In this document: positions 1 to 64,000 of the stretch, piece after piece | How the letters are laid out: every line of letters begins with the position of its first letter | Position numbering within the stretch: the first letter of the stretch is position 1 | Source: Escherichia coli | GTDB taxonomy: Bacteria; Pseudomonadota; Gammaproteobacteria; Enterobacterales; Enterobacteriaceae | DNA: 64,000 bases | Reading direction: 5' to 3' (one strand) | Assembly (NCBI RefSeq): GCF_044324875.1 | Contig: NZ_CP172185.1 | The notes under the pieces: generated by a model | The model's input: the letters and a program-made list of their open reading frames with translations, nothing else | Told to the model about the DNA's origin: nothing | Databases searched by the model: none | Position numbers and translations under genes: made by a program

Positions 1-736
1 GCACCAGCCGGATGTGATTGGCCTGCAGGAGACAAAAGTTCATGACGATATGTTTCCACTCGAAGAGGTGGCGAAGCTCGGCTACAACGTGTTTTATCAC
101 GGGCAGAAAGGCCATTATGGCGTGGCGCTGCTGACCAAAGAGACGCCGATTGCCGTGCGTCGCGGTTTTCCCGGTGACGACGAAGAGGCGCAGCGGCGGA
201 TTATTATGGCGGAAATCCCCTCACCGCTGGGTAATGTCACCGTGATCAACGGTTACTTCCCGCAGGGTGAAAGCCGCGACCATCCGATAAAATTCCCGGC
301 AAAGGCGCAGTTTTATCAGAATCTGCAAAACTACCTGGAAACCGAACTCAAGCGTGAAAATCCGGTGCTGATTATGGGCGATATGAATATCAGTCCTGGC
401 GACCTGGATATTGGCATTGGCGAAGAGAACCGTAAGCGCTGGCTGCGTACCGGAAAATGCTCTTTCCTTCCGGAAGAACGCGAATGGATGGAGAGACTGA
501 TGAGCTGGGGGTTGGTCGATACCTTCCGCCATGCGAATCCGCAAACAGCCGATCGTTTCTCATGGTTTGATTACCGCTCAAAAGGTTTTGACGATAACCG
601 CGGTCTGCGTATCGACCTGCTTCTCGCCAGCCAACCGCTGGCAGAATGTTGCGTAGAAACCGGCATCGACTATGAAATCCGCAGCATGGAAAAACCGTCC
701 GATCACGCCCCCGTCTGGGCGACCTTCCGCCGCTAA
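1..736 (+). CDS. xthA: Exodeoxyribonuclease III, C-terminal 240 aa (5' end lies outside the window)
   Basis: ORF 14..736 translation matches the XthA C-terminal region as recalled; reading frame is open to the window start. Confidence 0.9.
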
Positions 737-902
737 TTTAGCTGTTCTCCTGGCTCAAACTGGGTCAGGAGAATTAACCTTGAGAAAAATCAACAAACTG
801 TCAGTAATGATTTGTTGCCTGCCGCCCTTTGTTATACCGTCACTGCGTTTTTAGTTGTCTGACCACTTCTCTATTATCAAGTTTGATATAGGAAACTCCA
901 CA

Positions 903-1613
903 ATGAACGCTGAGCGTAAATTTCTTTTTGCCTGTCTTATTTTTGCGCTGGTCATTTACGCTTTCCACGCTTTCGGTTTATTCGAGCTGCTCACCGATTT
1001 ACCTCATTTACTGACACTCATTCGCCAGAGCGGATTGTTCGGTTATAGCCTCTATATTCTGTTATTCATCATTGCCACCCTCTTTCTGTTACCAGGAAGC
1101 ATACTGGTGATCGCTGGAGGAATAGTTTTTGGCCCGCTCTTAGGGACACTACTATCATTAATTGCCGCCACGCTGGCCTCCTCGTGCTCATTCCTGCTGG
1201 CGCGCTGGCTGGGACGTGATTTACTGCTGAAATACGTTGGCCATAGCCATACCTTCCAGGCCATTGAGAAAGGCATTGCGCGTAACGGTATTGATTTTCT
1301 TATTCTGACCCGCTTAATCCCGTTGTTTCCTTACAATATTCAAAATTACGCTTACGGATTAACCACAATCGCCTTCTGGCCTTATACCCTTATTTCAGCA
1401 CTCACGACTCTGCCCGGTATTGTTATTTATACCGTGATGGCAAGCGATCTCGCCAATGAAGGCATTACGCTGCGCTTTATTTTACAACTCTGTCTGGCGG
1501 GCCTGGCGCTGTTTATTCTCGTCCAGCTCGCCAAACTCTATGCTCGACACAAACATGTGGATCTGTCTGCTTCGCGCCGCAGCCCACTTACTCACCCAAA
1601 AAATGAAGGATAG
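903..1613 (+). CDS. ydjX: DedA/TVP38-family inner membrane protein YdjX
   Basis: ORF 855..1613; internal Met MNAERKFLFACL at 903 matches the recalled YdjX N-terminus; hydrophobic multi-pass profile; synteny after xthA. Confidence 0.85.
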   Translation: MNAERKFLFACLIFALVIYAFHAFGLFELLTDLPHLLTLIRQSGLFGYSLYILLFIIATLFLLPGSILVIAGGIVFGPLLGTLLSLIAATLASSCSFLLARWLGRDLLLKYVGHSHTFQAIEKGIARNGIDFLILTRLIPLFPYNIQNYAYGLTTIAFWPYTLISALTTLPGIVIYTVMASDLANEGITLRFILQLCLAGLALFILVQLAKLYARHKHVDLSASRRSPLTHPKNEG

Positions 1614-1888
1614 AACGATGTTGCAACATTATTCAGCGTCATGGAAAAAAGGACTGACTGCACTCTGCTTACTGGCTGTTGCCGGGCTTAGCGGCTGCGA
1701 TCAAAAAGAGAATGCGGCGGCAAAAGTGGAATACGACGAACTTTCGAACAGCCAACCGCTGCGTGTCGATGCTAATAACCATACGGTAACCATGCTGGTG
1801 CAAATTAATGGTCGTTTCCTCACCGACGACACTCGTCACGGTATTGTGAACCGCCCCGGGTTTCCTGGAGAGTGTTTTATCTGTGAAC

Positions 1889-2779
1889 TCAGGCTGCCAG
1901 ATCATCGTTTCCGATGGAAGCATAATAAGCTTTTTCTGCTTCTGCCGGTGGGATATGGCCCAGCCTTTCCAGCAATCGTCGATTGTTATACCAGTCCACC
2001 CACGTGAGTGTGGCCAGCTCCACTTCTGTCCGGTTTTTCCAGCTCTTACGGTGTATTACCTCCGCTTTGTAAAGGCCATTGATGCTCTCCGCCATCGCGT
2101 TGTCATACGAGTCACCAGTACTTCCTGTTGATGCCAGTAATCCGGCTTCCTTAAGCCGCTGTGTGTAGGCCAGCGATACATACTGAGAACCTTTATCACT
2201 GTGATGGACTGTGCCGGACGGTCGACGGGCCCATAACGCCTGCTCCAGAGCATCCAGCACGAATGTCGTTTCCATAGACGATGAGACCCGCCACCCCACG
2301 ATGTATCCGGCAAACACATCAATGATGAACGCCACATAGACGACCCCCTGCCATGTGCTGACGTAAGTAAAATCAGCCACCCACAACTGGTCAGGACGTT
2401 CTGCCACAAACTGACGGTTTACGCGGTCGCCTGCGGCAACGGCTTTCCGGCTGACGGTAGTGCGGACCTTTTTACCCCGGAGAACACCGGCAAGTCCCAT
2501 AACCGCCATGAGGCGCGCCACTGTACATCTGGCTACCCTGATTCCTTCCCGTAACAACTGACGCCAGACTTTACGCACACCGTATACCTGATGATTCCCA
2601 TCGTATACGCGCAGTATCTCTTTCTTCAGCCAGTCATCGCGCTGCGCACGGGCACTGCGTTTATCCGGATGATGTCGCTGTTGCTGACAGTGGTAATACG
2701 TTGACGGGGCAATATGTAGTTCACTGCATACCGGTCCGACCCCGTACAGCTTACGCAGCTTATCCAGCAGTGGCATCAC
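1889..2779 (-). CDS. IS629 OrfB (DDE transposase catalytic subunit)
   Basis: 296 aa rve-domain ORF with IS3-family DDE motifs. Confidence 0.9.
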
Positions 2780-3102
2780 TTTTTCCAGAGGCGGTCGAAC
2801 TCCGCCTTCGCAAAATAAGCGGAAGCCTGGCGAAGGATATCGTTACTGCGGCGCAGTTCACGATTTTCACGTTCCAGCTCTTTCAGACGCTGACGTTCAG
2901 CGGTGGTGAGCCCGCCATCACCGCCTCCGGTATCCCGCTCATGCTGGCGTACCCAGACACGCAGAGTCTCCGGTGTACAGCCAATCTTTGGGGCAATGGA
3001 ACAAATTGCCGCCCACTGTGAGTCATATTCGCCCTGACTTTCCAGAACCATACGAATCGCCCTCTGACGGACTTCGGGGGAAAAACGAGTATTTTTAGTC
3101 AT
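2776..3102 (-). CDS. IS629 OrfA (HTH transposase subunit)
   Basis: 108 aa [19 protein letters not shown]...; overlaps OrfB as in IS3-family programmed -1 frameshift organisation. Confidence 0.9.
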
Positions 3103-3622
3103 TCTGTTTACCTCTTTCTCAGGGAGTTTAGTCTCCAGGATTCCCGGGGCGGTTCATTGTGTTTAAAGATGGCTCCAACGGACATAAATCGCTGTTTATG
3201 GGTTATGCGACCCCGAAAGCATTTTATGAAGCCCTGAAAGAGGCAGGTGGTACACCGGGCGAAAACATGACGATGGATAATAAAGAAACGACTCATGTCA
3301 CAGGCAGCAAACTGGATATTTCGGTCAACTGGCAAGGGGCGGCAAAAGCGTATTCCTTCGATGAAGTGATTGTTGACAGTAATGGCAAGAAACTGGACAT
3401 GCGCTTTGGCGGTAATTTAACGGCAGCAGAAGAGAAGAAAACGGGCTGCCTGGTGTGTCTGGATAGCTGCCCGGTCGGCATCGTCAGCAATGCAACATAC
3501 ACTTATGGTGCGGTTGAAAAACGAGGTGAAGTTAAATTCAAAGGCAATGCCTCGGTTCTCCCGGCGGATAACACGCTGGCAACGGTTACCTTTAAAATCA
3601 CCGAATAAAGCCAGGATAAAGA

Positions 3623-4330
3623 ATGATGAAGATGCAATCGAGAAAAATCTGGTACTACCGTATAACCCTCATCATCCTGTTGTTCGCTATGCTGCTGGCA
3701 TGGGCGCTGCTTCCCGGCGTCCATGAGTTTATTAATCGCAGCGTTGCGGCGTTTGCCGCCGTGGACCAACAGGGTATAGAACGCTTTATTCAGTCTTACG
3801 GCGCACTGGCGGCAGTTGTCTCGTTCTTGTTGATGATTTTGCAGGCCATTGCTGCACCGCTACCTGCGTTTCTGATCACCTTTGCAAATGCGTCGCTGTT
3901 TGGCGCGTTCTGGGGCGGCTTGCTGTCGTGGACCAGTTCGATGGCCGGCGCGGCGCTGTGCTTTTTTATCGCCAGAGTGATGGGCCGCGAAGTGGTGGAA
4001 AAGTTAACGGGTAAAACGGTACTCAATAGTATGGACGGCTTTTTTACCCGCTATGGTAAACACACCATTCTGGTATGCCGATTATTGCCTTTTGTGCCTT
4101 TTGATCCCGTAAGCTATGCTGCCGGTTTGACTTCAATACGTTTTCGCTCGTTTTTTATCGCCACCGGGCTTGGTCAGTTACCAGCGACTATTGTTTATTC
4201 CTGGGCGGGCAGCATGTTAACAGGCGGTACTTTCTGGTTTGTCACCGGACTGTTTATTCTGTTTGCCCTGACCGTGGTGATTTTTATGGCGAAGAAAATA
4301 TGGCTTGAGCGCCAGAAGAGGAATGCCTGA
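3623..4330 (+). CDS. ydjZ: TVP38/TMEM64-family inner membrane protein YdjZ
   Basis: 235 aa ORF; N-terminus MMKMQSRKIWYYRITL as recalled for YdjZ; synteny. Confidence 0.85.
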   Translation: MMKMQSRKIWYYRITLIILLFAMLLAWALLPGVHEFINRSVAAFAAVDQQGIERFIQSYGALAAVVSFLLMILQAIAAPLPAFLITFANASLFGAFWGGLLSWTSSMAGAALCFFIARVMGREVVEKLTGKTVLNSMDGFFTRYGKHTILVCRLLPFVPFDPVSYAAGLTSIRFRSFFIATGLGQLPATIVYSWAGSMLTGGTFWFVTGLFILFALTVVIFMAKKIWLERQKRNA

Positions 4331-4878
4331 TGGGTTTACCGCCGCTTAGCAAAATTCCTTTCATTTTACGTCCGCAGGCGTGGCTGCATCGTCGCCATTA
4401 CGGCGAGGTGCTAAGCCCGATTCGCTGGTGGGGGCGGATCCCGTTTATCTTTTATCTGGTGTCGATGTTTGTCGGCTGGCTGGAGCGCAAACGCTCACCG
4501 CTGGATCCAGTAGTGCGATCGCTTGTCAGCGCGCGCATTGCGCAAATGTGTCTGTGTGAGTTTTGCGTGGATATCACCAGTATGAAAGTCGCCGAGCGCA
4601 CTGGCAGCACCGATAAACTGCTGGCAGTGGCTGACTGGCGGCAAAGCCCGCTCTTTAGCGATGAAGAACGGCTGGCGCTGGAGTACGCCGAAGCCGCAAG
4701 CGTAACGCCGCCAACGGTCGATGATGCCCTGCGTACCCGACTGGCTGCGCATTTTGACGCCCAGGCGCTCACCGAACTGACGGCATTGATCGGACTGCAA
4801 AACCTGTCAGCCCGTTTTAATTCTGCCATGGACATTCCCGCTCAGGGGCTGTGCCGTATTCCTGAAAAACGTTCTTAA
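4330..4878 (+). CDS. ynjA: AhpD-like/carboxymuconolactone-decarboxylase-family protein YnjA
   Basis: 182 aa ORF, start overlaps ydjZ stop; synteny with K-12 gene order. Confidence 0.85.
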   Translation: MGLPPLSKIPFILRPQAWLHRRHYGEVLSPIRWWGRIPFIFYLVSMFVGWLERKRSPLDPVVRSLVSARIAQMCLCEFCVDITSMKVAERTGSTDKLLAVADWRQSPLFSDEERLALEYAEAASVTPPTVDDALRTRLAAHFDAQALTELTALIGLQNLSARFNSAMDIPAQGLCRIPEKRS

Positions 4879-5065
4879 GGAGGGTACTACCTTCACTTCT
4901 ACCTCTGCCTCCCAAACTCCGTAAAACTCATGCACAATCACCATATTACAGTCAACCCGAACATTATGAGCTCCACTGAATTCTACTGTTCACCCCCTAA
5001 ATCAAGCATAAAATGGGGGCATATTTGGGGGCCCATTGTGTTCAGTCAGTTTCAGGAGCCCCCAT

Positions 5066-6253
5066 ATGGCACTTACAGCCAGACAAGTCGAAACAGCCAA
5101 ACCTAAAGACAAAGATTATAAACTCTCTGATGAACGTGGTTTATATCTGCTGGTAAAAACCACGGGAGCACGCTACTGGCGCTTTAAGTACAGGATAGCA
5201 GGAAAGGAGAAAAAACTGTCCTTCGGTGTCTATCCTGACGTCTCCCTTGCAGAAGCCAGAACCAAACGCGACGATGCAAGGAAAATTATCTCCGAGGGCG
5301 GTGATCCCGGTGAAAAGAAACGAAGGGAAAAACTCTCACAGAAAATCTCTGTCACCAACACCTTCCATGCTCTCGCAATCGAATGGCATCATCATAAATC
5401 TTTATCATGGTCTGACAGTTACGCCAGAAGCGTACTGGAAGCTCTGGATAAAGACGTTTTCCCGTATCTGAGCAACCGGAGCGTTACTGATATCCTTCCA
5501 CTGGAAATGCTGGAAATACTACGTCGAATTGAAAAACGAGGCTCTCTGGAAAAACTACGCAAGGTCCGGCAATACTGCAATCAGATTTTCCGTTATGCCA
5601 TAGCCACAGGACGAGCCACTGTCAATCCAGCCTCAGAACTGAGCAGCACGCTGGCGGCACCAAAAACCGCACATTTTCCCCATCTGAGAGCGGATGAACT
5701 TCCTGTTTTTCTCCGGAAGCTCGCTGACTATCACGGCAGTCCTGTCACTCGTATGGCTACAAACCTGCTGATTCTGACCGGGCTCAGAACGATTGAATTG
5801 CGACTGGCCGAATGGTCAGAAATTGATTCTAGCAACGCACTCTGGCATATCCCTAGAGAGAGAATGAAAATGCGCCGGCCTCATATTGTTCCTCTGTCAC
5901 GCCAGGTCATTTCTGTTCTGCAGGAATTACATGGTTTTACCGGACAGTATCGCCTTATGCTACCCGGACGTTGCGATGTAAACAAACCTATGAGTGAAGG
6001 CTGCATCAATATGGTGCTCAAACGTATCGGTTACGATGGCAGGGCAACCGGTCATGGTTTTCGTCACACCATGAGTACCATTCTGCACGAACAGGGCTTT
6101 AATTCTGCCTGGATTGAAATGCAGTTAGCTCATGTGGATAAAAACTCCATCAGGGGTACCTATAATCATGCACATTATCTCGATGGTCGCCGTAAAATGA
6201 TGCAGTGGTACGCTGATTACATTGATTCTCTTATGGGAAAAACGCACAAATGA
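5066..6253 (+). CDS. Tyrosine recombinase, P4-type island integrase
   Basis: ORF 5036..6253; likely start MALTARQVETAKPKDKDYKL at 5066 with AGGAG 8 nt upstream; P4-integrase N-terminal signature and C-terminal catalytic region (HGFRHT...Y). Confidence 0.85.
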   Translation: MALTARQVETAKPKDKDYKLSDERGLYLLVKTTGARYWRFKYRIAGKEKKLSFGVYPDVSLAEARTKRDDARKIISEGGDPGEKKRREKLSQKISVTNTFHALAIEWHHHKSLSWSDSYARSVLEALDKDVFPYLSNRSVTDILPLEMLEILRRIEKRGSLEKLRKVRQYCNQIFRYAIATGRATVNPASELSSTLAAPKTAHFPHLRADELPVFLRKLADYHGSPVTRMATNLLILTGLRTIELRLAEWSEIDSSNALWHIPRERMKMRRPHIVPLSRQVISVLQELHGFTGQYRLMLPGRCDVNKPMSEGCINMVLKRIGYDGRATGHGFRHTMSTILHEQGFNSAWIEMQLAHVDKNSIRGTYNHAHYLDGRRKMMQWYADYIDSLMGKTHK

Positions 6254-6263
6254 AATAAACCAT

Positions 6264-6310
6264 CCCCCACCAACTGCAGCGGTTGGTGGGGGCTTAACTG
6301 TTATTTTTTG
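6264..6310 (+). terminator. Perfect 11-bp stem hairpin (CCCCCACCAAC-tgcagcg-GTTGGTGGGGG) followed by T-rich tract
   Basis: Seen directly, 10 nt after the integrase stop; could terminate either strand. Confidence 0.45.
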
Positions 6311-6639
6311 ATTTTTGCCTTCAGGCGTGTCCACAGGAAAATGCAAACTGCGGTATATACCCGTGTGATAAACAACAGTTTAAGGCTGAAATACTCTCCT
6401 GCCTCGCTGGCATTCGTTTCAAACATAGCGAAAAGAACACTCTGCGAGAACTCATGACTATAAATAAAATAATAACAGAGTGCTGTCAGTGACGTAGTCC
6501 AGAGAATAATACCGACAACCGCTGCAATAATTTTTATCCGTTCTGGAAAAAGAAACACGGGTATCCGCCACAGGGAGCTGAATAACAGTGAATCTCGTAT
6601 TCCATTTATTCCACCGTATCCGGTGCTGAAGATAATCAC
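6301..6639 (-). pseudogene. N-terminal ~110 aa fragment of an OpgE/EptA-like membrane phosphoethanolamine transferase
   Basis: ORF MIIFSTGY...FETNASEAGEYFSLKLLF...RLKAKIKK resembles the N-terminal TM region of sulfatase-family pEtN transferases; the catalytic domain is missing. Confidence 0.4.
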
Positions 6640-6803
6640 CTGCAGCAGGGTGGAAAAGATAAAGTATCGCCCCCGTGCGCTCCGGCTGAAAGCAGGTCTG
6701 CTGTTTCCGGCATTTAAATGTATTGACCATCTCCCGGTAAAATGTAATAAATCCCCCGTTACCGGAAAACCGATGAACAGAATTCGGACAGAAAATGAGT
6801 TCC

Positions 6804-7746
6804 TCAGTTACCTGTTGCGTTTCCCCCGGTCTGATGAGCCAGAGACACAATGGTCTGTACCGTTCTGTTGATATTAAACCGGTATTCGATATCTTCTCTG
6901 GCGCTGGCAACCATCATCCTGAAGCGTTCCGGGCGGGACAAAAAATCCCGAAGCGCACTGGTCCATGCAGTCATATCTCCCACAGGTAAAAGTGTTCCTG
7001 TCACATTTTTCTGAATGGCATCCGGGATCCCGCCAGTCTCACTGGCAATAACGGGAACACCGGAGGCTGACGCTTCAGCCAGGACCATGCCAAATGCCTC
7101 ATTTTTCAGAAGGCATGATAGCACACTGGCAACCCGGTATATCGGTAACGCCGGGAAAACAGCACCAGCCATGAAAACATCACCACTCATTCCCAGTGAT
7201 TCAATCTGCAGGCGAAGGCGTTCTTCGTATTCCTCACGACCAGCGCCCACCACGAGCCATCGAAATACTTTCCCTTCCATCTTCAGTTGGTGCAACACCC
7301 GGAGCATAAATTCATGCCCTTTCTCGGGACGCAACATACCCACCTGGACAATCAGCGGGATATTGCCCGCTGATTCTGTCCATCCCTGAATATGCGGAGG
7401 TAACTGTTGCCTGACTTCTCTGTGTAATACAGAAACGATGCCAGCATATCAGACGGCTCAGGCCTGCAATGTTACTGTCATGACCACTGTGGCAGATTAC
7501 CAGATCAGGTCTGAATTACCGGATTACCTGCCGCAGTCTGATGATGGAAGGAAGGTGAAGACTGTTCCTGAAAGGAATAAAAGTAACATCATGTCCGATT
7601 GTTCTGGCTTCATGAGCTATTTTACTTTTTTCCCTGCAGGCGAGTAAAACAGAATGCCCCTGTTTCTGGAGCGCTGTCATCTGTGCCAGAGCCTGTAACT
7701 CCTGGCCACCAATATCTGGTGAAGACTCAGTGAATAAAATCTTCAT
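6804..7746 (-). pseudogene. Family-1 (GT4-type) glycosyltransferase, frameshifted
   Basis: N-terminal ORF 7516..7746 and C-terminal ORF 6804..7343 (motif EAFGMVLAEASASGVPVIASETGGIPD) are in different frames with stops between them. Confidence 0.6.
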
Positions 7747-8401
7747 TATTAATTCTCTGGTAATCTTGGCCCCTTATGAAGAGCCAGTAATGAAGAGAAA
7801 AATGGCGTGATATAATAAAAAGGCACCGTTTCAGCCAACCGCAATATTCCCGTTCTTTTGTACTAATACGTCCTATAAGTAATGAACCTTTTACAGGGCA
7901 GTTCATTCTTCTTTCCGTTGTATATAAATAAGATAAACCAAGTTCTCTGGTGAGATTAATATAATCTCTGCTATAATATCCTGCAGGCCAGCATAGATGG
8001 GGACTACAGTATCCCAGTTTTTCCTTCAGACATTGTTTGCCTGTCATAATAGCTTCTTCCATGAGTCGGCACTGCTCAGTACGTGGTACAGACAGTCTGT
8101 CCCAGCGTTTATGTGAATGGGTATGTAAATGGAATTCAACAAGACCGGAATCACGCATTTCCCGGACTTCAGACCAGCGAAGCATCACTTCATCGGAACG
8201 GTTATCTGCAATCAACTGCTCACAGTCGCGATGCGAATATTCCCGTTTCTGTCTGTAACGCACCTTCCCGTCACCAATCAACCCTGTAATGAGAAAAATA
8301 TGCGTATGAAGATTGTATTCCTTCAGTACCGGCCATGCCCGGAACCAGTTATCAAGATATCCGTCATCGAATGTAATCATGAAGCTCTTTCTTGGAAGCA
8401 T
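7727..8401 (-). CDS. Polysaccharide deacetylase (NodB-homology domain)
   Basis: 224 aa ORF with the TFDDGY motif near the N-terminus; 3' end overlaps the glycosyltransferase start (operon-like). Confidence 0.6.
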   Translation of the reverse strand: MLPRKSFMITFDDGYLDNWFRAWPVLKEYNLHTHIFLITGLIGDGKVRYRQKREYSHRDCEQLIADNRSDEVMLRWSEVREMRDSGLVEFHLHTHSHKRWDRLSVPRTEQCRLMEEAIMTGKQCLKEKLGYCSPHLCWPAGYYSRDYINLTRELGLSYLYTTERRMNCPVKGSLLIGRISTKEREYCGWLKRCLFIISRHFSLHYWLFIRGQDYQRINNEDFIH

Positions 8402-9417
8402 TCCCCCCTGATAAAAATATTAAAGTTCAGCGGATGTTACTGTCCGCCAGTTATTTTTTGCGAGCCACTCTATCTGTTCACAAAATATTTCAGGTGAAAG
8501 TGTCACAAGCCCCGGACAGCGACTGACATGATGGTACATCAGTACGGGAAGATGTCTTGCATTCAACATAAAGCATTATCACCAGTTAGTTATACAGTAA
8601 ATATACCCCGAGTAAAAACAGGGCGGTTTAGGATATGTCTGGCTCCGGGTATTCTACTATGTAATCAGGGAATAATGGACAATGAGAATACAACAGACAC
8701 TTTTAATATTTCCGACTGTTTATCAAAATAATTTTATCCTTTGTGAATATATTGTTTTTATCAGATGATTTACTTATTTTCCAGGAAAATAAAATCCTTC
8801 GATTTCAGGACACTCAGAGGAATATACCTGCTTCCGTCAAAAATCATAAAAACCGTGTCCCGATTAGTTTTAGCAGCAGGATCAAATGCAGTAATATAAT
8901 GATCTTATACCAGTAAGCCACTGGGAAATGCCCTCAAAATGTCGTGCACTGATTTTTCGGTTGAGAGCCTCATAATACCTAATATTACTGGCCGTAATAA
9001 TCCGGAGGCACAGCATAGCTTTCTTGTACAGAGGCATCATGATGAACAGGATTAATACCGTCACAGATGCACAAGTTTTACCCGTGATAAAGAATCCCGT
9101 TTTGTCCGCACTTGCCTGCGCCAGCGTTGAAAACGTGCCGGTTATTGTAGTTAAGTTATTGCCGCTAACTTTTTCACAACCCACCTATCCGGATATTTCC
9201 TTATTCTTCATATATTACATCTCATAAATTTAAATGTGAGTTTCTCATGGGTAAAATAAATTATACGAATCGCATCAATAGGAAAGACAGACGGTGCTGC
9301 CGATATAAAACGGGAAGTGACGGGATAAGCAGTTATGTGAATATTGTTTCAAAAAATGATATTTTGTGTTGTTAAAGTATAACTTTGCAATAAGCTATCC
9401 ATGATGGGATTCTGTAA

Positions 9418-9771
9418 ATGAACAAAACACTCTCTTCAATTCTGCTCATCTTCGGTATCTGTGCATCATCACTGGCTGCTGATAAAAAAGAACCGTCAGT
9501 TTTCCACGATGTGAAGGGCAGGAAGCATCGGCTGTTTCAGCCAGCGTCAAACGGAACTATCTCCAGAAACAGGTGCTTCACAGGAAAGATGACTAGGTGC
9601 TCCTCAGTCAGCAGCGTCCTGTTGTCTGGGTGAATCTTCGTGAGCTGGTAAGTAAAGGTGATAATTTAGTCACAGCGCATCTCACCGCCAGGGGGAATAA
9701 AGCCGATATTCAGTATCGGGTGCGCATTGACTGTAAGAACGAAAACGCTATCTGGCAGCGCCAGGGATGAA
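9418..9771 (+). pseudogene. Small signal-peptide protein, broken by frameshifts and an in-frame amber codon
   Basis: ORF 9418..9633 has an N-terminal signal peptide; the continuation ...VNLRELVSKGDNLVTAHLTARGNKADIQYR.../...VRIDCKNENAIWQRQG lies in other frames; family not recognised. Confidence 0.3.
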
Positions 9772-10267
9772 CGCTTGAAGATAACCACAGAGTATGAACA
9801 AACGGACTCTACATGTTCATTATGACTAAAAAAACGCTGCACGTTCTCTGTTTTATTTTACGTTGCTGTCATAACGTGTTTACCTCAATTTTCGGGAACG
9901 TGTTCTTAGCGCTTAGACTACCCCTGAATCTTCTGCTGTTGAAGGGCCGTAACAGGGTAAGTGATAACAGATGTCTGGACATATAGGAGCAAATTCACCG
10001 ATTTACTTAATCATGATGTTATTTTGTAAAATAAGCTGAGGGGAGTTTCACATAATGTTAGTTTTTGTGTAAACGCAAGAAGGAAAATCAATAAAATTAA
10101 TATATAGTTATATGTTGTAGGTGTGAGTATGACTGTTTGGCCGTGGAGTGCATTCCTAAATTAGGATTGGATCATTTAAGGTTTAACACATTATTAAATA
10201 CGGCAAATTACAGTAAAATACTTTGCCGTATTTAGAAATAAAATTAAATTTTTCTATAGAATATTAT

Positions 10268-10657
10268 TTATCTGAATTTTCGGTGGCCTTCCAGTTTTAT
10301 ATTATTCATTTTATCCAGAGCATCACGTAGTGACTCTATATTCCCCGACTCAACCTTCTCTTTTGCAAGATTGATTTCATTTTGTAGTTTCTTCAACTCA
10401 TTCTTATAACTTTCCACTGCGACTTTATCGTTGCTGTTTATTTTTTCAGGAAGAGTATTCATGGAAGCATTTACAGCTTTGTCCATCATATCAAGAGCAT
10501 TTAATAGAGATTTTTTATCACCAGAGGATTGTAGAGTGCTCATATTTCTTGCAAGGCTCTGCATATTTTTATCCAGTCCGGAAGCCAAAGATATATGACT
10601 GGTAGATAAACACATTACAAGTATAGAACTCACAATAAAGAATTTTTGTTTCTTCAT
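10268..10657 (-). CDS. Cytochrome b562-family periplasmic protein (divergent)
   Basis: 129 aa; signal peptide; four-helix-bundle-like sequence with Met near the mature N-terminus (DKNMQSL) and C-terminal ...EGHRKFR resembling the CybC ...YHQKYR heme-ligand region; AT-rich surroundings. Confidence 0.55.
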   Translation of the reverse strand: MKKQKFFIVSSILVMCLSTSHISLASGLDKNMQSLARNMSTLQSSGDKKSLLNALDMMDKAVNASMNTLPEKINSNDKVAVESYKNELKKLQNEINLAKEKVESGNIESLRDALDKMNNIKLEGHRKFR

Positions 10658-10954
10658 TAATTTACTCCTATTCGAAAGTGATTATCGTCATGGCAATTTA
10701 ACTTTATTATTCTATCTTTTATGGATGTACATCTCCTATATGGGTATACACAAGAAAATGTGATGCATTTCTAAAAACTATTCTACTTTATTCGGTATTG
10801 CTGAATGATTCACCATTAAGAAAATAGATATAACAGTTCTTTATTTCTTTTATTTAACATGGTTGTATTAAATATTCAACAGGTTTTCTAATACCAGTTG
10901 GGCTTTGTTGAAAAAATCTGATTTAGGGTAAGAGCCCCGTAGCTAGTTGTGCTT

Positions 10955-11560
10955 TCAGGCAATACGCACGCTCTCAGGCATACCTACTTTCGTGATTTTA
11001 TTCAGCGCTAGCGCCATGACCATACCCTCTGCAACCTGACCATCGTAGTCACGCAGCGTCAGTGAACCTCCGAACAACTGTTTTACCCGGTACATCGCTG
11101 TTTCCGCTATCGAACGACGGTTATAATCTGTTGTCCATTTACACCGGGCATTACTTCCGGTCAGCCGCTGATTAGCCACTGCACGGTTACGGTCTTCGTA
11201 TTCACCGGGCTAGTAACCCGCACCTTTTCGGGAAGGGGTAAGCGCGCTGATTTTCTTACGCCTCAGTTCATCGTGACAGAGTCGGGGGTCGTAAGCCCCG
11301 TCTACCGCTGCAGCCATGATTTTTCTGTGAGTCTGTTGGAGAAGCCCCGGGAAGGCTTCTGAGTCCGTGACGTTGTTCAGCGACAGGTCTGCACAGACAA
11401 TTTCATGTGTGTTGCCATCAACAGACAGATGCGACGCCCCTCTTTGCCGTGCTTTTTGGCTTTCCTTTCGCCTTCCCCAAAGACTTTTAGCCCGTTGGAA
11501 TCAATCACGAGGTGTATGATTTCACCCCGGGTGGGGATTTATGTATAAGAAACAGCGTAT
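10955..11560 (-). pseudogene. DDE transposase remnant (IS5/IS4-like), several frameshifts and an in-frame TAG
   Basis: Frames read ...LHLAVDSNTHEIVCADLSLNN... and ...RDYDGQVAEGMVMALALNKITKVGMPESVRIA; GAGY*PGEY amber at about 11210. Confidence 0.45.
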
Positions 11561-11689
11561 TCGTGAGGGGTGAGCCATGAATAAAATCCCTTTTGAAGTA
11601 TTAATCCACTCTGAAAATGCATTAATCTGCGCAAAGGAAATGGACGCGTTATTAATTAAGTTAATTGATATTCCGGAAAGTGGCGATAA

Positions 11690-11989
11690 AACATATTCGA
11701 TGACGGACAGGCGACAATGTGGTTATCTGTGCTGGCGTTTGGCAGACAGGCCGAAGCACTGGCCAGACACCAGAAAGGCGAACTGGTAAGCGTGGCAGGT
11801 AACATGCAGGTCAGCCAGTGGACAGGGCAGAACGGGAAAACGCGGCAGGGACGGCAGGTTATCGCAGACAGCGTAATCAGTACTCAAACGGTGCGGCCAG
11901 GAGGAAGCAGACGCGAAACCACAGGTACACAGGGTAATCAGCCACCAACGGGAGGCGACGCCACTTACGGAGATGATATACCCTTATGA
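11690..11989 (+). pseudogene. Single-stranded DNA-binding protein, C-terminal fragment only
   Basis: ...MWLSVLAFGRQAEALARHQKGELVSVAGNMQVSQWTGQNGKTRQG...DDIPL parallels the SSB C-terminal half including the acidic DDIPF-like tail; no N-terminal OB-fold part. Confidence 0.5.
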
Positions 11990-12006
11990 ATTAAGCGGGG
12001 CGCAAC

Positions 12007-12327
12007 ATGAACAACAGCACACTGAAGAGCCGGACAATAAGCGACGCGACAGCGGAAGAACTCGAGAGCAGGGGACTGTGGCGACGTGCTGCCAGAAGGT
12101 GGCAGGATGTGATGATTACTCTTGAGAAAGACAGTCACAGACAGCTTGCAGTAATGAGAGCAAGGGAATGTATCAGGAAGGCAAAACGCCCGATACCTGA
12201 AAGCCGTATTGATATTCATACAGTCAGAAAGGCCGCAGACAGGACAATACAAAAAATGGGGCTACCGTCGCTTACTGATGAAATATGGCGCGATTACCCT
12301 GATAGCGTTAACGATGACGGTTATTAA
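12007..12327 (+). CDS. PerC-family transcriptional activator
   Basis: 106 aa; motif AEELESRGLWRRAARRWQDVM typical of PerC/Pch proteins; later KMGLP motif. Confidence 0.55.
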   Translation: MNNSTLKSRTISDATAEELESRGLWRRAARRWQDVMITLEKDSHRQLAVMRARECIRKAKRPIPESRIDIHTVRKAADRTIQKMGLPSLTDEIWRDYPDSVNDDGY

Positions 12328-12610
12328 CTGGCGGGGGAAACACGATACCAGCGGGCGTGACTCGGGAGAATATATACCGCTGGTGGAACATTACCAGCCC
12401 TGATGGCTGGTGGCGTGCGTTACGACCTGAAAGACCATCCATGCGGGAAGGTGACACAGGAGCACCTGGCGAACGCGGGGAAGCGACTGGATGAGATTAA
12501 GAAAAAACAGCAGGAGCGCAGAAAAAGTAACCGTCTCATTAAAACGTCTTTCGCCTCCCTTTCCTGTTTCCTATGCTAATGTCCATTTTCGCAGTAAAAG
12601 GACATTTACG

Positions 12611-12859
12611 ATGAATGCACGAAAGGCGGTACTGGCAGATAATCCGGAATTGATCCTGCGTTTGCTACAACTGAAATTTGACGAGACACTGTCGTACCCG
12701 CGCATTTCTGCACAGACCGGTGTCAGCAAAACCGCTATTTTTTCTCTGGTGAGGCGATTTCATCAGGTATTCACTGACGGGCATCTTTCTGGTGAATATT
12801 CCTGCGTGCAACTGACCGGGCTCTTTTCCCGGGGCGATAATATTCAGCCCCGACAGTGA
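12611..12859 (+). pseudogene. IS21-family IstA N-terminal HTH fragment
   Basis: MNARKAVLADNPELILRLLQLKFDETLSYPRISAQTGVSKTAIFSLVRRF resembles the N-terminus of the IstA at 16595..18130. Confidence 0.35.
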
Positions 12860-13090
12860 CTCAGCCTGTAAAAACAGAGAAAACCCGTCGGAACCGATTT
12901 TCACCAGAGTAAAAATGGAGACTTGTTCAGCAAACTCTTTTACCCGGAGCCTGTGTGGCCCAGATTGCACGAGAGTCTGGCATCAATGATAATGTTATTT
13001 TCAAATGGCTCAGACTCTGGCAAAACGAAGGGCGTGTTTCGCGGCGTCTTCCGGTAACAACCACTTCTGACGCAGGCGTTGAATTATTAC
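12860..13090 (+). pseudogene. Transposase HTH-subunit fragment (IS66/IS3-type)
   Basis: Frame reads ...FSPE*KWRLVQQTLLPGACVAQIARESGINDNVIFKWLR...; stop-interrupted. Confidence 0.3.
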
Positions 13091-13660
13091 CTATGGAGAT
13101 AACGCCGGATGAGCAGAAAGATCCGATGATTCCCCTACCGCCAGCTTTTCGCCTGCGCCGGTATACGTTTCTTTATCTTTGCCCTGCATCACCCACAGGC
13201 TGGCTCCGCCGATAATGGCGTTTTGTGGTGCATCTTTCGCGTCAGCGTCGTAAGGCATCATGCCTACGCCGTAGTTGAATTTGGCGTACTCGCGAATGTT
13301 GGCAAGAGAACCGGAAGAGGCGGTGGTCATCGCGCAATCACCTCTATAGAACTTCTCGGTGGATTCATCCTTACGCCCGACGTAGATGAAGTCGCCCTTC
13401 TTGTTCATCTCCTCGAGCATGACGATGTGTTTCACCTGCTCCGGCTTGTTGAACTCCAGCACCGCGTCCGTGGCGTCAAAACCGTTGTTTTTGCTGGCAA
13501 ACGGCAGACCGTTCCTGGCGCTAAAGTTTTCCAGTTGTATCCACCTCTTTGCCCATTTCCCCTTCCATAGAGTTCCAAAACGGAATGGTCGTCACTGCCT
13601 GTGCATTGCCCATTAACGCCAGTCCGAGCACCAGTGATGAAGCTGTATAATGTAACGGTT
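13091..13660 (-). pseudogene. ugpB: ugpB (sn-glycerol-3-phosphate ABC transporter binding protein) remnant with internal deletion and 3' truncation
   Basis: Signal peptide [30 protein letters not shown]... at the 5' end and ...[16 protein letters not shown]...[11 protein letters not shown]...[18 protein letters not shown] in ORF 13091..13462; about 160 codons missing between them; frames differ. Confidence 0.8.
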
Positions 13661-14419
13661 TCATCGTTTATCTCTCTTGCTTGTTGTACCTGATGTGCAA
13701 ATTCACTCGTTTTATGCTCGCGGGATTACATATCATGCCCGAATTGCAGAAAAATAACTTTTTATTACATGTGTAAGACAGTAAAACCTCAGAAAGATGA
13801 CAGTGTGGTGCCGGCGCGGGTGAGGAAAAATGGAAGATGGGGAATGTATAAGCGGGAAAATAGGAGGGCCTGTGGATTGTAGATAATGTGCTCATCGTTT
13901 TCATGCCGGATGAGACATAAACACTTTTATCTGAGCATTTCTATGTATTCGGACAGTTGTTCTTGGCATCCAATGGTGCAGGTTCTGTAGTGTGTGGTGG
14001 TAGCAATAGCCTCAGCTTCATTACAATATTTATTATCTCAAACATTCAAATGTCCTTGGCCCACTTTGATAGTCACTTTGTCGTGGTTATTATGTCTTTC
14101 CTTTTCCTAAAGCCCCATTATCTGTGCTGCAGCTTTCCCTCCATCAACGAACCAACAACCAGCAATGCCTGTCCCCCATAACAGCCCGGAAAATGGCACA
14201 TTCTCAGATGATTTATCCCGCGAGCTATCCCGCCTACAGCTAATCGACCTGTTTAATACATCTTGACAGTCTGCTGGCAAGGTTACCCTTCCCAATATTG
14301 TCCGTTTTTAACATATCTAATACGAGCCCCCATCAAATATGCTTCGTGTTCACTGTAAGTGACTAAAAGTGCTGTCTGCCCTGCCTCATGCAAAATATCA
14401 CGAACTTCACGGCTCAGTC

Positions 14420-14921
14420 CTACCCTTGTTTTTTATCCAAGCTGGAAAATGGTTCATCTAGCAACAGGATATCTGGATTTGGAACCAGTGACCTTGCAAG
14501 GGCAATACGTTGCTGCTGACCTCCTGAAAGTTCATGAGGATAGCTGTCTGAATAGTGGAATAAATCCACCATTTTCAACAGTTCTGTAACTCTGGTTCGC
14601 TGTACATCTCTCGGCAGTCTTCTCAGACCAAAGCCACGTTTTGTGAAACTGTAAGGTGGGGAAAGAGCGCATATTCCTGAAAGACTATACCGACATGACA
14701 TTTCTCCGGCGGAAAATGCATATCTGCGCTGGCCACACAATGCTGTGATACAAAAATTTCCCCTTGTTCAGGCGCTCAAAACCAGCTACAGCACGTAGTA
14801 CTGTTGTTTTTCCACAACCTGATGTACCAAGCAGACATGCCAGTTCACCTTTACAGACTGACATACCCCCCGCCCCGCAATACAGGATATGGGCTATTGG
14901 GATAAACAACATGGACATCAT
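14420..14921 (-). pseudogene. ABC transporter ATP-binding protein, frameshifted and truncated
   Basis: Walker A GTSGCGKTTVL in ORF 14685..14921; signature [13 protein letters not shown] and Walker B LLLDEP in ORF 14420..14740; different frames. Confidence 0.6.
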
Positions 14922-14951
14922 TAATACATAAAGCTGTTTCTTCAGACATAA

Positions 14952-15552
14952 TCAATCCTCTGATTTCAGTCTTTCAGCTGGAACAAACAAAATAACCGGA
15001 AATGTCCCTGCAAGAACAATCATTAAAGCAGAGATGGCCCCTTCTTCAAAAGTTCCACGGGCTGCTTCAGCATAAAGAAGTGTTACTGGCAGTTCTTTCA
15101 TCGCATCAGTGAAAACCAGCAGGGCACTGCTCACCAGAGCAACACAGGAAAGTGAACCCGAACAAAAGTTCCTGTACCATTTTCTCCCAGCAGACGTGAG
15201 GCTTGTTCCAGTGACGCTGGTATACGTCCCAGCCGGACATCAAGTGCGCCGATGGCTATTGCCTGAAATCGCATCGTACAGCAAATCACCAACAGGACAC
15301 CGACAGACATTAAAGGTAACCCCCTGTAATCCAGTAGTTCCGCCAGCCAGCGGTCATTTAGGGAGTCAGAAAACCAATCGCCAGAATCGTGCCCGGAAAG
15401 GCATAACCCAGCGACGCCCCTCTCATCACACCGCGCCTGAACAGTGGCATAGCGTTGAGGAATTCCGGGCATTCCAGACTACGAGCAGACTGACAAAAAT
15501 TACGACAAAGCGTTGAAGGAAGCCAGCGCGCGGACTGACAGGACTTTACCAT
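14952..15552 (-). pseudogene. ABC transporter permease remnant
   Basis: Hydrophobic ORFs 15358..15552, 15131..15472 and 14952..15134 in three frames, upstream of the ATPase remnant. Confidence 0.45.
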
Positions 15553-15822
15553 AAAAACACAGGCTAACCGCGCCTGCGTTTTTAATGACGGATGAAACAG
15601 AATCAGGTGCCGATTATGCCGCCGTCGGCTTTTACGATAACGACAGTTGAGGAGCGCGGACGACCAGCCTTATCGCCGTCAGGCCAGCTTGATACTGCCG
15701 TCGGATGCTGCGGATCGCTAAGCTGCGTATTCCGCTCTATTCGATCACGGATTGGCATCGAAGTCCGATCAGCGATTCGCATCCATTCGATCAACCGGGA
15801 ACTTAACTTTTTCTACCGCTTT

Positions 15823-16578
15823 TTAACGCGTTTTTTCGCTGCTTTCCACTACCGGGGGATTTTTCCTCAGTGACTCTCCCTGAAGGACCACTCGGTGTGA
15901 GTTATGTACCAGTCTGTCCAGGATGGCATCTGCTGTTGTTGGGTTCTCCATCAGACCATGCCATTTATCTACCGGGAACTGGCTTACCACTATCGTGCTG
16001 CTTTGTCCGTAACGATCCTCTATGAGCTCCAGAAGGTCATTACACTGGGCGTTACTTAACTGTTCCAGCCCCAGATCGTCCAGGATTAGAACCTGTATTT
16101 TTTGCAACTGTTTCAGATATTTCAGCCAGCTGCCATCAACACGTCCCTGAGCCAGTTGTTCCAGTAATCGCCCGGTTCTACAGTACCGGACGCTGTGTTT
16201 CTGTCGACATGCCTGTTCGCCCAGCGCATTGGCTATCCAGCTCTTGCCACATCCTGTCGGACCGGTTATCAGCAGGTTTTTCCTGTGGGTTATGTAGTGG
16301 CCGTTCAGCAGTTCTCTCATCTGTTCAGCCCGCAGACCTCTTGAGGCCGGATAGCGCAGCCCTTCCGGTGTTGCCTGGTATTTCAGGCCGGCATTTTTTC
16401 TCAACCGTGCCACACGGCTGTTTTCCCTGCTCAGAAGCTCGTCATCAACCAGCAGCGTCAGCCTTTCCTCGAACGACAGTTCGTCGTAGGTCTGAGGCGT
16501 TTCCCGCTGCCGTATCAGGCTCCCGGCCATCGCCGGGAGTTTCAGTTGGGTCAGTTTGTTTAACAGGTTATCACTCAT
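15823..16578 (-). CDS. IstB-like ATPase of the IS21-family element
   Basis: Walker A GPTGCGKS; likely start MSDNLLNKL at 16578 with AAGGAA RBS. Confidence 0.8.
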   Translation of the reverse strand: MSDNLLNKLTQLKLPAMAGSLIRQRETPQTYDELSFEERLTLLVDDELLSRENSRVARLRKNAGLKYQATPEGLRYPASRGLRAEQMRELLNGHYITHRKNLLITGPTGCGKSWIANALGEQACRQKHSVRYCRTGRLLEQLAQGRVDGSWLKYLKQLQKIQVLILDDLGLEQLSNAQCNDLLELIEDRYGQSSTIVVSQFPVDKWHGLMENPTTADAILDRLVHNSHRVVLQGESLRKNPPVVESSEKTR

Positions 16579-16594
16579 ACTGTTGTTCCTTCTG

Positions 16595-18130
16595 TCAGTG
16601 GTAGTAGCCCGGACCACGCAGGTTTTCATGCTCTGAAGCATATGCCGGATGTTGTTCGCCCTGGCGGGATAATGGAAGCTCCAGGTTCTCCCGATGGTGA
16701 CGCAGCAGATTGTCGATAAAGCGTCTGTCAGGGGCGTTATAGTGCAGGGCAACGTAACAGGCCTTTTCCAGCCGTTCCGGGCCGTATTTTTTCTGAAGTG
16801 CCAGCAGCCCCAGAACTGCACGATAAGCCAGTTCCGGATGGGGTTTTGCCTTCAGCATGGATTCAACCACCCGGCCTGTGGACGGGCCCGTACGTTTTCC
16901 CTGCTCGATCAGGCGTTCCGGTGTCCATGTCCCGTGCTGCCGGTGGCGCTCTGGCATGTGAAGCGGATTGGTTGTGTGTTTATATTCATGTGTGCTGCGC
17001 GGATGTTGCGCCACACACTGCCCCTTGTGCCAGAGCTGTACCACCGACTGCCCCGCCTTCAGTGACAGACGCTGACCGACCAGTTCGTGTGGAACGGAGT
17101 ACCAGTGACGGGCATATTCAACGTGGTAGTCAGGGCCAACCTTCACAGCTTTGTATTCCGTGTATTCATAAGGTGCCAGAGGCAGCGGAGAGAGTGCTGG
17201 CGCATCCAGTATGCGGAAGCGTTCTGCACGGGTTTGATTGCCGTACCCCTTCATTGGCCGGTTATTCATGTCTGTCAGTAACTCCCTAAGGCGCGCATTC
17301 AGCGCCCTGAGCGTGTGGAAGGTTTCATTACGGATGCGGGCAAGAAGCCATCGTTCAACGATGAGGACGCCGTTTTCTGCTTTTGGTTTATCTTTAGGTT
17401 TGCGTGGTCGGGCCGGGATGATAACCGTGCCATAGTGCTCAGCCAGTGCCTGATAACTGTCGTTGATGACAGGCTCATATCGATCGGCCTTTTTCACTGC
17501 GCTTCTGAGGTTATCGGGGATGAGCAGCTTCGGTACGCCGCCCAGGAAGGTCAGGCAACGGCTGTGGGCATTTAACCATGACATCATGTCCTGACCTTCG
17601 CACGCTTCAACGTAGGTATAGTTGGACGCCCCCATTACGGCCACGAAGATTGCCACGCGGCGTATCTCACCGGTGTCCGGATTAATAACAGGAACCGTAG
17701 GACCACAGAAGTCGATAAAAAGCTTTTCGCCGGCACGATGCTCCTGGCGCATGGAGAGACGTCGCGTTTTTTTCCACTCCCGGTAGCAACGGCAGAAGTG
17801 CGAGTATCCCATCGCTTTGTTACCCGCCTGTGCCTTGTATTCCATCCACAACAGTTGCCGCGTCACACCTGGTTTTCTCATTTCCGTATCGAAGTACAAC
17901 ATGTCAGGCATTACAAGCTCTGATGCAAAGGTGTCTTTGGGCGGAAAAATGAGTTTCTCCAGCGTGTCATGGGATATATCAGCAGGTAATGGCCATGACA
18001 GAGAAGAGGCTTTGAAGCGGGCAAGAACCTCAAAAACGGTTGAGGCGCTGATGTGTAACGTCAGTCCGATACAACGGTTAGTCAGCTTCTTGTCGAACTT
18101 GAGCTGAAGGATCTTAAAACAGGTTTCCAT
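16595..18130 (-). CDS. IstA-like DDE transposase of the IS21-family element
   Basis: 548 aa ORF; likely start METCFKILQ at 18130 with AGGAG RBS; N-terminal HTH and rve core. Confidence 0.8.
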   Translation of the reverse strand: METCFKILQLKFDKKLTNRCIGLTLHISASTVFEVLARFKASSLSWPLPADISHDTLEKLIFPPKDTFASELVMPDMLYFDTEMRKPGVTRQLLWMEYKAQAGNKAMGYSHFCRCYREWKKTRRLSMRQEHRAGEKLFIDFCGPTVPVINPDTGEIRRVAIFVAVMGASNYTYVEACEGQDMMSWLNAHSRCLTFLGGVPKLLIPDNLRSAVKKADRYEPVINDSYQALAEHYGTVIIPARPRKPKDKPKAENGVLIVERWLLARIRNETFHTLRALNARLRELLTDMNNRPMKGYGNQTRAERFRILDAPALSPLPLAPYEYTEYKAVKVGPDYHVEYARHWYSVPHELVGQRLSLKAGQSVVQLWHKGQCVAQHPRSTHEYKHTTNPLHMPERHRQHGTWTPERLIEQGKRTGPSTGRVVESMLKAKPHPELAYRAVLGLLALQKKYGPERLEKACYVALHYNAPDRRFIDNLLRHHRENLELPLSRQGEQHPAYASEHENLRGPGYYH

Positions 18131-18241
18131 AGTGCTCCTGGATTTTCTCTTTCTGGACATTGACGTCTCCACTGGTTTAAACACGGCAATGGAGACTGTG
18201 GTGAAAAGAGTTAATTCCCGGAGTGACTGGCAGGATGCCAA

Positions 18242-18365
18242 TCAATGATCGGAAGCATGCCAAATCGTGATCGATTGTGATGCCAAACTGTGATCGGAGA
18301 TGGATGCCAAATCATGATCGATTCGAATGCCAAACTGCGATCGATTCAGATGCCATTTTGCACTA
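18242..18365. repeat. Five tandem ~23-bp direct repeats (ATGCCAAAYYRTGATCGRWKNNN), terminal repeats of the IS21-family element
   Basis: Seen directly; inverted versions lie at the other IS end. Confidence 0.6.
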
Positions 18366-20227
18366 AGCCCTTCGCTTGGCTCGCCAGGGTGCTGGATGTT
18401 AATAAACAGCGTCCGGTTATCCGGAGTGAACGCGATGCCGGTGATTTCGCAGCCGCGCGGGCCGGTCAGGAAGCGGCGGAACTCATTGGTACCGGGAATC
18501 GTCGCCACCATCTGGTTGTTGCCCATGCCTTTGTAATCTTTAATATTTATGGTTGATGACGACACGTCGGTCTGGATCCATAGCACGCCGCGGTGATCGA
18601 AGCTCAGGCCATCGGCGCTGCCGAATTCCGCACCCTTCATGCTGCCTTTGGTTTCCGGTTTGTCTGTATCGGTGCGACCGCCCATCACAAGAATATCCCA
18701 GGCAAACTGCAGCGCGGTCGGGTCACCGTTATGCTCCAGCCAGTGAATGATGTGGCCGTAAACGTTTTTGGCGCGCGGGTTGGCCGCATCCACTGGCGCT
18801 TTTCCTTCCTTACCGCGATCGCTGTTGTTGGTGAGCGTGCAGTAAACGCTGCCGGCGTGATATGGATCGACCGCAATCCACTCCGGGCGGTCCATTTTAG
18901 TGGCCCCCACGGCGTCTGCCGCCAGACGGGTTTTAATCAACAGGTCGCCCTGGTTTTCAAACCCTTTACTGGCGTCGAGCCCATTTTGTCCGAACACCAG
19001 CGGTAGCCACTCGCCTTTGCCGTCGTCGTTAAATTTCGCCACGTACAGAGTGCCTTTTTCCAGCAGGTGCATGTTGGCTTTGCGATCCTGCGGGTTGAAT
19101 TTTCCTTCCGAGACAAATTTATATATGTATTCGAATTTCTGGTCATCGCCCATATAGACCACAACGCGGTTATCCGGGGCAATTGTCACCGCTGCGCCTT
19201 CGTGTTTGATGCGACCAAGCGCGGTGTGCTTGCGCGGCACTGAATGCGGATCGTATGGATCGATTTCCACCACCCAGCCGAAGCGGTTCGGCTCGTTCGG
19301 CGTGGCGTCGACGCTGAACCTTTTATCCACTTCGTTCCAGCGGTAAGAGTCGTCGCTCCCGCTGATACCGTAACGTTTTTCCAGCGGGTTCATCTCTGCT
19401 TTTTTTACGAAAATATCGGACCAGTTCTCTTCACACGTCAGATAGGTGCCCCACGGCGTAAATCCGTTGGCACAGTTCTGCATGGTGCCGAGAATGATTT
19501 CGCCTTTCGGATCGTCAACTGTTTGCATCAGTGGGTTATGCAGCGCCGGACCGGTGATTTTCATCGGCGTGTTAACGGTGATGCGGCGTGCGAACGATGA
19601 CGGGCGCACCACTTCCCAGCCCAGGGGCACTTTTTTTACTTCAATGACCGACACGCCCATCGCGTTCTGGCCTTTAAGAGCTTTATCGGCGCTCCAGTTG
19701 GCATCGCCATCTTTAAACAGTAGACCGTTATCGATGTATTCATGGTTTATGGCAAGCAGGCCGTGATCGGAGCTGTTCCCGCCCTGCGGCAGGCTAAACC
19801 ACGCCATGCCGTCGTGGTGCATCCCGGCCTGCGCCGCCTGTTCTTCCGTGGTGTTGCTACCGTCGGTTTTAAAAACCGGCAGATTTCCGGCAATCCCGGT
19901 GGCGTCGCCCCATTTGTAGAAGGGCTTCGCGATGTATCCTTCCGGCACGATAACGGTATCTTCCGTGGAAACCGGCAGGCTGGTGAAACCGAGCGTCGTC
20001 GCTTTGCCGAGGTTACCGCTTGCTTTGGAGACCACTTTCGCCAGCGCGTTTTCCTGTTTCAGCAGAAATGGGAACGCTGCCGCGGCACCGGCGACCGTGC
20101 CTGCCTGTAACAGACGGCGGCGTGACAAATAGACTTCCGCCACCTGCGAAAACGCGCGGTTATCGCTCGGGTTACTGATTTCTTCACTATGCTCACGTTT
20201 GAATAAAGTTTTTAACGGTCTGCCCAT
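18242..20227 (-). pseudogene. PhoX-type (DUF839) Tat-signal phosphatase, C-terminus replaced by the IS21-family end
   Basis: Twin-arginine motif LSRRRLLQAG; beta-propeller phosphatase-like body; the last ~40 codons of the ORF are encoded by the IS terminal repeats. Confidence 0.55.
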
Positions 20228-20649
20228 TGCGGTTTCCTTTCAAAAAATCGATTTCAAGGGGAATCATTTTTATGCACGTGAGTCTACGGAAAGATTGTTA
20301 CGGAAATATAACAATTGTCATAAAAAACCGGCGATAAAATCATCTATGGTCGGGACGCGGTTTCAGGTATGATGTGAGGCTAGAATTCTGAACGCTCTCT
20401 TTTGTTGAGCATATATGGACGTCCCAGATGAGGCAAGTACTGGTTCGATGCGGTTTGCGACCATATATCCGGCGTCGTTAGTAGGTTCAATGACCTGCGC
20501 CATGATGTTATCCGGGCCCTGTTTCCTAATCACTACACCGGTATTTGATTACCCAGGTCAACTTCAGACTGTTACAGGGGCGGTAGCCGTTATCTCATCA
20601 GTGAATGTAAACTCAGTTAAAAATATTTTCTATAACTTACTGTTTTTCT

Positions 20650-20859
20650 TTAATTCATCACAACGGCCTTCTGCATATTAAAATCAATACTATCGCTCAA
20701 AACACGCCAGATGATTCTTGTCAGCTTATTCGCCAGCGCACCAGTGGTTTTCAGGAACCCTCGACGGGCTTCCATCCTTTGCAGACAAATACTCAGACTG
20801 TCAGTGAGCTTTTTCACACAGCGCATTACAGACTGAAATGGCACACTGAATTTGGTCAC
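20650..20859 (-). pseudogene. IS110-family transposase C-terminal fragment
   Basis: ...TGALANKLTRIIWRVL motif. Confidence 0.4.
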
Positions 20860-20869
20860 CTGAACAGAG

Positions 20870-21606
<737 letters not shown>

Positions 21607-21612
21607 CTAGCT

Positions 21613-21649
<37 letters not shown>

Positions 21650-21988
21650 TAATTACACTGTGGGTTGACGCCGGAAGAATCAGAGAACAGATACCGTTCT
21701 TACTGTAAAACGTGGCTAATATTAATTGAGCACTGCAGTGTTCAGAGCACAAAGAAGAAAAAAGATGTGTGCGAATGCCTGTAATGTGTTAAAAGAATGT
21801 TCCGCGTTTCCGGTACGCTTTTCGTAACTAACAATGCAGGGTGACGTAACGCTGGTTGTGCCGGAAACGCGTCCCTCCCCCTATCTTTCCTGTTTGGATT
21901 TGCCCCTATATTTCTGGATTATCCGACAAAACCGGCGTGAAGTATTACTCTCGTCGCCCAGCACCATAAGGATAACGCCCATAAAATC

Positions 21989-22354
21989 ATGAAACTTTTC
22001 TTCCAGATTGGATACAATCAGGCCGTATCCCGTATTACAGGCTTATCACGTGTGACAGTCAGTCTCTGGGTGTGTTCAGGAACATTCCCTGAAATGTCAA
22101 CCCGGCCTCCAGAGCGAGGACTTCTGGCCCCATGGAGGGAGTGGTTAAAAGAGCAACGAGAAAGTGGTAACTTCGGCGCGTGGCTGCAAGGATGGCAGCT
22201 GATGCTGCGGCTATATGTGAGGCAATCAGCAGTCGCTGGAATAATGGGGGTTGTCGAAAGTCATGTAAATCGACTAAAAATGCTGAAAGGCCAGATGTAT
22301 GGTCGAGCCGGATTTGAACTACTCAGGCAGAGGGTCATGAGTCCACTGGCATGA
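21989..22354 (+). CDS. Hypothetical protein with possible HTH (AlpA/Cro-like) N-terminus
   Basis: 121 aa ORF; weak resemblance only. Confidence 0.25.
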   Translation: MKLFFQIGYNQAVSRITGLSRVTVSLWVCSGTFPEMSTRPPERGLLAPWREWLKEQRESGNFGAWLQGWQLMLRLYVRQSAVAGIMGVVESHVNRLKMLKGQMYGRAGFELLRQRVMSPLA

Positions 22355-22562
22355 AAATCTCCATCCAGGTTGCGTAAGAGCCACTTTTCATCCGTCGTCG
22401 ATATCTGGGATAGCCATAGTGAAATAAAAAGCTGTCTGAATTAAATTATTTTGCACATATATTTTAATCCTGCACTGAATTAAGAATGGGTAATCAGTGA
22501 CCGCTTGGACGGTCACTTTTAAGAGAAGGCATTAACAGAGAATGGTAAACAGGCTCAATATA

Positions 22563-23014
22563 TTATGTTGTTGGCACTACAGATGAATGATGGGATGATA
22601 TTTTCCAATCCTTTCCATCCCACTCATAAGCGAAACTATAGCGTGCTGAAACTTGTTTTTTATCTTCAAAAGTAAACGTGTAATTCCCTGTATCAAGAGC
22701 CATATTGCATCCAATGCGAATAGTTCTGAAGTTTATTTCTCCAACAGGTTTTTTTTTCAAAAAATGCTCAAAATAGTCAACTCTTTCTGCATCTGTAATC
22801 CTAATTTTTTTTGATACTGTGGGCAGTAAGATCGCATCACTTAAATAGTTATCAGCAACCTTCTTGGCATCACCTGTTTTTAATGATTCATTCCAGCGAT
22901 CGAATAACCTTTCAATGTCTTTACTATCTACCCGAATACACTTAACATTATCTACGTCACTTGCCCACGACGCTCCAGAAAACAGACACAGAATTAAAAT
23001 ATTTATTTTTTCAT
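22563..23014 (-). pseudogene. NTF2-like (DUF4440/SnoaL-like) secreted protein, frame broken in an A6 tract directly after the ATG
   Basis: AGGAGG-4nt-ATG at 23014; ATG AAA AAA TAA as written; one extra A gives MKKINILILCLFSGASWA signal peptide plus a ~130 aa NTF2-like domain ending ...WKISSHHSS. Confidence 0.5.
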
Positions 23015-23245
23015 AACTCCTCCTGATCAGCCTGAAACTTTTTTAAAGTTTAATCATATTAATACAGTGCAACTATTTGATAGTAAAAACGATGTTCTCT
23101 ATTTTGTTAATAGATACTTCCTATTGTGTATATATTATGAGATTATTAAGAATAATACTCTCTGGGTCGTAGAGACAGGGTATAAGTCACAGGCTGGTGT
23201 GGTTCGGATGTTCTTGCCCCCTCAATATCAGACTGCTATTGTATC

Positions 23246-23611
23246 TTAAGTTAACGTTATCCGCTGACGTCGATATTCCCGTGGTGAGAGATAACCTAAC
23301 GCACTATGCGGATGGTTTTCATTGTAATGCTCGAACGCCTCTGCAAGGTTATGCAATGCCGTTATTACATTCGGTTTCGGTATGAACGCAATGTAGTCTT
23401 CCTTCATCGTTTTCACTAACCTTTCTGCCATTCTATTGCTCTGAGGGCTACTGACTGCCGTCGTGCAGGGCTCCAGATTCAACTCTCTGGCGAATTGCCG
23501 TGTTTCATGAGCCGTATAAGCCGAACCGTTATCCGTCCGCCACTGGATTGCTCGTTCCGGTCCTTTATCGCCAAAGCGTTTTTCTATCGCTCCTAACATC
23601 ACATCCTGCAC
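23246..23611 (-). pseudogene. IS3-family (IS2-like) OrfB C-terminal fragment
   Basis: ...[18 protein letters not shown]...[14 protein letters not shown] motif. Confidence 0.55.
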
Positions 23612-24375
23612 TGTCGGCTTTATCGTAACCTCCCGTACTGGTCACGGGCAGACTGTTCATCATGTTAAACCCAGCCGCTGTCAGATCATGCACCGGCCGG
23701 ATGGCGGGCTGACCTGCCCCGCCGCGCTGCTGCCCGCCAATCCATTTCTTACCTTCCTTCCCGGTGGCCTGACGTCCGGCCTCGTCCCCTTTCACCGCAT
23801 CACCGTCACCGCTGTTCACCACCTTCTTGTACTCTTCCAGCATCGCTGGCCTGCGTCCATTTGCTGCGATCAGAAAAGTCCATCATCCGTTTTGCCATGT
23901 TCTGGCAGTTCAGTTACGCCTTGTCGAAAGCCACATTCGCCTGCAGCACACCGTTGGTGATCATGTCGTACAGGCCGGGGTTGGCACGCTGTATCACCAT
24001 CGCCGGCAGACTGGCAGCGGCGCCGGTCGCCCCCTGAATCACATCCCCCATCAGATTTTTAAAGCCGTCGGTCAATCCGTTAAGATGATTACCCACCGTG
24101 GTCTTCAGGTCAAAGTTGCCGCACATCAGATCGCTGCTCCAGCCCAGGTCCATACCCAGCTTCTGCATGTTGCTGCGCGTGGCCAACTGTGAGATCACCG
24201 AGCCGCCACCCAGCGTATAGAACAGTTTGTCGGATACGGCGCCATCCACGGATTTCCCGTAACCGAACGTGCTGTCATTCAGTTTCGGCAGGGAAAGAAG
24301 ATCAGCCATCGCCGGAATACTGCAGTACAGCATCACACTCAGTGCCACCATACCTGTTTTCATCTTCATCATCAT
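23565..24375 (-). pseudogene. Conjugative-transfer (ICE-type T4SS) TraH-like protein, truncated/frameshifted
   Basis: Signal peptide plus conserved body in ORF 23914..24375; C-terminal part in another frame (ORF 23565..23843); family call from memory, weak. Confidence 0.35.
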
Positions 24376-24381
24376 GGTTCC

Positions 24382-24780
24382 TTAAAAATTCGTACTGCCA
24401 AGGAATCGCTGCCCGCGCTTTTCGAAGCAGCTGTAAGGCTGCCACAGTGCAAAGGCTGCATTACCGTTCTCCGCCGCCTGGTGTTCACCATCCGGGAAAA
24501 CGGCACAGGAACGCGACACTGACGGCGTCAGTCGCTGCCATTTGTGATTGCGGGTGCCGGTGTTTTCCTCCACCGCCTCCGGGGGCCAGTAGCCGTCACG
24601 TTTCACGCCCTTAACCTCCCTGTAGACATGCGACTCCCCCATCCGCGTGATAATGTCGGCCACCCGCTGAGCCCCCACCGCCGCGGCCCGGTCATCATCG
24701 CTCTGCATCACAAAACCACTCCGGTGATAAACGCTCCCCCACATGTTTTTATCGGCCTAGCTGCCAATCTCGCGTTTGCC
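24382..24780 (-). pseudogene. ICE-associated protein with in-frame amber codon near the 5' end
   Basis: ORF 24382..24744 extends upstream in frame across a TAG at about 24758. Confidence 0.3.
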
Positions 24781-24825
24781 GGGAACCTGTGCCTCTGGAT
24801 ACAGGGATTCAGGTAATCCCGTTCG

Positions 24826-25356
24826 CTAGACGATGCTGTCCAGGGTACTGAGGAAATAGGCCATGGCCGGTGTCACCGGTGAATCACAGCTGAATCCGGG
24901 TACCATCCCGCCGATAAGCTGTGTGGCCGGATGACCCAGCGCATCTGCGTATTTGAAACGAATTGCTGAACGGCGCTTCCCCTGTATTTTCATATCCGCC
25001 GGATTTCCCCCGCCGGCACTCAGCCCGGACAGGCCGTCAGTGATGGCATTCTCCGGGCCACCTGCGGTCCGGCTGACCAGCGACATCTCTTTCCAGGGAT
25101 TACCACCCGGTGCCGTATAGGTGGAAATAACCACTTCCGGGATGAAATGTGTCACCTTCACGGAAATTCTGACCGTACAGCCAGACGCGCTGCAGTAAAG
25201 CCAGTAACAAATCCCGCTGACACGCCAGCTGATATAGTCCGGTGCCGCAGTACTGGCGATAATGCTGGCGGTGTTCAGTGATACAGACGCCAGGGGCAGT
25301 GATGCCACACTCAGTAACAGCACGCCGGTACGCAGACTACATTTCAGGGACATCAT
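24826..25356 (-). CDS. Conjugative-transfer TraU-like protein
   Basis: 176 aa; signal peptide; Cys-rich motif GICYWLYCSASGC; weak family call. Confidence 0.35.
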   Translation of the reverse strand: MMSLKCSLRTGVLLLSVASLPLASVSLNTASIIASTAAPDYISWRVSGICYWLYCSASGCTVRISVKVTHFIPEVVISTYTAPGGNPWKEMSLVSRTAGGPENAITDGLSGLSAGGGNPADMKIQGKRRSAIRFKYADALGHPATQLIGGMVPGFSCDSPVTPAMAYFLSTLDSIV

Positions 25357-25748
25357 GGCTGCACTCCTCCCTCAGCACGGATTTTCCCGGCCATCACCAC
25401 ATCCATAGTGCCGTAAACCACCTCACTGTCATCAAACACCACGGCAGGGTATTTCTTCACGCCCAGCGACTAGGCATGTGCCACATCGCGGTAATGACCG
25501 GCCAGTTCCGCCTGCATCGTCTGCCATTCGGGAGACTTCATACGTACCCTGACCACCGATTCAGCCTCACCCGCATCAGCAGGCAACAGGCCCCAAAAGC
25601 GGCTCTGAAGCTGCTCAGGCGCATCCAGCAGAACCACCCTGACACCATCAGGAGGATTAACGGGAAGATGCTGAGAATCGGTATAAATTGTTGTGCCGGC
25701 AGACGCTGCCAGCGGCAGGAAAAACAGGGAACAGAAAATCCGGTACAT
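25330..25748 (-). pseudogene. ICE-associated periplasmic protein with in-frame amber codon
   Basis: ORF 25470..25748 continues in frame after a TAG (...RDVAHA*SLGVKKYPAVVFDD...). Confidence 0.4.
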
Positions 25749-25943
25749 CGTACACCTCAGTCAGATATTATCTGACTGACAGCGTGCGAAGAAAGCGCTC
25801 ATTTATCAGCAATAAATTAAAAACGGGATTAAAAAATTACGGTGGGATCCGGGGAAGTGTATCTGCCAAGCATAACAGACAGTCTGTGATTATACCCGGC
25901 CTTTCACAAAGCCGGGGAACTGATTCATACCAAGTGGTGATTT

Positions 25944-26195
25944 TCAACAATAAGTATAATGAGGTTGTCCCGGCACCGGTGGCAGTGGTTCGAGATAGAC
26001 GTCATCAACAAAAACACAGGGGAATTTTTCAACTGCACATCCAGCACGCTCAGACATTACCTTCAGACTGATACCATGTTTCTCAGCATCAATAAAGAGG
26101 ACATCTGCCCCTGTTTCATCCCGGAGATTTGTCGCATGATGCATGATCCGGTGTACTGAAGGACATGTTTTGTAACCAAAAACACATATACGCAT
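25944..26195 (-). CDS. Small glutaredoxin/thioredoxin-fold-like protein
   Basis: Internal start MRICVFGYKTCP...; weak. Confidence 0.3.
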   Translation of the reverse strand: MRICVFGYKTCPSVHRIMHHATNLRDETGADVLFIDAEKHGISLKVMSERAGCAVEKFPCVFVDDVYLEPLPPVPGQPHYTYC

Positions 26196-26681
26196 GTTGC
26201 ACCTCCTGATCACTGGTTGACGCCGATAATAAAACAATAATGTGAGCGTAAAAAATGCACCTCATACCACATTTCTGTAAAAGGCTCTGGCTATCACTGC
26301 AAAAAGCAAAATCTTAATTCCAGCATCACTTGTTACTCTCATTCCGTCACTTATATTTACCCACATGGCGATGTATTTAATTACTGCCCATAAGAATAAA
26401 AGCCGCTGGCGGATTATTTCTTTATTACCCGGATGCGGTCACAAGCCCACACATCGTCAACTACCTGCCGGTAATATTAACTGTCAGAAGAACGCATACA
26501 TCCGGATGTTTACAGAGTCGCGCGCCTGGTCACAGGTGACAACAGAAGTATGCCATACTAAAGGAGTAAACGGCGGGTCACTGGTGATCAAACACCTGCA
26601 TCGTGTGTTGCTGCCACTGCCCTCAGGTGACAGAGGCAGCATCTTTACGTATTATAATGCGTTATATCGGGTTTGTTGTTA

Positions 26682-28769
26682 TCAGAACTGATAGTTCAGC
26701 GACATCCAGTAATTTCTCTCAGGTATCACATAACCCGTTGTCGATGCCCCCGTCTGGAAGTAATCACCCGCATAAAGCGTACCACTGCCGGCACGATACA
26801 GACTTACGTCACTGTAATCCTTGTTAAGCACATTATTCACCGCTGCATTCAGCATCAGTGCATCCGTCACTTTCCACGACATGCCCGCATCCAGTACCGT
26901 CCAGGCTTTCAGATATTCACCTTTCTCATCATACACTTTCTTCTGTACAGCTGAGAGTGACGAATAATTCTGGGTGAAACGTGGCGTTTTCCCGCGGTAA
27001 CGGGCACCCAGCCATGATGTCACCTCTTCAGTAATCTGCCAGTTCAGTTTCGCATTCACCATATGCTCAGGGGTGTAACTCAGTGGTGCACCTTTATTAT
27101 CCCCATCCCGTTGTTCACTCTGCGTCCAGGTATAATTCAGAGACAGAGTCACATCCTCTGACAACAGAGGCAGTGTGCCGGCAAATTCCACGCCCTGAGT
27201 CCTAGCCTTTCCGCTGTTTGTGTAGCTGCGGGTATTATCATCAATGGAATAAGATACGATCTTGTTGGAGAATTCTGTCATAAAGCCCGTGATATTGGCG
27301 TTCAGACCGGCATGATTATCGTAATACACGCCCGCTTCATAACTGACACTCTCCTCCGGCTTCAGGTCCGGGTTACCGAGAAGATTCGTACGCCCCTGAC
27401 CGGACACACCGCTGATCCCCTTATGTAACTGCCCCATGCTGGGCGCCTTATATCCCGTGGTCACCCCACCTTTCAGCGTCCACGCATCAGTCACATCCCA
27501 GACCATATATGCCCGGGGACTGAAGTGTCCTCCGAACACCTCATAGCGTTCATAGCGGCTACCCGCAGTCAGTGCAAATGCATCCGTGATATACCACTCA
27601 TCCTCAACAAATGCCGACCAGCTTTTCTGACGGAAGGTTTCACCAGTACTGGCGAGAACAACCCCGTCTTTCATGGAGGAGTTCTGATACTCACCACCGA
27701 CGGTAACCTTGTGTGATTCCCCCAGAGGTGCAAACAGTAATGAGCTCAGGATAAGATTCGACTCCTTAAGCTCCCTCGGCTGGCCGGCAAGCCCCCATTT
27801 ATCACGCTGCAGTACGCTACGTACAAGCTGACGGCCTTTATTTTCCGTCTCATTCCAGTTCAGGGATGACTTCCAGGCTCCGAAGGTGAATGTATGATCA
27901 TAGCCTGCTGAAATTTTATTACGCTCATAGCGCAGGGTGCGATCATAACCGCCCGTCAGACTGCCCAGCTGGCCATCTCGGTTATCATAACGCTGCCGGG
28001 CGATATCCATATCAATCCAGAGTACATCCTTGTCCGTCGCTTTCCAGTCAAGACGACCACCTGCATTATAATTCTGTGATTCCGTGGGATAAGGGATACG
28101 CGTAGCTGAGGTGTCGCTCAGTGATGTGACCGATGAGCCCTGACGCTGCTGTGTGCTGCCACGTACCTGAAGGCTGAGTGAATCATCCACAAGGGGACCG
28201 CTGCTCCAGAAATTAAACTGGCTGCTGTTCCCCCATTTGTTACTTTCCTGCAGGTTCAGCCCGGCATTAACCGAAGAGCGCCATTTGTCTGCATTCTTTT
28301 TGGTGATGATATTCACCACGCCCCCCATGGCATCAGAGCCGTACAGAGTGGACATGGGGCCCCTGATAATCTCAATACGTTCGATGGCGGCCAGAGGTGG
28401 CATAAAACCCGTATTCATGGCAGCATAACCGTTTGGGGTTACGTCACTGCTCCCGCCCTGACGGACACCATCGATCAGTATCAGCGTATAACTGGCAGGC
28501 ATTCCGCGGATGCTGATTTCCAGCCCACCTGTTTTACCCGTACCGCTTTCAACATCCACCCCCTCTACGGATCTCAGTGCCTCCCCCAGATCATGATACT
28601 GGCTGGATCGCAAATCCTCCTGGCTGATCACTGAAACACTCGCAGCTGCACTGGTTAATTTTTTTTCATAGCCAGACGCCGTGACTACCATCACATCTTC
28701 CGCAGCCATACTGCTGACTGAAAACCCGAGACAAGGGATGGCTACTGAAGCCAGAGTGGTTACTCGCAT
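26682..28769 (-). CDS. iha: TonB-dependent outer-membrane siderophore receptor/adhesin Iha (IrgA homologue)
   Basis: 695 aa; signal peptide; TonB-box/plug then beta-barrel ending ...YWMSLNYQF; closely matches Iha as recalled. Confidence 0.8.
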   Translation of the reverse strand: MRVTTLASVAIPCLGFSVSSMAAEDVMVVTASGYEKKLTSAAASVSVISQEDLRSSQYHDLGEALRSVEGVDVESGTGKTGGLEISIRGMPASYTLILIDGVRQGGSSDVTPNGYAAMNTGFMPPLAAIERIEIIRGPMSTLYGSDAMGGVVNIITKKNADKWRSSVNAGLNLQESNKWGNSSQFNFWSSGPLVDDSLSLQVRGSTQQRQGSSVTSLSDTSATRIPYPTESQNYNAGGRLDWKATDKDVLWIDMDIARQRYDNRDGQLGSLTGGYDRTLRYERNKISAGYDHTFTFGAWKSSLNWNETENKGRQLVRSVLQRDKWGLAGQPRELKESNLILSSLLFAPLGESHKVTVGGEYQNSSMKDGVVLASTGETFRQKSWSAFVEDEWYITDAFALTAGSRYERYEVFGGHFSPRAYMVWDVTDAWTLKGGVTTGYKAPSMGQLHKGISGVSGQGRTNLLGNPDLKPEESVSYEAGVYYDNHAGLNANITGFMTEFSNKIVSYSIDDNTRSYTNSGKARTQGVEFAGTLPLLSEDVTLSLNYTWTQSEQRDGDNKGAPLSYTPEHMVNAKLNWQITEEVTSWLGARYRGKTPRFTQNYSSLSAVQKKVYDEKGEYLKAWTVLDAGMSWKVTDALMLNAAVNNVLNKDYSDVSLYRAGSGTLYAGDYFQTGASTTGYVIPERNYWMSLNYQF

Positions 28770-28817
28770 ATCTTCTCTCCGATTATATTAATCAGAGAGA
28801 AGATAAACAAACGCAAG

Positions 28818-28834
28818 AGATAATGAGAATGATT
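28818..28834 (-). promoter_or_regulatory. Candidate Fur box upstream of iha (GATAATGAGAATGATTT)
   Basis: Close match to the Fur consensus about 50 bp upstream of the iha start. Confidence 0.4.
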
Positions 28835-29093
28835 TGCTTTTGGTTTTTACATAAAAAAGTAAAAAATTACAAAATATTACATAAGGTTCTACTATACCCC
28901 GAATTTCAGTTGAGGACGTTCTTTTCTCTAGGGGAAAGTAACGGATAGCAATCGTTGACGATCCATATCGGATTTTTGCACTATGGGTATTTATCCAATC
29001 TTTATCAGTTTCTTGTCCTTGGATATGTTAATCATACACTATCGGATATTTCGTACATCAGACAGGTGAATATAATTAATAATGAGGAGTTTT

Positions 29094-29366
29094 ATGGACA
29101 ATAGAACAATTACTCTGCAGGAATTACTCGAGTACATGTCAATGCTTCGAGACGACATGAATGCTCTCACGGTTGCATTTTCATATCTGGCTTCATCGCT
29201 TCCTAAGGAACAGATGATACAAATACTGGCATTCATTCATTTTGAATCAAATAATTCCAGATGGTCTTCAGAACAGCAGAAATCTTTCAAATGGCTAGCA
29301 TCACTACTGGAGGGCTGTTATACAGTTCACACAAACATTTTTGATATACCATCAAAGAACCACTAG
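29094..29366 (+). CDS. Hypothetical 90-aa protein
   Basis: ORF with GAGGAG RBS 6 nt upstream of the Met at 29094; no family recognised. Confidence 0.3.
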   Translation: MDNRTITLQELLEYMSMLRDDMNALTVAFSYLASSLPKEQMIQILAFIHFESNNSRWSSEQQKSFKWLASLLEGCYTVHTNIFDIPSKNH

Positions 29367-30030
29367 TACATTATGATACATTCCCTCTGAAATATATTTC
29401 TACTTTGAGCGCCTCTGACTTTATGAGGCGCTTTGTCCAGCAAACCAAACATACTCGCTGGAAACAGAGTAAAGTATTATTATCCCCGATACATCTATAT
29501 TTTACAACAGCGCATCCATATATTAATTAACGATGCAGTTAAGTTCCCCATTCTACCCAATTTACTGTTTTTGTTGTTTGAAAGAAGACTCTCATTAAGT
29601 GAGAGCCATCTGTAAGTATCCCGCATAATCGCTCCATTCATATTTAGAGATCATCCGGAATAATCAATCTGATAACGAAGAAAATCGCTATGCGTAAAGC
29701 CCGTATTACTGAGTATTAGATCATCGCTGTAATTAAATCGGTTGAAACCGGACGAACAATTAAAGATGTTTGTCGGGAAGCCGGTATTTCTGAAGCCACT
29801 TACTACATCTATTGACTACCTCAGTTTTGCAAGCACTGATTCTGGTTTTGGATTGTTGCTTACATCTATCCGGCATCAGGAAAACCTGTGCCCAAATAGG
29901 GAATCCACACACAATCGCCTCTACAACTGGACGACCTCTGAGGCCAGTACAAAAATCAGGTTCCGATTGTGCAGGTGCAACCCGTCACCATTTCTCAGTA
30001 CGCTGCAACTTTTGCTGAAAGAGATTAACT

Positions 30031-30440
30031 TCACACTGCCTGATATTCTGTATCATTTATCAGCATCGACCAGATTATTCTCGCGTATTTGTTAGCAATC
30101 TCCACAGTAGTTTTATTAAATTCGCGACTCTCCTTTAACTGCTTAACCCACTGATTTAGGTATACATCATTATTATTCGTAGCAACTCTAACGACAGCAC
30201 GGACGCCATGAATAAAAAGTGTTTGCAGATGCTTGTCGCCTTTTTTCGTTATATTCATGAGAACTTACCTGCAGCAACTCTAGTGCAGGCATGGAAGCAG
30301 ACCAAGCCATGCAGCACAGTGACGATCATTCTTAAATTCAGTGCCTTTGCCAATAATAACAGCAACAACGCTCGTGACAATTTCAGGACCAATGCCTTTA
30401 GCTTTTGCAATACGCTGACAGCATTCAGATTGCCTGGACA
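30031..30440 (-). pseudogene. IS110-family transposase fragment
   Basis: C-terminal motifs IGPEIVTSVVA... and ...ANKYARIIWSML in shifted frames. Confidence 0.4.
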
Positions 30441-30502
30441 GGTCTCTATTTATTTATCAAAAAAGTTTATACTACGACCGAGATCGTTAAAGAGATCATC
30501 TA

Positions 30503-31655
30503 AATAGCTGCGCCTAATACCACTACACTTTTGCCAGCCCATGTTTGCCTCCGGGGAACGGGCTGATGGTTTCCATAAAATGGCGAATTTTTTTCAACAG
30601 TTGCCACATTGAGCGGCACTGATGATTACGCGTTATTGTGTCGTGAAGTGCCTGCCATAGCCGTTCAACATGATTCACCCATGGCAAGTAAACCGGCTGA
30701 TAAATGACCCTGAACTTCGGGTTCTCCTTCAACCAGCGCTGTGTTTCCCGGCTTTTGTGGATAATGTAGTTGTCCACGATCAGTGTGATGGTTTTCACCC
30801 GAAGGTATGTCGCTTTAAGCCGCTTCAGCAGGCTGATGAACAGCGCCGAACTTTTGCTGTTGCCGCCCACATAGCTGACTTTACCTGTCCCGCTGTGCAG
30901 CGCTCCGGCCAGATCATATTTTTCATTCTGTCCCGGCGTGACCACCCGTTTTTGCTGTCCGCGCAGTTGCCAGTCCGCACCGATTTTGGGATTAAGATGG
31001 ATATCCACTTCATCTTCATAAAAGACCGGATGCTCTGTGCTGCATTCGTCCAGTGCTTTATGGATTGCTGCCATCTTTTCATCTTTATGCGGGTCACGGA
31101 TACGCAGAGTTGGCGCAGCCCTTCGCCACACAATCCCCGCAGACGGCAACCAGCGGCGAACGGTTCCGGCATTTAACTGGCAATCGGTTATCTCATTGAT
31201 TTTTATTGCCAGCAGTTCTGTACTCCAGCGTGAACGCTGGTAGCCAAAGTCGCCGGGAGAATGTTTTACCAGCTCACGTAACAGTGTGCAGATATGCTCA
31301 AACGACCAGAGACGGGCTCGCCCGGCAGGTAATGATTTCAGTCCCTCAACACCCGACTGCGTGAACCAGTTAATCCAACATCCAACAGAGGAACGGGCGC
31401 AGCAGAGCGTTCTGGCAACGTCGCTGACACGGTCGCCCCGGTGCAGCATCAGCATGGCAGTCAGTCTGCGGGCATAATTTTTATCGTGTGTTTTATGGAT
31501 GGCTTTCTGCATCAGGCGTCGTTCGTCACGGGAAATTGGTGCTATGATCGGCATTGCTCAGTCCGGTTGGTGATTTGTTTTGATTTGGCGATTGATCAGA
31601 TCGCACAATCCAGGCTGAGCTCCCTCAAAGTGATCTACTATTCCGCGCAGCTATT
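30503..31655 (-). mobile_element. IS630, 1153 bp, inserted at CTAG with TA duplication
   Basis: 343 aa transposase matching IS630 as recalled; terminal IR AATAGCTGCGC; TA on both sides. Confidence 0.9.
30523..31554 (-). CDS. IS630 transposase (Tc1/mariner superfamily)
   Basis: 343 aa ORF MPIIAPISRDERRLMQKAIHK... Confidence 0.9.
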   Translation of the reverse strand: MPIIAPISRDERRLMQKAIHKTHDKNYARRLTAMLMLHRGDRVSDVARTLCCARSSVGCWINWFTQSGVEGLKSLPAGRARLWSFEHICTLLRELVKHSPGDFGYQRSRWSTELLAIKINEITDCQLNAGTVRRWLPSAGIVWRRAAPTLRIRDPHKDEKMAAIHKALDECSTEHPVFYEDEVDIHLNPKIGADWQLRGQQKRVVTPGQNEKYDLAGALHSGTGKVSYVGGNSKSSALFISLLKRLKATYLRVKTITLIVDNYIIHKSRETQRWLKENPKFRVIYQPVYLPWVNHVERLWQALHDTITRNHQCRSMWQLLKKIRHFMETISPFPGGKHGLAKV

Positions 31656-31789
31656 TAGTTCCGCTATCGTTCTGCACATACAAGCTTTTAACCCGTTTAT
31701 GCATCCTCAAGGCTCAGCAGAATAGCTGTCAGCGCCAATGATATAAGACAGTAATGGGGATGCGGACGATTTCCTGGACTCTCAGGAGA

Positions 31790-33110
31790 TGAAACATGTT
31801 TACTGAAGAAGAAAAAATCCGCGCCATTGAGCTTTATTTCAAATATGTGACCCGTCCTGAATAGCGTTGACACGTTCCTACTTAAATCCGGAGAACGTAA
31901 TGATGACTTAGCTCAAACGCACCCAACGTGATTATCCTCTATCCTTTAAAATAGCTGTTGTTGAGCAGGTTGAAAAAGGCGAGATGACTTATAAACAGGC
32001 CCAGCAGCGGTATGGCATTCAGGGGCGCTCCACCGTTCTTGTCTGGTTACGTAAATATCCTGGACTTCCTGAGCTGGTGAAGAGGAAACTGCCTGTGACT
32101 CAGACAACTATCCCGCTCACACCCGAGCAAAGAATCAGGGAACTTGAAACGTAGCTTGAGCTGGCGAACCAGAAAGCTACGTTTTTTGAGTCAGTTATCA
32201 ATGTCCTGAAAAATGATTACGGGGTGAGTATCGTAAAAAGCGGCCCGGCAAGTCCTCGCGCAAAGTCCGGTCCCCAAAATAACTGTGACGCGTGCAGTCT
32301 GTTCCTGGGACACAGCAGACAGGCATGGTATCAGGACAATGCAAGGCGCAGAAAACGGCAGGAACATCATGCTCAGGTTCTTGATTTTGTTGCCCGTGTC
32401 AGATGTCGTCAGCCCCGAATCGGTGCGCGTAAGCTGCACTATCTGCTGAACACTCAGGCCGATAAAAGGCTGAATATCGGGCGAGACCGCCTGTTTAACC
32501 TGCCCGATGAATACCGACTCCTGGTGCCAGTAAAACGGTCATATCACAAAACTACCAACAGCCATCATCGCTTCTACCGACATCCAAACCTGCTTAAACC
32601 AGGCCCTGAACAGGTTACTGCTCTTGAACCAGAACAGGTCCGGGTCGCCGATATTACTTACCTTCCACTGCGCAATAGTTCGGCCTATCTGAGTCTGGTC
32701 ACCGATGCCTGCTCCAGAAAAATTATGGGCTACCATGTTGGGGAAAACCTGCAGACAGAAAATGTGGTAAAAGCGTTCAGACAGGTGCTGAAGCTGAGAA
32801 AAACGACGAGTCCCCTGGTGCATCATTCTGGCAGGGGCTGCAATACTGTTCAGCGCTCTATCAGTCAGTTCATGAAAGAAATGAAATAACCTGTTCAATG
32901 ACTGATGGTTATGACTGCTACCAGCATTGGCTGAGTGAATAAATGGTACCCTGAAAAATGAGTTTTTACTCTCGCGTCCTGCAGACCTGGCTCAGGCCCG
33001 GGAAATGGTCCAAGAGTCCGTGGCAATTTATAACCATGAGCGGCCACACCTGGCTCTGAAATACAAAACGCCCTATGACGTTCATCAGGCGTTTTACAGA
33101 CAGAAAAGTG
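31790..33110 (+). pseudogene. Degenerate IS3-family element (OrfA/OrfB with several stops)
   Basis: Frames read ...YPLSFKIAVVEQVEKGEMTYKQAQQRYGIQG... and ...RIGARKLHYLL...VADITYLPL... Confidence 0.5.
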
Positions 33111-33129
33111 TCAACTTATACCAAGACTA

Positions 33130-33750
33130 GTCAATGGTAAGAAGCTGGCTCCCGTCGTACGCGAACTGGGCTACCCTTCGAAAAGAAATCTGCGGCGTTG
33201 GATCCGTTCATAGGAATCAGGTGGCGGAGCAAAAGAATCCATTCGCCATAAGCCCCGTTACACAGATGAGCAAAAACAAGTTGCCGTTGAACATTATCTT
33301 AACCACGGCTGCTGCCTAGCGTTTACCAGTAGAACTCTGGGTTATCCCTGTACCGATGTGCTCGCTCGCTGGGTTAATGAACGTTACCCCGGCAGACGAC
33401 GTATATTTACCAGTAAGACCAGTCCGGTTGCGCCCTTTGAACCAGAAGTCAAACGTCAGGCTGTCATGGCATTCTGTACACGACAAATATCAGCCAGTGA
33501 AATCTCTAGGCGTATTGGTGTCAGTCGTGCGGTATTGTATAAATGGAAAGATGAAATTATCGGCAACAGTGCTTACCAGACTATGCGTAAACATAACGAA
33601 CCTTCCCTGGAGGCAGAACGCGATGCGTTGCGGGAGGAAGTCGCCCGACTGAATCAGGAAATACGCCGCCGGCAGATGGAACTGGATATTCTGAAAAAAG
33701 CGGAGAAAATCATAAAAAATCTATGGTCACCCCCGTTTTTGCTACACTGA
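33130..33750 (+). pseudogene. IS3-family (IS150-group) OrfA with in-frame TAG
   Basis: ...IRS*ESGG...ISRRIGVSRAVLYKWKDE...LDILKKAEKII; its OrfB resumes at 36352. Confidence 0.5.
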
Positions 33751-34178
33751 TTTTTGATTAATGGTGGGCTTGCTTAAATCTATCCGGCGTCTCTGTGGAC
33801 AAGGAGACCCGCGCCTCGATGAGTTCCGCACCTGATAATCCTAAAAAGACCCTCGGCTTCAGTGAGCCATTTTTTCTGTCAGGTTTTTAATCAGGTCTAT
33901 TTGCCGTTCATGTCATCAATAATCAGTCTTCGCAAAACCAGACAGGTAACTTGTATCTTATTTTTTAAAATAAGCTAATTGAGTTTTGTCAGTATCTATA
34001 TCAGGCCTGATATTCTTTGTGCAGAGCAGTGATTGCCCAGGCTATTCGGGCCAGTTTATTTGCCAGAGCGCAGGCGACAATATTTGAATGCTTATTGTCG
34101 AGTTGCTTTTGAACCCATTCAGCAACTCTGCCCTATTGAACCGCCCCGGGTTTCCTGGAGAGTGTTTTATCTGTGAAC

Positions 34179-35069
34179 TCAGGCTGCCAGATCATCGTTT
34201 CCGATGGAAGCATAATAAGATTTTTCTGCTTCTGCCGGTGGGATATGGCCCAGCCTTTCCAGCAATCGTCGATTGTTATACCAGTCCACCCACGTGAGTG
34301 TGGCCAGCTCCACTTCTGTCCGGTTTTTCCAGCTCTTACGGTGTATTACCTCCGCTTTGTAAAGGCCATTGATGCTCTCCGCCATCGCGTTGTCATACGA
34401 GTCACCAGTACTTCCTGTTGATGCCAGTAATCCGGCTTCCTTAAGCCGCTGTGTGTAGGCCAGCGATACATACTGAGAACCTTTATCACTGTGATGGACT
34501 GTGCCGGACGGTCGACGGGCCCATAACGCCTGCTCCAGAGCATCCAGCACGAATGTCGTTTCCATAGACGATGAGACCCGCCACCCCACGATGTATCCGG
34601 CAAACACATCAATGATGAACGCCACATAGACGACCCCCTCCCATGTGCTGACGTAAGTAAAATCAGCCACCCACAACTGGTCAGGACGTTCTGCCACAAA
34701 CTGACGGTTTACGCGGTCGCCTGCGGCAACGGCTTTCCGGCTGACGGTAGTGCGGACCTTTTTACCCCGGAGAACACCGGCAAGTCCCATAACCGCCATG
34801 AGGCGCGCCACTGTACATCTGGCTACCCTGATTCCTTCCCGTAACAACTGACGCCAGACTTTACGCACACCGTATACCTGATGATTCCCATCGTATACGC
34901 GCAGTATCTCTTTCTTCAGCCAGTCATCGCGCTGCGCACGGGCACTGCGTTTATCCGGATGATGTCGCTGTTGCTGACAGTGGTAATACGTTGACGGGGC
35001 AATATGTAGTTCACTGCATACCGGTCCGACCCCGTACAGCTTACGCAGCTTATCCAGCAGTGGCATCAC
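34179..35069 (-). CDS. IS629 OrfB
   Basis: Identical to copy 1 OrfB except for one residue (Q/E). Confidence 0.9.
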
Positions 35070-35392
35070 TTTTTCCAGAGGCGGTCGAACTCCGCCTTCG
35101 CAAAATAAGCGGAAGCCTGGCGAAGGATATCGTTACTGCGGCGCAGTTCACGATTTTCACGTTCCAGCTCTTTCAGACGCTGACGTTCAGCGGTGGTGAG
35201 CCCGCCATCACCGCCTCCGGTATCCCGCTCATGCTGGCGTACCCAGACACGCAGAGTCTCCGGTGTACAGCCAATCTTTGGGGCAATGGAACAAATTGCC
35301 GCCCACTGTGAGTCATATTCGCCCTGACTTTCCAGAACCATACGAATCGCCCTCTGACGGACTTCGGGGGAAAAACGAGTATTTTTAGTCAT
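35066..35392 (-). CDS. IS629 OrfA
   Basis: Identical to copy 1 OrfA except for one residue. Confidence 0.9.
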
Positions 35393-36351
35393 TCTGTTTA
35401 CCTCTTTCTCAGGGAGTTTAGTCTCCAGGATTCCCGGGGCGGTTCACTATTGATGCTCCAGCCGCATCATGAACGAGCGGGCGTACAGAACAAGTAACCG
35501 ACTCGTTTGCTGATCCCCAGCAGCATTGATTTACCACCGGTACTGTATTGTCGGGGAACAAGTCCTGTGGATGCTGCAAAATCCCTACTGCACGAAAATT
35601 GTTTACCATCACCAAGCTGGGATGATAGCAGGCTGGCCGTCATCGGCCCAACACCGGGGATTGTCATGATTCGTTGCACAGTAGCGTCAGCTTTGATTGA
35701 CTGGTTTAACTCTGATTCCAGTTCTGTTATTTGCTCAATACGATAAAGATAGTGAGCATGTAATTTCATCAGCAAGCGACTCAGATATTCAGGTATTTCG
35801 TGTTCAGCTAACGCCAGAGATAACCATTTTATTGCGGCATCCCCTGTCGGCAGTCTGATTCCAAATTCCAGCAAGAAACCGTGGATCTGGTTGTTTTTTT
35901 TCACCTTATCTCTGATGAGCGATTCTCTGACCCGATGTAATGCCCTCATTGCCTGCTGGGTTTCTGTTCTGGGCTGGACAAAACGCATTGATGGTCGTGA
36001 AGCCGCTTTGCATATGGCTTCTGCATCAATAAAATCATTCTTATTACCTTTGACAAACGGACGCACGAATTACGGAGAGATAAGTTTTTCTTCATGACCG
36101 ATGTCGCTGATACGCCGGGCCATAAAATGCGTACCAGCGCAGGCTTCCATAACAACTACTGAGGATGGACATGTTGCCAGAAACTGCATCAGCTTCGTAC
36201 GCGTAAACTTTTTACGCAAAAGCGCATTGCCAGATTTATCTTGACAATGAATATGGAAAGAATGTTTACCGAGATCGATACCAATAAGCGCAACGTTTTA
36301 CATGATGGTGCCCTCTAAAATAACCCACCCTGTCAGCGTACCGCTCACAGG

Positions 36352-37256
36352 GTGGGGGTGACCATCTCATTAGACCCGGGCATCAGTATCAGTCACCTAA
36401 ACAACAGAGAAAAAACAAATATCGCTGATGCCCTGAGACAAACATATCCCCTGACAGAATTACTGCATGTTCTGGGGCTTGCCCGTAGCAGTTATTTTTA
36501 TCACCGGGCTGCACTGAAAGCCGGTGATAAATACGCCACGATACGTACGATGCTGACAGATATAGTTAACAGTAATTACCAGTGTTATGGCTATCGTCGC
36601 CTGCATGCGATGCTCAGGCATGAGGGGGTCAGCTATCAGAAAAGGTTGTAAGCAGACTTATGGTGAAGGAACAGCTTGTCGTCAGCCGTAACCGTCGTCG
36701 CCGCTACAGCTCATATTGCGGAGAAATCGGACCGGATCCGGATAACCTTATCGCCAGAGATTTTAAGGAGGACCAACCTAATCAGAAATGGCTGACAGAT
36801 ATAACGGAGTTCCAGCTTCCTGCAGGAAAAGTCTGGCTGTCACAGGTGGTGGACTGCTTCGATGGAAAAGTTGTGAGCTGGTCTCTCAGTACACGCCCCG
36901 ACGCAGAACTGGTTAACGCTATGCTGGATAACGCTGTCAAAACGTTAAATGCTGGCGAACGACCGATGATACACAGTGGCAGAGGTGGGCATTATCGCTG
37001 GCCAGGCTGGCTGGAAAGAGTTAATGCCGCAGGTCTTATTCACTCAATGTCCCGTAAGGATGATGCCGCATGCGAAGGCTTTTTCGGCAGACTGAAAACG
37101 GAAATGTATTATGGGCGTAAATGGTCGGGCATCATGCCGGAAAAGTTCATGCAGCATGTGGATGCTTACATCAGAGGGTATAACGAGCGGCGTATAAAAT
37201 TATCGCTGGGTGAAGACAGCCCTGAAATGTACCGCCAACAATGTAGGCTGGAATAA
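36352..37256 (+). pseudogene. IS3-family (IS150-group) OrfB, frameshifted
   Basis: ORFs 36352..36651 and 36660..37256 in different frames; ...NQKWLTDITEF... DDE region. Confidence 0.6.
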
Positions 37257-37799
37257 TAAAGAAGTCCAGGAAATCGTCCGCATCCCCAAAACGGCCAATA
37301 ATCTTGGCGTTGACATAGCACGACGATCTCTTGAAACTACCGCGCCGATAGTTATTCCCCAATCAAGCAACAGTCCCCTGATTTGACAAACGGTCACATT
37401 AACAATATGCTGCCTTGCCCGGTGCAAAGCGTAGATATCCTGTTGTTCCGAGCTTTTTGGAGGCATGAACAGCATTGTCGGTTACATCAGAAGCACTGCG
37501 ATGGCCTGTGCATCATTACCGTCATTTTTTGCCCACAGACAAAGGGAGTTACATACTGTGGGTTGAGGACCTTTACGTTATGCCCCAGTTTTTTAAATTC
37601 ACTCTGCCAGTAAAATTCCCATGTGGATGCCCTACATCAATTAGGAAGGCCGGAATATTCGCCACTATTTGGAGTAATTCTTTTCTGCCAATACGTTTTG
37701 AATAAACCGGATTACCGACCTAATTTAACCCGCAGAGCTGAAAGATATTTTTATCCAGATCAATACCCAGGAATACGATATTCATTGTGATTCCCCTGC

Positions 37800-38560
37800 T
37801 GAGTGAGTGCATTTCGTACAGTTAACCGCAAAAGGAGGGGGTACTCCATTCCATGAACTGGAAGCCCAGATACGATGCATAGAGTCACCTGATATTAAAA
37901 AGAACGAGGATCTTGAGGACGAGAACCGACGTCCAAAACAGATGCTTGCCGACCTTAGCCTAGAGAACCGGCATTGAAAGACATTATCGAAAAAAGCTTT
38001 AAAACCAGCCTGTAAGCGTGAGCTTGTTACTCATCAGATAACGACATTTGGACTCAGTGTCCATCAGGCCTGCCGGAGTCTGAACCAGAGCAGAACGGTT
38101 TCCCATTACCGTCCGGATACCACGTGGTACGACCCCGTTATTGTGGTGGTGCAGGCAGTGGACGAGCGATATCCTCGATACGGTTTTTCAAAACTTTTTC
38201 AGGTTCTGAGGCAGCAGGTTCGCGGCAAATCGCAGTTATCCGGTCATGCTGCGCATAGATAATGGTTCGGAATTTATCTCTCTAACGCTGGCTGAATGGG
38301 CTGATATACACGCAGTAAAACGGGAGTTTATCCAGCCGGGTAAGCTGACGTAGAACGCTTTTATTGGGCGTTTTAACAGGACACACCGTACAGAAATACT
38401 CGATTTTTATCTGTTCAGAACGCTGAATGAAGTTCTAGAAATTACGGAGAAATGGTTATCAGAATATAGCTATGAACGCACACATGAATCACTGAACAAT
38501 AAGACGCTGGAAGAATATCGACGACACCATTATTTGACCAAGATATAAAAATGCATGGAA
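37800..38560 (+). pseudogene. Degenerate IS3-family OrfB with several in-frame stops
   Basis: ...MLRIDNGSEFISLTLAEWADIHAVKREFIQPGKLT*NAFIGRFNRTHRTEILDFYLF... Confidence 0.5.
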
Positions 38561-38707
38561 TTAAAACGGGGCATATTTATATATGAATAACACAACTATA
38601 TCGCTAAGGTAAAGGTGTATCCAAACGGAGAATACAGCACTAACAGCATATATTCATCCAAATTAATAAAATATGACCGAGAACATAGAATATTAAACAT
38701 TTTTAAA

Positions 38708-39967
38708 TTATGCTTTTCTCGCTAACGCGTCTATATCCGAAAAATACTCTTTAATTCCCTCTAGGATAGATTCTGCCACTTGTTGTTGGAATCTTGCCGT
38801 TTTCAGTTTGCGCTCTTCCTCAACGTTACTGATAAACGCCGTTTCGACCAGAATGGAGGGAATATCAGGTGCTTTCAGCACGGCAAACCCGGCCTGTTCA
38901 ACCTGATTTTTATGCAGCTTGTTGATTTTACCGAGCTTATTCAGCACCGCTTTACCCAACTTCAGGCTGTCGGCAATGGTCAGAGACTGCACCATATCGA
39001 ACATGGTGTGGTCGACATAGCGGTCACCGCTTTTGCTCACGCCGCCAATCAAGTCCGAGGCGTTCTGGGTTTGTGCCAGATATTTTGCCGCAGTACTTGT
39101 CGCGCCTTTGGTCGAAAGCGCAAACACGGAAGAACCGCTCGGCTGGCGACTGGTAAAGGCATCAGCATGGATAGAAACAAAAAGGTCAGCACGTTGTTTC
39201 TGTGCTTTTGCTACACGCACTTGCAACGGAATGAAGATGTCTTCATTGCGCGTCATGTACACCTTCATATTACCCTCTTTTTCGATCAGAGAGCGCAGAC
39301 GGCGAGCTATTTGCAATACCACGTCTTTTTCGCGTGTTTTGTATTTCCCCACCGCACCGGGGTCTTCGCCACCGTGGCCGGGGTCAAGCATAATGACAAT
39401 CGGACGATCACGCCCTGCTTTACCCGGTTGTGGACCACTTTGTGCTGGCGGCACCTGCTTTTCGAGGTCGCCTTTGTTGTAATCCTCCAGCAGCGCCAGC
39501 AGCGGGTCCTGCATATCCTGTGCATTGGCCGGATAGAGGTCCATCACCAGACGCTCTTTAAACCCGGCGACCGGCGCAAGGGCAAACAGCTGCGGTTTTA
39601 CGTTTTGCTTTAATTCAAAAACCATGCGTACGGTTTGCGGGTCAAATTGCCCGACGCGCGCCGACTTGATGAACGGGTCGTCTGCACGAATTTGTGCCGC
39701 CATCCCCTTGAGTACCGAGTTCAGGTTTACATCTTCGATATCCACCACCACACGTTCAGGGTTACTTAACGCGAACTGCTTATATTGCAGCTGACGATTT
39801 GATTCTACCGTCACGCGGGTGTAGCTGGACGCAGGCCAGACGCGTACCGCCACGACCTGGCTGACCGCAGCCAGGCTGACCTGACTTACGCTCAATAGCC
39901 ACATGGCGCCCGCACCTTGCAGTAAACGACGACGGCTGATTACATAATTATAGTTAGATACCAGCAT
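38708..39967 (-). CDS. amiC: N-acetylmuramoyl-L-alanine amidase AmiC (Tat-exported), divergent 5' end
   Basis: 419 aa; [10 protein letters not shown] Tat motif; body matches AmiC as recalled; first ~10 codons and upstream DNA differ from K-12 and are AT-rich. Confidence 0.8.
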
Positions 39968-40609
39968 ACCTTACCTAAGCAATACAATGTTCAATAATAT
40001 AACTATGCTCTAATAAATTTTTACAGGTGTTTAAAGAAATAATCACACGTATTCTTATCTTTGCAATCTAATCTAATTTTAAATAAAGGTCAATATCTTA
40101 TTTTTTGATATAAGTTTTCTTAAATACCACGATATAAAAACATTTTATTTAAGTGATTTCTTTTAGTTTGTTTTTCAAATAAAAGGGATGTACTCATGAC
40201 ATTTTAAATATGTACATCATGCACAGCAATATTATAGTTTTTTATCTGATTACTGAGAAGTATCTATCAATAGAACAATGTTTTTTAGTTTGTATAGGGA
40301 AGAGTTGGGTTGAATTGAGAATAAAAACTAGAGATTACTGGGGAAGGAACTTTTCAAATCCGAAATCATGGTCTACAATGAAAAAATGATGTTCTAAGTA
40401 TTCCTATCATGAATAAGAATGCACCATATTTTGAATAGTATAATTTTATATTTATATATCCTTTACTGTACGATGATGATATTTTATACCTGAATGACAA
40501 GGGTGTTATTTTATACCACATATAAATTTGCAGAAAATATAAAATGAGAAGCACTGAATAATCGCGGCTTCTGGCTATGATTTAAATGTTTTTACATTTT
40601 TTCAAAGTA

Positions 40610-42045
<1,436 letters not shown>

Positions 42046-42576
42046 ATCCTCTCTGTTCATCGGCAGATAGCCTATTTCATCCAGGATCAACACCCGGGCA
42101 TAACTCAGTTGCTGTAGCTGACGCTCCAGCCGGTTTTCCTGTTTCGCTTTCATCAGTGTCGCGATCAGTCTGTCCAGTGGCATAAACAGTACCCGATGTC
42201 CCGCATCCACCGCTTTCACGCCAAGAGCTATGGCCAGATGAGTTTTTCCGACACCAGGAGGTCCCAGCAGGATCACGTTTTCGCTGCGCTCCACGAACGC
42301 CAGACCAGCCAGTTCCCGGACAACCTTACGGTAGATGCCCGGCTGGAAGGTAAAGTCGAACTGCTCCAGCGTTTTGACCCACGGCAGACGAGCCTGCTTC
42401 AGCCTGGACTCCATACCGCGCTGATGCCTGCCGTTCCATTCCTGCTGTAGCGCCATGCACAGGAACTCCCGGTAGTTCAGCTCTTTTTTAGCTGCCTGTT
42501 CCAGCAGGCTTTCAACGTGATAACTCAGATGCTCCATTTTCAGGCGACTCAGCAGGACTTCCAGCTCATGCATCAC
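42046..42576 (-). pseudogene. istB: IS21 IstB, 3'-truncated by the IS110-family insertion
   Basis: Walker A GPPGVGKT; diverges after ...EIGYLPMNRE. Confidence 0.75.
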
Positions 42577-43745
42577 AACAGCTCCTCATAGGCACTCAGT
42601 AGTCGATGTTCCACCTGACTGACCTGCTGCCAGAGCGGGGTGTGATGCTCCGGCACTGTCTGCCAGCCAGACGATGCCGAACAGAGGCGATGTGAGGCCA
42701 CCAGTTTCTCATTACTGTAGATCCGCAACTCGTCATCCAGCGATATTCGTATCGATACCGGCTGACCACACAGCGCTTCGGGAACGCTGTAACGATTACC
42801 ACCAACCTCGATATAGCTGTCCCAGGACACATGGCGGATGTCAAAGTAACTGGTATCGAAGTCCGTATCCGGTAACGGCTGCAGATATTCCTGCTCCAGC
42901 GCGAAGCGCTGTTCCGGCGTTTCTTTGAACTGACGAAGCTCCCGTTTGTCAGCCACATCGGCTATCCATTGCTCCAGTTGTTGATTGACATGAGTGAAGC
43001 TGTCGAACCTGCGGTACCGGACGAGGAAGTTCTCCTTGAGGTATTTCACCATCCGCTCAACCTTACCTTTTGTTCTGGCCCTGCGTGGACGACATGCCCG
43101 TGGCAGGAAGTTATAGTGGTCAGCCAGCAACAGAAATCCGGAGTTGAACACGACTTTCCCGTTGTTATTCTTCAGCACCGCAGCCTTCTGGTTATCAACC
43201 AGCACCGTTTTCACACAACCACCGAAGTAGCGGAAGGCGCGAACCAGTGATTCGTAGGTATTCTCAGCATCCTGTTTTGGGGCAGCGAAGACATGAAAGC
43301 GGCGGGAGAACCCCAGCGCATTAACCGCAAAGTTAACTTTGCACCGTTGCCCGGCAACTTCCACCTCAACTTCGCCCCAGTCGTGCTGGAGCTGGTATCC
43401 AGGCTGAGTTTCGAAGCGAACTGTTCTTTTTGACGGACGCATTTTACGTTTGGGCTGGATGTAGTAACGCAGCATGGAACGTCCGCCCGTATAGCCCATT
43501 GCCTTAATCTCCGCGAAGATAACCGCGCTATTCCAGACATTCTCTGCCAGGCGCATGTCGATGTAATCCATAAACGGTTTCAGCTTAACCATTTTGTGGC
43601 GGGTCCTTCTGGCTGGCGGTTCAGGGTATTTGAGGTAGCGTCTGACCGTTCGTTCAGAGCAACCAATCTGAGTCACAATATCGACAATGTACGCGCCCTG
43701 CTGGCGCATTTGCTTTATCATGTAAAAGTCCTCTCTGCTCAGCAT
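42573..43745 (-). CDS. istA: IS21 IstA transposase
   Basis: 390 aa ORF MLSREDFYMIKQMRQQGAYIVDIV... Confidence 0.85.
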   Translation of the reverse strand: MLSREDFYMIKQMRQQGAYIVDIVTQIGCSERTVRRYLKYPEPPARRTRHKMVKLKPFMDYIDMRLAENVWNSAVIFAEIKAMGYTGGRSMLRYYIQPKRKMRPSKRTVRFETQPGYQLQHDWGEVEVEVAGQRCKVNFAVNALGFSRRFHVFAAPKQDAENTYESLVRAFRYFGGCVKTVLVDNQKAAVLKNNNGKVVFNSGFLLLADHYNFLPRACRPRRARTKGKVERMVKYLKENFLVRYRRFDSFTHVNQQLEQWIADVADKRELRQFKETPEQRFALEQEYLQPLPDTDFDTSYFDIRHVSWDSYIEVGGNRYSVPEALCGQPVSIRISLDDELRIYSNEKLVASHRLCSASSGWQTVPEHHTPLWQQVSQVEHRLLSAYEELL

Positions 43746-43792
43746 GTTGATGTCCTTTCTGGTGTGAGAACCTTAAGGAAACAACATGTTGG

Positions 43793-44131
43793 GTGGAGCG
43801 GACAATCCAAATGGTGAATTACCGTCTTATATCACTGGCGCTGACAGGCTTTAACGGCCTGTCCTCAAAAGTTCAGAACGTCCTGAAGGATGACCCGTTC
43901 TCCGGGCATATCTTCGTCTTCCGGGGCCGCAGTGGCAAAATGGTGAAAATACTGTGGGCCGATCGTGATGGGTTATGCCTGTTCGCCAAACGCCTGGAAC
44001 GGGGCCGCTTCATCTGGCCGGTGACCCGGGAAGGGAAAGTGCACCTGACGCCAGCTCAGTTATCCATGCTACTGGAGGGGATCGCGTGGCAACATCCCAA
44101 ACGGACAGAACGGCCTGGCATCCGGATATAA
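43793..44131 (+). CDS. IS66-family TnpB-like protein (N-terminus altered at the IS21 junction)
   Basis: ...PFSGHIFVFRGRSGKMVKILWADRDGLCLFAKRLERGRFIWP... Confidence 0.65.
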   Translation: MERTIQMVNYRLISLALTGFNGLSSKVQNVLKDDPFSGHIFVFRGRSGKMVKILWADRDGLCLFAKRLERGRFIWPVTREGKVHLTPAQLSMLLEGIAWQHPKRTERPGIRI

Positions 44132-44691
44132 CCCGTTGCAAAGCGAGTATATGGACACCTCACTTGCTCATGAGAATCCCCGCCTGCGGGCACTGTTGCA
44201 GACGCAACAGGACACCATCCGCCAGATGGCTGAATACAACCGCCTGCTCTCACAGAGGGTGGCGGCTTATGCTTCTGAAATCAACCGGCTGAAGGCGCTG
44301 GTTGCAAAACTGCAACGTATGCATTTCGGTAAAAGCTCAGAAAAACTTCGCGCAAAAACCGAACGACAGATACAGGAAGCACAGGAGAGAATCAGCACAC
44401 TTCAGGAAGAAATGGCGGAAACGCTGGGTGAGCAATATGACCCGGTACTGCCATCCGCCGCCCTGCGTCAGTCTTCAGCCTGTAAACAGTTACCGGCCTC
44501 ACTTCCCCGTGAAACCCGGGTTATCCGGCCAGAAGAGGAATGCTGTCCTGCCTGTGGTGGTGAACTCAGTTCTCTGGGATGTGATGTGTCAGAGCAGCTG
44601 GAGCTTATCAGCTGCGCCTTTAAGGTTATCGAAACACAAGTCCGAAACTGGCCTGTTGTCGGTGTGACCATATCGTGCAGGCGCCGGCTCA

Positions 44692-46645
<1,954 letters not shown>

Positions 46646-48039
46646 GCTCATTCAAAACCCATTGCACACAGTTATGCCGGAGCGGGGCTTCTGGCCCATG
46701 TTGTCACCGGAAAGTATGCAGACCATCTGCCGTTATACCGTCAGTCAGAAATATACCGCAGTCAGGACGTGGAGCTGACACCGTTGCTGAACTGCTGGAG
46801 CCGCTGTATGACGTCCTGCGCCAGTATGTGCTGATGCCCGGTAAAGTCCATGCTGATGATATCCCCGTTCCGGTCCAGGAGCCAGGCAGTGGTAAAAACC
46901 GAACGGACAGGCTGTGGGTCTACGTCCGTGATGACCGTAATGCCGGGTCGGAGATGCCCCCGGCGGTCTGGTTCGCGTACAGTCAGGACCGGAAAGGTAT
47001 CCATCCACAGAATCATCTGGCCGGTTACAGCGGTGTGCTTCAGGCCGATACTTACGGTGGTTACCGGGCGTTATACGAATCCGGCAGAATAACGGAAGCC
47101 GCGTGTATGGCCCATGCCCGGAGGAAAATCCACGATTTGCATGCAAGAGCGCCAACTGACATCACCACGGAAGCCCTGCAGCGTATCGGTGAACTGTATG
47201 CCATCGAGGCAGAAGTCCGGGGATGTACAGCAGAACAGCGTCTGGCGGCAAGAAAAGCCAGAGCTGCGCCACTGATGCAGTCACTGTATGACTGGATACA
47301 GACCCAGATGAAAACACTGTCGCGTCACTCGGATACGGTAAAAGCGTTCGCCTACCTGCTGAAACAGTGGGATAGCCTGAACGTGTACTGCAGTAATGGC
47401 TGGGTGGAAATCGACAACAACATCGCAGAGAACGCCTTACGGGGAGTGGACGTAGGCCGGAAAAACTGGTTGTTCGCGGGTTCCGACAGCGGTGGCGAAC
47501 ATGCGGCGGTGTTGTACTCGCTGATCGGCACATGCCGTCTGAACAATGTTGAACCAGAAAAATGGCTGCGTTACGTCATTGAGCATATCCAGGACTGGCC
47601 GACAAACCGGGTACGCGATCTGTTGCCCTGGAAAGTTGATCTGAGCTCTCAGTAAATATCAATACGGTTCTGGCGAACCGCTTACTGTTCAATGGTCCAT
47701 TGGGGTTTTGACATCAATTATCTCCGGTAAGTTAGTGAATGGATATCGGTAATGCTAACTGACTAAAAATCCCTGTGAAGATGACTTCCCCGTAACGACA
47801 TAAACAAAGCGAACACCCGGACGAAATACTATTTCACAAATTGTTAGGGCATCATTTATGAGCAGCGTTTTAATCGAGTAGTCTTTACTTGCATTGCTGC
47901 CTTTATTCTCAGGTGTTCTCATGTCCAAGATGCTCTGTGAGTTCAGCGCTAAGCTCATCTTTAACAGTACACTTCGTAAGCATGGGTGATGCTGCCAACT
48001 TACTGATTTAGTGTATGATGGTGTTTTTGAGGTGCTCCA

Positions 48040-48315
48040 GTGGCTTCTGTTTCTATCAGCTGTCCCTCCTGTTCAGCTACTGACGGGGTGGTGCGTAACG
48101 GCAAAAGCACCGCCGGACATCAGCGCTATCTCTGCTCTCACTGCCGTAAAACATGGCAACTGCAGTTCACTTACACCGCTTCTCAACCCGGTACGCACCA
48201 GAAAATCATTGATATGGCCATGAATGGCGTTGGATGCCGGGCAACTGCCCGCATTATGGGCGTTGGCCTCAACACGATTTTACGTCACTTAAAAAACTCA
48301 GGCCGCAGTCGGTAA
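48040..48315 (+). CDS. insA: IS1 InsA
   Basis: 91 aa, GTG start; matches IS1 InsA as recalled. Confidence 0.9.
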
Positions 48316-48737
48316 CCTCGCGCATACAGCCGGGCAGTGACGTCATCGTCTGCGCGGAAATGGACGAACAGTGGGGCTATGTCGGGGCTAAATCGCGCCA
48401 GCGCTGGCTGTTTTACGCGTATGACAGGCTCCGGAAGACGGTTGTTGCGCACGTATTCGGTGAACGCACTATGGCGACGCTGGGGCGTCTTATGAGCCTG
48501 CTGTCACCCTTTGACGTGGTGATATGGATGACGGATGGCTGGCCACTGTATGAATCCCGCCTGAAGGGAAAGCTGCACGTAATCAGCAAGCGATATACGC
48601 AGCGAATTGAGCGGCATAACCTGAATCTGAGGCAGCACCTGGCACGGCTGGGACGGAAGTCGCTGTCGTTCTCAAAATCGGTGGAGCTGCATGACAAAGT
48701 CATCGGGCATTATCTGAACATAAAACACTATCAATAA
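48234..48737 (+). CDS. insB: IS1 InsB frame (expressed as InsAB' by -1 frameshift)
   Basis: 167 aa ORF. Confidence 0.9.
48291..48297 (+). promoter_or_regulatory. IS1 A6C programmed -1 frameshift site
   Basis: AAAAAAC in the insA/insB overlap. Confidence 0.6.
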
Positions 48738-48925
48738 GTTGGAGTCATTACCGTAAGCATGTATAAAAACAGGTTAAGATCAGATTCGGTTTTAAGGCAA
48801 TTTACCAGTTCGGCAGCAATAGCATTGGATTCTTGTTTATCAATTGCCTGTCTCCACGGTGTAGGGAACATATCAAAAACAGGCAATTACAAAATTTAAA
48901 TTACACTCTCGTCAGAACATAGCCC

Positions 48926-49570
48926 TTAACGAACCGTCCATGCAGGGCTGAAATCCTCTTCCTGAAACAGCTCTGTCAGCCCGCTAATCTGTTTCAGCCT
49001 CAGCACTTCATCCTGGTCCATGCCCAACTCTGTGCCAATACGCTCATCTGTCCAGCCCAGACGTGAGAGGTCCCTGACAATGTCAGACATTGACGTTACC
49101 TGGTGTTTTCCCCTGGCACGGTTATGCCGTATGGTTGCGGCAATACGTGATGCCTGTCCCTTTCTCTCTGGATTAATACAGGCCACTGGCAGCCAGCCCT
49201 TCAGACGTTTTCTCGTATCCGCTTTCCTGCCCAGCAACTGACGATGAAAACCATCCACGACCAGATAATGCTCCTTCTCTTCCGAAACCACCACAGGCTG
49301 CGTGAATCCATCCTGCTCCAGTGAATGTTTAAGCAGTTTTTTTTCACTGGAAGACATGACATTGGGATTGTAATCGTTGGCCACCACCTCATCCGCTTTC
49401 ACCCACAACACACAGTCCACAGGCTCCTGTGCAAAAGGGCTGACCTCATGCAACACCCTGCGCAGATGATTAAGGGCTCGTATGGTCTCTTCTTCAGATC
49501 GTTCCTGACTGAAGTACTGTCGAATCATGTTGCTCAATACTTCCACCTCAGGTGTCACAGAATCCCCCAT
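48926..49570 (-). CDS. ParB-like nuclease-domain protein (IbrB/YbdM-like)
   Basis: 214 aa; VVDGFHR motif; 16-bp overlap with the upstream partner; symbol withheld because homology is from memory. Confidence 0.6.
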   Translation of the reverse strand: MGDSVTPEVEVLSNMIRQYFSQERSEEETIRALNHLRRVLHEVSPFAQEPVDCVLWVKADEVVANDYNPNVMSSSEKKLLKHSLEQDGFTQPVVVSEEKEHYLVVDGFHRQLLGRKADTRKRLKGWLPVACINPERKGQASRIAATIRHNRARGKHQVTSMSDIVRDLSRLGWTDERIGTELGMDQDEVLRLKQISGLTELFQEEDFSPAWTVR

Positions 49571-50781
49571 TCCTTCCTCCTTTCTTTCATACGCTGCAGA
49601 TAACGTTCATAGTGCCGGGGTTTGTTCGGACTGAAGGAGAGGGTCCGACACCAGAAATCATTCTTTATGAGTGTCTTACAGATACGTCGCCAGGACGGGA
49701 TATCCCGGCTCCCCAGGTCATTCTCCTGTTCATCCGGGATGTCATCCGGGAAGCCCCGCGTCTGATACCAGCGCAGGTAGACAGCAATTTTATTACGGTA
49801 ATGTTCTGCCGTTCTTTCCGGCATCACATCCAGCAGGAACATCGCATAGCTACGCCAGGTATGATGAGGTGGCTTCGTGATACGCTTACGCAGGGCAAAA
49901 TAGGCACCGCTCTCATTGGCATAAAGCGCCCCGCTGGCAGCACCCGACACCCGCTCACACATCCTGGCCCAGGTTTCCGGCTCCAGAACATGGTAAAGCC
50001 ACAGTCCCTTACGCTGTTCCGGGCCAAAAGGCTCACAGACCCGCATGTTGCGTAACGGCACGCCGGCACGGTACATCAGGTCATACAGGGGATTGTAGAT
50101 AGCCCGGGTTCTGGCGTTATATATCCATATATCACGGGCTTTCCAGTCATACAACGGATACAAGGTGTAATAAAACCCTTCAGGTGACGCTGTGGTCCAG
50201 GGTTTATCATCTGCATATCTCAGTTTGCGCTGAGACACCAGTCCCATAAAGCGATTGAGCGATTCATCAGCACGAACACCAGTCAGTATTGCCACTCCAC
50301 ACCGGTTACCGGCAAACCAGGAAGAAAATGCCGGAACAAATTCTTCAAACGTCATGGCATACCGATAAAATGGGAAATACGACATATCTGTAATAGCGTC
50401 ATCTGGTGGCTGACGAACCCACTCCACACCTGGTTCCCAGCATATCCATTCCGGCTGAAACTGAGAGACACCGTTTACCGTAGTCAGGGGGAGTGCCACC
50501 CAGTAAAAGGTATCCGTCACATCCCGGTACATTTCCCGCATCTTCTGAACATGTTCAATGGTGCACTGATACTGAGCTTCCCAGTCAATGAATAATACAG
50601 AGAAACGACGTTTCTTCCTGCGAGCCACATCAGCCGCAAGATGGAGCAGCACAGTGGAGTCTTTTCCTCCGGAAAAAGACAAACAGACAGAAGAGAATGT
50701 TTCAAACAACCATTCAATACGGCGAATAGAAGAATGAAATACATCATCCTCTTTTATTATCTTTCGTATAGTTCCTGACAT
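49555..50781 (-). CDS. PAPS-reductase-like (DUF3440) protein (IbrA/YbdN-like)
   Basis: 408 aa; SGGKDS PP-loop motif near the N-terminus; paired with the ParB-like gene. Confidence 0.6.
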   Translation of the reverse strand: MSGTIRKIIKEDDVFHSSIRRIEWLFETFSSVCLSFSGGKDSTVLLHLAADVARRKKRRFSVLFIDWEAQYQCTIEHVQKMREMYRDVTDTFYWVALPLTTVNGVSQFQPEWICWEPGVEWVRQPPDDAITDMSYFPFYRYAMTFEEFVPAFSSWFAGNRCGVAILTGVRADESLNRFMGLVSQRKLRYADDKPWTTASPEGFYYTLYPLYDWKARDIWIYNARTRAIYNPLYDLMYRAGVPLRNMRVCEPFGPEQRKGLWLYHVLEPETWARMCERVSGAASGALYANESGAYFALRKRITKPPHHTWRSYAMFLLDVMPERTAEHYRNKIAVYLRWYQTRGFPDDIPDEQENDLGSRDIPSWRRICKTLIKNDFWCRTLSFSPNKPRHYERYLQRMKERRKEWGIL

Positions 50782-51312
50782 GTTGTATATAACAAAAATT
50801 AAAGAACTAATTAATATTTTGAATTATAATAAATAAACACTTTGAACGACAATGAAACTCTTTTGACTTAAAATTAGTTTGTATTCTTCTTAAAAATCAA
50901 ACCTGTGTCAACGCTGCCCCAATAGATACCACCAATTAAAACCATAGAAAAAACCACTAATACTCTTATTTATTACGGTTATTTAATCTATTGATTAAGG
51001 CTGAATTTAATATAATTTATTGCTGTGTTTTTACAAACATTTAGCATGATTGAACAAGTCATCCCGTTTTTTTCATGAAATGATTGATAGAAAGCTGAAC
51101 AGTACAGAATGATGTATCAGGGGACTCGTCATTTTTCCCAGCCTCAGAGTCTGTCTGAACGCTTTTACCACATTTTCTGTCTGCAGGGCTGCCGCCATTC
51201 TGGTTGTGTTATCAGACGCAGTAGCCGTTCTATCCGTCTGGAGGTGCCGGTAGCTGCCTATGTGGCAAGATTGCGTTGCATTTCGCTAGCGCGTCATCAG
51301 CGCCATGTTTCC

Positions 51313-52253
51313 TTAATATCCATCGCTGACCCTCCCGGGTTCACCTGTGTACGATCCGGAGACATGGTAGACAGGTGTTCGGGGACATGGTGAACACTTT
51401 TTAACATTCTTTGCCATGGTGATCGACTTATTTTTCAGGTCGATCACCCCCACTTTTGTACTGTACCACCAGACTTCATACTGACCGTCTTCCTGCGTCT
51501 CCTTCAGCCCCAGGCGTTCATTTCTGAATGCCTTGCCCGCACTCAGACTGACACCTCTCAGACTCAGTTTACCCCTGATATCCACCTTCCTGACTACCAC
51601 ACCCTCGTCATACTCCGGCGGCTCTACATTGCTCCTGAACTGTCGCGCTGACGGCTGATACCGTGAGGCAGGAACAGCCATATCCAGAGCTTCATGCGGG
51701 CGTTCAAGATTATAGACTGTACGCCAGTGATCGAAGGCGCGCTGCAACTCACCCGCATCTGTAAACCACTTACCCTGCAAAACTTCCGCCTTCAGACTGC
51801 GGTGAAAACGTTCCAGCTTGCCCTGCGTCTGTGGATGGTACGGGCTGGAGTGCCCCACCTTGATACCCTGACGCATCAGCCATAACTCCAGTGCCGTCCA
51901 GGTGCATCCTGTCCGGCAGTCCGTAGTGTTCAAATACGCTGACCAGCTGTTGCTGCACGGTCGTCCGTTGTTCATTGGCGCAGTGAGCCAGACACAGGGA
52001 AAAACGGGAATGATCATCCAGCAGCGTTAACGGATGGCAGCGTCCACCGCCAAAGGGAAAGTGCCCCTTAAAATCCATCTGCCAGAGCTGGTTCGGCGTG
52101 TTCGAAGCGGCCCGTCGCCGGGGCTGCCGCAACCAGACCGGGCAGAAGGCCATTGCGGGCCATCAGGTTATGCACCGTGCTGAAGGCGGGCAGAACAAAC
52201 TCAGAACGTAGTGACATGGTATCTCTCGCTTCCCTGGGCATAAGCGGCTCCAT
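51313..52253 (-). pseudogene. rve-core transposase (IS481/IS3-like), frameshifted
   Basis: Three overlapping ORFs in different frames; ...HSSPYHPQTQGKLERFHRSLK... Confidence 0.5.
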
Positions 52254-52537
52254 AAACGGGTTCTGATGCCTTAGTTGTAAGTATCAACCATGTCTCCGAA
52301 CAAGTGTTTACTATGTCTCCGCATCGTACACACCTGTCTGAGGGAGGAGACTGCCCGTCGCACTCTTTGTCTTGATTGCCGCAAATTGGCAGAGGTCGGC
52401 AACGCGAGTGTGATAAGCGTTAATGTCCCAGTGTTTTGCATACATGTCAGAACACCTTTGACTGTAAGCGCATACTGATCTTACCCACCAATAGTGGACA
52501 CAGGACTAAGTGAGTAAACTCTTAACCAGGGTGACTC

Positions 52538-52837
52538 ATGACAAAACCAGTATCAATCAGCAAGAAGCCCCGTAAACAACATACGCCTGAATTTCGTAAC
52601 GAAGCCCTGAAACTCGCTGAACGCATCGGTGTGGCCGCCACAGCCCGTGAACTCAGCCTGTATGAATCTCAGCTTTATGCCTGGCGCAGTAAACAGCAGC
52701 AACAAATGAGTTCGTCAGAGCGCGAAAGCGAACTGGCCGCTGAAAATGTCCGCCTTAAACGACAACTGGCGGAGCAGGCTGAGGAACTGGCCATCCTCCA
52801 AAAGGCCGCGACATACTTCGCGAAGCGCCTGAAATGA
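52538..52837 (+). CDS. IS3 OrfA
   Basis: 99 aa [24 protein letters not shown]... Confidence 0.85.
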
Positions 52838-53235
52838 AGTATGTCTTCATCGAAAATCATCGGGCAGAGTTCAGCATCAAAGCGATGTGTCGTGTACTTC
52901 GGGTTGCCCGCAGCGGCTGGTATGTCTGGCTCAGGCGTCGTCACCAGATGAGCCTGCGCCAACAGTTTCGGCTCACCTGCGATGCCGCTGTCCATAAGGC
53001 ATTCTTTGAGGCAAAGCAGCGATACGGTGCTCCCCGCCTTGCTGACGAACTGCCGGAGTTCAATATTAAAACCATTGCCGCCAGCCTGCGTCGTCAGGGG
53101 CTGCGGGCGAAAGCCAGCCGGAAGTTCAGCCCGGCCAGCTACCGTGCACATGGCCTGCCCGTATTGGAGAATCTGCTGGAGCAGGACTTCAGCGCCAGCG
53201 GCCCGAACCAGAAGTGGGTGGGTGACATCACGTAC

Positions 53236-55505
53236 TGTGTGCCCGGAGTTCAGGGCGAGCATAGACGCTCAAATGAACCACGAGTCTGTCTGGAATATTG
53301 AACCGGTAACTCACGATGAGAAACCCAACAATCCCACCGGGTGTGACGGTGGAGAACCTGAGCGGCAGTGACCTGCGGCATGCCCGCAGGGTGATGTAAC
53401 CCGCTGACAACGGGGATTGAGGCGAGATCACTAAGCCGAGATGATCCTCAAGGTTAAGTACTGAAAGGCTTAAGAATATGAACCCGTTAATCCGCCTCTG
53501 TGGGTTGAAAACGTCACCACGGCCTACGTGATCTGACAGGCCGTGCAGGAGGAACTGGCAGTGATACGTAAGCACTGCCGGTCGAAGGTGTTTTGACATG
53601 TATGCGAAACTCCGGGGCAGCAGCGTCTATCACGCTCGCGTTGCTGACTTCTGCCAACTTGCGGCAAGCAAGGATAAAGAGTGCGACGGGCAGCCTCCTC
53701 AGTATGTCTGAGTCCAGTCAGGCAAACCGGGGAAGGTCAGCGACGGATGTTAAGGGGGCATGGCTCCGATGACGCGCTGGCTGGCGGAGCTTCCGTAGTA
53801 GTCCGCGATGGGGAAAGCCCATTACATGGCGAAGGGAAGCAGTTTGAATGTGTCTGCGACGTAAATTAACTGACCTAACGAGGTGAAGACCTTTGATAAT
53901 CAGCGAAATGCAACGCAAGCTTGCCACATGGGCAGCCACCGATCCGTCCCTACGGATTCAACGGCTGCTGCGTCTGATAACACAACCAGAATGGCTGGCT
54001 GAAGCGGCGCGGATCACGCTTTCATCAAAGGGGGCGAATACCCCCGGTGTTGATGGCGTGAACAAAACAATGCTACAGGCCAGACTGGCTGTTGAGCTGC
54101 AAATCCTCAGGGATGAATTACTCTCAGGCCACTACCAGCCCTTGCCCGCCAGGCGGGTTTACATCCCTAAAAGCAATGGCAAACTGCGACCACTGGGTAT
54201 CCCCGCGTTGCGGGATCGTATTGTTCAGCGGGCCATGCTGATGGCGATGGAGCCGATATGGGAGAGTGATTTTCATACGCTCTCATATGGCTTCCGGCCT
54301 GAGCGCAGTGTCCACCACTCGATCCGCACGGTGAAATTACAGCTCACCGACTGCGGTGAAACCCGGGGACGCTGGGTGATTGAAGGCGACCTGTCCAGTT
54401 ACTTCGACACCGTACATCATCGACTGCTGATGAAGGCTGTACGCCGCAGGATCAGTGACGCACGTTTCATGACTCTGCTGTGGAAAACCATCAAGGCGGG
54501 ACATATCGATGTCGGTCTCTTTCGGGCGGCCAGTGAAGGTGTGCCACAGGGCGGTGTTATATCGCCGCTATTGTCGAACATCATGCTGAATGAGTTCGAT
54601 CAATACCTGCATGAGCGCTACCTGAGCGGGAAAGCAAGAAAAGATCGGTGGTACTGGAATAACAGTATCCAACTGGGCCGAAGTACGGCGGTCAGAGAAA
54701 ACTGGCAGTGGAAACCCGCGGTGGCGTACTGCCGCTATGCCGATGATTTTGTCCTCATCGTCAAAGGCACCAAAGCACAGGCGGAAGCCATCAGGGAGGA
54801 GTGTCGGGGTGTGCTCGAAGGCAGTCTGAAACTCAGGCTGAACATGGATAAGACTAAAATCACCCATGTTAATGACGGCTTTATCTTTCTGGGGCACAGG
54901 ATCATTCGCAAACGCAGTCGTTATGGCGAGATGCAAGTGGTCTCAACGATCCCGCTGGAGAAAGCCAGAAACTTCGCCGCATCGCTGACAGCACTGTTAT
55001 CAGGCAACTACAGTGAAAGCAAAGTCGATATGGCTGAACAACTCAACCGAAAACTGAAAGGCTGGGCCATGTTCTATCAGTTCGTTGATTTTAAGGCCAA
55101 AGTCTTCAGTTATATCGACCGTGTCGTGTTCTGGAAGCTGGCTCACTGGCTGGCCCGCAAATACCGTACAAGTATCGCTTCCCTGATGAGGTGGTGGTGT
55201 AAATCACCGAAACCGGGTCAGAGCAAAACGTGGGTTTTATTTGGTAAAACCAATCACGGCAAGCTCAGCGGCGAAATACTGTACCGGTTGGTGGGGCAAG
55301 GCAAGAAGCTGTTCCGCTGGCGGCTACCCGAAGGTAATCCCTATCTGAGGACGGAAACCAGAAAGACGTATACATCGCGCTTTACAGAAGTGGCAATGGC
55401 GTTCGCCAGCGTTTAAATGGAGAGCCGGATGCGCTGAAAGGTGCATGTCCGGTTCGGGGAGGAGAGGCAGGGAAATAGTCCGACTACGCCCTGCCTCTTA
55501 CTCTA
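53236..55505 (+). mobile_element. Bacterial group II intron with intron-encoded protein (boundaries +/- 3 bp)
   Basis: 5' TGTGTG start; IEP ORF 53893..55416; domain V-like GAGCCGGATGCGCTGAAAGGTGCATGTCCGGTTC at 55422..55455 followed by a domain VI-like stem. Confidence 0.75.
53893..55416 (+). CDS. Group II intron reverse transcriptase/maturase
   Basis: 507 aa, full length; RT motifs including YADD (CRYADDFVLIV) and a C-terminal maturase region. Confidence 0.85.
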   Translation: MIISEMQRKLATWAATDPSLRIQRLLRLITQPEWLAEAARITLSSKGANTPGVDGVNKTMLQARLAVELQILRDELLSGHYQPLPARRVYIPKSNGKLRPLGIPALRDRIVQRAMLMAMEPIWESDFHTLSYGFRPERSVHHSIRTVKLQLTDCGETRGRWVIEGDLSSYFDTVHHRLLMKAVRRRISDARFMTLLWKTIKAGHIDVGLFRAASEGVPQGGVISPLLSNIMLNEFDQYLHERYLSGKARKDRWYWNNSIQLGRSTAVRENWQWKPAVAYCRYADDFVLIVKGTKAQAEAIREECRGVLEGSLKLRLNMDKTKITHVNDGFIFLGHRIIRKRSRYGEMQVVSTIPLEKARNFAASLTALLSGNYSESKVDMAEQLNRKLKGWAMFYQFVDFKAKVFSYIDRVVFWKLAHWLARKYRTSIASLMRWWCKSPKPGQSKTWVLFGKTNHGKLSGEILYRLVGQGKKLFRWRLPEGNPYLRTETRKTYTSRFTEVAMAFASV

Positions 55506-55959
55506 CTGCGTACCGATGAGGGCTGGTTGTATCTCACAGTAGTCATCGACCTGTGGTCACGCGCCGTCATTGGCTGGTCGATGTCACCGCGAATGACAGC
55601 ACAACTGGCCTGTGATGCACGGCAAATGGCGTTGTGGCGGAGAAGACGCCCGGAAAGCGTCATTGCTCATACGGACCGTGGTGGTCAATACTGTTCAGGG
55701 GATTATCAGGCGCTGCTGAAGCGACACAACCTGCGTGGCAGTATGAGTGCGAAAGGCTACTGTTATGACAATGCCTGTGTGGAAAGCTTCTTTCATTCGC
55801 TGAAGGTGGAATGTATCCACGGGGAACGCTTTAGCAGCCGGGAAATAATGCGGGCAACGGTGTTTAATTATATCGAGTGTGATTACAATCGCTGGCGTCG
55901 TCACAGTGCCTGTGGCGGTCTCAGCCCGGAACAATTTGAAAACCATAATCTCGCTTAGG

Positions 55960-56800
<841 letters not shown>

Positions 56801-57322
56801 ATAGTTTCTCCCGTATACCGCTCATGCAACTCCCGCATTAAAATATACTGTTCCTTCCGGATAATTACGTTAAAATATACACCTGCGTGCATCTGTGTCA
56901 GACTCCGTTAGATACCAGCGTACATTGTAAACATGCCGGATGCACGCAATACAATAATCGGTCTTTTCGGAGTTATAGTCACCAGGCTGGCATCCCGTAA
57001 ATATGTATCAGGTAGCAATTCAGGAAGCGAACAAAAGCGCCTGGAGAAGGTTATCTCTGATAATAATTTACATGAAATGTCTCCTTTATTCTTCGCGAAT
57101 AAGGCCTTCAGTGTTCTCCCCTTTTCAGCAATTCTTACCGTAGTAATCACTCCTGCCTGTGTATAACACGAGAATTGCCAGAGTTTAACGTTTCGGTATC
57201 GTTATCCTGCATGATGTTGAACAGAACCGGGCGTGAATTCTGCGCCAGAATTTTCTTTCGAGGAACAGGTGATGCTGCCAACTTACTGATTTAGTGTATG
57301 ATGGTGTTTTTGAGGTGCTCCA

Positions 57323-57598
57323 GTGGCTTCTGTTTCTATCAGCTGTCCCTCCTGTTCAGCTACTGACGGGGTGGTGCGTAACGGCAAAAGCACCGCCGGA
57401 CATCAGCGCTATCTCTGCTCTCACTGCCGTAAAACATGGCAACTGCAGTTCACTTACACCGCTTCTCAACCCGGTACGCACCAGAAAATCATTGATATGG
57501 CCATGAATGGCGTTGGATGCCGGGCAACTGCCCGCATTATGGGCGTTGGCCTCAACACGATTTTACGTCACTTAAAAAACTCAGGCCGCAGTCGGTAA
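57323..57598 (+). CDS. insA: IS1 InsA (copy 2)
   Basis: Identical to copy 1. Confidence 0.9.
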
Positions 57599-58020
57599 CC
57601 TCGCGCATACAGCCGGGCAGTGACGTCATCGTCTGCGCGGAAATGGACGAACAGTGGGGCTATGTCGGGGCTAAATCGCGCCAGCGCTGGCTGTTTTACG
57701 CGTATGACAGGCTCCGGAAGACGGTTGTTGCGCACGTATTCGGTGAACGCACTATGGCGACGCTGGGGCGTCTTATGAGCCTGCTGTCACCCTTTGACGT
57801 GGTGATATGGATGACGGATGGCTGGCCACTGTATGAATCCCGCCTGAAGGGAAAGCTGCACGTAATCAGCAAGCGATATACGCAGCGAATTGAGCGGCAT
57901 AACCTGAATCTGAGGCAGCACCTGGCACGGCTGGGACGGAAGTCGCTGTCGTTCTCAAAATCGGTGGAGCTGCATGACAAAGTCATCGGGCATTATCTGA
58001 ACATAAAACACTATCAATAA
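57517..58020 (+). CDS. insB: IS1 InsB frame (copy 2)
   Basis: Identical to copy 1. Confidence 0.9.
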
Positions 58021-58412
58021 GTTGGAGTCATTACCCGAGGAACATTCCGGGTTATCTGTAGTACAGGAGGAGATTTTCTCCTATTTCAAATAAAATTCAA
58101 TGACAGGTGAATATTTAAATATAAATGCATCGCTTCAACAGAGAAATCGGAATTACGCCCGGAACCAGGCCTGAATGAATAATGGAGGAGGTAAAATAAT
58201 ATTATTGATGAAAATATCAAATTAAGTCCCCCTTCTCCTTCCCCAGCTTAAATATACTTACTTTTTCACTGGATAATATGTTATTGAATTACAAAGTTGA
58301 TCCTGATATACATGATTTCCGGCTCTTGCATCCAGTGATAACTTTATATACTCCTGCAAAGGCGAACTTCGTAAAAGTATACTTTTCTGTTGTAAGCATT
58401 GAGGTATCGAAT

Positions 58413-58637
58413 ATGAGTGAGAATACCGGAAAATCCCATGAAAATAAAATGGTTATTATTGACTGCGGGGAATATGATGAATACCTTCGTAACGCGTGGT
58501 TCCGAGGTTTTCGGGAAGGTTATGATATGGCGATGAAATTTGGATTAGGCTGCCAGCAATGTTATGAAACAGGTGAAAAAATAGCATGCGCAAGAGCTGA
58601 AGAATGCCGTAAAAAGATTAAGGTAATAAAACACTGA
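58413..58637 (+). CDS. Hypothetical small Cys-containing protein (74 aa)
   Basis: Internal Met MSENTGKSHENK with GAGGT RBS; convergent with sodC; no family recognised. Confidence 0.3.
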   Translation: MSENTGKSHENKMVIIDCGEYDEYLRNAWFRGFREGYDMAMKFGLGCQQCYETGEKIACARAEECRKKIKVIKH

Positions 58638-58765
58638 AACGGGCTGTCTGATATTTCTGTGAGCTAAAAAGACACCGTAATACAGGTATCTCACAGTAAC
58701 TGAAAGATATGCACATGCAGCCAGGGAAGATTAAGGGTAAGGGAGGATATCCCTTACCTGATTGA

Positions 58766-59290
58766 TTATGGGATGATACCACAGGCAATTCTTGCACCAC
58801 CGCCACCTAGAGGTTCAGGATGGTCATCATGATTATCACCTCCTGCGTGGAGCATTAGCGAACGGCCATCGAGCTCCTTTAATTCAGATAGTCTTGGCGC
58901 AAGCACCGGGTAGGTTGCTTTTCCGTCATGAGTGACATAAAGCGCAGGGAGATCACCCAGGTGGCCATCAGGAGACCATGGACCGAGATGCTTCCCTGTT
59001 TTTTCCGGGTCAAAGTGACCACCTGCAGATAAAGCAGCGACAGTTTTTCCATCTTTCAGGGCAGGAGCACAACTTGCGTTTTCATGTACATGAAAACCAT
59101 GAATGCCGGCGGGTAAGGAGTGAAGATCAGGGGTGAACAGCAGCCCGTAGGGTGTCTTCTGGATGGTTATTTTACCAATATTTCGCTCTTTTCCGTCACT
59201 ATCAACAAGATTCATTGTTACATCTTTGGTGGCTGCATATCCACAGGATGATGTAGCCAGAATCACAAAGGCAATAAGTTTACGTTTCAT
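58766..59290 (-). CDS. sodC: Periplasmic Cu/Zn superoxide dismutase (island-borne, divergent from chromosomal SodC)
   Basis: 174 aa; signal peptide; metal-ligand motifs HGFHVHE and [12 protein letters not shown]. Confidence 0.85.
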
Positions 59291-59435
59291 AAACCCTCTG
59301 TTAACAGGTTAAAGATTTACTCAATAACTGTTGCGAAATAACAGTCAGCCAGATGATAGCTTATGATAGTTATTGAATGTGACTATCAGTGTAATTAATT
59401 ATGCAAATTAGAAGGAATGTTATGTGTGAAGCGCC

Positions 59436-59594
59436 CCTGTATCCCGCTCATACTGGCTAACCCAGACACGCAGAGTCTGTGGCGTACAGCCAGCATTTGA
59501 GGCAATGGAACAAATTACCCCAATTGTGAATCATACTCATCCTGTTTACCTCTTTCTCAGGGAGTTTAGTCTCCAGGATTCCCGGAGCAGTTCA
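59436..59594 (-). mobile_element. IS629-like right-end remnant with internal deletion
   Basis: Matches the IS629 OrfA-start/right-IR region (...CAGGGAGTTTAGTCTCCAGGATTCCCGG...GTTCA) with about 85 bp missing. Confidence 0.6.
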
Positions 59595-60210
59595 AAGTGC
59601 CCTGTGCTGCTTAAAGTGCCGCTGCATGCCACCACATGGCTGAGCAGCAACAGGTATTGTTGTTCCTTCATGTTGTTCACGCAACCAGCGTAATACCACC
59701 GGCGAGGATGGACTGTCAGTGTGATTACGTTCAGTAATACGTTCATAAAAGGAAGTTCAGAATGCATGAATCTGTTGTCCGTTGATGTTTCCTTCTGTCG
59801 AATTGTGTGTGAAGTGGACAATCAGAAAATGCGGCCAGTGATCCACTGCCTGTTGAATAAAACGCCGGATGTCTCCCGGCTCTGCAAGTAATGCTTCAGT
59901 TTCCTGCACTATTTTATCCCTGTTGAATTTTGTCAAACCGGTGCAGACACGCAGGAAAGTATGCCAGCACTGGTGTAATGCCAGTAACATACAATAAGAA
60001 TGAAATGACGAATCAGTCAGGAAAGGGTGCCCCCATTGGCAACCCATTGACTGAGCAGAGGATACAATCAGGAAGGTTAACGAGAGTATCTCCGACATCA
60101 GGGGCAGGATTGATTTCTACAATACCAGCGCCGGCATTGAGCCTGTACATAGATTTATGTAATTGCCTGATTTTGATATGTTCAATTCAACATCAAATGA
60201 AAGCTAAATT

Positions 60211-60950
60211 ATGGACGACACACAATTGCAGGCTCTGGCTAACGAACTGGCCAAAAATCTCAAAACCCCTGAAGATCTCAGTCAGTTCGATCGCCTGCTC
60301 AAGAAAATAAGTGTTGAGGCAGCTCTCAACGCTGAACTGACTCACCATCTGGGACATGAAAAAAATCAGACCAAATCGGGAACCAACTTCCGTAATGGCT
60401 ATTCCACGAAAACCGTCACCACTACCGACGGGCCGATGGAATTACGTACTCCACCTGATCGTGATGGTTCCTTCGAACCACAACTGGTGAAGAAAAATCA
60501 GACCCGCATTACCGGCATGGACAACCAGATCCTGGCGCTGTATGCCAGAGGGATGACTACCCGCGAAATTACCTCAGCCTTCAAAGAAATGTACGACGCC
60601 GATGTCTCGCCCACGCTGATATCCAAAGTGACCGATGCGGTTAAAGAACAGGTCTCTGAATGGCAAAACCGACCGTTGGATGCACTGTATCCCATTGTTT
60701 ATCTTGACTGTATTGTGGTTAAGGTTCGTCACAGCGGGAGTGTCATTAACAAAGCGGTGTTCCTCGCGCTGGGAATCAATACCGACGGTCAGAAAGAGCT
60801 GCTGGATATGTGGCTGGCCGAAAATGAAGGTGCAAAGTTCTGGCTGAATGTACTGACGGAACTGAAAAATCGCGGCCTGAACGATATCCTTATCGCCTTC
60901 GTGGACGGCCTGAAAGGCTTCCCGGAAGCGATTAATGCCGTCTATCCCAT
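60211..60950 (+). pseudogene. IS256-family (IS1414-like) transposase, 3'-truncated
   Basis: 263 aa ORF matches the N-terminal two-thirds of IS1414-type Tnp; diverges just after AINAVYP. Confidence 0.65.
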
Positions 60951-61181
60951 AAAGCCGGATACGCTCATTTTGGGCGGGATCTCCACAAGCATATGGATAT
61001 GATCTGCACAGCACTCAGCTTCAAGAATCCGTACACTTTTCCACTCACACAGCTTTCTCAAAATAATGCCTGTTGCTTTACGCTTCTCTCTGTAGAACAC
61101 TTTTCTTCGGTATTTTGGCGCAAAAACTATGTGATATTTACAGTTCCATCGGGTATGCGCTAAGCTCTTTTCGTTCCCCAT
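60942..61181 (-). pseudogene. IS200 TnpA N-terminal fragment
   Basis: MGNEKSLAHTRWNCKYHIVFAPKYRR...HIHMLVEIPPKMSVSGFMG; 3' half missing. Confidence 0.7.
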
Positions 61182-61270
61182 TGGGACCCCCTTTTGATTT
61201 CTTGTTTGACACTTGCAGTTGCCAGACCGCAAGGTGTTTTAACAAATCAAAAGGGGTTTTAATAACTGGC

Positions 61271-62417
61271 TCAAAGCTGAAAGCTTTCCGGCCCCCAGCC
61301 TAGCTGGGGGTTTTCTGTGCACAAAAATCCGGAAACGAGTGAGCGTTTCAGGATTCTTAAACAGACCCTGGATCGGTCAACTGCTCCTAAACTGATCGGC
61401 ATTACACCTGTCGGCTGCCGTTTTTTCAGCTCCGTGATCCATGGGCCGGGTTCTTTGGTCAGCAATGCTGCCGCCCTTGCCCCATGGATAAATAATGTCC
61501 GGTGGTAGGTATCCCCACGTTTGCTTATCCCCAGCATGCGAACCTTCCCAGCGGACCCCGTCTGCTTCGGCACCAGACAGACATAAGCGTCAAACTCACG
61601 TCCGGATTTAAATGCTGAGGCCTCGCCCATGGTGGCGACCACCGCCGTAGCGATTAACGGCCCCACACCGGGGATTTCCATTAGGCGCTTACAGTTTTCG
61701 CTCTGCCGTGCCACGCTGTTAATCTGTTTATCAAGGCCATCTATCTGCATGCCCAGCTCACTCAGTCTGTTGTACTGGTATTCAAGCACAGTGATGAGAT
61801 ACGGCGGCAGGTTCGTCTTCATTCGCTCTAGGGCTGTCGGTAGCTTTCTGTCCATCGCTGTCCGATCTTTGTGGAGGATTTCACCAAACTCGAGGAGCGT
61901 GCCAAGGGTATTAATATGCGAGGTTCTGAACTTCACCAGTTGTCTGCGCGAACGGTGCAGGACCAGAACTGACTGCTTCTCTTCCGTTTTAACAGCGATA
62001 TCTTTACTGGGCTGCTGTACCGCCATCCAGATAGCACGCGCATCCATCACATCATTTTTGTTGCCCATGACGAATGCTTTAACGAAGCGAGCTTGCAACA
62101 GCCGAACTTTGTGTCCCAGTTTTTTCCAGTTCCCTCGCCCAATGTTGGGAGCCTCCACAAGCCTCCATACCTATCAGACAGGGTTCCCGGTTGCTGAAGA
62201 ACGTCAGAAAATCCTTGCTACGTAGCTGCTTGTCCACCACTTCGCCCGTGTACTCATTGATGAAGTGAACCTGAATCAGATACTTTGCGATATCAACGCC
62301 AACCGGTGTATATTTCATTTGTGGAGTCGCCAGTCTGAGGGCGCTTTTGCATCCCGTATTGGGCACTATGATGCCGGAAATCTGAGAGGCTCCACAGCAG
62401 ACAATTTTACCCTTCAT
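61271..62417 (-). pseudogene. IS110-family transposase, frameshifted
   Basis: N-terminal ORF 62079..62417 and C-terminal ORF 61271..62158 overlap in different frames. Confidence 0.6.
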
Positions 62418-62556
62418 CCATCACAGTGCACCTCTCTTAACAGGGCAGGATGTGTTCAGTACATTTCTCCTTTTATGGTTACAGTTTATCCATCATGGCG
62501 TAATTGAAGGCTGTCGTGAAGGAGAGGAAGAGCATCTCATCACTTACAAACAAATA

Positions 62557-62577
62557 CATTAATGATAACCATTTGCA
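62557..62577 (+). promoter_or_regulatory. Candidate Fur box upstream of sitA
   Basis: ACATTAATGATAACCATTTGC, Fur-consensus-like. Confidence 0.45.
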
Positions 62578-62597
62578 TTTGTATAGATTATGCTATA

Positions 62598-62619
62598 AAA
62601 CATAGCCGTTGCTATGTTT
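62598..62619 (+). promoter_or_regulatory. MntR operator palindrome upstream of sitA
   Basis: AAACATAGC-cgtt-GCTATGTTT, perfect inverted repeat of MntR-box type. Confidence 0.6.
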
Positions 62620-62651
62620 GTTCTAATTTTGCTCACTATAGGTACTGAATT

Positions 62652-63566
62652 ATGCACTCAATAAAAAAATTAACCATGCTCTTGGGGTTCCTCGCCCTCA
62701 CCTGCTCGATCGCATTTCAGGCGAGTGCAACTGAAAAATTCAAGGTCATTACAACATTTACCATCATCGCAGATATGGCCAAAAACGTGGCTGGAGATGC
62801 TGCAGAAGTCTCATCCATAACCAGGCCCGGTGCAGAAATTCATGAGTATCAGCCTACCCCTGGCGATATTAAACGTGCGCAGGGGGCACAACTGATTCTC
62901 GCCAACGGTATGAATCTGGAATTGTGGTTCCAGCGCTTTTACCAGCATCTCAGTGGTGTTCCAGAAGTGATTGTCTCTTCGGGTGTGACGCCAGTAGGGA
63001 TCACCGAAGGCCCCTACGAGGGAAAACCTAACCCTCATGCCTGGATGTCGCCAGATAATGCTTTGATTTACGTCGATAATATTCGTGATGCGTTGATAAA
63101 ATACGATCCGGCAAATGCAAAAACATACCAACGTAATGCCGATACTTATAAAGCCAAGATTACCCAAACCCTTGCCCCCCTGCGTAAGCAGATTGCTGAA
63201 CTCCCTGAGAATAAAAGATGGATGGTCACCAGTGAAGGGGCTTTTTCTTATCTCGCACGCGATTTGGGGCTAAAAGAGCTTTATCTGTGGCCGATAAATG
63301 CCGATCAACAAGGAACACCCCAGCAGGTACGTAAAGTGGTTGATATAGTGAAGAAAAATAATATCCCAGCGGTATTTAGTGAGAGTACGGTTTCCGATAA
63401 ACCAGCGCGTCAGGTTGCGCGTGAAACCGGCGCACACTACGGCGGTGTGCTCTATGTCGATTCCCTGAGCACAGAAAACGGCCCGGTACCTACGTATATC
63501 GACCTTCTGAAGGTTACTACCAGTACGCTGGTGCAGGGAATTAAAGCCGGGAAAAGGGAGAAGTAA
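62652..63566 (+). CDS. sitA: Mn/Fe ABC transporter periplasmic binding protein SitA
   Basis: 304 aa; signal peptide; TroA/ZnuA-like cluster-9 binding protein; followed by an ATPase gene. Confidence 0.8.
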   Translation: MHSIKKLTMLLGFLALTCSIAFQASATEKFKVITTFTIIADMAKNVAGDAAEVSSITRPGAEIHEYQPTPGDIKRAQGAQLILANGMNLELWFQRFYQHLSGVPEVIVSSGVTPVGITEGPYEGKPNPHAWMSPDNALIYVDNIRDALIKYDPANAKTYQRNADTYKAKITQTLAPLRKQIAELPENKRWMVTSEGAFSYLARDLGLKELYLWPINADQQGTPQQVRKVVDIVKKNNIPAVFSESTVSDKPARQVARETGAHYGGVLYVDSLSTENGPVPTYIDLLKVTTSTLVQGIKAGKREK

Positions 63567-64000
63567 TGATGCAATCTGCGGGTATTGTCGTTAATGGCGT
63601 TACTGTCACCTGGCGTAACGGGCACACAGCACTGCGCGATGCATCCTTCACAGTACCAGGCGGATCTATTGCCGCTCTGGTTGGGGTAAACGGTTCCGGA
63701 AAATCGACGTTATTTAAAGCGATTATGGGATTCGTGCGTCTGACTACCGGAAAGATATCTGTTCTGGGTATTCCCACGCGGCAGGCTCTGCAGAAAAACC
63801 TGATTGCCTACGTCCCGCAGTCAGAAGAAGTGGACTGGTCCTTTCCTGTACTGGTGGAAGATGTGGTGATGATGGGCCGCTATGGGCATATGGGTATGTT
63901 GCGTATAGCCAATAAGAGGGATCGTCAGGTTGTCACCGATGCGCTGGAACGTGTCGATATGGTAGATTTTCGCCATCGACAAATCGGCGAGCTTTCCGGT
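63567..64000 (+). CDS. sitB: Mn/Fe ABC transporter ATP-binding protein SitB (5' part; continues beyond window)
   Basis: Read directly: MMQSAGIVVNGVTVTW...GVNGSGKSTLFKAIMGF...; open to the window end. Confidence 0.75.

Follow-up and report, generated by a model that had tools for sequence, protein, structure and literature searches.

Three broken conjugation genes lie beside an intact iha gene in a genomic island of E. coli, and the locus raises the question of whether they mark the whole island as a decayed integrative conjugative element (ICE) or arrived there as a fragment. The window, by which we mean the whole 64-kb stretch of DNA that was analysed, carries on its minus strand, at 23633-25748, three mating-pair-formation genes of the type found in SPI-7/pKLC102/ICEclc-type (MPF_G) ICEs. 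We consider it very probable that three adjacent genes of such an ICE persist at 23633-25839 as a non-functional relic, and that this relic belongs to a slice of about 5.3 kb, iha included, within a mosaic island. The features concerned are these.

23246..23639, minus strand: C-terminal fragment of an IS3-family (IS2-group) transposase, from NCBIfam and Pfam matches
23633..24372, minus strand: truncated ICE gene of the TIGR03755 family, codons 1-246 of 472, from HMM match and nucleotide alignment
24382..25356, minus strand: full-length TIGR03756/TraU-like (IceU-like) pseudogene, 324 codons, from HMM match and alignment
25353..25748, minus strand: full-length TIGR03757/DUF1525 (thioredoxin-like) pseudogene, 131 codons, from HMM match and alignment
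25749..25839, minus strand: conserved intergenic stretch of the ICE, upstream of the TIGR03757 gene, from homology to ICEs
25840..26608, minus strand: lineage-restricted 769-bp slot segment with a glutaredoxin-like ORF, absent from the compared ICEs
26609..28883, minus strand: iha module, 93.5% identical in nucleotides to its counterpart in the MS15052 ICE

The preliminary description of this DNA had taken the block for inactivated ICE-type conjugation remnants lying in one orientation, and in this it was right: the family HMM matches are strong and the gene order is kept. The ICE T4SS families TIGR03755, TIGR03756 and TIGR03757 were all matched, so that homology to conjugation families holds, and the block shares with intact ICEs both its gene order and 95% nucleotide identity. 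The count of four conjugation genes, however, was too high; three genes, broken into pieces, account for the five ICE-type ORFs.

For the middle gene, the ORFs 24826-25356 and 24382-24744 match TIGR03756 (E values of 1.8e-47 and 5.1e-46), and the same two pieces pass the Pfam TraU model PF06834, a likeness to TraU of the F plasmid (MPF_F), at 60 and 72.3 bits (cut-off 26.5). With its stops masked, the gene reaches 371.6 bits (cut-off 188.35), within the family, and the call of a TraU-like protein is borne out by both models. ORF 25470-25748 likewise matches TIGR03757 and Pfam DUF1525 (PF07511; 51.3 bits, cut-off 24.1), and the stop-masked gene belongs to TIGR03757 at 115.2 bits (cut-off 73.2). 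The third gene is represented by ORF 23914-24375, which has a signal-peptide-like N terminus and matches TIGR03755 over profile positions 1-106 of 419 (E 3.6e-47, 161.1 bits), and by ORF 23565-23843, matching positions 135-205 (E 5.7e-22, 78.1 bits). The cut-off of 270.45 for this family (PFL_4711-type integrating conjugative element protein) applies to the whole protein, of which only positions 1-205 of 419 survive. Judged by its sequence, the sub-cut-off fragment nevertheless appears to be a clear TIGR03755 orthologue, given that its nucleotides are 96.6% identical to those of the intact MS15052 ICE gene, a relative of which in the 2015C-3121 ICE scores 548 bits on TIGR03755.

The proposal that this last protein is TraH-like could not be confirmed, every test being weak or negative. 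Neither full-length TIGR03755 homologues nor 51 diverse members of the family matched Pfam TraH (PF06122) at E values up to 10, BLASTP against F-plasmid TraH was not significant, and a Foldseek search of the PDB with the AlphaFold model of TIGR03755 (pLDDT 75) returned nothing. With shallow and deeper profiles alike, hhalign was weak or negative (10.8% probability, E 0.0028, confined to a Cys-Gly-x-x-Asp region), and reciprocal hmmsearch gave scores of 5-9 bits. F-plasmid TraH (MPF_F) is close to TIGR03755 in length (457 and 472 aa), and the two have a TraG_N neighbour in common, directly adjoining TraH in F and one small ORF away from TIGR03755 in the ICE. According to a published profile comparison (PMC4027160), Tfc22 (MPF_G) is the sole TraH homologue outside MPF_F; in the literature consulted we found no link between Tfc22 and TIGR03755.

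What lies next to the block points to how it came to be there. In intact E. coli ICEs of this family, the interval from the TIGR03757 gene to the operon of the VirB4-type ATPase is a variable cargo slot, which in some of them holds iha. Homology of the window to three of these ICEs stops at 25828-25839, the slot boundary, and picks up again at iha. Two more distant ICEs keep the same boundary, with other cargo in their slots. The intervening 769-bp segment is present in 59 of 5426 complete E. coli genomes and absent from all three intact ICEs compared; from the coincidence of boundaries we infer that it may once have lain in the slot of the ancestral ICE.

Within this segment, the glutaredoxin-like ORF runs from 25944 to 26195 if started at ATG and to 26237 if started at TTG. 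Against GrxA it scores 32.7 bits (cut-off 84) and 26.3 bits (cut-off 106.5), outside the family on both, and CPSV stands at the active-site position in place of CPYC; it has no Pfam hit. Thirteen homologues were found; wherever a source is named, they are hypothetical proteins of E. coli. Its relatives occupy non-ICE islands, in BON-Grx-DoxX-sitA and SSB...Grx arrangements (one metagenome contig, apparently chimeric, was left out of this comparison of contexts), and we reject the ORF as a conjugation gene. The glutaredoxin likeness noted in the preliminary description is a weak one.

The iha module beyond it is in a very different state from the transfer genes. The gene encodes an adhesin and iron receptor. 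Its CDS (26682-28769, 695 aa) is free of stops and indels and keeps about 115 bp of its own upstream region, it scores 1538.7 bits on NF010012 (cut-off 924), and comparison of the window with the intact ICE gives it a dN/dS of 0.14. A search around the block for repeats, promoters and terminators yielded a short palindrome upstream of iha; everything else stayed within what chance would give. Carriage of iha as cargo would explain the presence of an ICE slice here.

Whether the same slot is also where iha started out is a more speculative matter. Among complete genomes, 1589 are iha-positive and 245 have TIGR03755-57 genes. At this one slot, two ICE lineages with backbones about 0.9-1.0 apart in dS carry two iha alleles that differ by a dS of about 0.66, and an iha-less sister ICE exists in strain G8. 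One can envision, tentatively, that the ICE cargo slot was the ancestral home of the iha that spread into pathogenicity islands, and that the window is a fossil intermediate. The O157:H7 iha locus has 86 bp in common with the iha-less ICE, beginning exactly at the slot junction. We did not accept this "ICE scar" as proving a direction: more distant ICEs do not conserve the stretch, so that iha may just as well have been lost from the G8 lineage.

Does the rest of the island descend from the same element? The preliminary description had the whole island begin as an ICE, with its integrase, SSB fragment and PerC-like regulator as parts. Six-frame and nucleotide comparison of the 64-kb window with two complete ICEs restricts ICE homology to 23633-25839 and 26609-28883, about 4.5 kb in total; outside 23633-28883, whole-window tblastx and blastn searches against these ICEs found IS copies only. 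All genes of the same two ICEs, used in tblastn and tblastx, revealed no VirB4/TraC_PFL_4706 ATPase, TraD or remaining TIGR037xx T4SS gene in the window, which is likewise devoid of homology to the ICE TraI or ICE integrase and of any ICE backbone on the iha-distal side of the slot. The island's own integrase (5066-6253) is P4-type, with an Arm-DNA-bind_3 domain, and the window contains no tRNA gene and no match, at up to 2 mismatches, to the tRNA-Phe 3′ end that serves as attachment sequence. With ICE homology limited to the block and iha, a foreign integrase and SSB, and no tRNA-Phe site, these findings argue that the slice travelled with iha and that the island is not a decayed ICE.

We propose that a slice of about 5.3 kb, made up of the 5′ half of the TIGR03755 gene, the TIGR03756 and TIGR03757 genes and the slot cargo (the glutaredoxin-like ORF and iha), joined a mosaic island with a P4-type integrase, most likely by IS-associated recombination or deletion. 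iha, with its own regulatory region still in place, would have been kept intact by purifying selection, and selection on iha may be the reason that the slice persisted. The transfer genes, useless without the rest of the secretion system, would then have decayed by nonsense transitions, a 1-bp insertion and a deletion that fused the TIGR03755 gene to the interior of an IS3-family element.

That last step can be examined at the left edge of the block. The segment 23246-23639 matches residues 172-289 of 301 of the NCBIfam IS2 TnpB model (E 1.5e-50; 172.5 bits, cut-off 597) as well as Pfam rve and rve_3, has about 89-92% nucleotide identity to ISEc48-like elements, and is labelled by PGAP in SCU-115 as [quoted passage not shown]. 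With a partial transposase below cut-off, it is an IS fragment and not a complete element. The TIGR03755 gene is cut after nt 739 of 1419 and joined at 23633 to an internal point of the IS, where there is no IS end; the 3′ 680 nt are gone. A junction inside the IS makes this a deletion joint. Thus an IS3/IS2-type fragment does abut the gene, as had been noted, but truncation by simple IS insertion does not fit the internal breakpoint.

Such joints bear on a variant of the proposed history, in which a complete iha-carrying ICE integrated in or beside the island and was trimmed there by successive IS-mediated deletions. Both ends of the slice adjoin IS debris or unrelated DNA, and the same genes have taken independent IS hits in related ICEs (IS21 in the TIGR03755 gene of FDN-4, IS66 in SMS-3-5), both of which would suit such trimming. 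The window, however, lacks the tRNA-Phe 3′ end that is the normal target of these ICEs, and 64 kb hold no second scrap of ICE backbone. We regard decay in place as possible but somewhat doubtful; it modifies our preferred history without contradicting it, and the data are compatible both with it and with import of a ready-made fragment.

Descent of the entire island from one immobilised ICE, including its integrase, SSB fragment, PerC-like regulator and transfer remnants, is improbable and largely refuted already. ICEs of this family do encode SSB, integrase and partition or replication genes, and the island's wealth of pseudogenes and IS debris makes heavy decay plausible. Nevertheless, beyond the missing attachment site and the short extent of ICE homology, the P4-type integrase has no meaningful similarity to the XerC/D-like integrase of the ICE, and the SSB fragment shares only 30% identity with the SSB of the ICE over 50 residues, with closer relatives, at about 80-89% nucleotide identity, in other chromosomal contexts and small plasmids. 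A smaller relative of the island, furthermore, has the same integrase type, YebF, the glutaredoxin-like gene and sitA and no ICE genes. The SSB-PerC-ProQ module was also considered as an ICE or plasmid leading region and set aside; the SSB piece alone has relatives, none of them diagnostic.

As for the captured slice itself, codon-by-codon mapping against the intact MS15052 ICE genes shows that all three transfer genes are inactivated: between them they have three amber codons and an ochre codon, one +1 frameshift and the 3′ truncation, so that the intact transfer-gene ORFs of a functional MPF_G ICE are lacking. TIGR03756 has W177 changed to TAG (24828-24826) and Q200 to TAG (24759-24757), TIGR03757 has W93 changed to TAG (25472-25470), and TIGR03755 has Q153 changed to TAA (23916-23914) and one nucleotide inserted near 23849. 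All four nonsense changes are GC-to-AT transitions. Two genes with in-frame amber codons and one cut at an IS2-like fragment had been described before, and correctly; the ochre codon and frameshift in the cut gene are additional. Identical lesions occur in SCU-115 and SMS-3-5, and since these genomes were sequenced independently, the lesions are not sequencing errors; SMS-3-5 has one further amber codon. Consistent with decay, the three genes show dN/dS of 0.24-0.61 when the window is compared with the intact ICE, and 0.04-0.16 when intact ICEs are compared with each other; the values derive from few differences per gene (10-20 nonsynonymous, 9-17 synonymous).

The block is now non-functional and unable to mediate transfer. 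That the interrupted genes still work, through amber suppression, read-through or split polypeptides, is extremely unlikely, for although three of the four nonsense codons are amber and two genes are otherwise full length, the TIGR03755 gene combines its ochre codon and frameshift with the loss of its 3′ half, all secretion-system partner proteins are absent, dN/dS is raised, and SMS-3-5 has gone on to acquire its extra amber codon. The pseudogenes are already annotated in RefSeq, for example in SMS-3-5, with PGAP labelling those of TIGR03756 and TIGR03757 "internal stop", and the locus is in this sense an ordinary, known relic.

Capture of the slice accounts for three dead conjugation genes beside iha in a lineage that makes up about 1% of complete E. 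coli genomes, and the dead genes identify an ICE cargo slot as the source of this divergent iha allele. The case also cautions that an integrase, SSB or regulator in a mosaic island need not belong to one former ICE. In surveillance, self-transmissibility should not be attributed to the island. Beyond correct annotation, its importance is slight.

The closest known system is the pheV ICE of MS15052 (NZ_CP082097.1, about 3314438-3392659), a 78-kb element of the SPI-7/pKLC102/ICEclc family (MPF_G), bounded by tRNA-Phe and a 50-bp repeat of the tRNA 3′ end. Its order is TraG_N, TIGR03755, TIGR03756, TIGR03757, an intact iha, VirB4 ATPase, the other TIGR037xx genes, TraD, pil operon, TraI and integrase; the stretch from TIGR03755 through TIGR03757 and the cargo slot to iha is the same in the window, with 95.0% nucleotide identity over 2196 bp of transfer genes. 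The MS15052 ICE is apparently complete and intact (T4SS, coupling protein, TraI and XerC/D-like integrase), whereas the window holds a relic, and its slot spacer is 385 bp without the glutaredoxin-like ORF, where the window has 769 bp with it. The ICE of 2015C-3121 has the same gene order with iha as a pseudogene, the related ICE of G8 has no iha, and more distant ICEs have other cargo in the same slot. In the tellurite-resistance/adherence island of O157:H7 (86-24 locus), iha has about 86% nucleotide identity, its neighbours are ter genes and transposase debris without TIGR03755-57 remnants, and likeness to the ICE slot is limited to the 86-bp stretch upstream.

By description, the window's slice also resembles two pheV-type E. 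coli ICEs that carry genes for conjugation and for type IV pili: ICEEc8 of STEC O117:H7, for which iha has been published as cargo (Montero et al. 2019, PMC6455142), and, as cited in PMC11537424, ICEEc2 (Roche et al. 2010). Both are whole mobile elements, whereas the window has a 5-kb relic in a P4-integrase island. ICEclc carries the same three families in the same order (Daveri et al. 2023, PMC10018362), flanked at one end by TraG_N and at the other by a variable stretch that precedes VirB4; the slot cargo there is radC and dsbA, not iha. All three ICEclc products have signal peptides and, unlike those of the window, the genes are functional: orf55476 (TIGR03755) and iceU/orf56883 (TraU-like) are essential for transfer, and orf57827 (DUF1525) is partly required (PMC10018362).

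Among a run of short ORFs on the minus strand of the window (23565-26237) is a dead relic of three transfer genes that accompanied iha. Five of these ORFs belong to three "integrating conjugative element" protein families of NCBIfam, and they lie between an IS fragment and iha:

23565-23843 and 23914-24375, minus strand, pieces of a TIGR03755 gene (NCBIfam E 5.7e-22 and 3.6e-47)
24382-24744 and 24826-25356, minus strand, pieces of a TIGR03756 (TraU-like) gene (NCBIfam E 5.1e-46 and 1.8e-47)
25470-25748, minus strand, piece of a TIGR03757 (DUF1525) gene (NCBIfam E 5.5e-17)
23246-23611, minus strand, ORF encoding the C-terminal portion of an IS3-family transposase of IS2 type (NCBIfam and Pfam)
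26682-28769, intact iha, the next gene rightward of the relic (NF010012, 1538.7 bits)

Pfam was concordant, the TraU model being passed by the TIGR03756 pieces and DUF1525 by the TIGR03757 piece. With internal stops masked, TIGR03756 and TIGR03757 scored 371.6 and 115.2 bits, both well over the curated cutoffs. The preliminary description had recognized inactivated conjugation remnants here, and the family matches and lesions bear this out, as does synteny: relic gene order is that of an ICE in E. coli MS15052, at 95.0% nucleotide identity. That 78-kb element, apparently intact, is bounded by tRNA-Phe on one side and by a 50-bp repeat of the tRNA 3′ end on the other. It encodes an XerC/D-like integrase, a TraI-domain relaxase and a type IV pilus operon; TraG_N, TIGR03755, TIGR03756, TIGR03757 and then iha; and a small ORF, a VirB4-type ATPase, the remaining TIGR037xx T4SS genes, TraD, PilL, SSB, topoisomerase III, an SPI-7-type DnaB, ParB and ParA. 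It is a typical ICE of the SPI-7/pKLC102/ICEclc family (MPF_G).

Lesions were mapped by codon-by-codon alignment to the intact genes of this closest ICE. TIGR03757 has a single amber (W93, TGG to TAG, 25472-25470) and TIGR03756 has two (W177, 24828-24826; Q200, 24759-24757). TIGR03755 has an ochre at Q153 (23916-23914) and a 1-nt insertion near 23849, and it ends after nucleotide 739 of 1419, at 23633. Since the IS fragment is contacted there at an internal point, this is a deletion joint and not simply the site of an IS insertion. GC-to-AT transitions account for all four nonsense codons. In the same alignment, iha has no stop codons or indels. The lesions are shared by E. coli SCU-115 and SMS-3-5, the latter with one further amber (Y256 in TIGR03756), and thus the damage is real, inherited and still accumulating. 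In the SMS-3-5 copy (L018, 1832-5939), a complete IS66 element sits between the TIGR03757 pseudogene and the segment with a glutaredoxin-like ORF. Separately, the MS15052-type ICE carried by E. coli FDN-4 (L019, 2018-6083) differs only in an IS21 element that interrupts its TIGR03755 gene, an independent and recent inactivation.

Consistent with relaxed constraint, the three transfer genes of the window gave dN/dS values of 0.24 to 0.61 against those of the intact ICE, compared to 0.04 to 0.16 among intact ICEs and 0.14 for iha, all from small counts. Transfer of ICEclc depends strictly on its homologues of TIGR03755 and the TraU-like protein, and in part on its DUF1525 protein (PMC10018362). 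Every partner is missing in the window, and therefore lesions in these genes cost the cell nothing.

How did the relic arrive? The suggestion that the whole island began as an ICE found no support. The island integrase (5066-6253, adjoining ynjA), a P4-type enzyme carrying an Arm-DNA-bind_3 domain, shows no meaningful resemblance to that of the ICE, and over 50 residues the SSB fragment (11717-11989) shares 30% identity with the ICE SSB. The window lacks tRNA genes as well as any copy of the tRNA-Phe 3′ end, and comparison of all of it with both complete ICEs (MS15052 and 2015C-3121; six-frame and nucleotide) found no homology beyond the relic and iha module except shared IS copies. Because the attachment site and any other ICE scrap are absent, import of a ready-made fragment is somewhat favored over in-place decay of a whole ICE.

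The window island seems to be an expanded form of a smaller one (L010, MOXV01000090.1), in which about 10 kb holds an integrase of the same type, YebF, BON, the glutaredoxin-like gene, DoxX and sitA, and no ICE genes. Compared with it (window segments 5036-6253, 9063-9900, 25940-26303 and 62560-64000), the window island is IS-riddled, rearranged and at least 58 kb long, with the glutaredoxin-like gene relocated and inverted. A fragment cluster at 11717-12579, unrelated to the ICE, comprises the SSB piece (90 aa, C-terminal part of the OB-fold), an intact 106-aa PerC-family ORF (Pfam E 5.9e-28) and the 58-aa C-terminal part of a ProQ/FinO protein. Five insertions in the window that the near-identical SCU-115 lacks (1849-3155, 15724-18362, 34140-35446, 47985-48751 and 57268-58035) point to ISs having been active recently in this strain. 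A 1.3-kb element accounts for two of them, one lying within ydjY, IS1 for another two and a 2.6-kb segment for the fifth.

The relic ends where ICEs vary. All ICEs compared share about 100 bp of sequence upstream of their TIGR03757 gene and then diverge at one point, which marks a cargo slot. The 2015C-3121 ICE, 79% identical, has the same gene order with iha a pseudogene; in its close relative in G8, which lacks iha, the small ORF and ATPase gene come straight after the TIGR03757 gene; in more distant ICEs the position is occupied by genes that include an AraC regulator and DUF1187. Within the window, homology to the ICEs breaks off at 25839, precisely the slot boundary, restarts at 26609 with the iha module and finally ends at 28883, ahead of any far-side backbone. 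Of note, the subtilase cytotoxin genes subAB lie near the iha-carrying 2015C-3121 ICE (L003, 6915-8397), a few kilobases from its integrase end; their neighborhood in this STEC strain includes a type I secretion/TolC locus and a sialic acid utilization cluster.

The 769-bp interval that separates iha from the slot boundary contains the glutaredoxin-like ORF, which has CPSV in place of the glutaredoxin CPYC, a weak match to GrxA (32.7 bits; cutoff, 84), no Pfam match and only 13 homologues in a collection of 5.8 billion proteins. A 69%-identical relative sits between the BON and DoxX genes, adjoining sitA, in the smaller island, and an 88%-identical one about 2 kb from an SSB fragment resembling that of the window. 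Given these contexts, the ORF belongs to the island or slot cargo and not to the conjugation machinery. An SSB piece about 2 kb from a glutaredoxin-like gene in contig L016 is 89% identical to the window piece.

The window iha is a divergent allele, about 95% identical in nucleotides to that of the MS15052 ICE and about 86% to the common O157/UPEC/Nissle allele; among 1589 iha-positive complete genomes, it occurs at 99% identity or more in only 59 and at 90 to 95% in about 20. A 17-nt palindrome (28769-28785/28789-28805, minus strand, 94% complementary) abuts its start codon. About 50 to 70 nt upstream of the ATG (region 28769-28840, minus strand) is a Fur-box-like sequence, GCAAATCATTCTCATTATC, in keeping with the Fur regulation reported for iha. 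In the tellurite/adherence island of O157:H7 86-24, 86 bp upstream of the iha gene (L014, 9327-9412) match the iha-less G8 ICE (L007, 14213-14298) at 74% identity (pairwise E 5e-12). The match begins exactly at the insertion point of the iha cassette in the 2015C-3121 ICE; in the window, the equivalent side ends at 28883. The match could be a scar that an ICE left on the common allele. Since two iha alleles occupy the same slot in diverged ICEs and this match falls at the slot junction, one can envision, tentatively, that iha spread from the slot, although we consider this doubtful; the 86-bp stretch is not conserved among the more distant ICEs compared, leaving the direction of transfer ambiguous.

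The TIGR03755 protein had also been called TraH-like, a label that stays tentative; the tests of it were weak. BLASTP against F TraH was not significant, hhalign gave 10.8% probability over a conserved Cys-Gly-x-x-Asp region, none of 51 diverse family members matched Pfam TraH, and an AlphaFold model (pLDDT 75) had no neighbors in the PDB. The two are similar in length (472 and 457 aa), and both neighbor TraG_N, directly in F and across one small ORF in the ICE. In a published profile comparison, Tfc22 (MPF_G) is the only F TraH homologue outside MPF_F (PMC4027160).

Pathogenicity islands with ICE remnants are commonplace. The relic stretch, found at 99 to 100% identity in 59 of 5426 complete E. 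coli genomes, is already annotated as pseudogenes in public records, SMS-3-5 included, RefSeq labeling TIGR03756 and TIGR03757 with internal stops. In ICEclc the slot holds radC and dsbA (PMC10018362), and iha as an ICE-borne gene was described in ICEEc8 (PMC6455142). The only mildly new angle is the possible spread of iha from the cargo slot.

Follow-up and report, generated by a model that had tools for sequence, protein, structure and literature searches.

In wild-type lacI, CCAGG sites gave a roughly tenfold excess of ambers (Coulondre et al. 1978, from the summary in PMC12606429), and CCWGG is widely recognized as a hot spot in large collections of E. coli mutations (PMC13250602). Low very-short-patch repair (Vsr) in growing cells, through growth-phase regulation, is the cause cited for residual hot spots (reference list of PMC2715241), and Vsr is known to push CTAGG towards CCAGG (PMC2715241). 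For the locus described here, we propose that Dcm would methylate the inner C of CCWGG, that the 5-methylcytosine would deaminate to T, and that the resulting T:G mismatch would sometimes be missed by Vsr. The expected product would be CTWGG or CCWAG, and a TAG codon would arise if the site were read as C-CAG-G or CC-TGG. Methylation of the sites at the time of mutation, and deamination rather than replication error as the cause, are what we infer from the sequences.

The locus lies in a 64,000-nucleotide stretch of an E. coli chromosome, referred to below as the window, which begins with xthA followed by ydjX, ydjY, ydjZ and ynjA, all of them E. coli chromosomal genes. A decayed island occupies positions 5066..62650, from an integrase gene to just short of sitA. 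Its cargo genes iha, amiC and sodC are intact amid frameshifted or truncated transposases, and it further carries the beginning of sitA, remnants of two ICE genes and IS remnants by the dozen. Many of the island genes are labelled "frameshifted" or "internal stop" by NCBI PGAP, and every amber or Dcm-type site that we studied falls inside the island. Our main reading, to which we give a probability of roughly 85%, treats the ambers as ordinary nonsense mutations now carried by pseudogenes of a degraded acquired island, with about a fifth of all in-frame stops arising through Dcm-site deamination.

Copies of the island at about 99.9% identity were found in many strains, and roughly 55-60 island copies exist in all. 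Compared with its counterparts in strains SCU-115 and ECCNB12-2, the island shows 99.9% identity, with differing IS insertions, while the core flank at 1-1848 is 97.5-98.1% identical to these two strains. Since identity is higher in the island than in the core flank, the island is younger or more recently exchanged than its chromosomal backgrounds. Five window segments are missing from SCU-115 and/or ECCNB12-2: 1849-3155 (1307 bp), 15724-18362 (2639 bp), 34140-35446 (1307 bp), 47985-48751 (767 bp) and 57268-58035 (768 bp). All are IS-like in size, and the first splits ydjY in the core flank. At 53908-55416 the window has ltrA, the gene for a group II intron reverse transcriptase/maturase, as an unbroken ORF of 502 codons, and the near-identical ECCNB12-2 copy carries an "internal stop" flag. 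A short ltrA-paralogous fragment at 51195-51281 has a Trp-to-TAG change in a non-Dcm context. An inverted duplicate of about 600 bp, an IS3-family remnant at 20994-21597 and 56055-56658 (99.8-100% identical), carries a Gln-to-TAG change common to both copies, at 21096 and 56554.

The sequence-only reading had named five CTAGG or CCTAG pentamers as sites of in-frame ambers in otherwise conserved frames. All five pentamers exist, with the first a CTAGG at 9593-9597 and not at 9594-9598; the TAG is in frame at 9594, 24757, 25470 and 41360, but not at 37959. In the TIGR03757-family ICE pseudogene (25353-25748), the amber at 25470..25472 on the minus strand replaces an ancestral gCC TGG. The change is CCTGG to CCTAG, that is, G to A across from the inner C that Dcm methylates. 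Of the five intact homologues from E. coli, four read gcc TGG and one gca TGG, with W as the residue. The TIGR03756-family ICE pseudogene (24382-25356) has its amber at 24757..24759, likewise on the minus strand, with an ancestral agC CAG Gcc that changed from CCAGG to CTAGG by C to T at the methylated inner C. Here the intact homologues have CAG in 5/5 and CCAGG in 3/5, the latter being the closest. A second amber in this gene, at 24826..24828 (minus strand), derives from gTC TGG, and the pentamer TCTGG is no target for Dcm. One TAG in the TIGR03757 pseudogene and two in the TIGR03756 pseudogene are the only interruptions, and Gln or Trp is encoded at the ICE amber sites in 5/5 intact homologues.

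The third such stop lies in an ISEc21-like IS110-family transposase pseudogene (40832-41908), at 41360..41362 on the minus strand, with the ancestral tCC TGG. It is again CCTGG to CCTAG at a Dcm site, and tcc TGG is present both in an intact ISEc21 copy (97.6% identical) and in a 91% relative. The gene is broken by TAG alone, and the other of its two ambers, at 41339..41341 (minus strand), is a TAC-to-TAG transversion unrelated to Dcm. The remaining pentamer, 37959..37963 on the plus strand, belongs to an IS3 orfA remnant (pseudogene 37856-38564) and is a Dcm-type transition, CCTGG to CCTAG, with the changed base at 37962; its ancestry was taken from alignment with two of the fetched loci (L012 and L013). 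In the orfA frame (37879+3n), these bases read AGC CTA GAG, and the change is CTG to CTA, Leu to Leu; a match to an IS3 orfA homologue showed no orfA-frame stop at 37961. The nucleotide-level comparison brought out one further Dcm-type change, CCAGG to CTAGG at 33506..33510 (plus strand) in an IS3-family remnant, where the base at 33507 changed, with TCGCCAGGC in the ancestor and TCTCTAGGC in the window and no stop in the frame of the gene.

A less direct case is the yebF-like pseudogene (about 9418-9770, plus strand), which has an in-frame amber at 9594..9596 in place of an ancestral CAG (Gln), and a 1-base deletion upstream of it as well. The window reads GAC TAG G where the sole intact homologue reads GAT CAG G (TCAGG). 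Since a T precedes CAG in that homologue, the Dcm context is drawn from the present-day C, which makes a CCAGG ancestor probable. The same amber (GAC TAG GTG) was also found in two copies that are 94.8% (L009) and 93.7% (L010) identical and sit at a different locus in other E. coli genomes, beside a ROK-family regulator. The 57 codons past the TAG, starting from the adjacent GTG, are annotated by the pipeline as an intact "YebF family protein". Either the stop is old or the short downstream ORF has been retained.

Taken over these sites, the proposed ancestry of CAG or TGG within CCWGG was borne out by homologue alignment at 24757, 25470 and 41360; at 9594 the alignment recovered CAG only, and at 37962 it recovered CCTGG with no stop. 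The closest intact homologues carry CCTGG at 25470, 41360 and 37962 and CCAGG at 24757 and 33507, and the change is an inner-C transition (C to T, or G to A opposite) at 6/6 sites: 9594, 24757, 25470, 33507, 37962 and 41360. A Dcm-deamination origin is thus firmly assigned to three stops and probable for one, and two more Dcm-type changes produced no stop. The description of frames as interrupted only by TAG fits the TIGR03756, TIGR03757 and ISEc21-like genes; it fails for the yebF-like gene with its deletion, and for other island pseudogenes, which have TAA or TGA stops or frameshifts. The sequence-only reading was also right that further ambers occur outside this context, the two it named being real: the one at 41339 and the one at 11210..11212 (minus strand), a TGG-to-TAG change in ACTGG, non-Dcm, within an IS903-like IS5-family remnant (10958-11535). 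An IS3 orfB remnant has another non-Dcm amber at 38351..38353 on the plus strand, from ACG CAG AAC. Three other TAGs were rejected as premature stops: the one at 33128 ends an IS3 orfB as its native stop codon, and those at 33317 and 38762 are out of frame, with 38761 falling within the intact amiC.

For a census of stops, curated annotated intact proteins were compared with the translated window, covering 3848 pseudogene codons with intact homologues; the homologues were taken from other E. coli records and aligned to the pseudogenes. The use of all ORFs from all fetched loci as the query set gave many spurious antisense-frame "stops", and the curated set was used instead. Nineteen in-frame stops were supported by homology (14 TAG, three TAA and two TGA), and 13 were C/G transitions (CAG 6, TGG 6, CGA 1). 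Stops at Dcm-target codons represent 4/19 overall, 4/13 of the C/G-transition stops and 4/14 of the TAGs. When nonsense opportunities were counted as surviving or mutated codons one transition away from a stop, 4/16 (25%) had been used in Dcm context vs 9/332 (2.7%) elsewhere (odds ratio 12, Fisher p=0.0017), a comparison that rests on four events and whose apparent significance is inflated because the window was chosen for these very sites. In the ICE and ISEc21 genes, 3/5 of the ancestral-consensus CCWGG sites are mutated (3/10 target bases).

These two results weigh against coincidence, under which the changes would be ordinary transitions that fell in CCWGG by chance, and an independent, long-established mechanism exists for the alternative; we consider chance unlikely. 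In its favor, 10/14 of the in-frame TAGs lie beyond Dcm context. The window contains 29 CTAG tetramers, all within the island, and their flanks show no enrichment, with 14/29 in CCTAG or CTAGG vs 42% expected (p=0.32). With the flanks at chance, the CTAGG/CCTAG context is by itself no evidence, and intact homologues are needed to reveal the signal. The nucleotide-level test over all sets also points toward coincidence, with transitions at 4/36 Dcm target bases vs 216/4150 other C/G (odds ratio 2.3, p=0.12). This pooled value is diluted by the comparisons at 80-85% identity (deacetylase/GT4 vs pO157, and yebF), because most differences in those sets are older than the inactivation of the gene or lie on the other lineage. 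Among homologues at least 93% identical, a post hoc subset, the counts are 4/30 vs 67/2614 (odds ratio 5.8, p=0.008).

The dominance of amber codons has a largely ordinary explanation. The stops are rich in TAG because CAG and TGG are the commonest codons one transition from a stop, and 62% of transition opportunities yield TAG. Among transition-derived stops, 12/13 are TAG (binomial p about 0.02), and without the four Dcm sites 8/9 are (p about 0.07). Roughly speaking, codon usage and Dcm sites account for much of the dominance, and the rest is a mild excess. All six Trp-to-stop changes are TGG to TAG and none is TGG to TGA; without the two Dcm sites four remain against none, a split that falls short of significance, if slightly odd.

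The stops are shared across strains. SCU-115, from a human in the USA, and ECCNB12-2, from a chicken in China, carry all of them unchanged (19/19). The three ICE ambers recur in three further strains (China, Pakistan, Egypt), which brings the other strains with them to five. Since strains from different hosts and continents have these stops in common, the mutations are older than any one lineage, and long-standing neutral decay, as the sequence-only reading had suggested, fits pseudogenes in an IS-riddled island. The changes would be neutral, and therefore retained, because the genes were already dead or were killed by the mutation itself. In the proposed sequence of events, the mutations would have been fixed in the island prior to its arrival in the present strains. 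Mutations that predate the present strains are uninformative on the repair capacity of this strain.

Sharing of this kind also speaks to sequencing error. Nanopore base-calling at methylated CCWGG can mimic substitutions, and about 95% of E. coli Nanopore-Illumina discrepancies were in CC(A/T)GG (PMC6703438). The miscalled base in that study has the C run on one side and the G run on the other, and we read it as the central W and not the inner C. The same alleles are present in six independent assemblies, which excludes such an artifact for practical purposes. In addition, 131 CCWGG sites in the window are unaltered, PGAP marks these internal stops in every carrier assembly with annotation that we read, and the yebF-like amber is also present in diverged copies.

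A related reading places the Dcm-type changes in an earlier host or donor, either another Dcm enterobacterium or one with an EcoRII-type plasmid methylase, from which they would have been imported ready-made. The stops are all fixed among the copies examined, the yebF-like amber is old enough to occur at another locus in copies some 5% divergent, and the island composition is unlike core DNA, all of which would suit an import. Against it, E. coli itself holds the nearest intact ICE and IS relatives, with identities of 93-98%; the mechanism, moreover, is the same as in our main reading and differs only in the place of mutation. We regard an earlier host as a tentative option, somewhat improbable on balance. 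A more specific version, in which the island or its source element once decayed in a CCWGG-methylating host (through Dcm or a plasmid EcoRII-type methylase) with poor Vsr repair, appears very unlikely. If it were true, Dcm-site decay would exceed the wild-type hot spot and, with the bias toward TGG-to-TAG changes, would offer a clue to the former host.

The sequence-only reading had further raised weak Vsr repair in this lineage, with faster build-up of deaminated Dcm sites, and had proposed checking vsr and dcm. In SCU-115, a carrier of the 99.9%-identical island that served as a proxy, both genes are annotated intact and were translated without internal stops, and no defect was seen. Over 157 translated positions, made up of 156 residues and the stop codon, its Vsr agrees with that of K-12 at 155. 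Of 5426 complete E. coli genomes, 5358 have a full-length dcm-vsr region. Among the three island copies, which offer a small sample, no recent excess at Dcm sites was observed, with 1/69 C/G transitions at a Dcm target vs 0.58 expected; the 182 SNPs among these copies are mostly in the core flank and have low power as a hot-spot test. The stops common to strains of different hosts and continents likewise argue against a defect in the lineage, as does the size of the excess, which is that of the wild-type hot spot.

What would favor reduced or absent Vsr repair is the contrast between the island and the core. CTAG depletion was reportedly linked to very-short-patch repair by Bhagwat and McClelland in 1992. 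In the island, CTAG occurs at 0.50 per kb, near the Markov expectation (29 observed vs 35.7), whereas the core, measured over 33.6 kb of SCU-115, has 0.21 per kb and is depleted about threefold (7 vs 21.8). The ratio of (CTAGG+CCTAG) to CCWGG is 14:112 in the island vs 2:106 in the core, the latter counted in the 33.6 kb of SCU-115 core plus the 5 kb flank of the window, and is thus roughly sixfold higher in the island (p=0.007). This contrast, however, is found within one genome and not between lineages. An island without CTAG depletion is better matched by decaying DNA, foreign or non-ameliorated, than by a repair defect. Weak Vsr repair in the lineage is not supported by this evidence, and we judge it very unlikely.

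Finally, the three genes interrupted only by TAG could suggest functional ambers, either recoded or decoded by a suppressor tRNA. A search of the window turned up no tRNA gene, hence no suppressor tRNA there, and the genes are isolated ICE and IS fragments amid frameshifted remnants. Together these make suppression or recoding implausible, and the codons lost had specified ordinary amino acids, namely Gln, Trp and Tyr; we give the idea almost no weight, as for the base-calling artifact. Ordinary nonsense mutation in dead genes, with a contribution from Dcm-site deamination, remains the reading that we prefer. It accounts for some of the "internal stop" pseudogene flags in a widespread iha island, and otherwise has little use beyond annotation.

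Compared with known systems, the phenomenon is a textbook mutational hot spot, already described, and there is no sign of altered repair in any lineage. The locus provides a natural example of the 1978 lacI result, in that Dcm sites in neutrally decaying DNA were mutated about 10 times as often as other positions at which nonsense codons could arise. The lacI hot spots of Coulondre, Miller, Farabaugh and Gilbert (1978) share the CCAGG/CCTGG motif, the inner C, the G:C to A:T change and the amber product, and the magnitudes are similar (about tenfold there, an odds ratio of about 12 here). The lacI cases were laboratory mutants in a reporter gene, while those described here are fixed natural mutations in mobile-island pseudogenes, numbering four events, with methylation deduced from the site. 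Regarding the proposed shaping of CTAG and CCWGG abundance by Vsr (Lieb and Bhagwat 1996), core CTAG is depleted as expected, whereas the island differs in showing no depletion. The E. coli and Shigella pathogenicity islands are likewise integrase-bounded graveyards of pseudogenes and IS elements, with broken transposases and ICE remnants; the present island, bounded by its integrase next to ynjA, is typical of them, with nothing distinctive.

Follow-up and report, generated by a model that had tools for sequence, protein, structure and literature searches.

The window, a 64,000-nucleotide stretch of an Escherichia coli chromosome, carries at 29690–38573 a nest of insertion sequences (IS) which is six layers deep. 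It belongs to an accessory island, with iha on one side and amiC on the other. Every layer comes from a known family and the nest is ordinary in kind; its features are collected in Table 1, with the layers numbered from the outside (0) inwards. The first-pass annotation had described three levels, with IS629 lying in an IS110/IS1111-family gene which in turn lies in an IS150-group element. That relation is borne out by full-length matches, target duplications and exact empty sites, and because of these the nesting pattern is not due to chance, but the actual depth is six. The IS629 coordinates and the CTAT flanks given there were exact. The start proposed for the outer element (33130) was wrong, as this element begins well upstream, and the limits of the IS110-family element (approximately 33725–36350) were corrected to 33720–36371 by the empty site. 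The IS150-like OrfA and OrfB do flank this element, but the open reading frames quoted for them (33130..33750 and 36352..37256) reach 20–31 nt into the insert.

Table 1. Features of the nested insertion sequences, with positions in the window
Feature	Layer	Position	Strand	Remarks
IS3-family remnant, 5' piece	0	29690-29806	+	OrfA N-terminus (MRKARITEY*...GISEATYY), cut after codon YY
IS3-family remnant, 3' piece	0	37856-38573	+	remainder of the decayed remnant
IS110b, second IS1111-type pseudo-element	1	29807-37855	-	own DNA 29807-30504, 31654-31726, 37316-37855
IS630-family element	2a	30505-31653 (approximate limits)	-	intact 343-aa transposase 30523-31554; TA on both sides
IS21-family (ISEc62-like) left end, first 28 nt	2b	31727-31754	+	identical to ISEc62 left end (L022)
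IS21-family right end, last 27 nt	2b	37289-37315	+	identical to ISEc62 right end (L022)
TAGC, 4-bp target duplication of the IS21-end-flanked unit	2b	31723-31726 (left), 37316-37319 (right)
IS150-group (IS3-family) element	3	31755-37288	+	own DNA 31755-31847, 33134-33719, 36372-37288
IS3-family pseudo-element	4a	31848-33133	+	inside IS150-group OrfA
ISSfl8-like IS1111-family element	4b	33720-36371	-	own DNA 33720-34136 and 35447-36371
Subterminal inverted repeat, 12 nt, ATGGTCACCCCC	4b	33723-33734		3 nt from right end
Subterminal inverted repeat, 12 nt, GGGGGTGACCAT	4b	36354-36365		6 nt from left end
Guide-like segment B	4b	33843-33852	-	GGGUCUUUUU on the transposase strand, equal to the joined target GGGTCT^TTTT
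Guide-like segment A	4b	33870-33876	-	transposase strand reads GAAAAAA, which complements the T-run in the top strand of the target
IS629, intact	5	34137-35446	-	CTAT duplication at 34133-34136 and 35447-35450

The outermost layer is a decayed IS3-family remnant (NF033516), the two pieces of which join in frame as ...ATYY/NWK... (29806 to 37856). Its 3' piece also contains a match to the Rfam family isrN (38001–38143, minus strand). The gene of the element which separates the two pieces, IS110b, starts at 37785 and stops at 30031 (NF033542). When reconstituted, IS110b aligns over 96% of its length, with approximately 81% identity, to uninterrupted IS110-family elements. Two of its relatives (L009, L010) occupy the same IS3-family orfA site, and a third (L011), truncated at the right end, has only the left-end junction in common with it. 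Within IS110b lies an IS630-family element (NF033545, 1.5e-72) with inverted ends GCTGCGCC.../...GCGCAGC, annotated as such by PGAP in L001 and L002; its limits are approximate since the relatives are too diverged for nucleotide precision.

The second insert in IS110b is a unit flanked by IS21-type ends. Its termini are those of ISEc62, for which a junction between tandem ISEc62 copies in L022 served as reference. When the relatives of IS110b are aligned, what is missing from them is exactly the 55 nt of IS21 ends and one TAGC, which gives the empty site. Entry of the IS150-group element into IS110b as a unit of its own was considered and rejected, the 55 extra nucleotides being ISEc62 ends accompanied by a TAGC duplication. 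The 28-nt and 27-nt termini and the 4-bp duplication are common to this unit, ISEc62 and the IS21-type miniature end pairs; the unit differs from ISEc62 in that istA and istB are absent, only the ends being present, and in that these enclose an IS150-group cargo. It is not itself an IS of the IS21 family but a non-autonomous derivative that holds another IS. Miniature IS21 end pairs of about 50 nt occur in approximately 950 genomes, and the pair may have been a pre-existing 50-nt miniature element which the IS150-group element entered. The junction in plasmid L003 suggests the alternative, that a full ISEc62-like element was entered and an adjacent deletion came afterwards. Some past rearrangement is indicated by plasmids L019 and L021, where the 27-nt IS21 end lies directly against its opposite end.

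The cargo, which encodes an OrfAB of the IS3 family with its DDE domain (NF033516, 4e-107), possesses perfect 26-nt terminal inverted repeats (TGGGG...CCCCA), an OrfA starting at 31796 and a stop codon at 37254–37256. After excision of the IS110-family element and the inner IS3-family element it measures 1593 bp and is colinear, at 94% identity, with references of 1604–1605 bp, copies of which occur in more than 800 genomes. The frame is restored across the IS110-family junction (...KKAEKIIKK/DPGISISH...) as in an intact 510-aa reference. At this position the reference copies contain either A7, resulting in a single 510-aa reading frame, or A6, in which case a frameshift is needed. The window copy is a pseudogene with a TAG stop and two deletions, of 1 nt and 12 nt. 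Its OrfB shows 41% identity to InsK of IS150, against 24% to OrfB of IS629. Membership of the IS3 family, a long OrfA and an A-run at the OrfA/OrfB boundary are shared with IS150 (insJ/insK of E. coli K-12), but the OrfA proteins are weakly similar (25% identity over 84 aa) and the length is approximately 1605 rather than 1443 bp; the element belongs to the IS150 group and is not IS150 itself. No clean target duplication of this element was found in the window, L008, L019 or L020. It is flanked in the window by TAA and AAA, and an AAA duplication can be deduced only from L003 and the window together.

Two elements interrupt the IS150-group reading frames. The first, which the first-pass annotation had missed, is an IS3-family pseudo-element (NF033516) in OrfA with imperfect TG...CA inverted ends and a 3-bp ATG duplication at 31845–31847 and 33134–33136. 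Its relatives match over the full length (1311–1312 bp, 95% identity), and it is missing from the related composite on plasmid L003.

The second belongs to the IS1111 family. Its limits follow from the empty site ATCATAAAAAA^AGACCC, present in three independent uninterrupted IS150-group copies (L008, L019, L020), and the comparison of filled and empty sites reveals an insertion without target duplication. A narrower placement of the ends at the subterminal repeats, modelled on IS621 and implying a duplicated 'CT core', was rejected: the uninterrupted IS150-group copies lack TCT...CTCATT, and unless the wider limits are used the guide segment described below does not fit the joined flanks. With one CTAT removed the element is 1338 bp long. 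Its gene runs from 36303 to 34001, preceded by 68 nt and followed by 281 nt (33720–34000) of non-coding DNA, and is a pseudogene: codon 2 is a stop, another stop lies further inside, and a 16-nt deletion shifts the frame. The conceptual translation matches NF033542, the 'IS110 family RNA-guided transposase' profile (1.2e-90; 304 bits against a cutoff of 140). At the nucleotide level the element shows 83.5% identity over its full length to elements labelled ISSfl8 by PGAP, below the threshold for an isoform, which in ISfinder is at least 95% nucleotide identity to the reference. It is an IS related to, but distinct from, ISSfl8.

Its IS1111-family traits include the DEDD-type transposase, subterminal repeats with short extensions, insertion without duplication and a long non-coding region downstream of tnp, the last being a criterion of this family (PMC11187229). 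With the ISSfl8 clade, in which the ISSfl8 protein is approximately 70% identical to those of IS4321 and IS5075 (supplementary identity matrix, PMC11187229), it shares the DEDD transposase, the 12-nt subterminal repeats, the downstream non-coding region and site- and orientation-specific insertion without duplication. It differs from ISSfl8 in four guide nucleotides and in its target, the IS150-group A-run instead of a DUF4942 gene, and the window copy is dead. Among the loci examined, ISSfl8 always lies at GATGAAA^ATCCCC in the DUF4942 gene. The site and orientation of the ISSfl8-like element are alike in the window and in L003, and also at the surviving junctions of L004 and L017, to which the comparison is confined because the right ends of these two are truncated or replaced. 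All copies of the variant inside the IS150-group element are pseudogenes and have diverged by approximately 5% in step with the element around them. A single insertion may be ancestral to them all, in which case this target represents one event.

IS629, at the centre of the nest, is exactly 1310 bp long and has 28-nt terminal inverted repeats (beginning TGAACCGCCCC; arms 89% complementary), intact orfA and orfB (108 and 296 aa) and, as the -1 frameshift region, an ALIL pseudoknot (Rfam, 116 bits against a gathering score of 50). Length, terminal repeats, orfA/orfB with ALIL and duplications of 3–4 bp are those of IS629 (isoforms IS1203 and IS3411; IS3 family, IS3 group). It shows 96.0% identity over 1310/1310 nt to the annotated IS629 of phage BP-4795 and 95.6% to the 'IS3 family IS629' of Stx2 phages; at approximately 4% divergence from the O157/Stx-phage copies it is an isoform and not the type sequence. 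A second copy in the window (1847–3156) is 99.85% identical to the nested one, and three other copies are flanked by the duplications TTG, CGT and GTC. Once IS629 and one CTAT are excised, the IS110-family element matches IS629-free copies in other genomes at 100% identity from end to end. All complete genomes carrying the composite lack IS629 at the 34137 position. In 59 records, independently assembled complete genomes, the composite is identical except that IS629 is missing; IS629 is accordingly the last element to have arrived and is polymorphic among the carriers. It is the sole recent, still active arrival in the nest.

Excision in silico had been proposed in the first-pass annotation as a check on the outer elements. 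Each junction does restore colinearity with uninterrupted copies, but the outer elements keep stops and frameshifts of their own. Their reading frames are not restored intact because each host element has acquired independent stops, frameshifts and small deletions; the outer elements are old pseudogenes. Homologous recombination between dispersed IS copies, or an assembly artefact, might be invoked in place of nested transposition, given that IS-rich regions are prone to both, that a clean duplication is missing around the IS150-group element in the window and that an IS21 end lies against its opposite end in L019 and L021. Such an origin is highly improbable and already largely refuted by the clean duplications of IS629 (CTAT), the inner IS3-family element (ATG), the IS21-end unit (TAGC) and the IS630-family element (TA), by the exact empty sites of the ISSfl8-like element and the IS21-end unit, and by the identity of the IS629-free composite in all 59 independent assemblies.

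The non-coding region downstream of the ISSfl8-like gene contains two guide-like segments (Table 1), the match of which to the target was assessed by a shuffle test (5000 shuffles) and a cross-control. The 10-nt match of segment B, which would pair with the bottom strand, spans the insertion point and was reached by 67 of the 5000 shuffles. Segment A is situated 5' of segment B, with a GGCU...AGCC hairpin between them. A top-strand match 5' of a bottom-strand match is the order published for seekRNAs of the IS1111 family (PMC11187229), with which the ISSfl8-like element agrees. In the downstream non-coding region of IS110b an 11-nt segment (29921–29931) is equal to the joined target, a result equalled by 4 of 5000 shuffles.

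In the window, in L003, at the ISSfl8 loci L005, L013 and L014 and in L007, changes in both segments go along with changes in the flanks; this small sample comprises three target classes (the A-run of the IS150-group element, DUF4942 and, in L007, the pINV site). Segment B becomes GGGGAU in ISSfl8, the left-end flank of which is GGGGAT. Segment A and the right-end flank change together from GAUGAAA/gatgaaa in ISSfl8 to GGGGAAAA/ggggaaaa in L007 and GAAAAAA/aaaaaa in the window. The guide-flank match is imperfect in one relative, L006. A scan of 29500–39000 against Rfam found only ALIL and isrN, with no model matching the non-coding region, and the predicted fold of this region is no stabler than that of shuffled sequences (MFE z = -0.2). 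RNAalifold, applied to nine sequences from the two lineages in a mixed alignment in which the guide loop was misaligned, recovered part of the downstream domain only, with 3 compensatory pairs, and not the guide loop. Because the two downstream segments fit the insertion site and, across relatives, change along with the flanks, the ISSfl8-like element was probably directed into the frameshift site of the IS150-group A-run by a seekRNA/bridge RNA. The production of this RNA and its guiding of the insertion are predictions from sequence.

Built on the observed boundaries, duplications, empty sites, colinearity, IS629 polymorphism and guide/flank covariation, the preferred reading is that the region is, very likely, an IS graveyard which arose by serial nested insertions, each into the previous element. 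An IS3-family element adjoining amiC would have come first, and IS110b would have entered its orfA site-specifically. IS110b would then have taken both the IS630-family element and the ISEc62-like-ended unit, with its TAGC duplication, bearing the IS150-group element. The latter would have been entered by the ISSfl8-like element, in the A-run exactly at the OrfA/OrfB frameshift site, and by a sister event, the IS3-family insertion into OrfA with an ATG duplication. Finally, active IS629 would have inserted into the dead ISSfl8-like transposase gene with duplication of CTAT. The steps involving IS3-family, IS630-family and IS21-type elements would represent ordinary DDE transposition with target duplications, and the two IS1111-type steps insertion by a DEDD recombinase without duplication. 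The IS1111-type steps were most likely directed by a seekRNA or bridge RNA from each downstream non-coding region, with two guide segments matching the two target strands; the four guide-nucleotide changes relative to ISSfl8 would fit the IS150-group site instead of the usual site in the DUF4942 gene. As the first-pass annotation held, the nesting chain gives the relative order of insertion, but sister insertions within one layer are not orderable from nesting and their sequence is something we can only infer.

That annotation also regarded IS elements as preferred landing sites, which is too general: the two IS1111-type layers reflect sequence-specific, apparently RNA-guided homing to a single short site within a gene of the IS3 family, and IS629 is only suggestive. 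A general attraction of insertions to IS DNA, through structure, AT content or resemblance to the transposase's own ends, would agree with the composition of the nest, all the layers of which are ISs. It would also agree with three independent IS629 insertions in the nest, within approximately 1.1 kb, in three strains, all in the same orientation and each with its own duplication (CTAT in the window, CGT in 1517k, GTC in LR-31). We nevertheless regard it as unlikely, since one specific short target, rather than the fact of being IS DNA, explains each IS1111-type insertion, since the gene targeted by ISSfl8 proper (DUF4942) does not belong to an IS, and since three IS629 events among about 60 carriers, with several IS629 copies per genome, are not clearly above expectation. 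As evidence of a landing preference the three insertions are only suggestive, survival in dead DNA explaining them equally well.

A neutral sink, in which insertions land anywhere and only those in dead DNA survive selection, so that nests accumulate passively, has about an even claim. The host elements are all pseudogenes with independent lesions, the location is an accessory island, and IS629 and the inner IS3-family element have no obvious target motif in common. Neither the reuse by the IS1111-type elements of an identical nucleotide position and orientation nor the guide/flank covariation is accounted for in this way. Passive accumulation is compatible with serial nested insertion as the best explanation and probably contributes to the DDE-type layers.

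A published parallel is ISEc21, an IS110-family element which targets the DDE codons of IS3-family elements (PMC11187229). The elements in the window resemble it in homing to a conserved site inside IS3-family transposase genes, the RNA guidance being predicted here. They differ from ISEc21 in their IS1111-type architecture with a downstream non-coding region, in being known from sequence alone, and in their targets, the IS150-group frameshift A-run and the ...ATYY/NWK... codons of another IS3-family OrfA. Natural retargeting has been described for ISEc11 and ISXne4, close relatives whose differences lie mainly in the seekRNA bases that match the target (PMC11187229). Opinion could fall either way on the proposal that two IS1111-type lineages in E. 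coli are specialised, via guide RNAs, for motifs under functional constraint in IS3-family transposase genes and are thus RNA-guided IS parasites, the ISSfl8-like lineage being a natural four-nucleotide reprogramming of ISSfl8 from the DUF4942 gene to the IS150-group site. The motifs concerned may be the slippery A-run at the IS150-group OrfA/OrfB frameshift site and the ...ATYY/NWK... codons of the other IS3-family OrfA.

The significance for biology at large is small, nested ISs being common in islands of E. coli and Shigella. The nest adds to ISEc21 two more cases of putative RNA-guided elements homing to IS3-family genes, and offers a predicted natural example of guide retargeting in the IS1111 family, from ISSfl8 to the IS150-group site. 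It also furnishes a clean relative chronology for the island, in which IS629, as the sole recent and still active arrival, is usable as a strain-typing marker. The site specificity of the ISSfl8-type insertion bears on inferences of common descent such as that in PMC7371111: finding the identical insertion in two islands says little for a shared ancestry.

Nested IS elements are commonplace. The nest at 29690-38573 is located on an E. coli chromosome, in an accessory island bounded by iha and amiC, and the region 31700-37350 was matched in many complete E. coli genomes by genome comparison, the PGAP order in these being IS630, IS3-family and IS110-family genes or fragments, then amiC. The first-pass annotation reported three levels, IS629 inside an IS110-family element inside an IS150-group element. 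The nesting is borne out with corrected coordinates but its depth is six layers, two of them IS1111-type elements within IS3-family genes. This kind of feature is known, and the interpretation then offered is partly supported.

Elements making up the nest (window positions)
Element	Position	Strand	Remarks
Outermost IS3-family remnant	29690-29806 and 37856-38573		orfA split by IS110b between ...ATYY and NWK...
IS110b	29807-37855	minus	second IS1111-type element
IS630-family element	~30505-31653		intact 343-aa transposase, TA flanks
ISEc62 (IS21-family) left terminus	31727-31754		28 nt, left of IS150-group element
ISEc62 (IS21-family) right terminus	37289-37315		27 nt, right of IS150-group element
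IS150-group element	31755-37288		
Inner IS3	31848-33133		1286-bp IS3-family pseudo-element within OrfA
ISSfl8-like element	33720-36371		ends set by empty site
IS629	34137-35446	minus	1310 bp, 28-nt terminal inverted repeats

The innermost IS629 was found exactly where it had been placed, with the 4-bp duplication CTAT on both sides. Its ORFs (108 and 296 aa, minus strand) are undamaged, it carries an ALIL frameshift pseudoknot (116 bits; Rfam gathering score 50), and over its entire length it is 96% identical to Stx-phage elements deposited as IS629. In-silico removal of IS629 and one CTAT restored a sequence that is matched, at 100% identity and over its full length, by uninterrupted copies in other genomes; the surrounding composite is present without IS629, at 99% identity or more, in 59 records, and no complete genome of the collection has an IS629 at this position. 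IS629 thus arrived last in the nest, and no other arrival is recent. Three independent IS629 insertions were found in the nest across strains, all within ~1.1 kb, the others being those of 1517k (L001 4394-5703; window-equivalent 33090-92, CGT duplication) and LR-31 (L012 6030-7339; window-equivalent 33726-28, GTC duplication), both in the same orientation. Elsewhere in the window there are a second complete copy (1847-3156; 99.85% identical, TTG duplication) and a 61-nt end fragment (59534-59594; 93% identity). Outside IS629, no gene of the nest is undamaged except that of the IS630-family transposase (30523-31554, minus strand); the same protein (WP_001354603.1) is annotated there by PGAP in L001, L002 and L012.

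The IS110-family element previously put at about 33725..36350 is present, but its ends were corrected by the empty site in uninterrupted IS150-group copies, ATCATAAAAAA^AGACCCGGG, which also ruled out the sTIR-to-sTIR span as its boundaries. Its inverted repeats (ATGGTCACCCCC and GGGGGTGACCAT; 12 nt, perfect) are set in from the ends by 3 nt and 6 nt, comparison of filled and empty sites revealed no target duplication, and 68 nt of non-coding DNA lie upstream of the transposase gene versus 281 nt downstream. The IS1111 family is recognised by subterminal repeats, a non-coding region downstream of the gene and the lack of a duplication (PMC11187229), and the element shows all three. Its conceptual translation hits NF033542 at 1e-90 (IS110 family RNA-guided transposase), but the gene is dead: its second codon is TAA, it also contains an internal TAA and a TAG, and a 16-nt deletion shifts its frame. 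The closest named relative is ISSfl8 (83.5% identity, full length; WP_001179707.1 is an intact ISSfl8 transposase), which groups with IS4321 and IS5075 at ~70% protein identity (supplementary matrix, Siddiquee et al. 2024, PMC11187229). In CUVET19-1937 (L017 1-509) another intact IS110-family transposase gene replaces or interrupts the ISSfl8-like right end, which would be a further nesting variant.

In an alignment of the window copy with relatives from five further contexts, the downstream non-coding region is strongly conserved apart from two short segments, A and B, and the flanks vary in step with these segments. On the transposase strand the window copy has GAAAAAA as segment A (33876-33870) and GGGUCUUUUU as segment B (33852-33843), with a GGCU...AGCC hairpin between them; ISSfl8 (L005) has GAUGAAA and GGGGAU..., and the pINV copy (L007) GGGGAAAA and GGGGAU.... 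The window copy is flanked by GGGTCT on its left-end side and TTTTTT on its right-end side, the pINV copy by TTTTCCCC at its right end, and ISSfl8 by GGGGAT and TTTCATC at six loci, every one in a DUF4942 gene; the window-type target is ATAAAAAA^AGACCC as against GATGAAA^ATCCCC for ISSfl8. Segment B equals the joined target over 10 nt, insertion point included (shuffling the non-coding region equalled this 67 times in 5000), while the cross-control of this region against the other element's target gave a maximum of 6 nt. Segment A, complementary to the top strand, precedes the bottom-strand match (segment B) on the 5' side, the order published for IS1111-family seekRNAs (PMC11187229). The co-variation of segments and flanks, the segment B match and this order together suggest that insertion into the IS150-group element was probably RNA-guided. 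Four guide nucleotides differ from ISSfl8 and quite likely shift the target of the lineage away from DUF4942 and onto the A-run within its IS150-group host.

The Rfam scan returned no model matching the ISSfl8-like non-coding region, its predicted fold is no more stable than those of shuffles, RNAalifold missed the guide loop, and the L006 relative matches its own flanks imperfectly. The ISSfl8-like copies within the IS150-group element are all pseudogenes that have diverged by ~5% along with their host, and may descend from a single ancestral insertion, in which case only one homing event lies behind the A-run target. ISSfl8 proper always occupies GATGAAA^ATCCCC in the DUF4942 gene beside CbtA/CbeA-type toxin-antitoxin genes, on several islands (L005, L013-L016). 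A common ISSfl8-like insertion in Z1226 has been taken as evidence of common ancestry of two islands (PMC7371111), an argument weakened by the site-specific homing of ISSfl8.

The OrfA of the IS150-group element does not begin at 33130, as first annotated. The element's perfect inverted repeats, each of 26 nt, occupy 31755-31780 and 37263-37288, and OrfA starts at 31796 and is interrupted by the inner IS3, which has imperfect TG...CA ends, a 3-bp ATG duplication and relatives of 1311-1312 bp (95% identity). Freed of both inserts the IS150-group element measures 1593 bp and is colinear with copies of 1604-1605 bp (94% identity) in more than 800 genomes. Excision restores the frame across the ISSfl8-like junction (...KKAEKIIKK joined to DPGISISH...), but not a whole reading frame, the window copy having its own TAG stop, 1-nt deletion and 12-nt deletion. 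The ISSfl8-like element inserted in the A-run where OrfA meets OrfB; a plasmid reference copy with A7 (L019 342-1874) has an undamaged, fused single ORF of 510 aa (WP_142438185.1), and one with A6 (L021 342-1873) is annotated with a programmed frameshift. OrfB shows 41% identity to IS150 InsK versus 24% to IS629 OrfB, which supports the IS150-group label, yet the element is not IS150 itself.

The termini of ISEc62 were read on a plasmid (L022 1500-1560) where two ISEc62 copies stand in tandem and only AA separates the right end of one from the left end of the other, an (IS21)2-type reactive junction. The unit bounded by these termini (31727-37315) is surrounded by the 4-bp duplication TAGC, and IS110b relatives lack exactly the 55 nt of the two termini and one TAGC. 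Miniature elements of ~50 nt, composed of two ISEc62-like termini alone, are present in ~950 of 5426 complete E. coli genomes, and look like IS21-derived MITEs; they are unannotated (L023 1501-1547; L024 1501-1553), O157:H7 included. No clean target duplication of the IS150-group element was found in the window, and the element may have entered such a miniature element. On ETEC plasmid L003, however, the left end of the IS150-group element adjoins internal sequence of an IS21-like right end, which is consistent with its insertion into a full IS21-like element, AAA being duplicated, and a subsequent adjacent deletion. On L019 (274-326) and L021 the 27-nt right end of ISEc62 adjoins the left inverted repeat of the IS150-group element, in the window (37263-37315) the right one, so that the orientations are opposite; L019 and L021 carry an istB fragment on the other side, and the IS150-group/IS21 association is recurrent.

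From the nesting, the order of arrival is IS3 remnant, IS110b, IS21-end unit with the IS150-group element, ISSfl8-like element and IS629. Nesting alone does not order IS630 relative to the IS21-end unit, or the inner IS3 relative to the ISSfl8-like element. The L003 composite has the ISSfl8-like element without the inner IS3, which suggests that the latter came later, provided that the two composites share ancestry.

Stripped in silico of the IS21-end unit and IS630, IS110b shows ~81% identity over 96% of its length to uninterrupted IS110-family elements. L009 and L010 have the same site and orientation, and L011 shares the left-end junction. In the downstream non-coding region of IS110b, a stretch of 11 nt matches across this target, a length that 4 of 5000 shuffles also attain. 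Published precedents exist for IS110 and IS1111 elements choosing their targets by RNA guide, for retargeting in nature (ISEc11 compared with ISXne4) and for the use of IS3-family genes as target (ISEc21) (PMC11187229); like ISEc21, the ISSfl8-like element and IS110b lie within IS3-family genes. Two minor points may be new: a relative of ISSfl8, as yet without a name, that is programmed for a different target, and a second lineage directed at another IS3-family motif. The proposal that IS elements are preferred landing sites survives only as IS1111-type targeting of IS3-family sites and not as a general claim; the DDE-type layers are explained no less well by passive survival of insertions in dead DNA.

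A full-length Rfam match to isrN, an Hfq-binding sRNA (38001-38143, minus strand; 138 bits, gathering score 44), lies within the decayed outermost IS3-family remnant, on its antisense strand; this sRNA family may be no more than a fragment of that IS.

Follow-up and report, generated by a model that had tools for sequence, protein, structure and literature searches.

A second, island-borne amiC gene in Escherichia coli that is a mosaic of an E. coli-type middle and divergent ends

AmiA and AmiC are Tat substrates required for the separation of daughter cells; AmiC is auto-inhibited and is activated at the division site by NlpD. The 64-kb stretch of E. coli DNA analyzed here (the window) carries an AmiC-like gene with an unfamiliar 5' end, lying among remnants of insertion sequences. 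A previous sequence-only reading left two origins open for it, a horizontally acquired second amiC or the native gene moved by IS-mediated rearrangement, and the question that we address is which of these, if either, accounts for the gene. We refer to it as amiC2; the gene, its segments and its surroundings are as follows.

38708..39967, minus strand: amiC2, an intact 419-aa ORF, accessory copy of the N-acetylmuramoyl-L-alanine amidase gene amiC
38796..39940, minus strand: core of amiC2, of E. coli lineage (gene nt 28-1172, 96.1% identical to K-12 amiC)
39941..39967, minus strand: divergent 5' end of amiC2, or head (codons 1-9, MLVSNYNYV; 26% GC)
38708..38795, minus strand: divergent 3' end of amiC2, or tail (last 29 codons plus stop, 88 nt)
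39968..40672, minus strand: AT-rich upstream DNA, presumed to bear the promoter (27.4% GC; carrier-specific)
38580..38707, minus strand: AT-rich downstream DNA past the amiC2 stop codon (28.1% GC; carrier-specific)
37856..38579, plus strand: truncated IS3-family transposase fragment abutting the module on the left (annotation mapped from NZ_CP033635.1)
40673..40815, minus strand: IS911-like (IS3-family) fragment abutting the module on the right (annotation)

The left fragment is homologous to other IS3 copies up to query position 200 (window 38579) and the right one to IS911-type copies from query position 134 (window 40673), thus the unique module extends over 38580-40672, about 2.09 kb. The gene does lie between IS debris, as had been proposed, and its neighbours are heavily decayed IS elements and pseudogenes.

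The assignment of the body of the gene and its Tat motif to AmiC was confirmed by our comparisons. The protein contains the Pfam domains AMIN (residues 40-144, 2e-21) and Amidase_3 (residues 192-406, 6.9e-52), scores 792.6 bits against the NCBIfam model NF038267 (amidase_AmiC), for which the curated cut-off is 700, and stays under the cut-offs of the AmiA and AmiB models; over residues 36-418 it also matches the chain of the solved structure of E. coli AmiC, 4BIN (8e-241). RefSeq names it AmiC (WP_000961389.1), as it is annotated in carrier genomes, and an index of public assemblies lists this exact protein in 1,828 blocks. amiC2 is a bona fide member of the AmiC family, and the structure described below is a tidy and fairly ordinary case of gene mosaicism.

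At the protein level amiC2 is 96% identical to K-12 AmiC (b2817; PDB 4BIN), with which it shares the AMIN and Amidase_3 domains, the zinc/catalytic residues and an identical Tat motif, SRRRLL. The signal peptide is the same from residue 10 on, the n-region before the Tat motif being its sole differing part, with h-region and cleavage site unchanged. Residues H198, E213, H267 and E375 (amiC2 numbering), corresponding in the AmiC structure to the zinc ligands and the catalytic glutamate of the Amidase_3 fold, are the same in amiC2 and K-12 AmiC when the two are aligned. The differences are found in the nine N-terminal residues, MLVSNYNYV in amiC2 against MSGSNTA in K-12 AmiC (whose N-terminus reads MSGSNTAISRRRLL), in the 29 C-terminal residues, where there are 10 changes, and at three core positions (K61Q, S203P and F337L), none of which touches the zinc/catalytic residues. 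The core, which includes the regulatory helix, is 99% identical to K-12 AmiC in the protein alignment, so activation of amiC2 by NlpD would be expected. Both genes also differ in setting: K-12 amiC adjoins argA, whereas amiC2 lies in a genomic island and has 27% GC foreign DNA in place of the native promoter region.

When 5,426 complete E. coli genomes were searched, the 2.1-kb amiC2 module was present with at least 99% identity in 57 of them (about 1%), many coming from chickens and some from human infections, and none of the 57 has a disrupted amiC2 ORF, its identity being 99% or more throughout. As for another amiC at the argA locus, which the sequence-only reading had suggested looking for, the native copy is there in carrier SMS-3-5, in the usual metV...amiC-argA-recD context by the tRNA-Met cluster region; in the same strain amiC2 is located in the pheV island, about 190 kb from native amiC and outside the canonical chromosomal locus that runs from the metZWV tRNA region to argA. 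The 30 carriers listed have two amiC places apiece, and two copies in every one of the 57 would agree with the totals of 5,483 places in 5,425 genomes. These observations show that amiC2 is a second copy and not a relocated native gene. Among the complete genomes, one amiC match falls on a plasmid record, one genome is without any match, and the native match of strain K1508 is in two pieces. An E. coli protein of 479 aa also named AmiC (P0034) has an additional Pfam domain, PF24837, and may be a fusion or an extended variant.

The per-site comparison with K-12 amiC gave 96.1% identity for the core, 57% for the head (first 27 nt) and 68% for the tail (last 88 nt). High nucleotide identity begins at gene nt 28 (window 39940); the replacement of about ten codons at the 5' end, claimed before, is therefore real and covers the first nine. 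Neither the N-terminus nor the upstream sequence is that of a canonical amiC allele. The 3' end has been replaced too, a feature absent from the earlier reading, with the last 29 codons and the downstream DNA also divergent from K-12. Divergence of amiC2 from K-12 is 3.9% in the core versus 32% in the tail (Fisher p = 3e-15), and the corresponding values for K-12 against Salmonella amiC, taken as a control pair, are 18% and 14%; the tail of ordinary amiC orthologues is thus no faster than the core, which indicates that the divergence of the amiC2 ends is not a normal property of the gene. Indeed, the 29 C-terminal residues are near-invariant among the native amiC genes of 80 Enterobacteriaceae species, and the amiC2 tail differs from all of these at 9 or more of the 29 residues. 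Eleven of the 19 tail codons with a conserved amino acid are synonymously different from K-12, as read from the alignments, arguing for longer divergence and not for relaxed protein constraint. Together with the drop in GC3 (0.59 in the core, 0.31 in the tail and 0.31-0.33 at the ends), these synonymous differences imply that the ends parted from Escherichia amiC much earlier than the core did.

The ends are nevertheless homologous to amiC to different degrees. For the tail this is certain (z = 12 against shuffles), while the head and up to about 60 nt upstream display a weak similarity to native amiC (p about 0.001-0.01 in shuffle tests; p = 0.001, weakly homologous, for the head plus the upstream 30 nt); more than about 60 nt upstream, or past the stop codon, similarity to native amiC is at the level of chance in the same kind of test. 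The description of the 5' end and upstream region as unrelated DNA thus fails for the head and the first 60 nt or so, and stands for what lies farther upstream.

A full-length homology search returned a single other sequence with amiC2-type ends, P0074, an AmiC-like protein of 417 aa encoded on a 5-kb contig, DAGCYQ010000186.1 (GCA_022047005.1, labelled Klebsiella pneumoniae). The head of amiC2 is 81% identical to the P0074 gene and the tail 88.6%, with 24 of the 29 tail residues identical, and both proteins share a P in the position seen in GHGGEDPG. The core of amiC2 behaves in the opposite manner, with 96% identity to K-12 amiC versus 87% to P0074, and the P0074 core is equally distant (87%) from E. 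coli amiC. The nearest relative is thus not the same along the gene, being E. coli for the core and P0074 for head and tail, which is a signature of recombination. Adjacent segments with differing divergence and differing nearest relatives are what define a mosaic gene, and these comparisons show amiC2, as judged from its sequence, to be a mosaic of an E. coli-type middle and foreign ends.

In Neisseria and Streptococcus, recombination between diverged alleles has produced mosaic genes for penicillin-binding proteins. amiC2 resembles them in having sharply bounded blocks of unequal divergence within one intact frame, with junctions in conserved stretches; it differs from them in being an extra copy borne by an island instead of the native locus, and in having no known selective agent behind it.

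Regarding the origin of the core, its identity is 95.5% to the resident native amiC of SMS-3-5, 93.7% to Escherichia sp. MOD1-EC7003, 92.0% to E. whittamii, 89.3% to E. albertii and 83-84% to Citrobacter and Salmonella; the native genes of K-12 and SMS-3-5 are 97.3% identical to each other. None of the native alleles in about 5,400 E. coli genomes exceeds about 96.8% identity to it, and no donor allele more than 97% identical was found. Five sites group amiC2 with both native alleles (K-12 and SMS-3-5), 3 group only the natives with each other and 16 changes occur in amiC2 alone, a distribution by which the core would branch near the base of the E. coli alleles, either at it or just outside. 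Recent gene conversion by the resident native copy was considered and rejected, since it is not compatible with a core that shares just 95.5% identity with the resident allele and no more than about 96.8% with any native one; the exchange is either old or took place in an unsampled E. coli-like host. Of the 16 amiC2-unique changes, 13 are synonymous and 3 (the substitutions named above) non-synonymous, pointing to purifying selection on the core. The non-synonymous share, 3/16 against 4/99 on the other branches, hints at a somewhat relaxed constraint on amiC2. An AT-biased drift peculiar to amiC2 was also discarded: there is an 11:5 excess of GC-to-AT changes, but the control branches match it.

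The P0074 contig gives little access to the flanks. It is cut at the start codon of the amiC-like gene, and its similarity to amiC2 stops about 9 nt past the stop codon, after which the DNA downstream is unrelated; the AT-rich flanks of amiC2 can therefore not be assigned to the P0074 lineage. A second homology search, seeded with P0074, returned no further members of this type, and neither complete E. coli genomes nor plasmids contained P0074-type DNA, so that the lineage supplying the amiC2 ends is represented by this singleton alone. Searches of genome, metagenome, plasmid and phage collections gave no unconverted ancestor of amiC2: a protein scan of genome contigs returned the native amiC genes of 80 species and nothing else, an exact 28-mer of the amiC2 5' end had no metagenome match, a degenerate tail-peptide pattern hit two contigs, each carrying the same mosaic gene, and a 43-aa tail query yielded fragments and nothing more.

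Next to the P0074 gene are a gene with a colicin M domain, a YebF/Cmi-like one and fragments of IS3. In the stretch 2581-3444 of DAGCYQ010000186.1, the first of these encodes a 151-aa protein with the colicin M catalytic-type domain alone and is followed by the convergent YebF/Cmi-like gene, possibly an immunity gene; a module for a toxin acting on peptidoglycan precursors thus adjoins a peptidoglycan amidase gene on this contig. There is also a small, putatively RHH-like ORF nearby. None of these neighbours (colicin-M-like, Cmi/YebF-like, DUF4376 and the small ORF) was linked by tblastn to the 64-kb window.

The claim that some 600 bp upstream of the gene are AT-rich was borne out as well: the segment 39968-40580 has 26.6% GC versus 48.9% for the window, the second lowest value among 1,268 overlapping windows of about 600 nt, and the upstream DNA is limited to the 57 carriers among the 5,426 complete genomes. 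Its source could not be traced, as the AT-rich flanks had no match in plasmid or phage collections and the downstream piece 38580-38707 displays no similarity to the DNA downstream of native amiC. Within the upstream region a search of Rfam gave no family, the small ORFs had no NCBIfam match, leaving it without a recognizable gene, and no notable repeats were present. Sigma-70-like matches are located at 40093-40065 and 40259-40231, although the number found (10, against a shuffle expectation of 6.2 +/- 2.3) is not clearly above chance. In enterobacteria, H-NS typically silences DNA of such a high AT content. The consensus that we tested as an H-NS motif had no match in the AT-rich upstream region, and it is a pattern under-represented across the whole 64-kb window. 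Since the native promoter region is absent, a different regulation of amiC2 is plausible, and by analogy with other AT-rich DNA its expression is probably low or conditional, in the manner of H-NS silencing.

Three other accounts of the gene have to be weighed against recombination. That native amiC was carried into the island by an IS-mediated rearrangement, gaining a new promoter on the way, is suggested by the IS fragments that bracket amiC2 and by a core that is clearly of E. coli type; nevertheless, native amiC is still at argA in SMS-3-5 and each of the listed carriers has two amiC places, the core is too distant from the resident copy and from every one of about 5,400 native alleles (the identities given above), and the replacement of both ends by homologous but diverged sequence is not a product of simple relocation. 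The relocation put forward in the sequence-only reading is refuted by the argA-linked copy, the two places and the core identity, and we regard it as extremely improbable. Its other proposal, a horizontally acquired second amiC, was right as to an acquired second copy and incomplete in that the gene is a recombinant with its 3' end replaced too. The transfer of a whole gene from one foreign donor without recombination, in which case the uneven divergence would reflect unusual constraints on the ends, would agree with a 2.09-kb module that is unique to carriers and has AT-rich edges, and P0074 demonstrates that such amiC ends exist elsewhere. We consider it very unlikely, however. Both ends are about eight times as diverged from E. 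coli as the core is, and the tail has a much higher density of synonymous differences, with GC3 down from 0.59 to 0.31; the closest sequence comes from E. coli for the core but is P0074 for the ends, and in native orthologues the tail ranks with the best-conserved parts of the gene.

It may also be asked if amiC2 is a silent, functionless passenger, its ORF being intact merely because the island spread recently. The setting of decayed IS elements and pseudogenes, the lack of a convincing promoter upstream and the slightly raised non-synonymous share on the amiC2 branch are all in line with such a view, and with copies at least 99% identical selection within the carriers is not measurable; on the other hand, 13 synonymous versus 3 non-synonymous changes over about 1.1 kb speak for purifying selection acting on the core over a long time, none of the catalytic or export motifs is damaged, and amid neighbouring pseudogenes the ORF is intact in 57 of 57 complete genomes. 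We thus judge a functionless amiC2 to be unlikely.

The reading that we favor, and hold to be probable, is that of an accessory island-borne amiC2 assembled by recombination of two amiC lineages and most likely working like AmiC. Homologous recombination between these lineages would have joined a 1.15-kb internal tract, derived from an E. coli stem-lineage allele, to a ribosome-binding region, first 9 codons and last 29 codons from a rare P0074-type amiC lineage. The crossover on the 5' side would lie within a 26-nt identity run over the twin-arginine motif and that on the 3' side within identity runs of 56 and 14 nt over a conserved region, with the flanks of about 27% GC being presumably foreign. 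As to direction, either the core entered a foreign gene or foreign ends were placed onto an E. coli gene. The product would follow the Tat route, be recruited to the septum via its AMIN domain and split septal peptidoglycan like native AmiC; as amiC2 keeps all the features that define AmiC, its protein is most likely a Tat-exported, septum-targeted, NlpD-activatable amidase equivalent to AmiC. What would change is its control, the native argA-amiC intergenic promoter region having given way to extremely AT-rich foreign DNA.

The literature search returned no paper on an E. coli amiC that is a second copy, lies in an island or is mosaic. Loss of both amiA and amiC attenuates an extraintestinal pathogenic E. 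coli and makes it sensitive to stress (PMC7549933). A further amiC under another control region could add redundancy or a conditional amidase activity in carriers, and it could confound single-gene amiC knock-outs in these strains; annotation pipelines call both copies "AmiC", so the accessory copy is easily overlooked. Its practical consequence is small, and its interest is evolutionary, as a clear case of a housekeeping gene in which a mobile paralogue recombined with a chromosomal-type allele. A more far-reaching proposal, which we find quite unlikely, is that amiC2 and P0074 belong to a mobile accessory amiC lineage whose interior is repeatedly overwritten by the amiC of its host while its own 5' control and termini are kept, providing a conditional septal amidase. 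If this were true, overwriting would keep amiC2 compatible with the NlpD activator and divisome of the host, and an extra conditional amidase, regulated for example by stress or in virulence, would be at work in island-bearing poultry-associated and extraintestinal E. coli with effects on envelope robustness or virulence.

The island that harbors amiC2 in the window is large, IS-decayed and integrase-bearing, and starts directly after the stop codon of ynjA (window 4880-6253), with a P4-type integrase at 5066-6253; no tRNA gene was detected anywhere in the 64-kb window. The same interior is found in SMS-3-5 at tRNA-pheV, behind a related but distinct integrase, the int-proximal regions of the two (L088, 37140-37450) being about 75% alike upstream of int. 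The island of SMS-3-5, a strain of phylogroup F and ST354, has been described as the 91.9-kb GI-pheV with an unusually divergent integrase (PMC11537424). The closest relative of the window, NZ_CP033635.1, has the same IS-rich interior in an island that likewise starts directly after ynjA; relative to it the window has one ISEc31 copy missing and three extra segments, and the order of that genome is rearranged with respect to K-12. The shared interior comprises iha, amiC2, ibrAB-like genes, sodC and sitABCD, and the cargo is embedded in dense IS3, IS21, IS66, IS110 and IS630 debris. The cargo genes, together with the ORFs of a further AT-rich stretch, are:

26682-28769, minus strand: iha, siderophore receptor/adhesin
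49555-50781, minus strand: IbrA-like PAPS-reductase gene, with an ibrB-like gene adjoining
53893-55416, plus strand: group II intron reverse-transcriptase pseudogene
58766-59290, minus strand: second Cu/Zn superoxide dismutase gene, sodC (57% amino-acid identity to K-12 SodC)
62652-63566, plus strand: start of sitABCD
10268-10657, minus strand: cytochrome b562-like ORF, in the AT-rich stretch 9400-10700
9418-9633 and 9597-9770: split YebF-like ORF pair, in the same stretch

The island sodC is comparable to amiC2, both being second copies of genes for core periplasmic enzymes in the same island; sodC is uniformly distant from its native counterpart, whereas amiC2 has an interior of E. coli type. 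The other very AT-rich stretch of the window, 9400-10700 (about 31% GC), contains the cytochrome b562-like and YebF-like ORFs, which are further extra copies of genes for small periplasmic or secreted proteins in this island.

Follow-up and report, generated by a model that had tools for sequence, protein, structure and literature searches.

What are the two intact, overlapping genes that lie in an IS-riddled island of Escherichia coli, and what might their products do? The 64,000-nucleotide stretch of DNA analysed in our study (the window) carries them in the iha-sitABCD island and not in a prophage. A first-pass annotation had described this region as decayed, with few intact non-IS frames, and the gene list of the matching 32-kb RefSeq island bears this out: its intact non-IS genes are amiC, the pair itself, one small hypothetical gene, sodC, and sitABCD, and everything else annotated there is an IS gene, an IS fragment, a pseudogene, or a disrupted group II intron gene. 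IS3-family remnants start shortly upstream of the AT-rich leader of the pair; on the other side, non-IS DNA continues downstream of ibrB for about 185 bp (48738..48925, minus strand) before it is cut off by the end of an IS1 whose insA/insB ORFs occupy 48040-48737. The pair is thus flanked by IS1 on one side and by an IS3 remnant on the other. When the window was aligned with the island of E. coli ECCNB12-2, the downstream flank was identical up to the start of the IS1 terminal sequence. This downstream remnant is unrelated to the PerC-family gene found behind the EDL933 copy of the pair.

Both open reading frames were found exactly where the first-pass annotation had placed an intact overlapping pair, on the minus strand and with zero internal stops. 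The ibrA/ybdN-type gene (49555..50781, ATG start) encodes 408 aa, comprising a PP-loop ATP-pyrophosphatase of the PAPS-reductase family, with SGGKDS at residues 37-42, and then a C-terminal DUF3440 domain. The ibrB/ybdM-type gene (48926..49570, ATG start) encodes 214 aa organized as an N-terminal helical hairpin, a ParB/Srx-fold domain, and a C-terminal helix-turn-helix (HTH), with the motifs NDYNPN at residues 65-70, DGFHR at 106-110, and RHNRARGKH at 148-156. The GC content is 50-51% in the two genes and 48.9% across the window. Direct reading of the coupling region (49555..49581, minus strand) gives a 16-nt overlap of ibrA and ibrB and a strong ibrB Shine-Dalgarno sequence, AGGAGG (49576-49581), located within the 3' end of ibrA, 5 nt ahead of the ibrB ATG; overlaps of 4-16 nt are seen repeatedly across related loci.

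The pair is an ordinary instance of an already known family and is present in RefSeq, where the same two proteins are named 'phosphoadenosine phosphosulfate reductase' and 'IbrB-like domain-containing protein'. The proposed IbrAB/YbdNM-type identity is confirmed by amino acid identities of 92 and 88% to the pair of Escherichia phage PhiR5_2 deposited as IbrA/IbrB, and of 58 and 54% over the full length to YbdN/YbdM of K-12 (YbdN aligned over 405 aa). ECOR-9 IbrA/IbrB and their prophage and O-island paralogues have the same two-gene architecture and overlap, and the likeness to this type was measured through the PhiR5_2 pair and through the EDL933 O-island copy (~89.5% nucleotide identity). YbdN and YbdM (b0602/b0601) are full-length collinear homologues with the same overlap arrangement and a short promoter block in common; they occupy a conserved chromosomal site beside the LysR repressor gene citR/ybdO, whereas no regulator gene adjoins the window copy. 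With 54-58% identity between them, YbdNM and the window copy are clearly separate lineages. The profile searches suggested in the first-pass annotation found DUF3440 (PF11922) in IbrA with E-values of 8e-25 (residues 240-343) and 2e-6 (residues 357-388), together with the Pfam PAPS_reduct domain and its PP-loop motif, and found ParB_N in IbrB as a weak sequence match (E 0.004). IbrB fits the IbrB/YbdM family, with a ParB/Srx-fold domain that carries a DGxHR motif and is followed by an HTH, and with a co-oriented, overlapping IbrA-type gene adjoining it. The 90% identity clusters bear generic labels, none of them 'IbrA'.

As a genome feature, the window offers nothing new, given that the same proteins occur in RefSeq and in approximately 37% of the complete E. 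coli genomes (2027/5426). A genome was counted when the pair covered at least 80% of the query, which was the case in 2027 of the 2149 genomes with any match, and for this reason the intactness of the pair here carries little information. It had been suggested that intactness reflects selection. This holds for the family, since comparisons with three diverged E. coli or phage copies gave dN/dS values of 0.06-0.17 for ibrA and 0.06-0.29 for ibrB, but not for this particular lineage: the window allele is identical to, or only synonymously different from, the allele in other strains, and selection in the lineage therefore cannot be shown.

The leader of the pair (50782..51110, minus strand, 329 bp) is as AT-rich as had been claimed, with 26.1% GC against 48.9% in the window. 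It contains two sigma-70-like promoter matches on the minus strand, TTGACA-17-AAGAAT at 50911-50883 and TTGTCG-18-TATAAT at 50852-50823, which we regard as candidates; the scan gave 6 sites against 4.0 +/- 2.0 expected, a number that is not significant by itself. A block around the second -10, 'AGTGTTTA.T..TTATAATT', is common to this leader and the K-12 ybdN promoter region. The sequences that precede the Nissle, EDL933, and PhiR5_2 copies did not align with this leader, and a repeat search in the leader returned AT-rich low-complexity matches only. An Rfam scan of 48600-51400 gave no match at E <= 1, and the terminator scan found no intrinsic terminator 3' of ibrB. Xenogeneic silencing of the leader is plausible by analogy, because citR/ybdO, the K-12 neighbour of ybdNM, is stated to be H-NS regulated (PMC9068703).

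Regarding function, our full-text literature search found no biochemical study of, or function for, IbrA, IbrB, YbdN, YbdM, or DUF3440, in agreement with the first-pass annotation. The family is a real knowledge gap, not specific to this window: a near-obligate combination of an enzyme and a DNA-binding protein under strong purifying selection, of which one copy (ybdNM) resides in E. coli K-12 itself. Sandt, Hopper and Hill are said to have described in 2002 (J Bacteriol 184:3640) that ibrA and ibrB jointly activate prophage eib genes. The explanation that we prefer, to which we give slightly less than an even chance, is that the window pair is a functional copy of a mobile, phage-derived IbrA-IbrB module whose two products are translationally coupled, form one complex on DNA, and act there by adenylylation. 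IbrB would bind DNA via its C-terminal HTH, would hold a nucleotide in its ParB/Srx pocket, and would recruit or gate IbrA. IbrA would belong to the PP-loop ATP pyrophosphatase clade whose members move AMP to phosphate or sulfate oxygens (CysD, FAD synthase, DndC), and it would adenylate a group carried by DNA, or by a nucleotide bound to DNA, so that this group becomes activated for substitution. The visible outcome in E. coli may be the de-repression of silenced prophage genes, as in the eib activation of 2002.

The fold comparison, made from monomer structure models of the two proteins, places IbrA nearest to FAD synthase, CysD, and APS reductase among solved folds, and its DUF3440 domain matched no solved fold. 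The best hits of a sequence search against the PDB were FAD synthase (E 1e-4) and the ParB 4umk (E 0.002), with no close solved relative. In IbrA, about 20 catalytic-type residues do not vary between E. coli, Clostridia, Bacteroidota, and phages, and its last 49 residues carry a net charge of +8. Across 81 IbrA sequences, none of the cysteines is invariant: per-position Cys conservation ranges from 4% to 69% (48% at C249), with the exception of C378 in the DUF3440 tail (96%). An assimilatory PAPS/APS reductase (CysH) was rejected, with scores of 21-34 bits against NCBIfam cut-offs of 154-254 and with no invariant cysteine of the ECGLH type; the RefSeq name 'phosphoadenosine phosphosulfate reductase' is consequently a domain-based label and does not denote a function. 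Every NCBIfam match falls far under its curated cut-off, which rejects CysD, TilS, and Noc as well as CysH.

The cysteine pattern also bears on a phosphorothioation of the Dnd/Ssp kind, in which IbrA would act as DndC or SspD, IbrB as DndB, and the host IscS would provide the sulfur. The superfamily pairing is indeed the same as that of DndC and DndB, in which a PP-loop/PAPS-reductase-superfamily enzyme is likewise encoded beside a ParB-superfamily protein, and PADLOC gave weak matches of IbrA to BrxP (27.4 bits, E 2.4e-7, residues 26-96 around the PP-loop against a 779-position profile) and to DndC (16.3 and 13.1 bits, E 9e-4). It has also been reported that Vibrio phages counter Dnd restriction with a protein in which a PAPS domain is fused to a Dam methylase (bioRxiv 10.1101/2021.05.05.442762), which would suit this explanation, although that protein has a different architecture. 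Nevertheless, the DndC scores are low, PADLOC at E <= 0.01 gave no SspD match for IbrA and no match of any kind, DndB included, for IbrB, and, lacking an invariant cysteine, IbrA has neither a DndC-type cysteine dyad nor a set of Fe-S ligands. Moreover, no cysteine desulfurase, DndD/E, or SspB/C gene adjoins the pair in the window, and none was recognised among the annotated frequent neighbour clusters of 158 loci. We therefore judge phosphorothioation very improbable. The Dnd/Ssp resemblance noted in the first-pass annotation stands at the superfamily level (PP-loop and ParB/Srx folds) and fails at the family level. Membership of IbrA in DndC, SspD, or BrxP was rejected, as there is no whole-protein HMM match, no conserved cysteine, and no partner gene; these three proteins are not reported to carry DUF3440, unlike IbrA. 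The catalogued defence systems were rejected as well, given that PADLOC offered only the weak BrxP and DndC matches for IbrA and nothing for IbrB. The principle common to IbrAB and DndB-DndC is likely ATP-dependent activation on DNA. In DpdA-DpdB, a 7-deazaguanine DNA modification system, the enzyme partner belongs to the TGT superfamily, whereas IbrA is a PP-loop protein.

IbrB carries diverged counterparts of the ParB N-terminal motifs (NxYNPN, DGxHR, and RHNRARGxH), and seven of its residues do not vary in 130 sequences: N68, N70, D106, G107, R110, N150, and G154. A phmmer pairwise alignment with Helicobacter pylori ParB (4umk) places NDYNPN at PNPYQPR and DGFHR at AGERR. A partition or nucleoid ParB (Spo0J, Noc) was rejected, with 22.6 bits to Noc against a cut-off of 315 and with DGFHR where 4umk has AGERR, so that the GERRxRA arginine motif is lacking; no ParA gene adjoins the pair in the window or in the RefSeq island. 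In fold, IbrB matches several proteins that bind NTPs (KorB, PadC, sulfiredoxin, SbnI, and serine kinase), and its C-terminus matches HTH DNA binders, VirB and KorB among them, with conserved residues G183, M184, E188, R191, Q194, and G197. As a difference from the ParB-like regulators KorB and VirB, IbrB has DGFHR in place of the ParB GERR motif. These folds could also describe a pair working off DNA, with IbrA adenylating a metabolite that bears a phosphate, sulfate, or carboxyl group and with IbrB as a kinase or NTPase of the ParB/Srx fold, comparable to SbnI or free serine kinase; what they make might be a signal or a modified nucleotide. The nearest folds of IbrA are small-molecule enzymes, IbrB resembles SbnI, free serine kinase, and ATP-dependent sulfiredoxin, and some loci encode EctC-like and GNAT proteins, which are classic small-molecule enzymes, or, in one locus, a peroxiredoxin gene between ibrA and ibrB. 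This explanation is at odds with the conserved residues of the HTH of IbrB, with the positive charge on the IbrA tail, and with SNF2 helicase and replication genes as neighbours, and we consider it quite improbable.

These neighbours were identified in a survey of 158 IbrA-like loci, consisting of 80 viral loci and 78 species-level prokaryote genome loci. A same-strand adjacent IbrB is present in 155 of them (78/80 viral and 77/78 genome loci), and every one of the three exceptions is cut by a contig end. The order of the two genes is free (A>B or B>A), and overlaps are common. The pair occurs in Enterobacterales, Clostridia, Bacteroidota, Verrucomicrobia, Asgard archaeal MAGs, and many phages, whose hosts include Mycobacterium, Flavobacterium, Streptococcus, and Arthrobacter. 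An SNF2-type helicase gene lies directly upstream in 43 of the 158 loci (25/80 viral and 18/78 genome loci), which supports DNA as the substrate, and DnaB, primase-helicase, and exonuclease VIII are further frequent neighbours. An EctC-like cupin gene (Pfam Ectoine_synth, E 2e-44) lies between or beside the pair in about nine viral loci, and a GNAT-like gene does so in 15 genome loci; multi-step modification pathways typically have small tailoring-type genes of this sort.

In some phages it is the terminase or portal gene, and not replication genes, that the pair adjoins, which counts against our preferred explanation. A role as a DNA-packaging accessory, with IbrB as a small-terminase-type recognition protein, IbrA as its partner, and the E. 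coli island copy as a leftover with no current role, is nonetheless extremely improbable: the annotated frequent neighbour clusters belong to replication and recombination, not to terminase or portal, packaging does not account for the conservation of a PP-loop enzyme, and the pair persists, at a dN/dS of about 0.1, in chromosomal non-prophage sites (K-12 ybdNM and the Nissle cobU-side islet). A more far-reaching reading makes IbrAB the minimal core of a phage-borne DNA-marking system. The ParB-like protein would load the PP-loop adenylyltransferase on DNA, and an SNF2 translocase and tailoring enzymes (the EctC-like cupin, GNAT) would be additions made by many phages. The covalent mark, neither a phosphorothioate nor a known base modification, would protect phage DNA or relieve silencing. 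We hold this reading to be somewhat unlikely; if a covalent mark did relieve silencing, the eib activation of 2002 would be explained. The E. coli copies lack the SNF2 helicase and tailoring genes, and the enterobacterial two-gene version may act more simply.

It is important to consider that the sole known phenotype of the pair is transcriptional, which an HTH protein alone could account for. Accordingly, transcriptional co-activation or anti-silencing has to be weighed, in which IbrB, like Shigella VirB or RK2 KorB, would be an NTP-gated DNA-binding regulator displacing H-NS-type silencers at AT-rich prophage promoters, IbrA would be a helper for nucleotide supply or a structural partner, and DNA would stay covalently unchanged. 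We consider this unlikely, for it leaves unexplained the invariant catalytic-type residues of IbrA, the linkage to SNF2 helicase, DnaB, and exonuclease genes, and the tailoring enzymes between ibrA and ibrB. It likewise leaves unexplained the pair in the mycobacteriophage group that carries it, which we take to be non-temperate and in which its role would extend beyond prophage regulation. If the IbrA-IbrB module does mark DNA or counter silencing, it would matter for how pathogenic E. coli controls its prophage genes, among them those of the eib adhesins and the O-islands, and for the evasion of host defence by phages. Experiments could start from the almost universal pairing, from the SNF2 helicase that recurs beside it, from the inserted EctC-like and GNAT genes, and from the lack of conserved cysteines. 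Natural IbrA-IbrB fusions were looked for in IbrB-family representatives and viral IbrB-like proteins of at least 280 aa, and none was present; the long IbrB forms are tandem IbrB duplications, or carry C-terminal extensions or insertions of ~200-260 aa.

The minus strand of the window carries two intact open reading frames exactly where the first-pass annotation had placed them: ibrA (49555..50781, 408 aa) and ibrB (48926..49570, 214 aa), which overlap by 16 nt. An AGGAGG Shine-Dalgarno sequence of ibrB (49576-49581) lies within the 3' end of ibrA, an arrangement typical of translational coupling. The earlier assignment of the pair to the IbrAB/YbdNM type was correct, since the products are 92 and 88% identical to the Escherichia phage PhiR5_2 proteins deposited as IbrA and IbrB, and 58 and 54% identical over their full length to K-12 YbdN and YbdM; with all the testable defining features present, the pair is a member of the IbrA/YbdN and IbrB/YbdM families. 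Compared with the E. coli ECCNB12-2 genes, ibrA shows 0 nucleotide differences from WP_000017086.1, and ibrB has a single, synonymous difference from WP_000502867.1 ("IbrB-like domain-containing protein"). The RefSeq name of the former, "phosphoadenosine phosphosulfate reductase", describes a domain and not a function.

The window is a chromosomal island (1-48000 and 56000-64000) with a tyrosine integrase, PhoX, the iha adhesin/siderophore receptor, an amiC-like amidase, sodC and sitABCD, heavily broken up by copies and fragments of IS1, IS3, IS21/IS100, IS66 and IS110; several E. coli strains carry these genes together with ibrAB at 99.4-99.9% identity. Over 32 kb of the matching island, the only non-IS genes that RefSeq annotates as intact are amiC, the ibrAB pair, one small hypothetical gene, sodC and sitABCD, which bears out the remark that the pair is among the few intact non-IS frames. 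Remnants of the IS3 family lie upstream of the pair, and an IS1 copy (47970-48737, left end approximate) abuts DNA about 185 bp downstream of the ibrB stop. This IS1 is a recent, lineage-specific insertion, because the otherwise near-identical ECCNB12-2 island has none at that junction, where an IS66-family element and a transposase pseudogene are the closest features upstream. A group II intron reverse transcriptase/maturase frame (53893-55416, plus strand, 507 aa) is stop-free in the window, and the ECCNB12-2 annotation lists its ltrA counterpart as a pseudogene that contains an internal stop. Directly after the EDL933 (O157:H7) copy of ibrAB comes a gene for a transcriptional regulator of the PerC family (L004:8649-8918); the window's DNA remnant downstream of ibrB is unrelated to this gene.

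The pair in the window is already known and very common. Of 5426 complete E. coli genomes, 2027 have a megablast match to the two genes alone that covers at least 80% of the query, among them Nissle 1917 and ST131 (97.4-97.5% nucleotide identity) and O157:H7 EDL933 (89.5%). A near-complete copy occurs in 94% of the E. coli genomes with any match, and the exact IbrA and IbrB protein sequences are each found on at least 1000 contigs; since near-complete copies are so widespread, an intact ibrAB is the norm and not the exception. Intactness had been taken as a sign of selection. For the family, dN/dS against three diverged copies (0.06-0.17 for ibrA, 0.06-0.29 for ibrB) shows that purifying selection acts; for the window's own lineage it cannot demonstrate selection, because other strains carry the allele unchanged. 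The interest lies in the chemistry of a widespread, obligately paired phage/host module, and is a property of the family rather than of the window.

The residues shared by all 81 IbrA sequences (R21, SGGKDS 37-42, D66, E68, W121, R170, E173, S174, R177, D212, D217, Y233, R247, Y287 and D375) cover the PP-loop, GxRxxES..R and P..DW motifs of the PAPS-reductase clade, and no cysteine is invariant. C249, a possible stand-in for the catalytic cysteine of CysH, is conserved in only 48% of the sequences, and C378, in the basic tail, is the sole cysteine that reaches 96%. Membership of IbrA in CysH was rejected on HMM scores far below family level and missing cysteines; small-molecule or nucleotide chemistry is a less likely, indeed quite improbable, role for the pair, and the conserved C-terminal HTH of IbrB and the net charge of +8 in the last 49 residues of IbrA agree with a nucleic-acid substrate. 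IbrB retains NxYNPN, DGxHR and RHNRARGxH; its pairwise alignment with ParB 4umk sets NDYNPN opposite PNPYQPR and DGFHR opposite AGERR, and we take these motifs to be diverged counterparts of the conserved N-terminal nucleotide-binding boxes. The suggested Dnd/Ssp-type resemblance extends to the PP-loop and ParB/Srx folds and fails as membership: IbrA scores far below family level against DndC and BrxP and gives no SspD hit, its cysteines are missing and no partner genes were recognised next to the pair or among the frequent neighbour clusters, and IbrB gives no DndB hit. True DNA phosphorothioation is also among the less likely readings, and we regard it as very unlikely. One phage protein with a PAPS domain does counteract Dnd restriction; it is a PAPS-Dam fusion (bioRxiv 10.1101/2021.05.05.442762), an architecture different from that of IbrA. 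IbrB was likewise rejected as a partition ParB, with HMM scores far below family level and partner genes missing.

IbrA-like genes were identified by tblastn in 224 phage records (Flavobacterium 90, Mycobacterium 60, Streptococcus 21, Arthrobacter 12, and others). An IbrB-like gene is adjacent on the same strand in 78 of 80 IMG/VR loci, the two exceptions ending at a contig edge, and in 77 of 78 loci from genomes sampled at one per species (Enterobacterales, Clostridia, Bacteroidota, Verrucomicrobia, Alphaproteobacteria, Helicobacter and Asgard archaeal MAGs), the exception being a 1.5-kb contig. Either gene may come first (A>B or B>A), a freedom that speaks for a functional rather than an accidental linkage. 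The Asgard contigs (Heimdallarchaeota, Prometheoarchaeum; L112, L116) carry IbrA-like genes of 41-43% identity that may lie on mobile elements. Five IbrB-family proteins (P0172, P0175, P0249, P0260, P0286) contain insertions of ~200-260 aa at roughly profile (HMM) positions 88-100, just ahead of DGxHR, which may be inteins or inserted domains, and P0151, P0181 and P0187 are tandem IbrB duplications.

The third gene seen most often encodes an SNF2-type helicase (~410 aa; PHROG 62; Pfam domains SNF2-rel_dom and Helicase_C) and lies immediately upstream in 25 of the 80 viral and 18 of the 78 genomic loci; DnaB, a primase-helicase and exonuclease VIII also recur. Between the IbrA-like and IbrB-like genes of ~9 viral loci (L054:7317-7706, L055-L058, L066, L068, L069), and also of Pseudoalteromonas phage XCL1123 (L007:5311-5703), lies a gene for a cupin that resembles EctC (Pfam Ectoine_synth, E 2e-44), an ectoine-synthase-type enzyme that is unexpected in a phage DNA-metabolism operon. 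A GNAT-like protein of ~132 aa, so called from a weak PHROG acetyltransferase match of a viral homologue (E 3e-4) and BLAST links to it, directly adjoins IbrA in 15 bacterial genomes from Clostridia, Bacteroides and others (L114, L119, L120, L124, L125, L133-L136, L138, L149, L153, L158, L160, L161; e.g. L136:8340-8738) and in two viral loci (L021:4297-4710, L088:7234-7632). In ~8 viral loci of B>A order, a family of ~140 aa with the block W..SCEH.L.NE.MNRIAW.GQA and no match in Pfam or PHROG separates IbrB from IbrA (L017:2084-2488, L025:342-767, L026:2012-2437, L027:5585-5983, L029:2721-3143, L034:1470-1901, L043:3080-3520, L080:648-1046). A single viral contig has a putative peroxiredoxin-like frame, read from its translation, between IbrA and IbrB (L060:3868-4617); sulfiredoxin, a peroxiredoxin-repair enzyme, has the same ParB/Srx fold as IbrB. 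In a few phages the pair adjoins a terminase or portal gene, and a packaging role, likewise less likely, has in our estimate the slimmest chance of all.

We tentatively favor, with somewhat less than even confidence, a module that came from phages and whose two subunits are directed at DNA. IbrB would supply DNA binding and a nucleotide switch, IbrA would use ATP to activate a group carried by DNA or by a nucleotide bound to it, many phages would add an SNF2 translocase and tailoring enzymes, and in E. coli silenced prophage genes would become de-repressed, which is the phenotype reported in 2002. The main rival, in which a ParB-like regulator akin to VirB or KorB acts purely by anti-silencing with IbrA as helper, seems to us rather unlikely: it agrees with the AT-rich setting and with the sole known phenotype, the prophage-gene activation reportedly described in a 2002 study of ibrA/ibrB, but leaves unexplained the invariant IbrA enzyme core, the helicase linkage and the occurrence in non-temperate phages, as some pair-carrying phages presumably are.

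The region upstream of the pair (50782-51110) is AT-rich, as had been noted, with 26% GC versus 50-51% in ibrA and ibrB, and its putative silencing by H-NS is plausible. This leader yielded no Rfam match and no meaningful repeats, and does not align with those of Nissle, EDL933 or PhiR5_2. A promoter scan found two sigma-70-like matches (50911-50883 and 50852-50823), its six sites against 4.0 +/- 2.0 expected being not significant on their own. Next to the K-12-type copy in enterobacteria lies the LysR gene citR/ybdO, a repressor of ybdNM (PMC9068703). The block AGTGTTTA(T/C)T..TTATAATT, around the second promoter-like -10 (50823-50852), is the only part of the window leader that aligns with the K-12 ybdN leader, and may represent a common operator or promoter core.

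Follow-up and report, generated by a model that had tools for sequence, protein, structure and literature searches.

Does the IS3-family transposase gene that is split near the right end of the window (the whole stretch of Escherichia coli DNA that was analysed, 64,000 nucleotides) carry a genuine group II intron, and if so, which one, and does it still splice and move? The original prediction was of an intact-looking group II intron lying in the sense orientation inside an IS3-family orfB, and this much is upheld by matches to Rfam and NCBIfam models and by an exact empty site. The best explanation, to which we give a probability of about 90%, is a full-length resident copy of E.c.I4, in sense orientation, at the canonical homing site in orfB of ISEc16. 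E.c.I4 is an already catalogued mobile intron of Escherichia and Shigella, and RefSeq labels the locus as ltrA in a split 'IS3 family transposase'.

The host element is on the plus strand. Its left part (52476 to 53236) comprises the left inverted repeat (TGATCTTACCCAC...), orfA (52538-52837) and the orfB 5' exon from 52834; this exon ends at 53236 with ...GGTGACATCACGTACT. The host sequence is 99% identical to RefSeq-annotated uninterrupted ISEc16 and matches the IS3 transposase profile NF033516. The right part (55507 to 55988) holds the orfB 3' exon, with its stop at 55956-55958, together with the right inverted repeat (...GTGGGTAGGATCA). Without the intron, the element is 1243 bp long; its terminal inverted repeats run TG...CA, it has both orfA and orfB, and the DDE transposase profile matches it. 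The two halves of orfB cover positions 90-225 and 226-369 of NF033516, and excision of 53237-55506 gives the exact uninterrupted ISEc16 sequence ACGTACT|TGCGT. The flanking exons do therefore rejoin in frame, as had been claimed, and the predicted ligated junction reads ...ACGTACT|TGCGTACC.... The earlier limits, 53236-55505, lie one base too far to the left at both ends; they would leave ACGTAC|CTGCGT, for which there is no empty-site match. Likewise, the insertion had been written as GDITY|LRTDEG, which is right in that both versions read GDITY-L-RTDEG, but the intron actually splits the Leu codon as T|TG (phase 1). Its placement in the DDE region stands, a few codons past the first catalytic Asp motif (GDITY), and the codon position is identical to that of the copies in strains IAI39 and 55989.

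With limits set by empty-site comparison and by gapless identity to published copies, the intron (53237 to 55506, plus strand) is 2270 nt long, which is the length of E.c.I4 in publications. It begins with GUGUG and ends with CUAC, the canonical conserved ends of a group II intron (5' GUGYG, 3' AY). Comparison with catalogued introns gives 98.59% identity to E.c.I4-10 (IAI39) and 98.46% to E.c.I4-3a (55989) over 2270 nt with zero gaps, and the bacterial intron database gives a single name to all sequences that exceed 95% identity (PMC3552965). The remark that introns within insertion sequences are known from E. coli and Shigella was correct, and the known case is here E.c.I4 itself. E.c.I4 and S.f.I1, which share with the present copy their length, ends, protein architecture and homing position in IS3-family orfB, have been described by Leclercq & Cordaux 2012 (PMC3522654) and by Toro & Martinez-Abarca 2013 (PMC3552965), and published E.c.I4 copies are reported inside the transposases of IS629, IS911, ISEc16 and ISEc31.

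Folding into domains I-VI, which the original prediction had offered as a check on itself, was borne out for domains I-III by covariation and for domains V and VI by the Rfam model RF00029, whose match at 55420-55506 reaches 64 bits (gathering score, 40; E value, 2.8e-10). At permissive thresholds, Rfam returned only domain V/VI matches in the interval 53150-55600 and none to the domain I-IV families, so the 5' fold was built comparatively. The resulting model for domains I-III is a consensus fold of 170 pairs from a 17-sequence alignment. In this model, 94.4% of the cells are paired, compared with 82.6% in shuffles and 34-44% in slid controls, a comparison somewhat biased in its own favour by the fact that the structure was taken from the alignment that tests it. 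Moreover, 75 pairs are altered on both sides, a number reached by none of 500 shuffles.

Domain I (53242-53731, intron nt 6-495) is closed in the consensus fold by helices 6-10/491-495 and 48-58/477-487. A single-sequence minimum-energy fold would instead close it by a helix 21-33/386-401, which we rejected because covariation favours the former two helices and because nt 21-46 are missing in alpha-proteobacterial relatives. Domain II (53732-53785, nt 496-549) is supported by helix 22, with five pairs changed on both sides. Just 5' of domain III (53789-53840, nt 553-604) is the J2/3 sequence GGCGGA, and helices 25 and 26, which support this domain, show 100% pairing with seven pairs changed on both sides. 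The domain IVa hairpin (53870-53903; helices 27 and 28), invariant in all 17 relatives, contains a Shine-Dalgarno sequence (GAGGUGA) and a TTG codon and stands just 5' of an ATG. Domain V, identified by RF00029 at 55422-55455, reads GAGCCGGAUGCGCUGAAAGGUGCAUGUCCGGUUC with an AU bulge; among relatives, one G-C pair has become U-A by compensatory change, and the bulge base is C, A or U. Between it and the stop codon, which ends at 55416, there are 5 nt, and not 6 as first reported. Domain VI (55458-55506) was placed by the RF00029 alignment and by folding and aligning the 3' ends. Its bulged branch-point A, at 55500, is 7 nt from the intron 3' end and is conserved in 15 relatives. All of these domains are on the plus strand.

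The reading frame within the intron (53893 to 55416, plus strand) encodes a protein with reverse transcriptase (RT) and maturase domains and no endonuclease. It is uninterrupted, as had been claimed, and its YADD motif is intact; the stated length of 507 aa applies only from the TTG at 53893, and the RefSeq ltrA, which starts at the ATG at 53908, is 502 aa long. Since RefSeq uses the ATG while a Shine-Dalgarno sequence, GAGGTGA, is placed 6 nt 5' of the TTG, the start codon is ambiguous. The internal ORF matches TIGR04416, the group II intron RT/maturase family, at 335 bits (cutoff, 300). Within the 502 aa, Pfam finds RVT_1 at residues 86-332 (4.8e-34) and GIIM at residues 356-426 (1.2e-10) alone, and no HNH match that would point to a DNA-binding/endonuclease region. 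By its 98% identity to E.c.I4, the protein is assigned to bacterial ORF class A, the class of E.c.I4 (PMC3552965, PMC4244168), and published descriptions of this class likewise give E.c.I4 no endonuclease domain. Two amino-acid changes, A138S and R256L, are private to the present protein. The first alters an alanine that all 11 relatives compared, of 65-98% identity, have in common; nearly all other substitutions fall at positions that vary among relatives.

EcI5 (E.c.I5, class CL1/IIB1), from plasmid pO157, is a further group II intron of E. coli that encodes an RT/maturase, but its protein has a DNA-binding/endonuclease region, and it belongs to an unrelated class with another target. EcI5 reportedly retrohomes at high frequency, going by the title of Zhuang et al. 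2009, and Dai & Zimmerly 2002 is said to be a source for E.c.I4 and S.f.I1; both are cited in PMC3522654.

Could there be no real intron here at all, but merely a chance ORF beside a hairpin resembling domain V? This is next to impossible and is already refuted: the Rfam and NCBIfam scores exceed the curated cutoffs, the sequence is nearly identical to catalogued introns and has an exact empty site, and the fold is supported by covariation. Nothing was found in its favour, and no result speaks against the identification as E.c.I4.

Recognition of the exon by the intron was also among the checks proposed originally, and it was borne out for EBS1. The EBS1 loop was found at 53567-53572 (plus strand, CGUAAG), in the loop of the hairpin nt 317-325/338-346, and it covaries with the 5' exon: comparison of EBS1 and exon sequences gives 6/6 pairing in four independent pairs (EBS1/exon in Halomonas, CATAGG/CCTATG; Salmonella diarizonae, GGTATG/CATACC; Acetobacter, TGTAAG/CTTACG; E. 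coli 55989, CGTAAG/CTTACG). With its own ISEc16 exon, CGTACT, the present EBS1 forms only four of six pairs, with mismatches at -1 and -5. In IAI39, E.c.I4 occupies ISEc31 sites with the identical two mismatches (exon CGTATA). The A at 53566, directly 5' of EBS1, could pair with the invariant T at +1. AGUAC (intron nt 219-223), which would form 5 bp with GTACT, was also considered as EBS1 and rejected because it adjoins and partly overlaps the strongly covarying long-range helix nt 222-235/455-469 (helix 11); it is the loop at 53567-53572, not AGUAC, that covaries with the exons. A scan of 17 intron/exon pairs yielded a candidate EBS2, UGAUGU at 53392-53397 (plus strand), with 6/6 complementarity to exon positions -12 to -7 (ACAUCA). 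The same bases also pair internally with intron nt 275-281, where there is one compensatory change, and three pairings compete for nt 126-172 and 275-282 around the candidate.

Would such an intron splice and move? From what is general to group II introns, it would be transcribed within the ISEc16 mRNA. The intron protein would be translated from domain IV and then bind the intron RNA, and ribozyme domains I-VI would excise as a lariat via the bulged A at 55500, ligating the exons in frame. The RNA-protein particle would then reverse-splice into DNA containing ...GAY-NTN-ACN-TAY-N|T..., mainly by EBS1/IBS1 pairing. Because the E.c.I4 protein has no endonuclease, we propose that DNA copying would be primed by the nascent strand at the replication fork, as for RmInt1. 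We infer splicing and mobility of the present copy from this general biology. RmInt1 (Sinorhizobium meliloti, class D, IIB3) is the best-studied analogue: it too lacks an endonuclease, homes into an IS transposase gene and acts as a retroelement disrupting its IS, ISRm2011-2, and it splices very inefficiently in vivo, at only 0.07% (PMC3035460). It differs from E.c.I4 in ORF class, RNA subclass, EBS sequences and target IS family, and its mobility pathway is established by experiment, whereas that of E.c.I4 is inferred here. The claim that splicing would restore the transposase is formally true, since the exons join in frame, but it is somewhat undercut by the low efficiency of RmInt1. Most likely, the copy in practice disrupts the ISEc16 transposase, and its splicing would be inefficient at most.

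How this copy relates to others bears on its activity. Of the complete E. coli genomes searched, 5,426 in all, 3,015 contain sequence matching the intron, and the present copy was compared with those of IAI39, 55989 and SMS-3-5. Close E.c.I4 copies have recently proliferated in several strains; IAI39 has 15, and 36% of its homing sites are occupied. The present copy is of a sublineage distinct from the IAI39 and 55989 copies, about 30 substitutions away, and where it differs from the IAI39 lineage, which has proliferated, the changes are mostly transitions that retain base pairs. Its locus is orthologous as a whole to that of the catalogued E.c.I4-25/E.c.I4-tr2 of E. coli SMS-3-5: the interval 48752-57267 is 99.75% identical, and the intron differs at four positions only. 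One of these is a W409* stop in the SMS-3-5 protein, whereas the frame is open here. The present copy thus appears, from these comparisons, to be a vertically inherited member of a sublineage common to SMS-3-5. The nest of decaying insertion sequences around it is likewise shared with that strain.

The sublineage is marked by five diagnostic 5' differences (A22, A27, C30, C34 and A44), and two alternative IS types, the main hosts of the intron, were probed as hosts for it in complete E. coli genomes: ISEc31 and an ALIL type, putatively IS629-like by its OrfA, which RefSeq labels just 'IS3 family transposase'. None of the 5,426 genomes has the sublineage 5' sequence joined to ISEc31-type or ALIL-type exons; the best chimeric-junction match, at 95.8% identity, mismatches at all five diagnostic differences. 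The main E.c.I4 lineage does occur joined to exons of both types. Moreover, two empty homing sites with a perfect IBS1 lie inside the window, at 2362-2383, in an ALIL-type IS, and at 34652-34673. Neither the chimeric-junction nor the locus comparisons gave a sign of recent movement of the present copy, and the evidence for its activity is weak.

These results somewhat undercut the original prediction of a candidate active retroelement. We consider it unlikely that the copy is currently active, splicing efficiently enough to restore the transposase and retrohoming into other IS3-family copies. Such activity would fit the open ORF, the YADD motif, the RT and maturase domains, the presence of every ribozyme domain and of EBS1, the in-frame exons and the late proliferation of close relatives such as those in IAI39. 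It fits poorly with the absence of the sublineage from the probed junctions, the two perfect empty sites within 64 kb, the 4/6 pairing of EBS1 and IBS1 with a mismatch at -1, A138S at an invariant residue, the decay already begun in the SMS-3-5 orthologue, and the 0.07% splicing of RmInt1. Several points nonetheless argue against regarding the resident copy as inactive. The ORF is open with YADD intact, nearly all other substitutions are at variable positions, the changes relative to the IAI39 lineage mostly preserve pairing, and the bulge base varies among open-ORF relatives. Empty homing sites are common even where E.c.I4 proliferates, as the occupancy in IAI39 indicates. Finally, ISEc31 has been colonised despite two mismatches identical to those here.

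The same observations bear on the opposite reading, of a dead relic that merely looks intact, inactivated by a point change and persisting as a stable knock-out insertion in ISEc16. The proposed culprits are A138S in the RT domain, a C-to-U change in the domain V bulge, or any of the roughly 30 lineage-specific ribozyme changes. The invariance of A138 in the 11 relatives would suit such a relic, as would a bulge base unlike that of the proliferating lineage and a sublineage whose spread is not evidenced. So would the surroundings: ISEc16 with its intron is embedded in a nest of degraded elements, and no 3-4 bp target-site duplication is present around ISEc16 (flanks ...GCATAC on the left and CTCCAC... 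on the right). At the junction with ISEc16, 213 nt of an older intron are missing, which, together with the missing duplication, suggests deletion or recombination following insertion. However, A to S is a conservative change, the bulge base is C, A or U in relatives with open ORFs, the ribozyme differences are mostly pair-keeping transitions, and the ORF is still open, unlike that of the SMS-3-5 orthologue. We regard a dead relic as unlikely, too, and retain the reading of a full-length resident E.c.I4 copy.

The target site of this copy is shared widely. The same transposase codon site is used in all 17 relatives, from three proteobacterial classes, with insertion after GAY-NTN-ACN-TAY-N and T at +1. 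A 2013 listing of class A had three near-identical members. The relatives found here (loci L006-L020), putatively of class A, are plasmid-borne in alpha-, beta- and gamma-proteobacteria, with the same domain architecture, 65-91% protein identity, and EBS1 fitted to their own exons. Their hosts are Bradyrhizobium, Mesorhizobium, Brucella, Roseibium, Novosphingobium, Acetobacter, Paraburkholderia, Mycetohabitans, Halomonas, Salmonella and Klebsiella. Burkholderiales copies begin with GUACG, in contrast to GUGUG in E.c.I4, and a Caballeronia copy is in the DETY motif of an IS6-family element rather than in an IS3 element. Tentatively, the whole class A lineage may home to a single protein-defined site, the DNA for the D-(I/F/V)-T-Y motif at the first catalytic Asp of DDE transposases. 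EBS1 would pair with the constrained codon positions and tolerate mismatches at wobble positions, so that one intron could colonise many IS3-family elements and occasionally change IS family.

For the present window, the outcome is the correct annotation of an ordinary, common E. coli retroelement, which in itself matters little: two half-transposase pseudogenes are one ISEc16, interrupted rather than degraded. With its 30-odd diagnostic substitutions and the nest found in both strains, the locus is a useful marker for a genomic island in common with SMS-3-5. Intron/IS tandems, which according to the literature span more than 3 kb, are long repeats capable of driving recombination. The shared transposase-codon target is of modest general interest for the choice of 'safe' targets by group II introns. 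If the family-wide rule is true and unreported, class A introns would be dedicated parasites of transposases, or brakes on them, across Proteobacteria.

The window carries a group II intron in the orfB gene of an IS3-family element, as originally predicted. The Rfam domain V/VI model RF00029 matches 55420-55506 on the plus strand (64 bits, where the gathering score is 40; E = 2.8e-10), 3' of a 507-codon ORF found at 53893-55416 (+) in the ORF listing of the window, and two IS3-family orfB halves flank both in identical orientation. The ORF, already labelled ltrA in RefSeq, scores 335 bits against NCBIfam TIGR04416, "group II intron reverse transcriptase/maturase" (cutoff, 300). Pfam identifies only RVT_1 and GIIM in its product, with no endonuclease domain. 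In the IS3 transposase model NF033516, the half-ORFs on either side cover positions 90-225 and 226-369. Because these positions adjoin, the two exons are contiguous across the insertion.

When the two flanks were joined as one query, they matched hundreds of copies that have no interruption and bear the annotation "IS3-like element ISEc16 family transposase." In one of these, L002, the empty site reads ...ATCACGTACTTGCGTACC..., and in the alignment only excision of 53237-55506 reproduces it. The intron is therefore 2270 nt long, with GUGUG at its 5' end and CUAC at its 3' end, and splits a Leu codon as T/TG. Both of the limits first proposed (53236-55505) were off by one base; the protein reading across the junction, GDITY-L-RTDEG, is unchanged. 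With the intron included, ISEc16 spans 52476-55988 and ends in TG...CA inverted repeats (L002 alignment). Inspection of the flanking sequence revealed no target-site duplication around it.

For comparison with catalogued E. coli and Shigella introns, E.c.I4 copies from E. coli strains IAI39 and 55989 were fetched by the genome coordinates in the published Table S3. Both align with the window intron along its full 2270 nt, gap-free and with the same ends, at 98.59% and 98.46% identity, respectively. Matching sequence is present in 3,015 of 5,426 complete E. coli genomes (megablast). Bacterial ORF class A, which lacks an endonuclease domain, includes E.c.I4 and S.f.I1 (PMC3552965, PMC4244168). 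For strain SMS-3-5, Table S3 lists a full-length copy, E.c.I4-25, and a 132-nt fragment, E.c.I4-tr2 (84% identical), that begins 893 nt upstream on the opposite strand. The window matches this layout exactly, and the SMS-3-5 region is 99.75% identical to window 48752-57267. Four positions separate the two introns. One of these differences is W409* in SMS-3-5, whose copy was published as having a disrupted ORF; the window ORF is open. The element is E.c.I4, a previously described intron, in a known kind of site and at a locus catalogued in another strain.

The intron-bearing ISEc16 sits in a nest of mobile elements (50936-56710), in which an older, diverged E.c.I4 relative lies within what is left of a minus-strand IS3-family element. 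Pieces of this older intron, 81-91% identical to E.c.I4, lie on the minus strand at 56075-55989, 52475-52344, 51347-51285, and 51287-51194. It formerly occupied another IS3-family transposase on that strand and has since lost its 5' splice junction by deletion. It is interrupted by an IS481-like remnant (RefSeq names; about 51348-52343, with ~69-nt imperfect inverted repeats) and by ISEc16, at whose junction 213 nt of it are missing. Two directly repeated IS1 copies, at 47985-48752 and 57268-58035, bracket both the nest and the ibrBA-like genes in a composite-transposon-like arrangement; both are absent from the SMS-3-5 region. A 604-nt inverted duplicate (20994-21597 and 56055-56658, 100% identical) takes in the minus-strand IS3-family remnant together with the first bases of what remains of the old intron, which puts a second copy of the old-intron junction 34 kb away. 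In E. coli strain 135 (L001, locus 991-4473), the window intron and its flanks are matched at 100%; that strain also has, ~4.3 kb upstream in the same nest, an ISEc31 carrying main-lineage E.c.I4, which is absent from the window. Elsewhere in the window, the Hfq-binding small RNAs isrN (138 bits, 38001-38143) and STnc490 (134 bits, 61191-61312) have full-length Rfam matches on the minus strand.

No Rfam model for domains I-IV matched in the intron region, and relatives were therefore collected for a comparative fold by distant-mode searches of the plasmid collection. Copies 85-95% identical were found on plasmids of Salmonella, Klebsiella, Enterobacter, and Yersinia, and a 67-74% group in Bradyrhizobium, Mesorhizobium, Rhizobium, Brucella, Allorhizobium, Roseibium, Novosphingobium, Acetobacter, Burkholderia-type genera, and Halomonas. 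Fifteen loci were fetched, their 3' ends being set by RF00029 matches, and a consensus fold was based on a 17-sequence alignment, A2. This places domain I at intron nt 6-495, domain II at 496-549, domain III at 553-604, J2/3 (GGCGGA) between domains II and III, and a domain IVa hairpin, with the ribosome-binding site inside, at 634-667. In A2, the alignment from which the structure itself was derived, standard pairs fill 94.4% of cells, versus 82.6% in shuffles and 34-44% with slid partners, and both-sided changes occur at 75 of 170 pairs, a count reached in 0 of 500 shuffles. Among the relatives, domain V includes a compensatory G-C to U-A pair, and the bulged A of domain VI (55500) is conserved. 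These pair counts and the domain V/VI conservation argue for an intron able to fold through domains I-VI.

The insertion point is identical in 17 of 17 introns, after GAY-NTN-ACN-TAY-N and with T at +1. Across the intron/exon pairs compared, the loop hexamer of the hairpin at nt 317-346 changes in step with the six bases that end the 5' exon: CATAGG with CCTATG in Halomonas, GGTATG with CATACC in Salmonella diarizonae, TGTAAG with CTTACG in Acetobacter, and CGTAAG with CTTACG in E. coli 55989. This covariation identifies EBS1 as 53567-53572. With the ISEc16 exon CGTACT it pairs at only 4 of 6 positions (mismatches at -1 and -5). The hexamer UGAUGU (53392-53397) is a candidate EBS2: it can pair at every position with exon bases -12 to -7, but it also has a competing internal partner. 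The base 5' of EBS1 is an invariant A, which could pair with the invariant +1 T.

The original prediction also took this copy for a candidate active retroelement. Indeed, the ribozyme parts are present, the ORF is open, and its YADD motif is intact. Amino-acid differences from other copies fall mostly at variable positions, transitions that preserve pairing make up most of the ~30 nucleotides by which this copy departs from the IAI39 lineage, and where its domain V bulge has U, relatives have C, A, or U. However, the copy carries A138S at an alanine invariant in 11 relatives, its EBS1 pairs imperfectly with its own exon, and the SMS-3-5 orthologue already has a stop codon. Nor were sublineage-specific junctions found with two chimeric queries, in which the initial 75 nt of the window sublineage followed an ISEc31-type or an ALIL-type IS exon: at full coverage, the best identity was 95.8%, equivalent to a mismatch at all five diagnostic bases. 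Main-lineage junctions appear in >1,500 records with the ISEc31-type exon and in >2,500 E. coli records with the ALIL-type exon. Moreover, two apparently intact IS3-family copies of the ALIL-pseudoknot type in the window (about 1847-3104 and about 34137-35394) carry, at 2362-2383 and 34652-34673 of the minus strand, TGGGTGGCTGATTTTACTTACG followed by T. Both are perfect IBS1 sites for E.c.I4 (CTTACG, then T) and both are empty, although homing-site occupancy is published as often low even where E.c.I4 has proliferated. None of these points is proof against activity, which we consider rather unlikely; they suggest a resident copy that was inherited with the island and has not been recently mobile. 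Splicing could formally restore the IS3 transposase, as also proposed originally. Yet among endonuclease-less introns in an IS, the best studied is RmInt1, for which in vivo splicing is 0.07 +/- 0.02%; its authors argue that introns of this kind act as retroelements restraining the host IS (PMC3035460).

A 2013 report described the family as "three nearly identical members"; by sequence comparison it is now much wider. E.c.I4 relatives with proteins 65-91% identical are widespread on plasmids (L006-L020), in Salmonella, Klebsiella, Bradyrhizobium, Mesorhizobium, Brucella, Allorhizobium, Roseibium, Novosphingobium, Acetobacter, Paraburkholderia, Caballeronia, Mycetohabitans, and Halomonas. Every one fetched lies in a DDE transposase gene at the same GAY-NTN-ACN-TAY-N codon position, before T. 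The Burkholderiales copies start with GUACG, not GUGYG, and the Caballeronia copy (L018) lies in the DETY motif of an IS6-family gene (NF033587, E = 5.9e-5). At the 55989 E.c.I4-3a locus (L004), the 5' exon is that of an ALIL-type IS (WVADFTY) and the 3' exon resembles the flank of the IAI39 copy; the two flanks may derive from a chimera, which recombination between intron copies in different IS would be expected to produce. What is mildly new here is solely comparative: the breadth of the family and the single transposase codon site that its members share.
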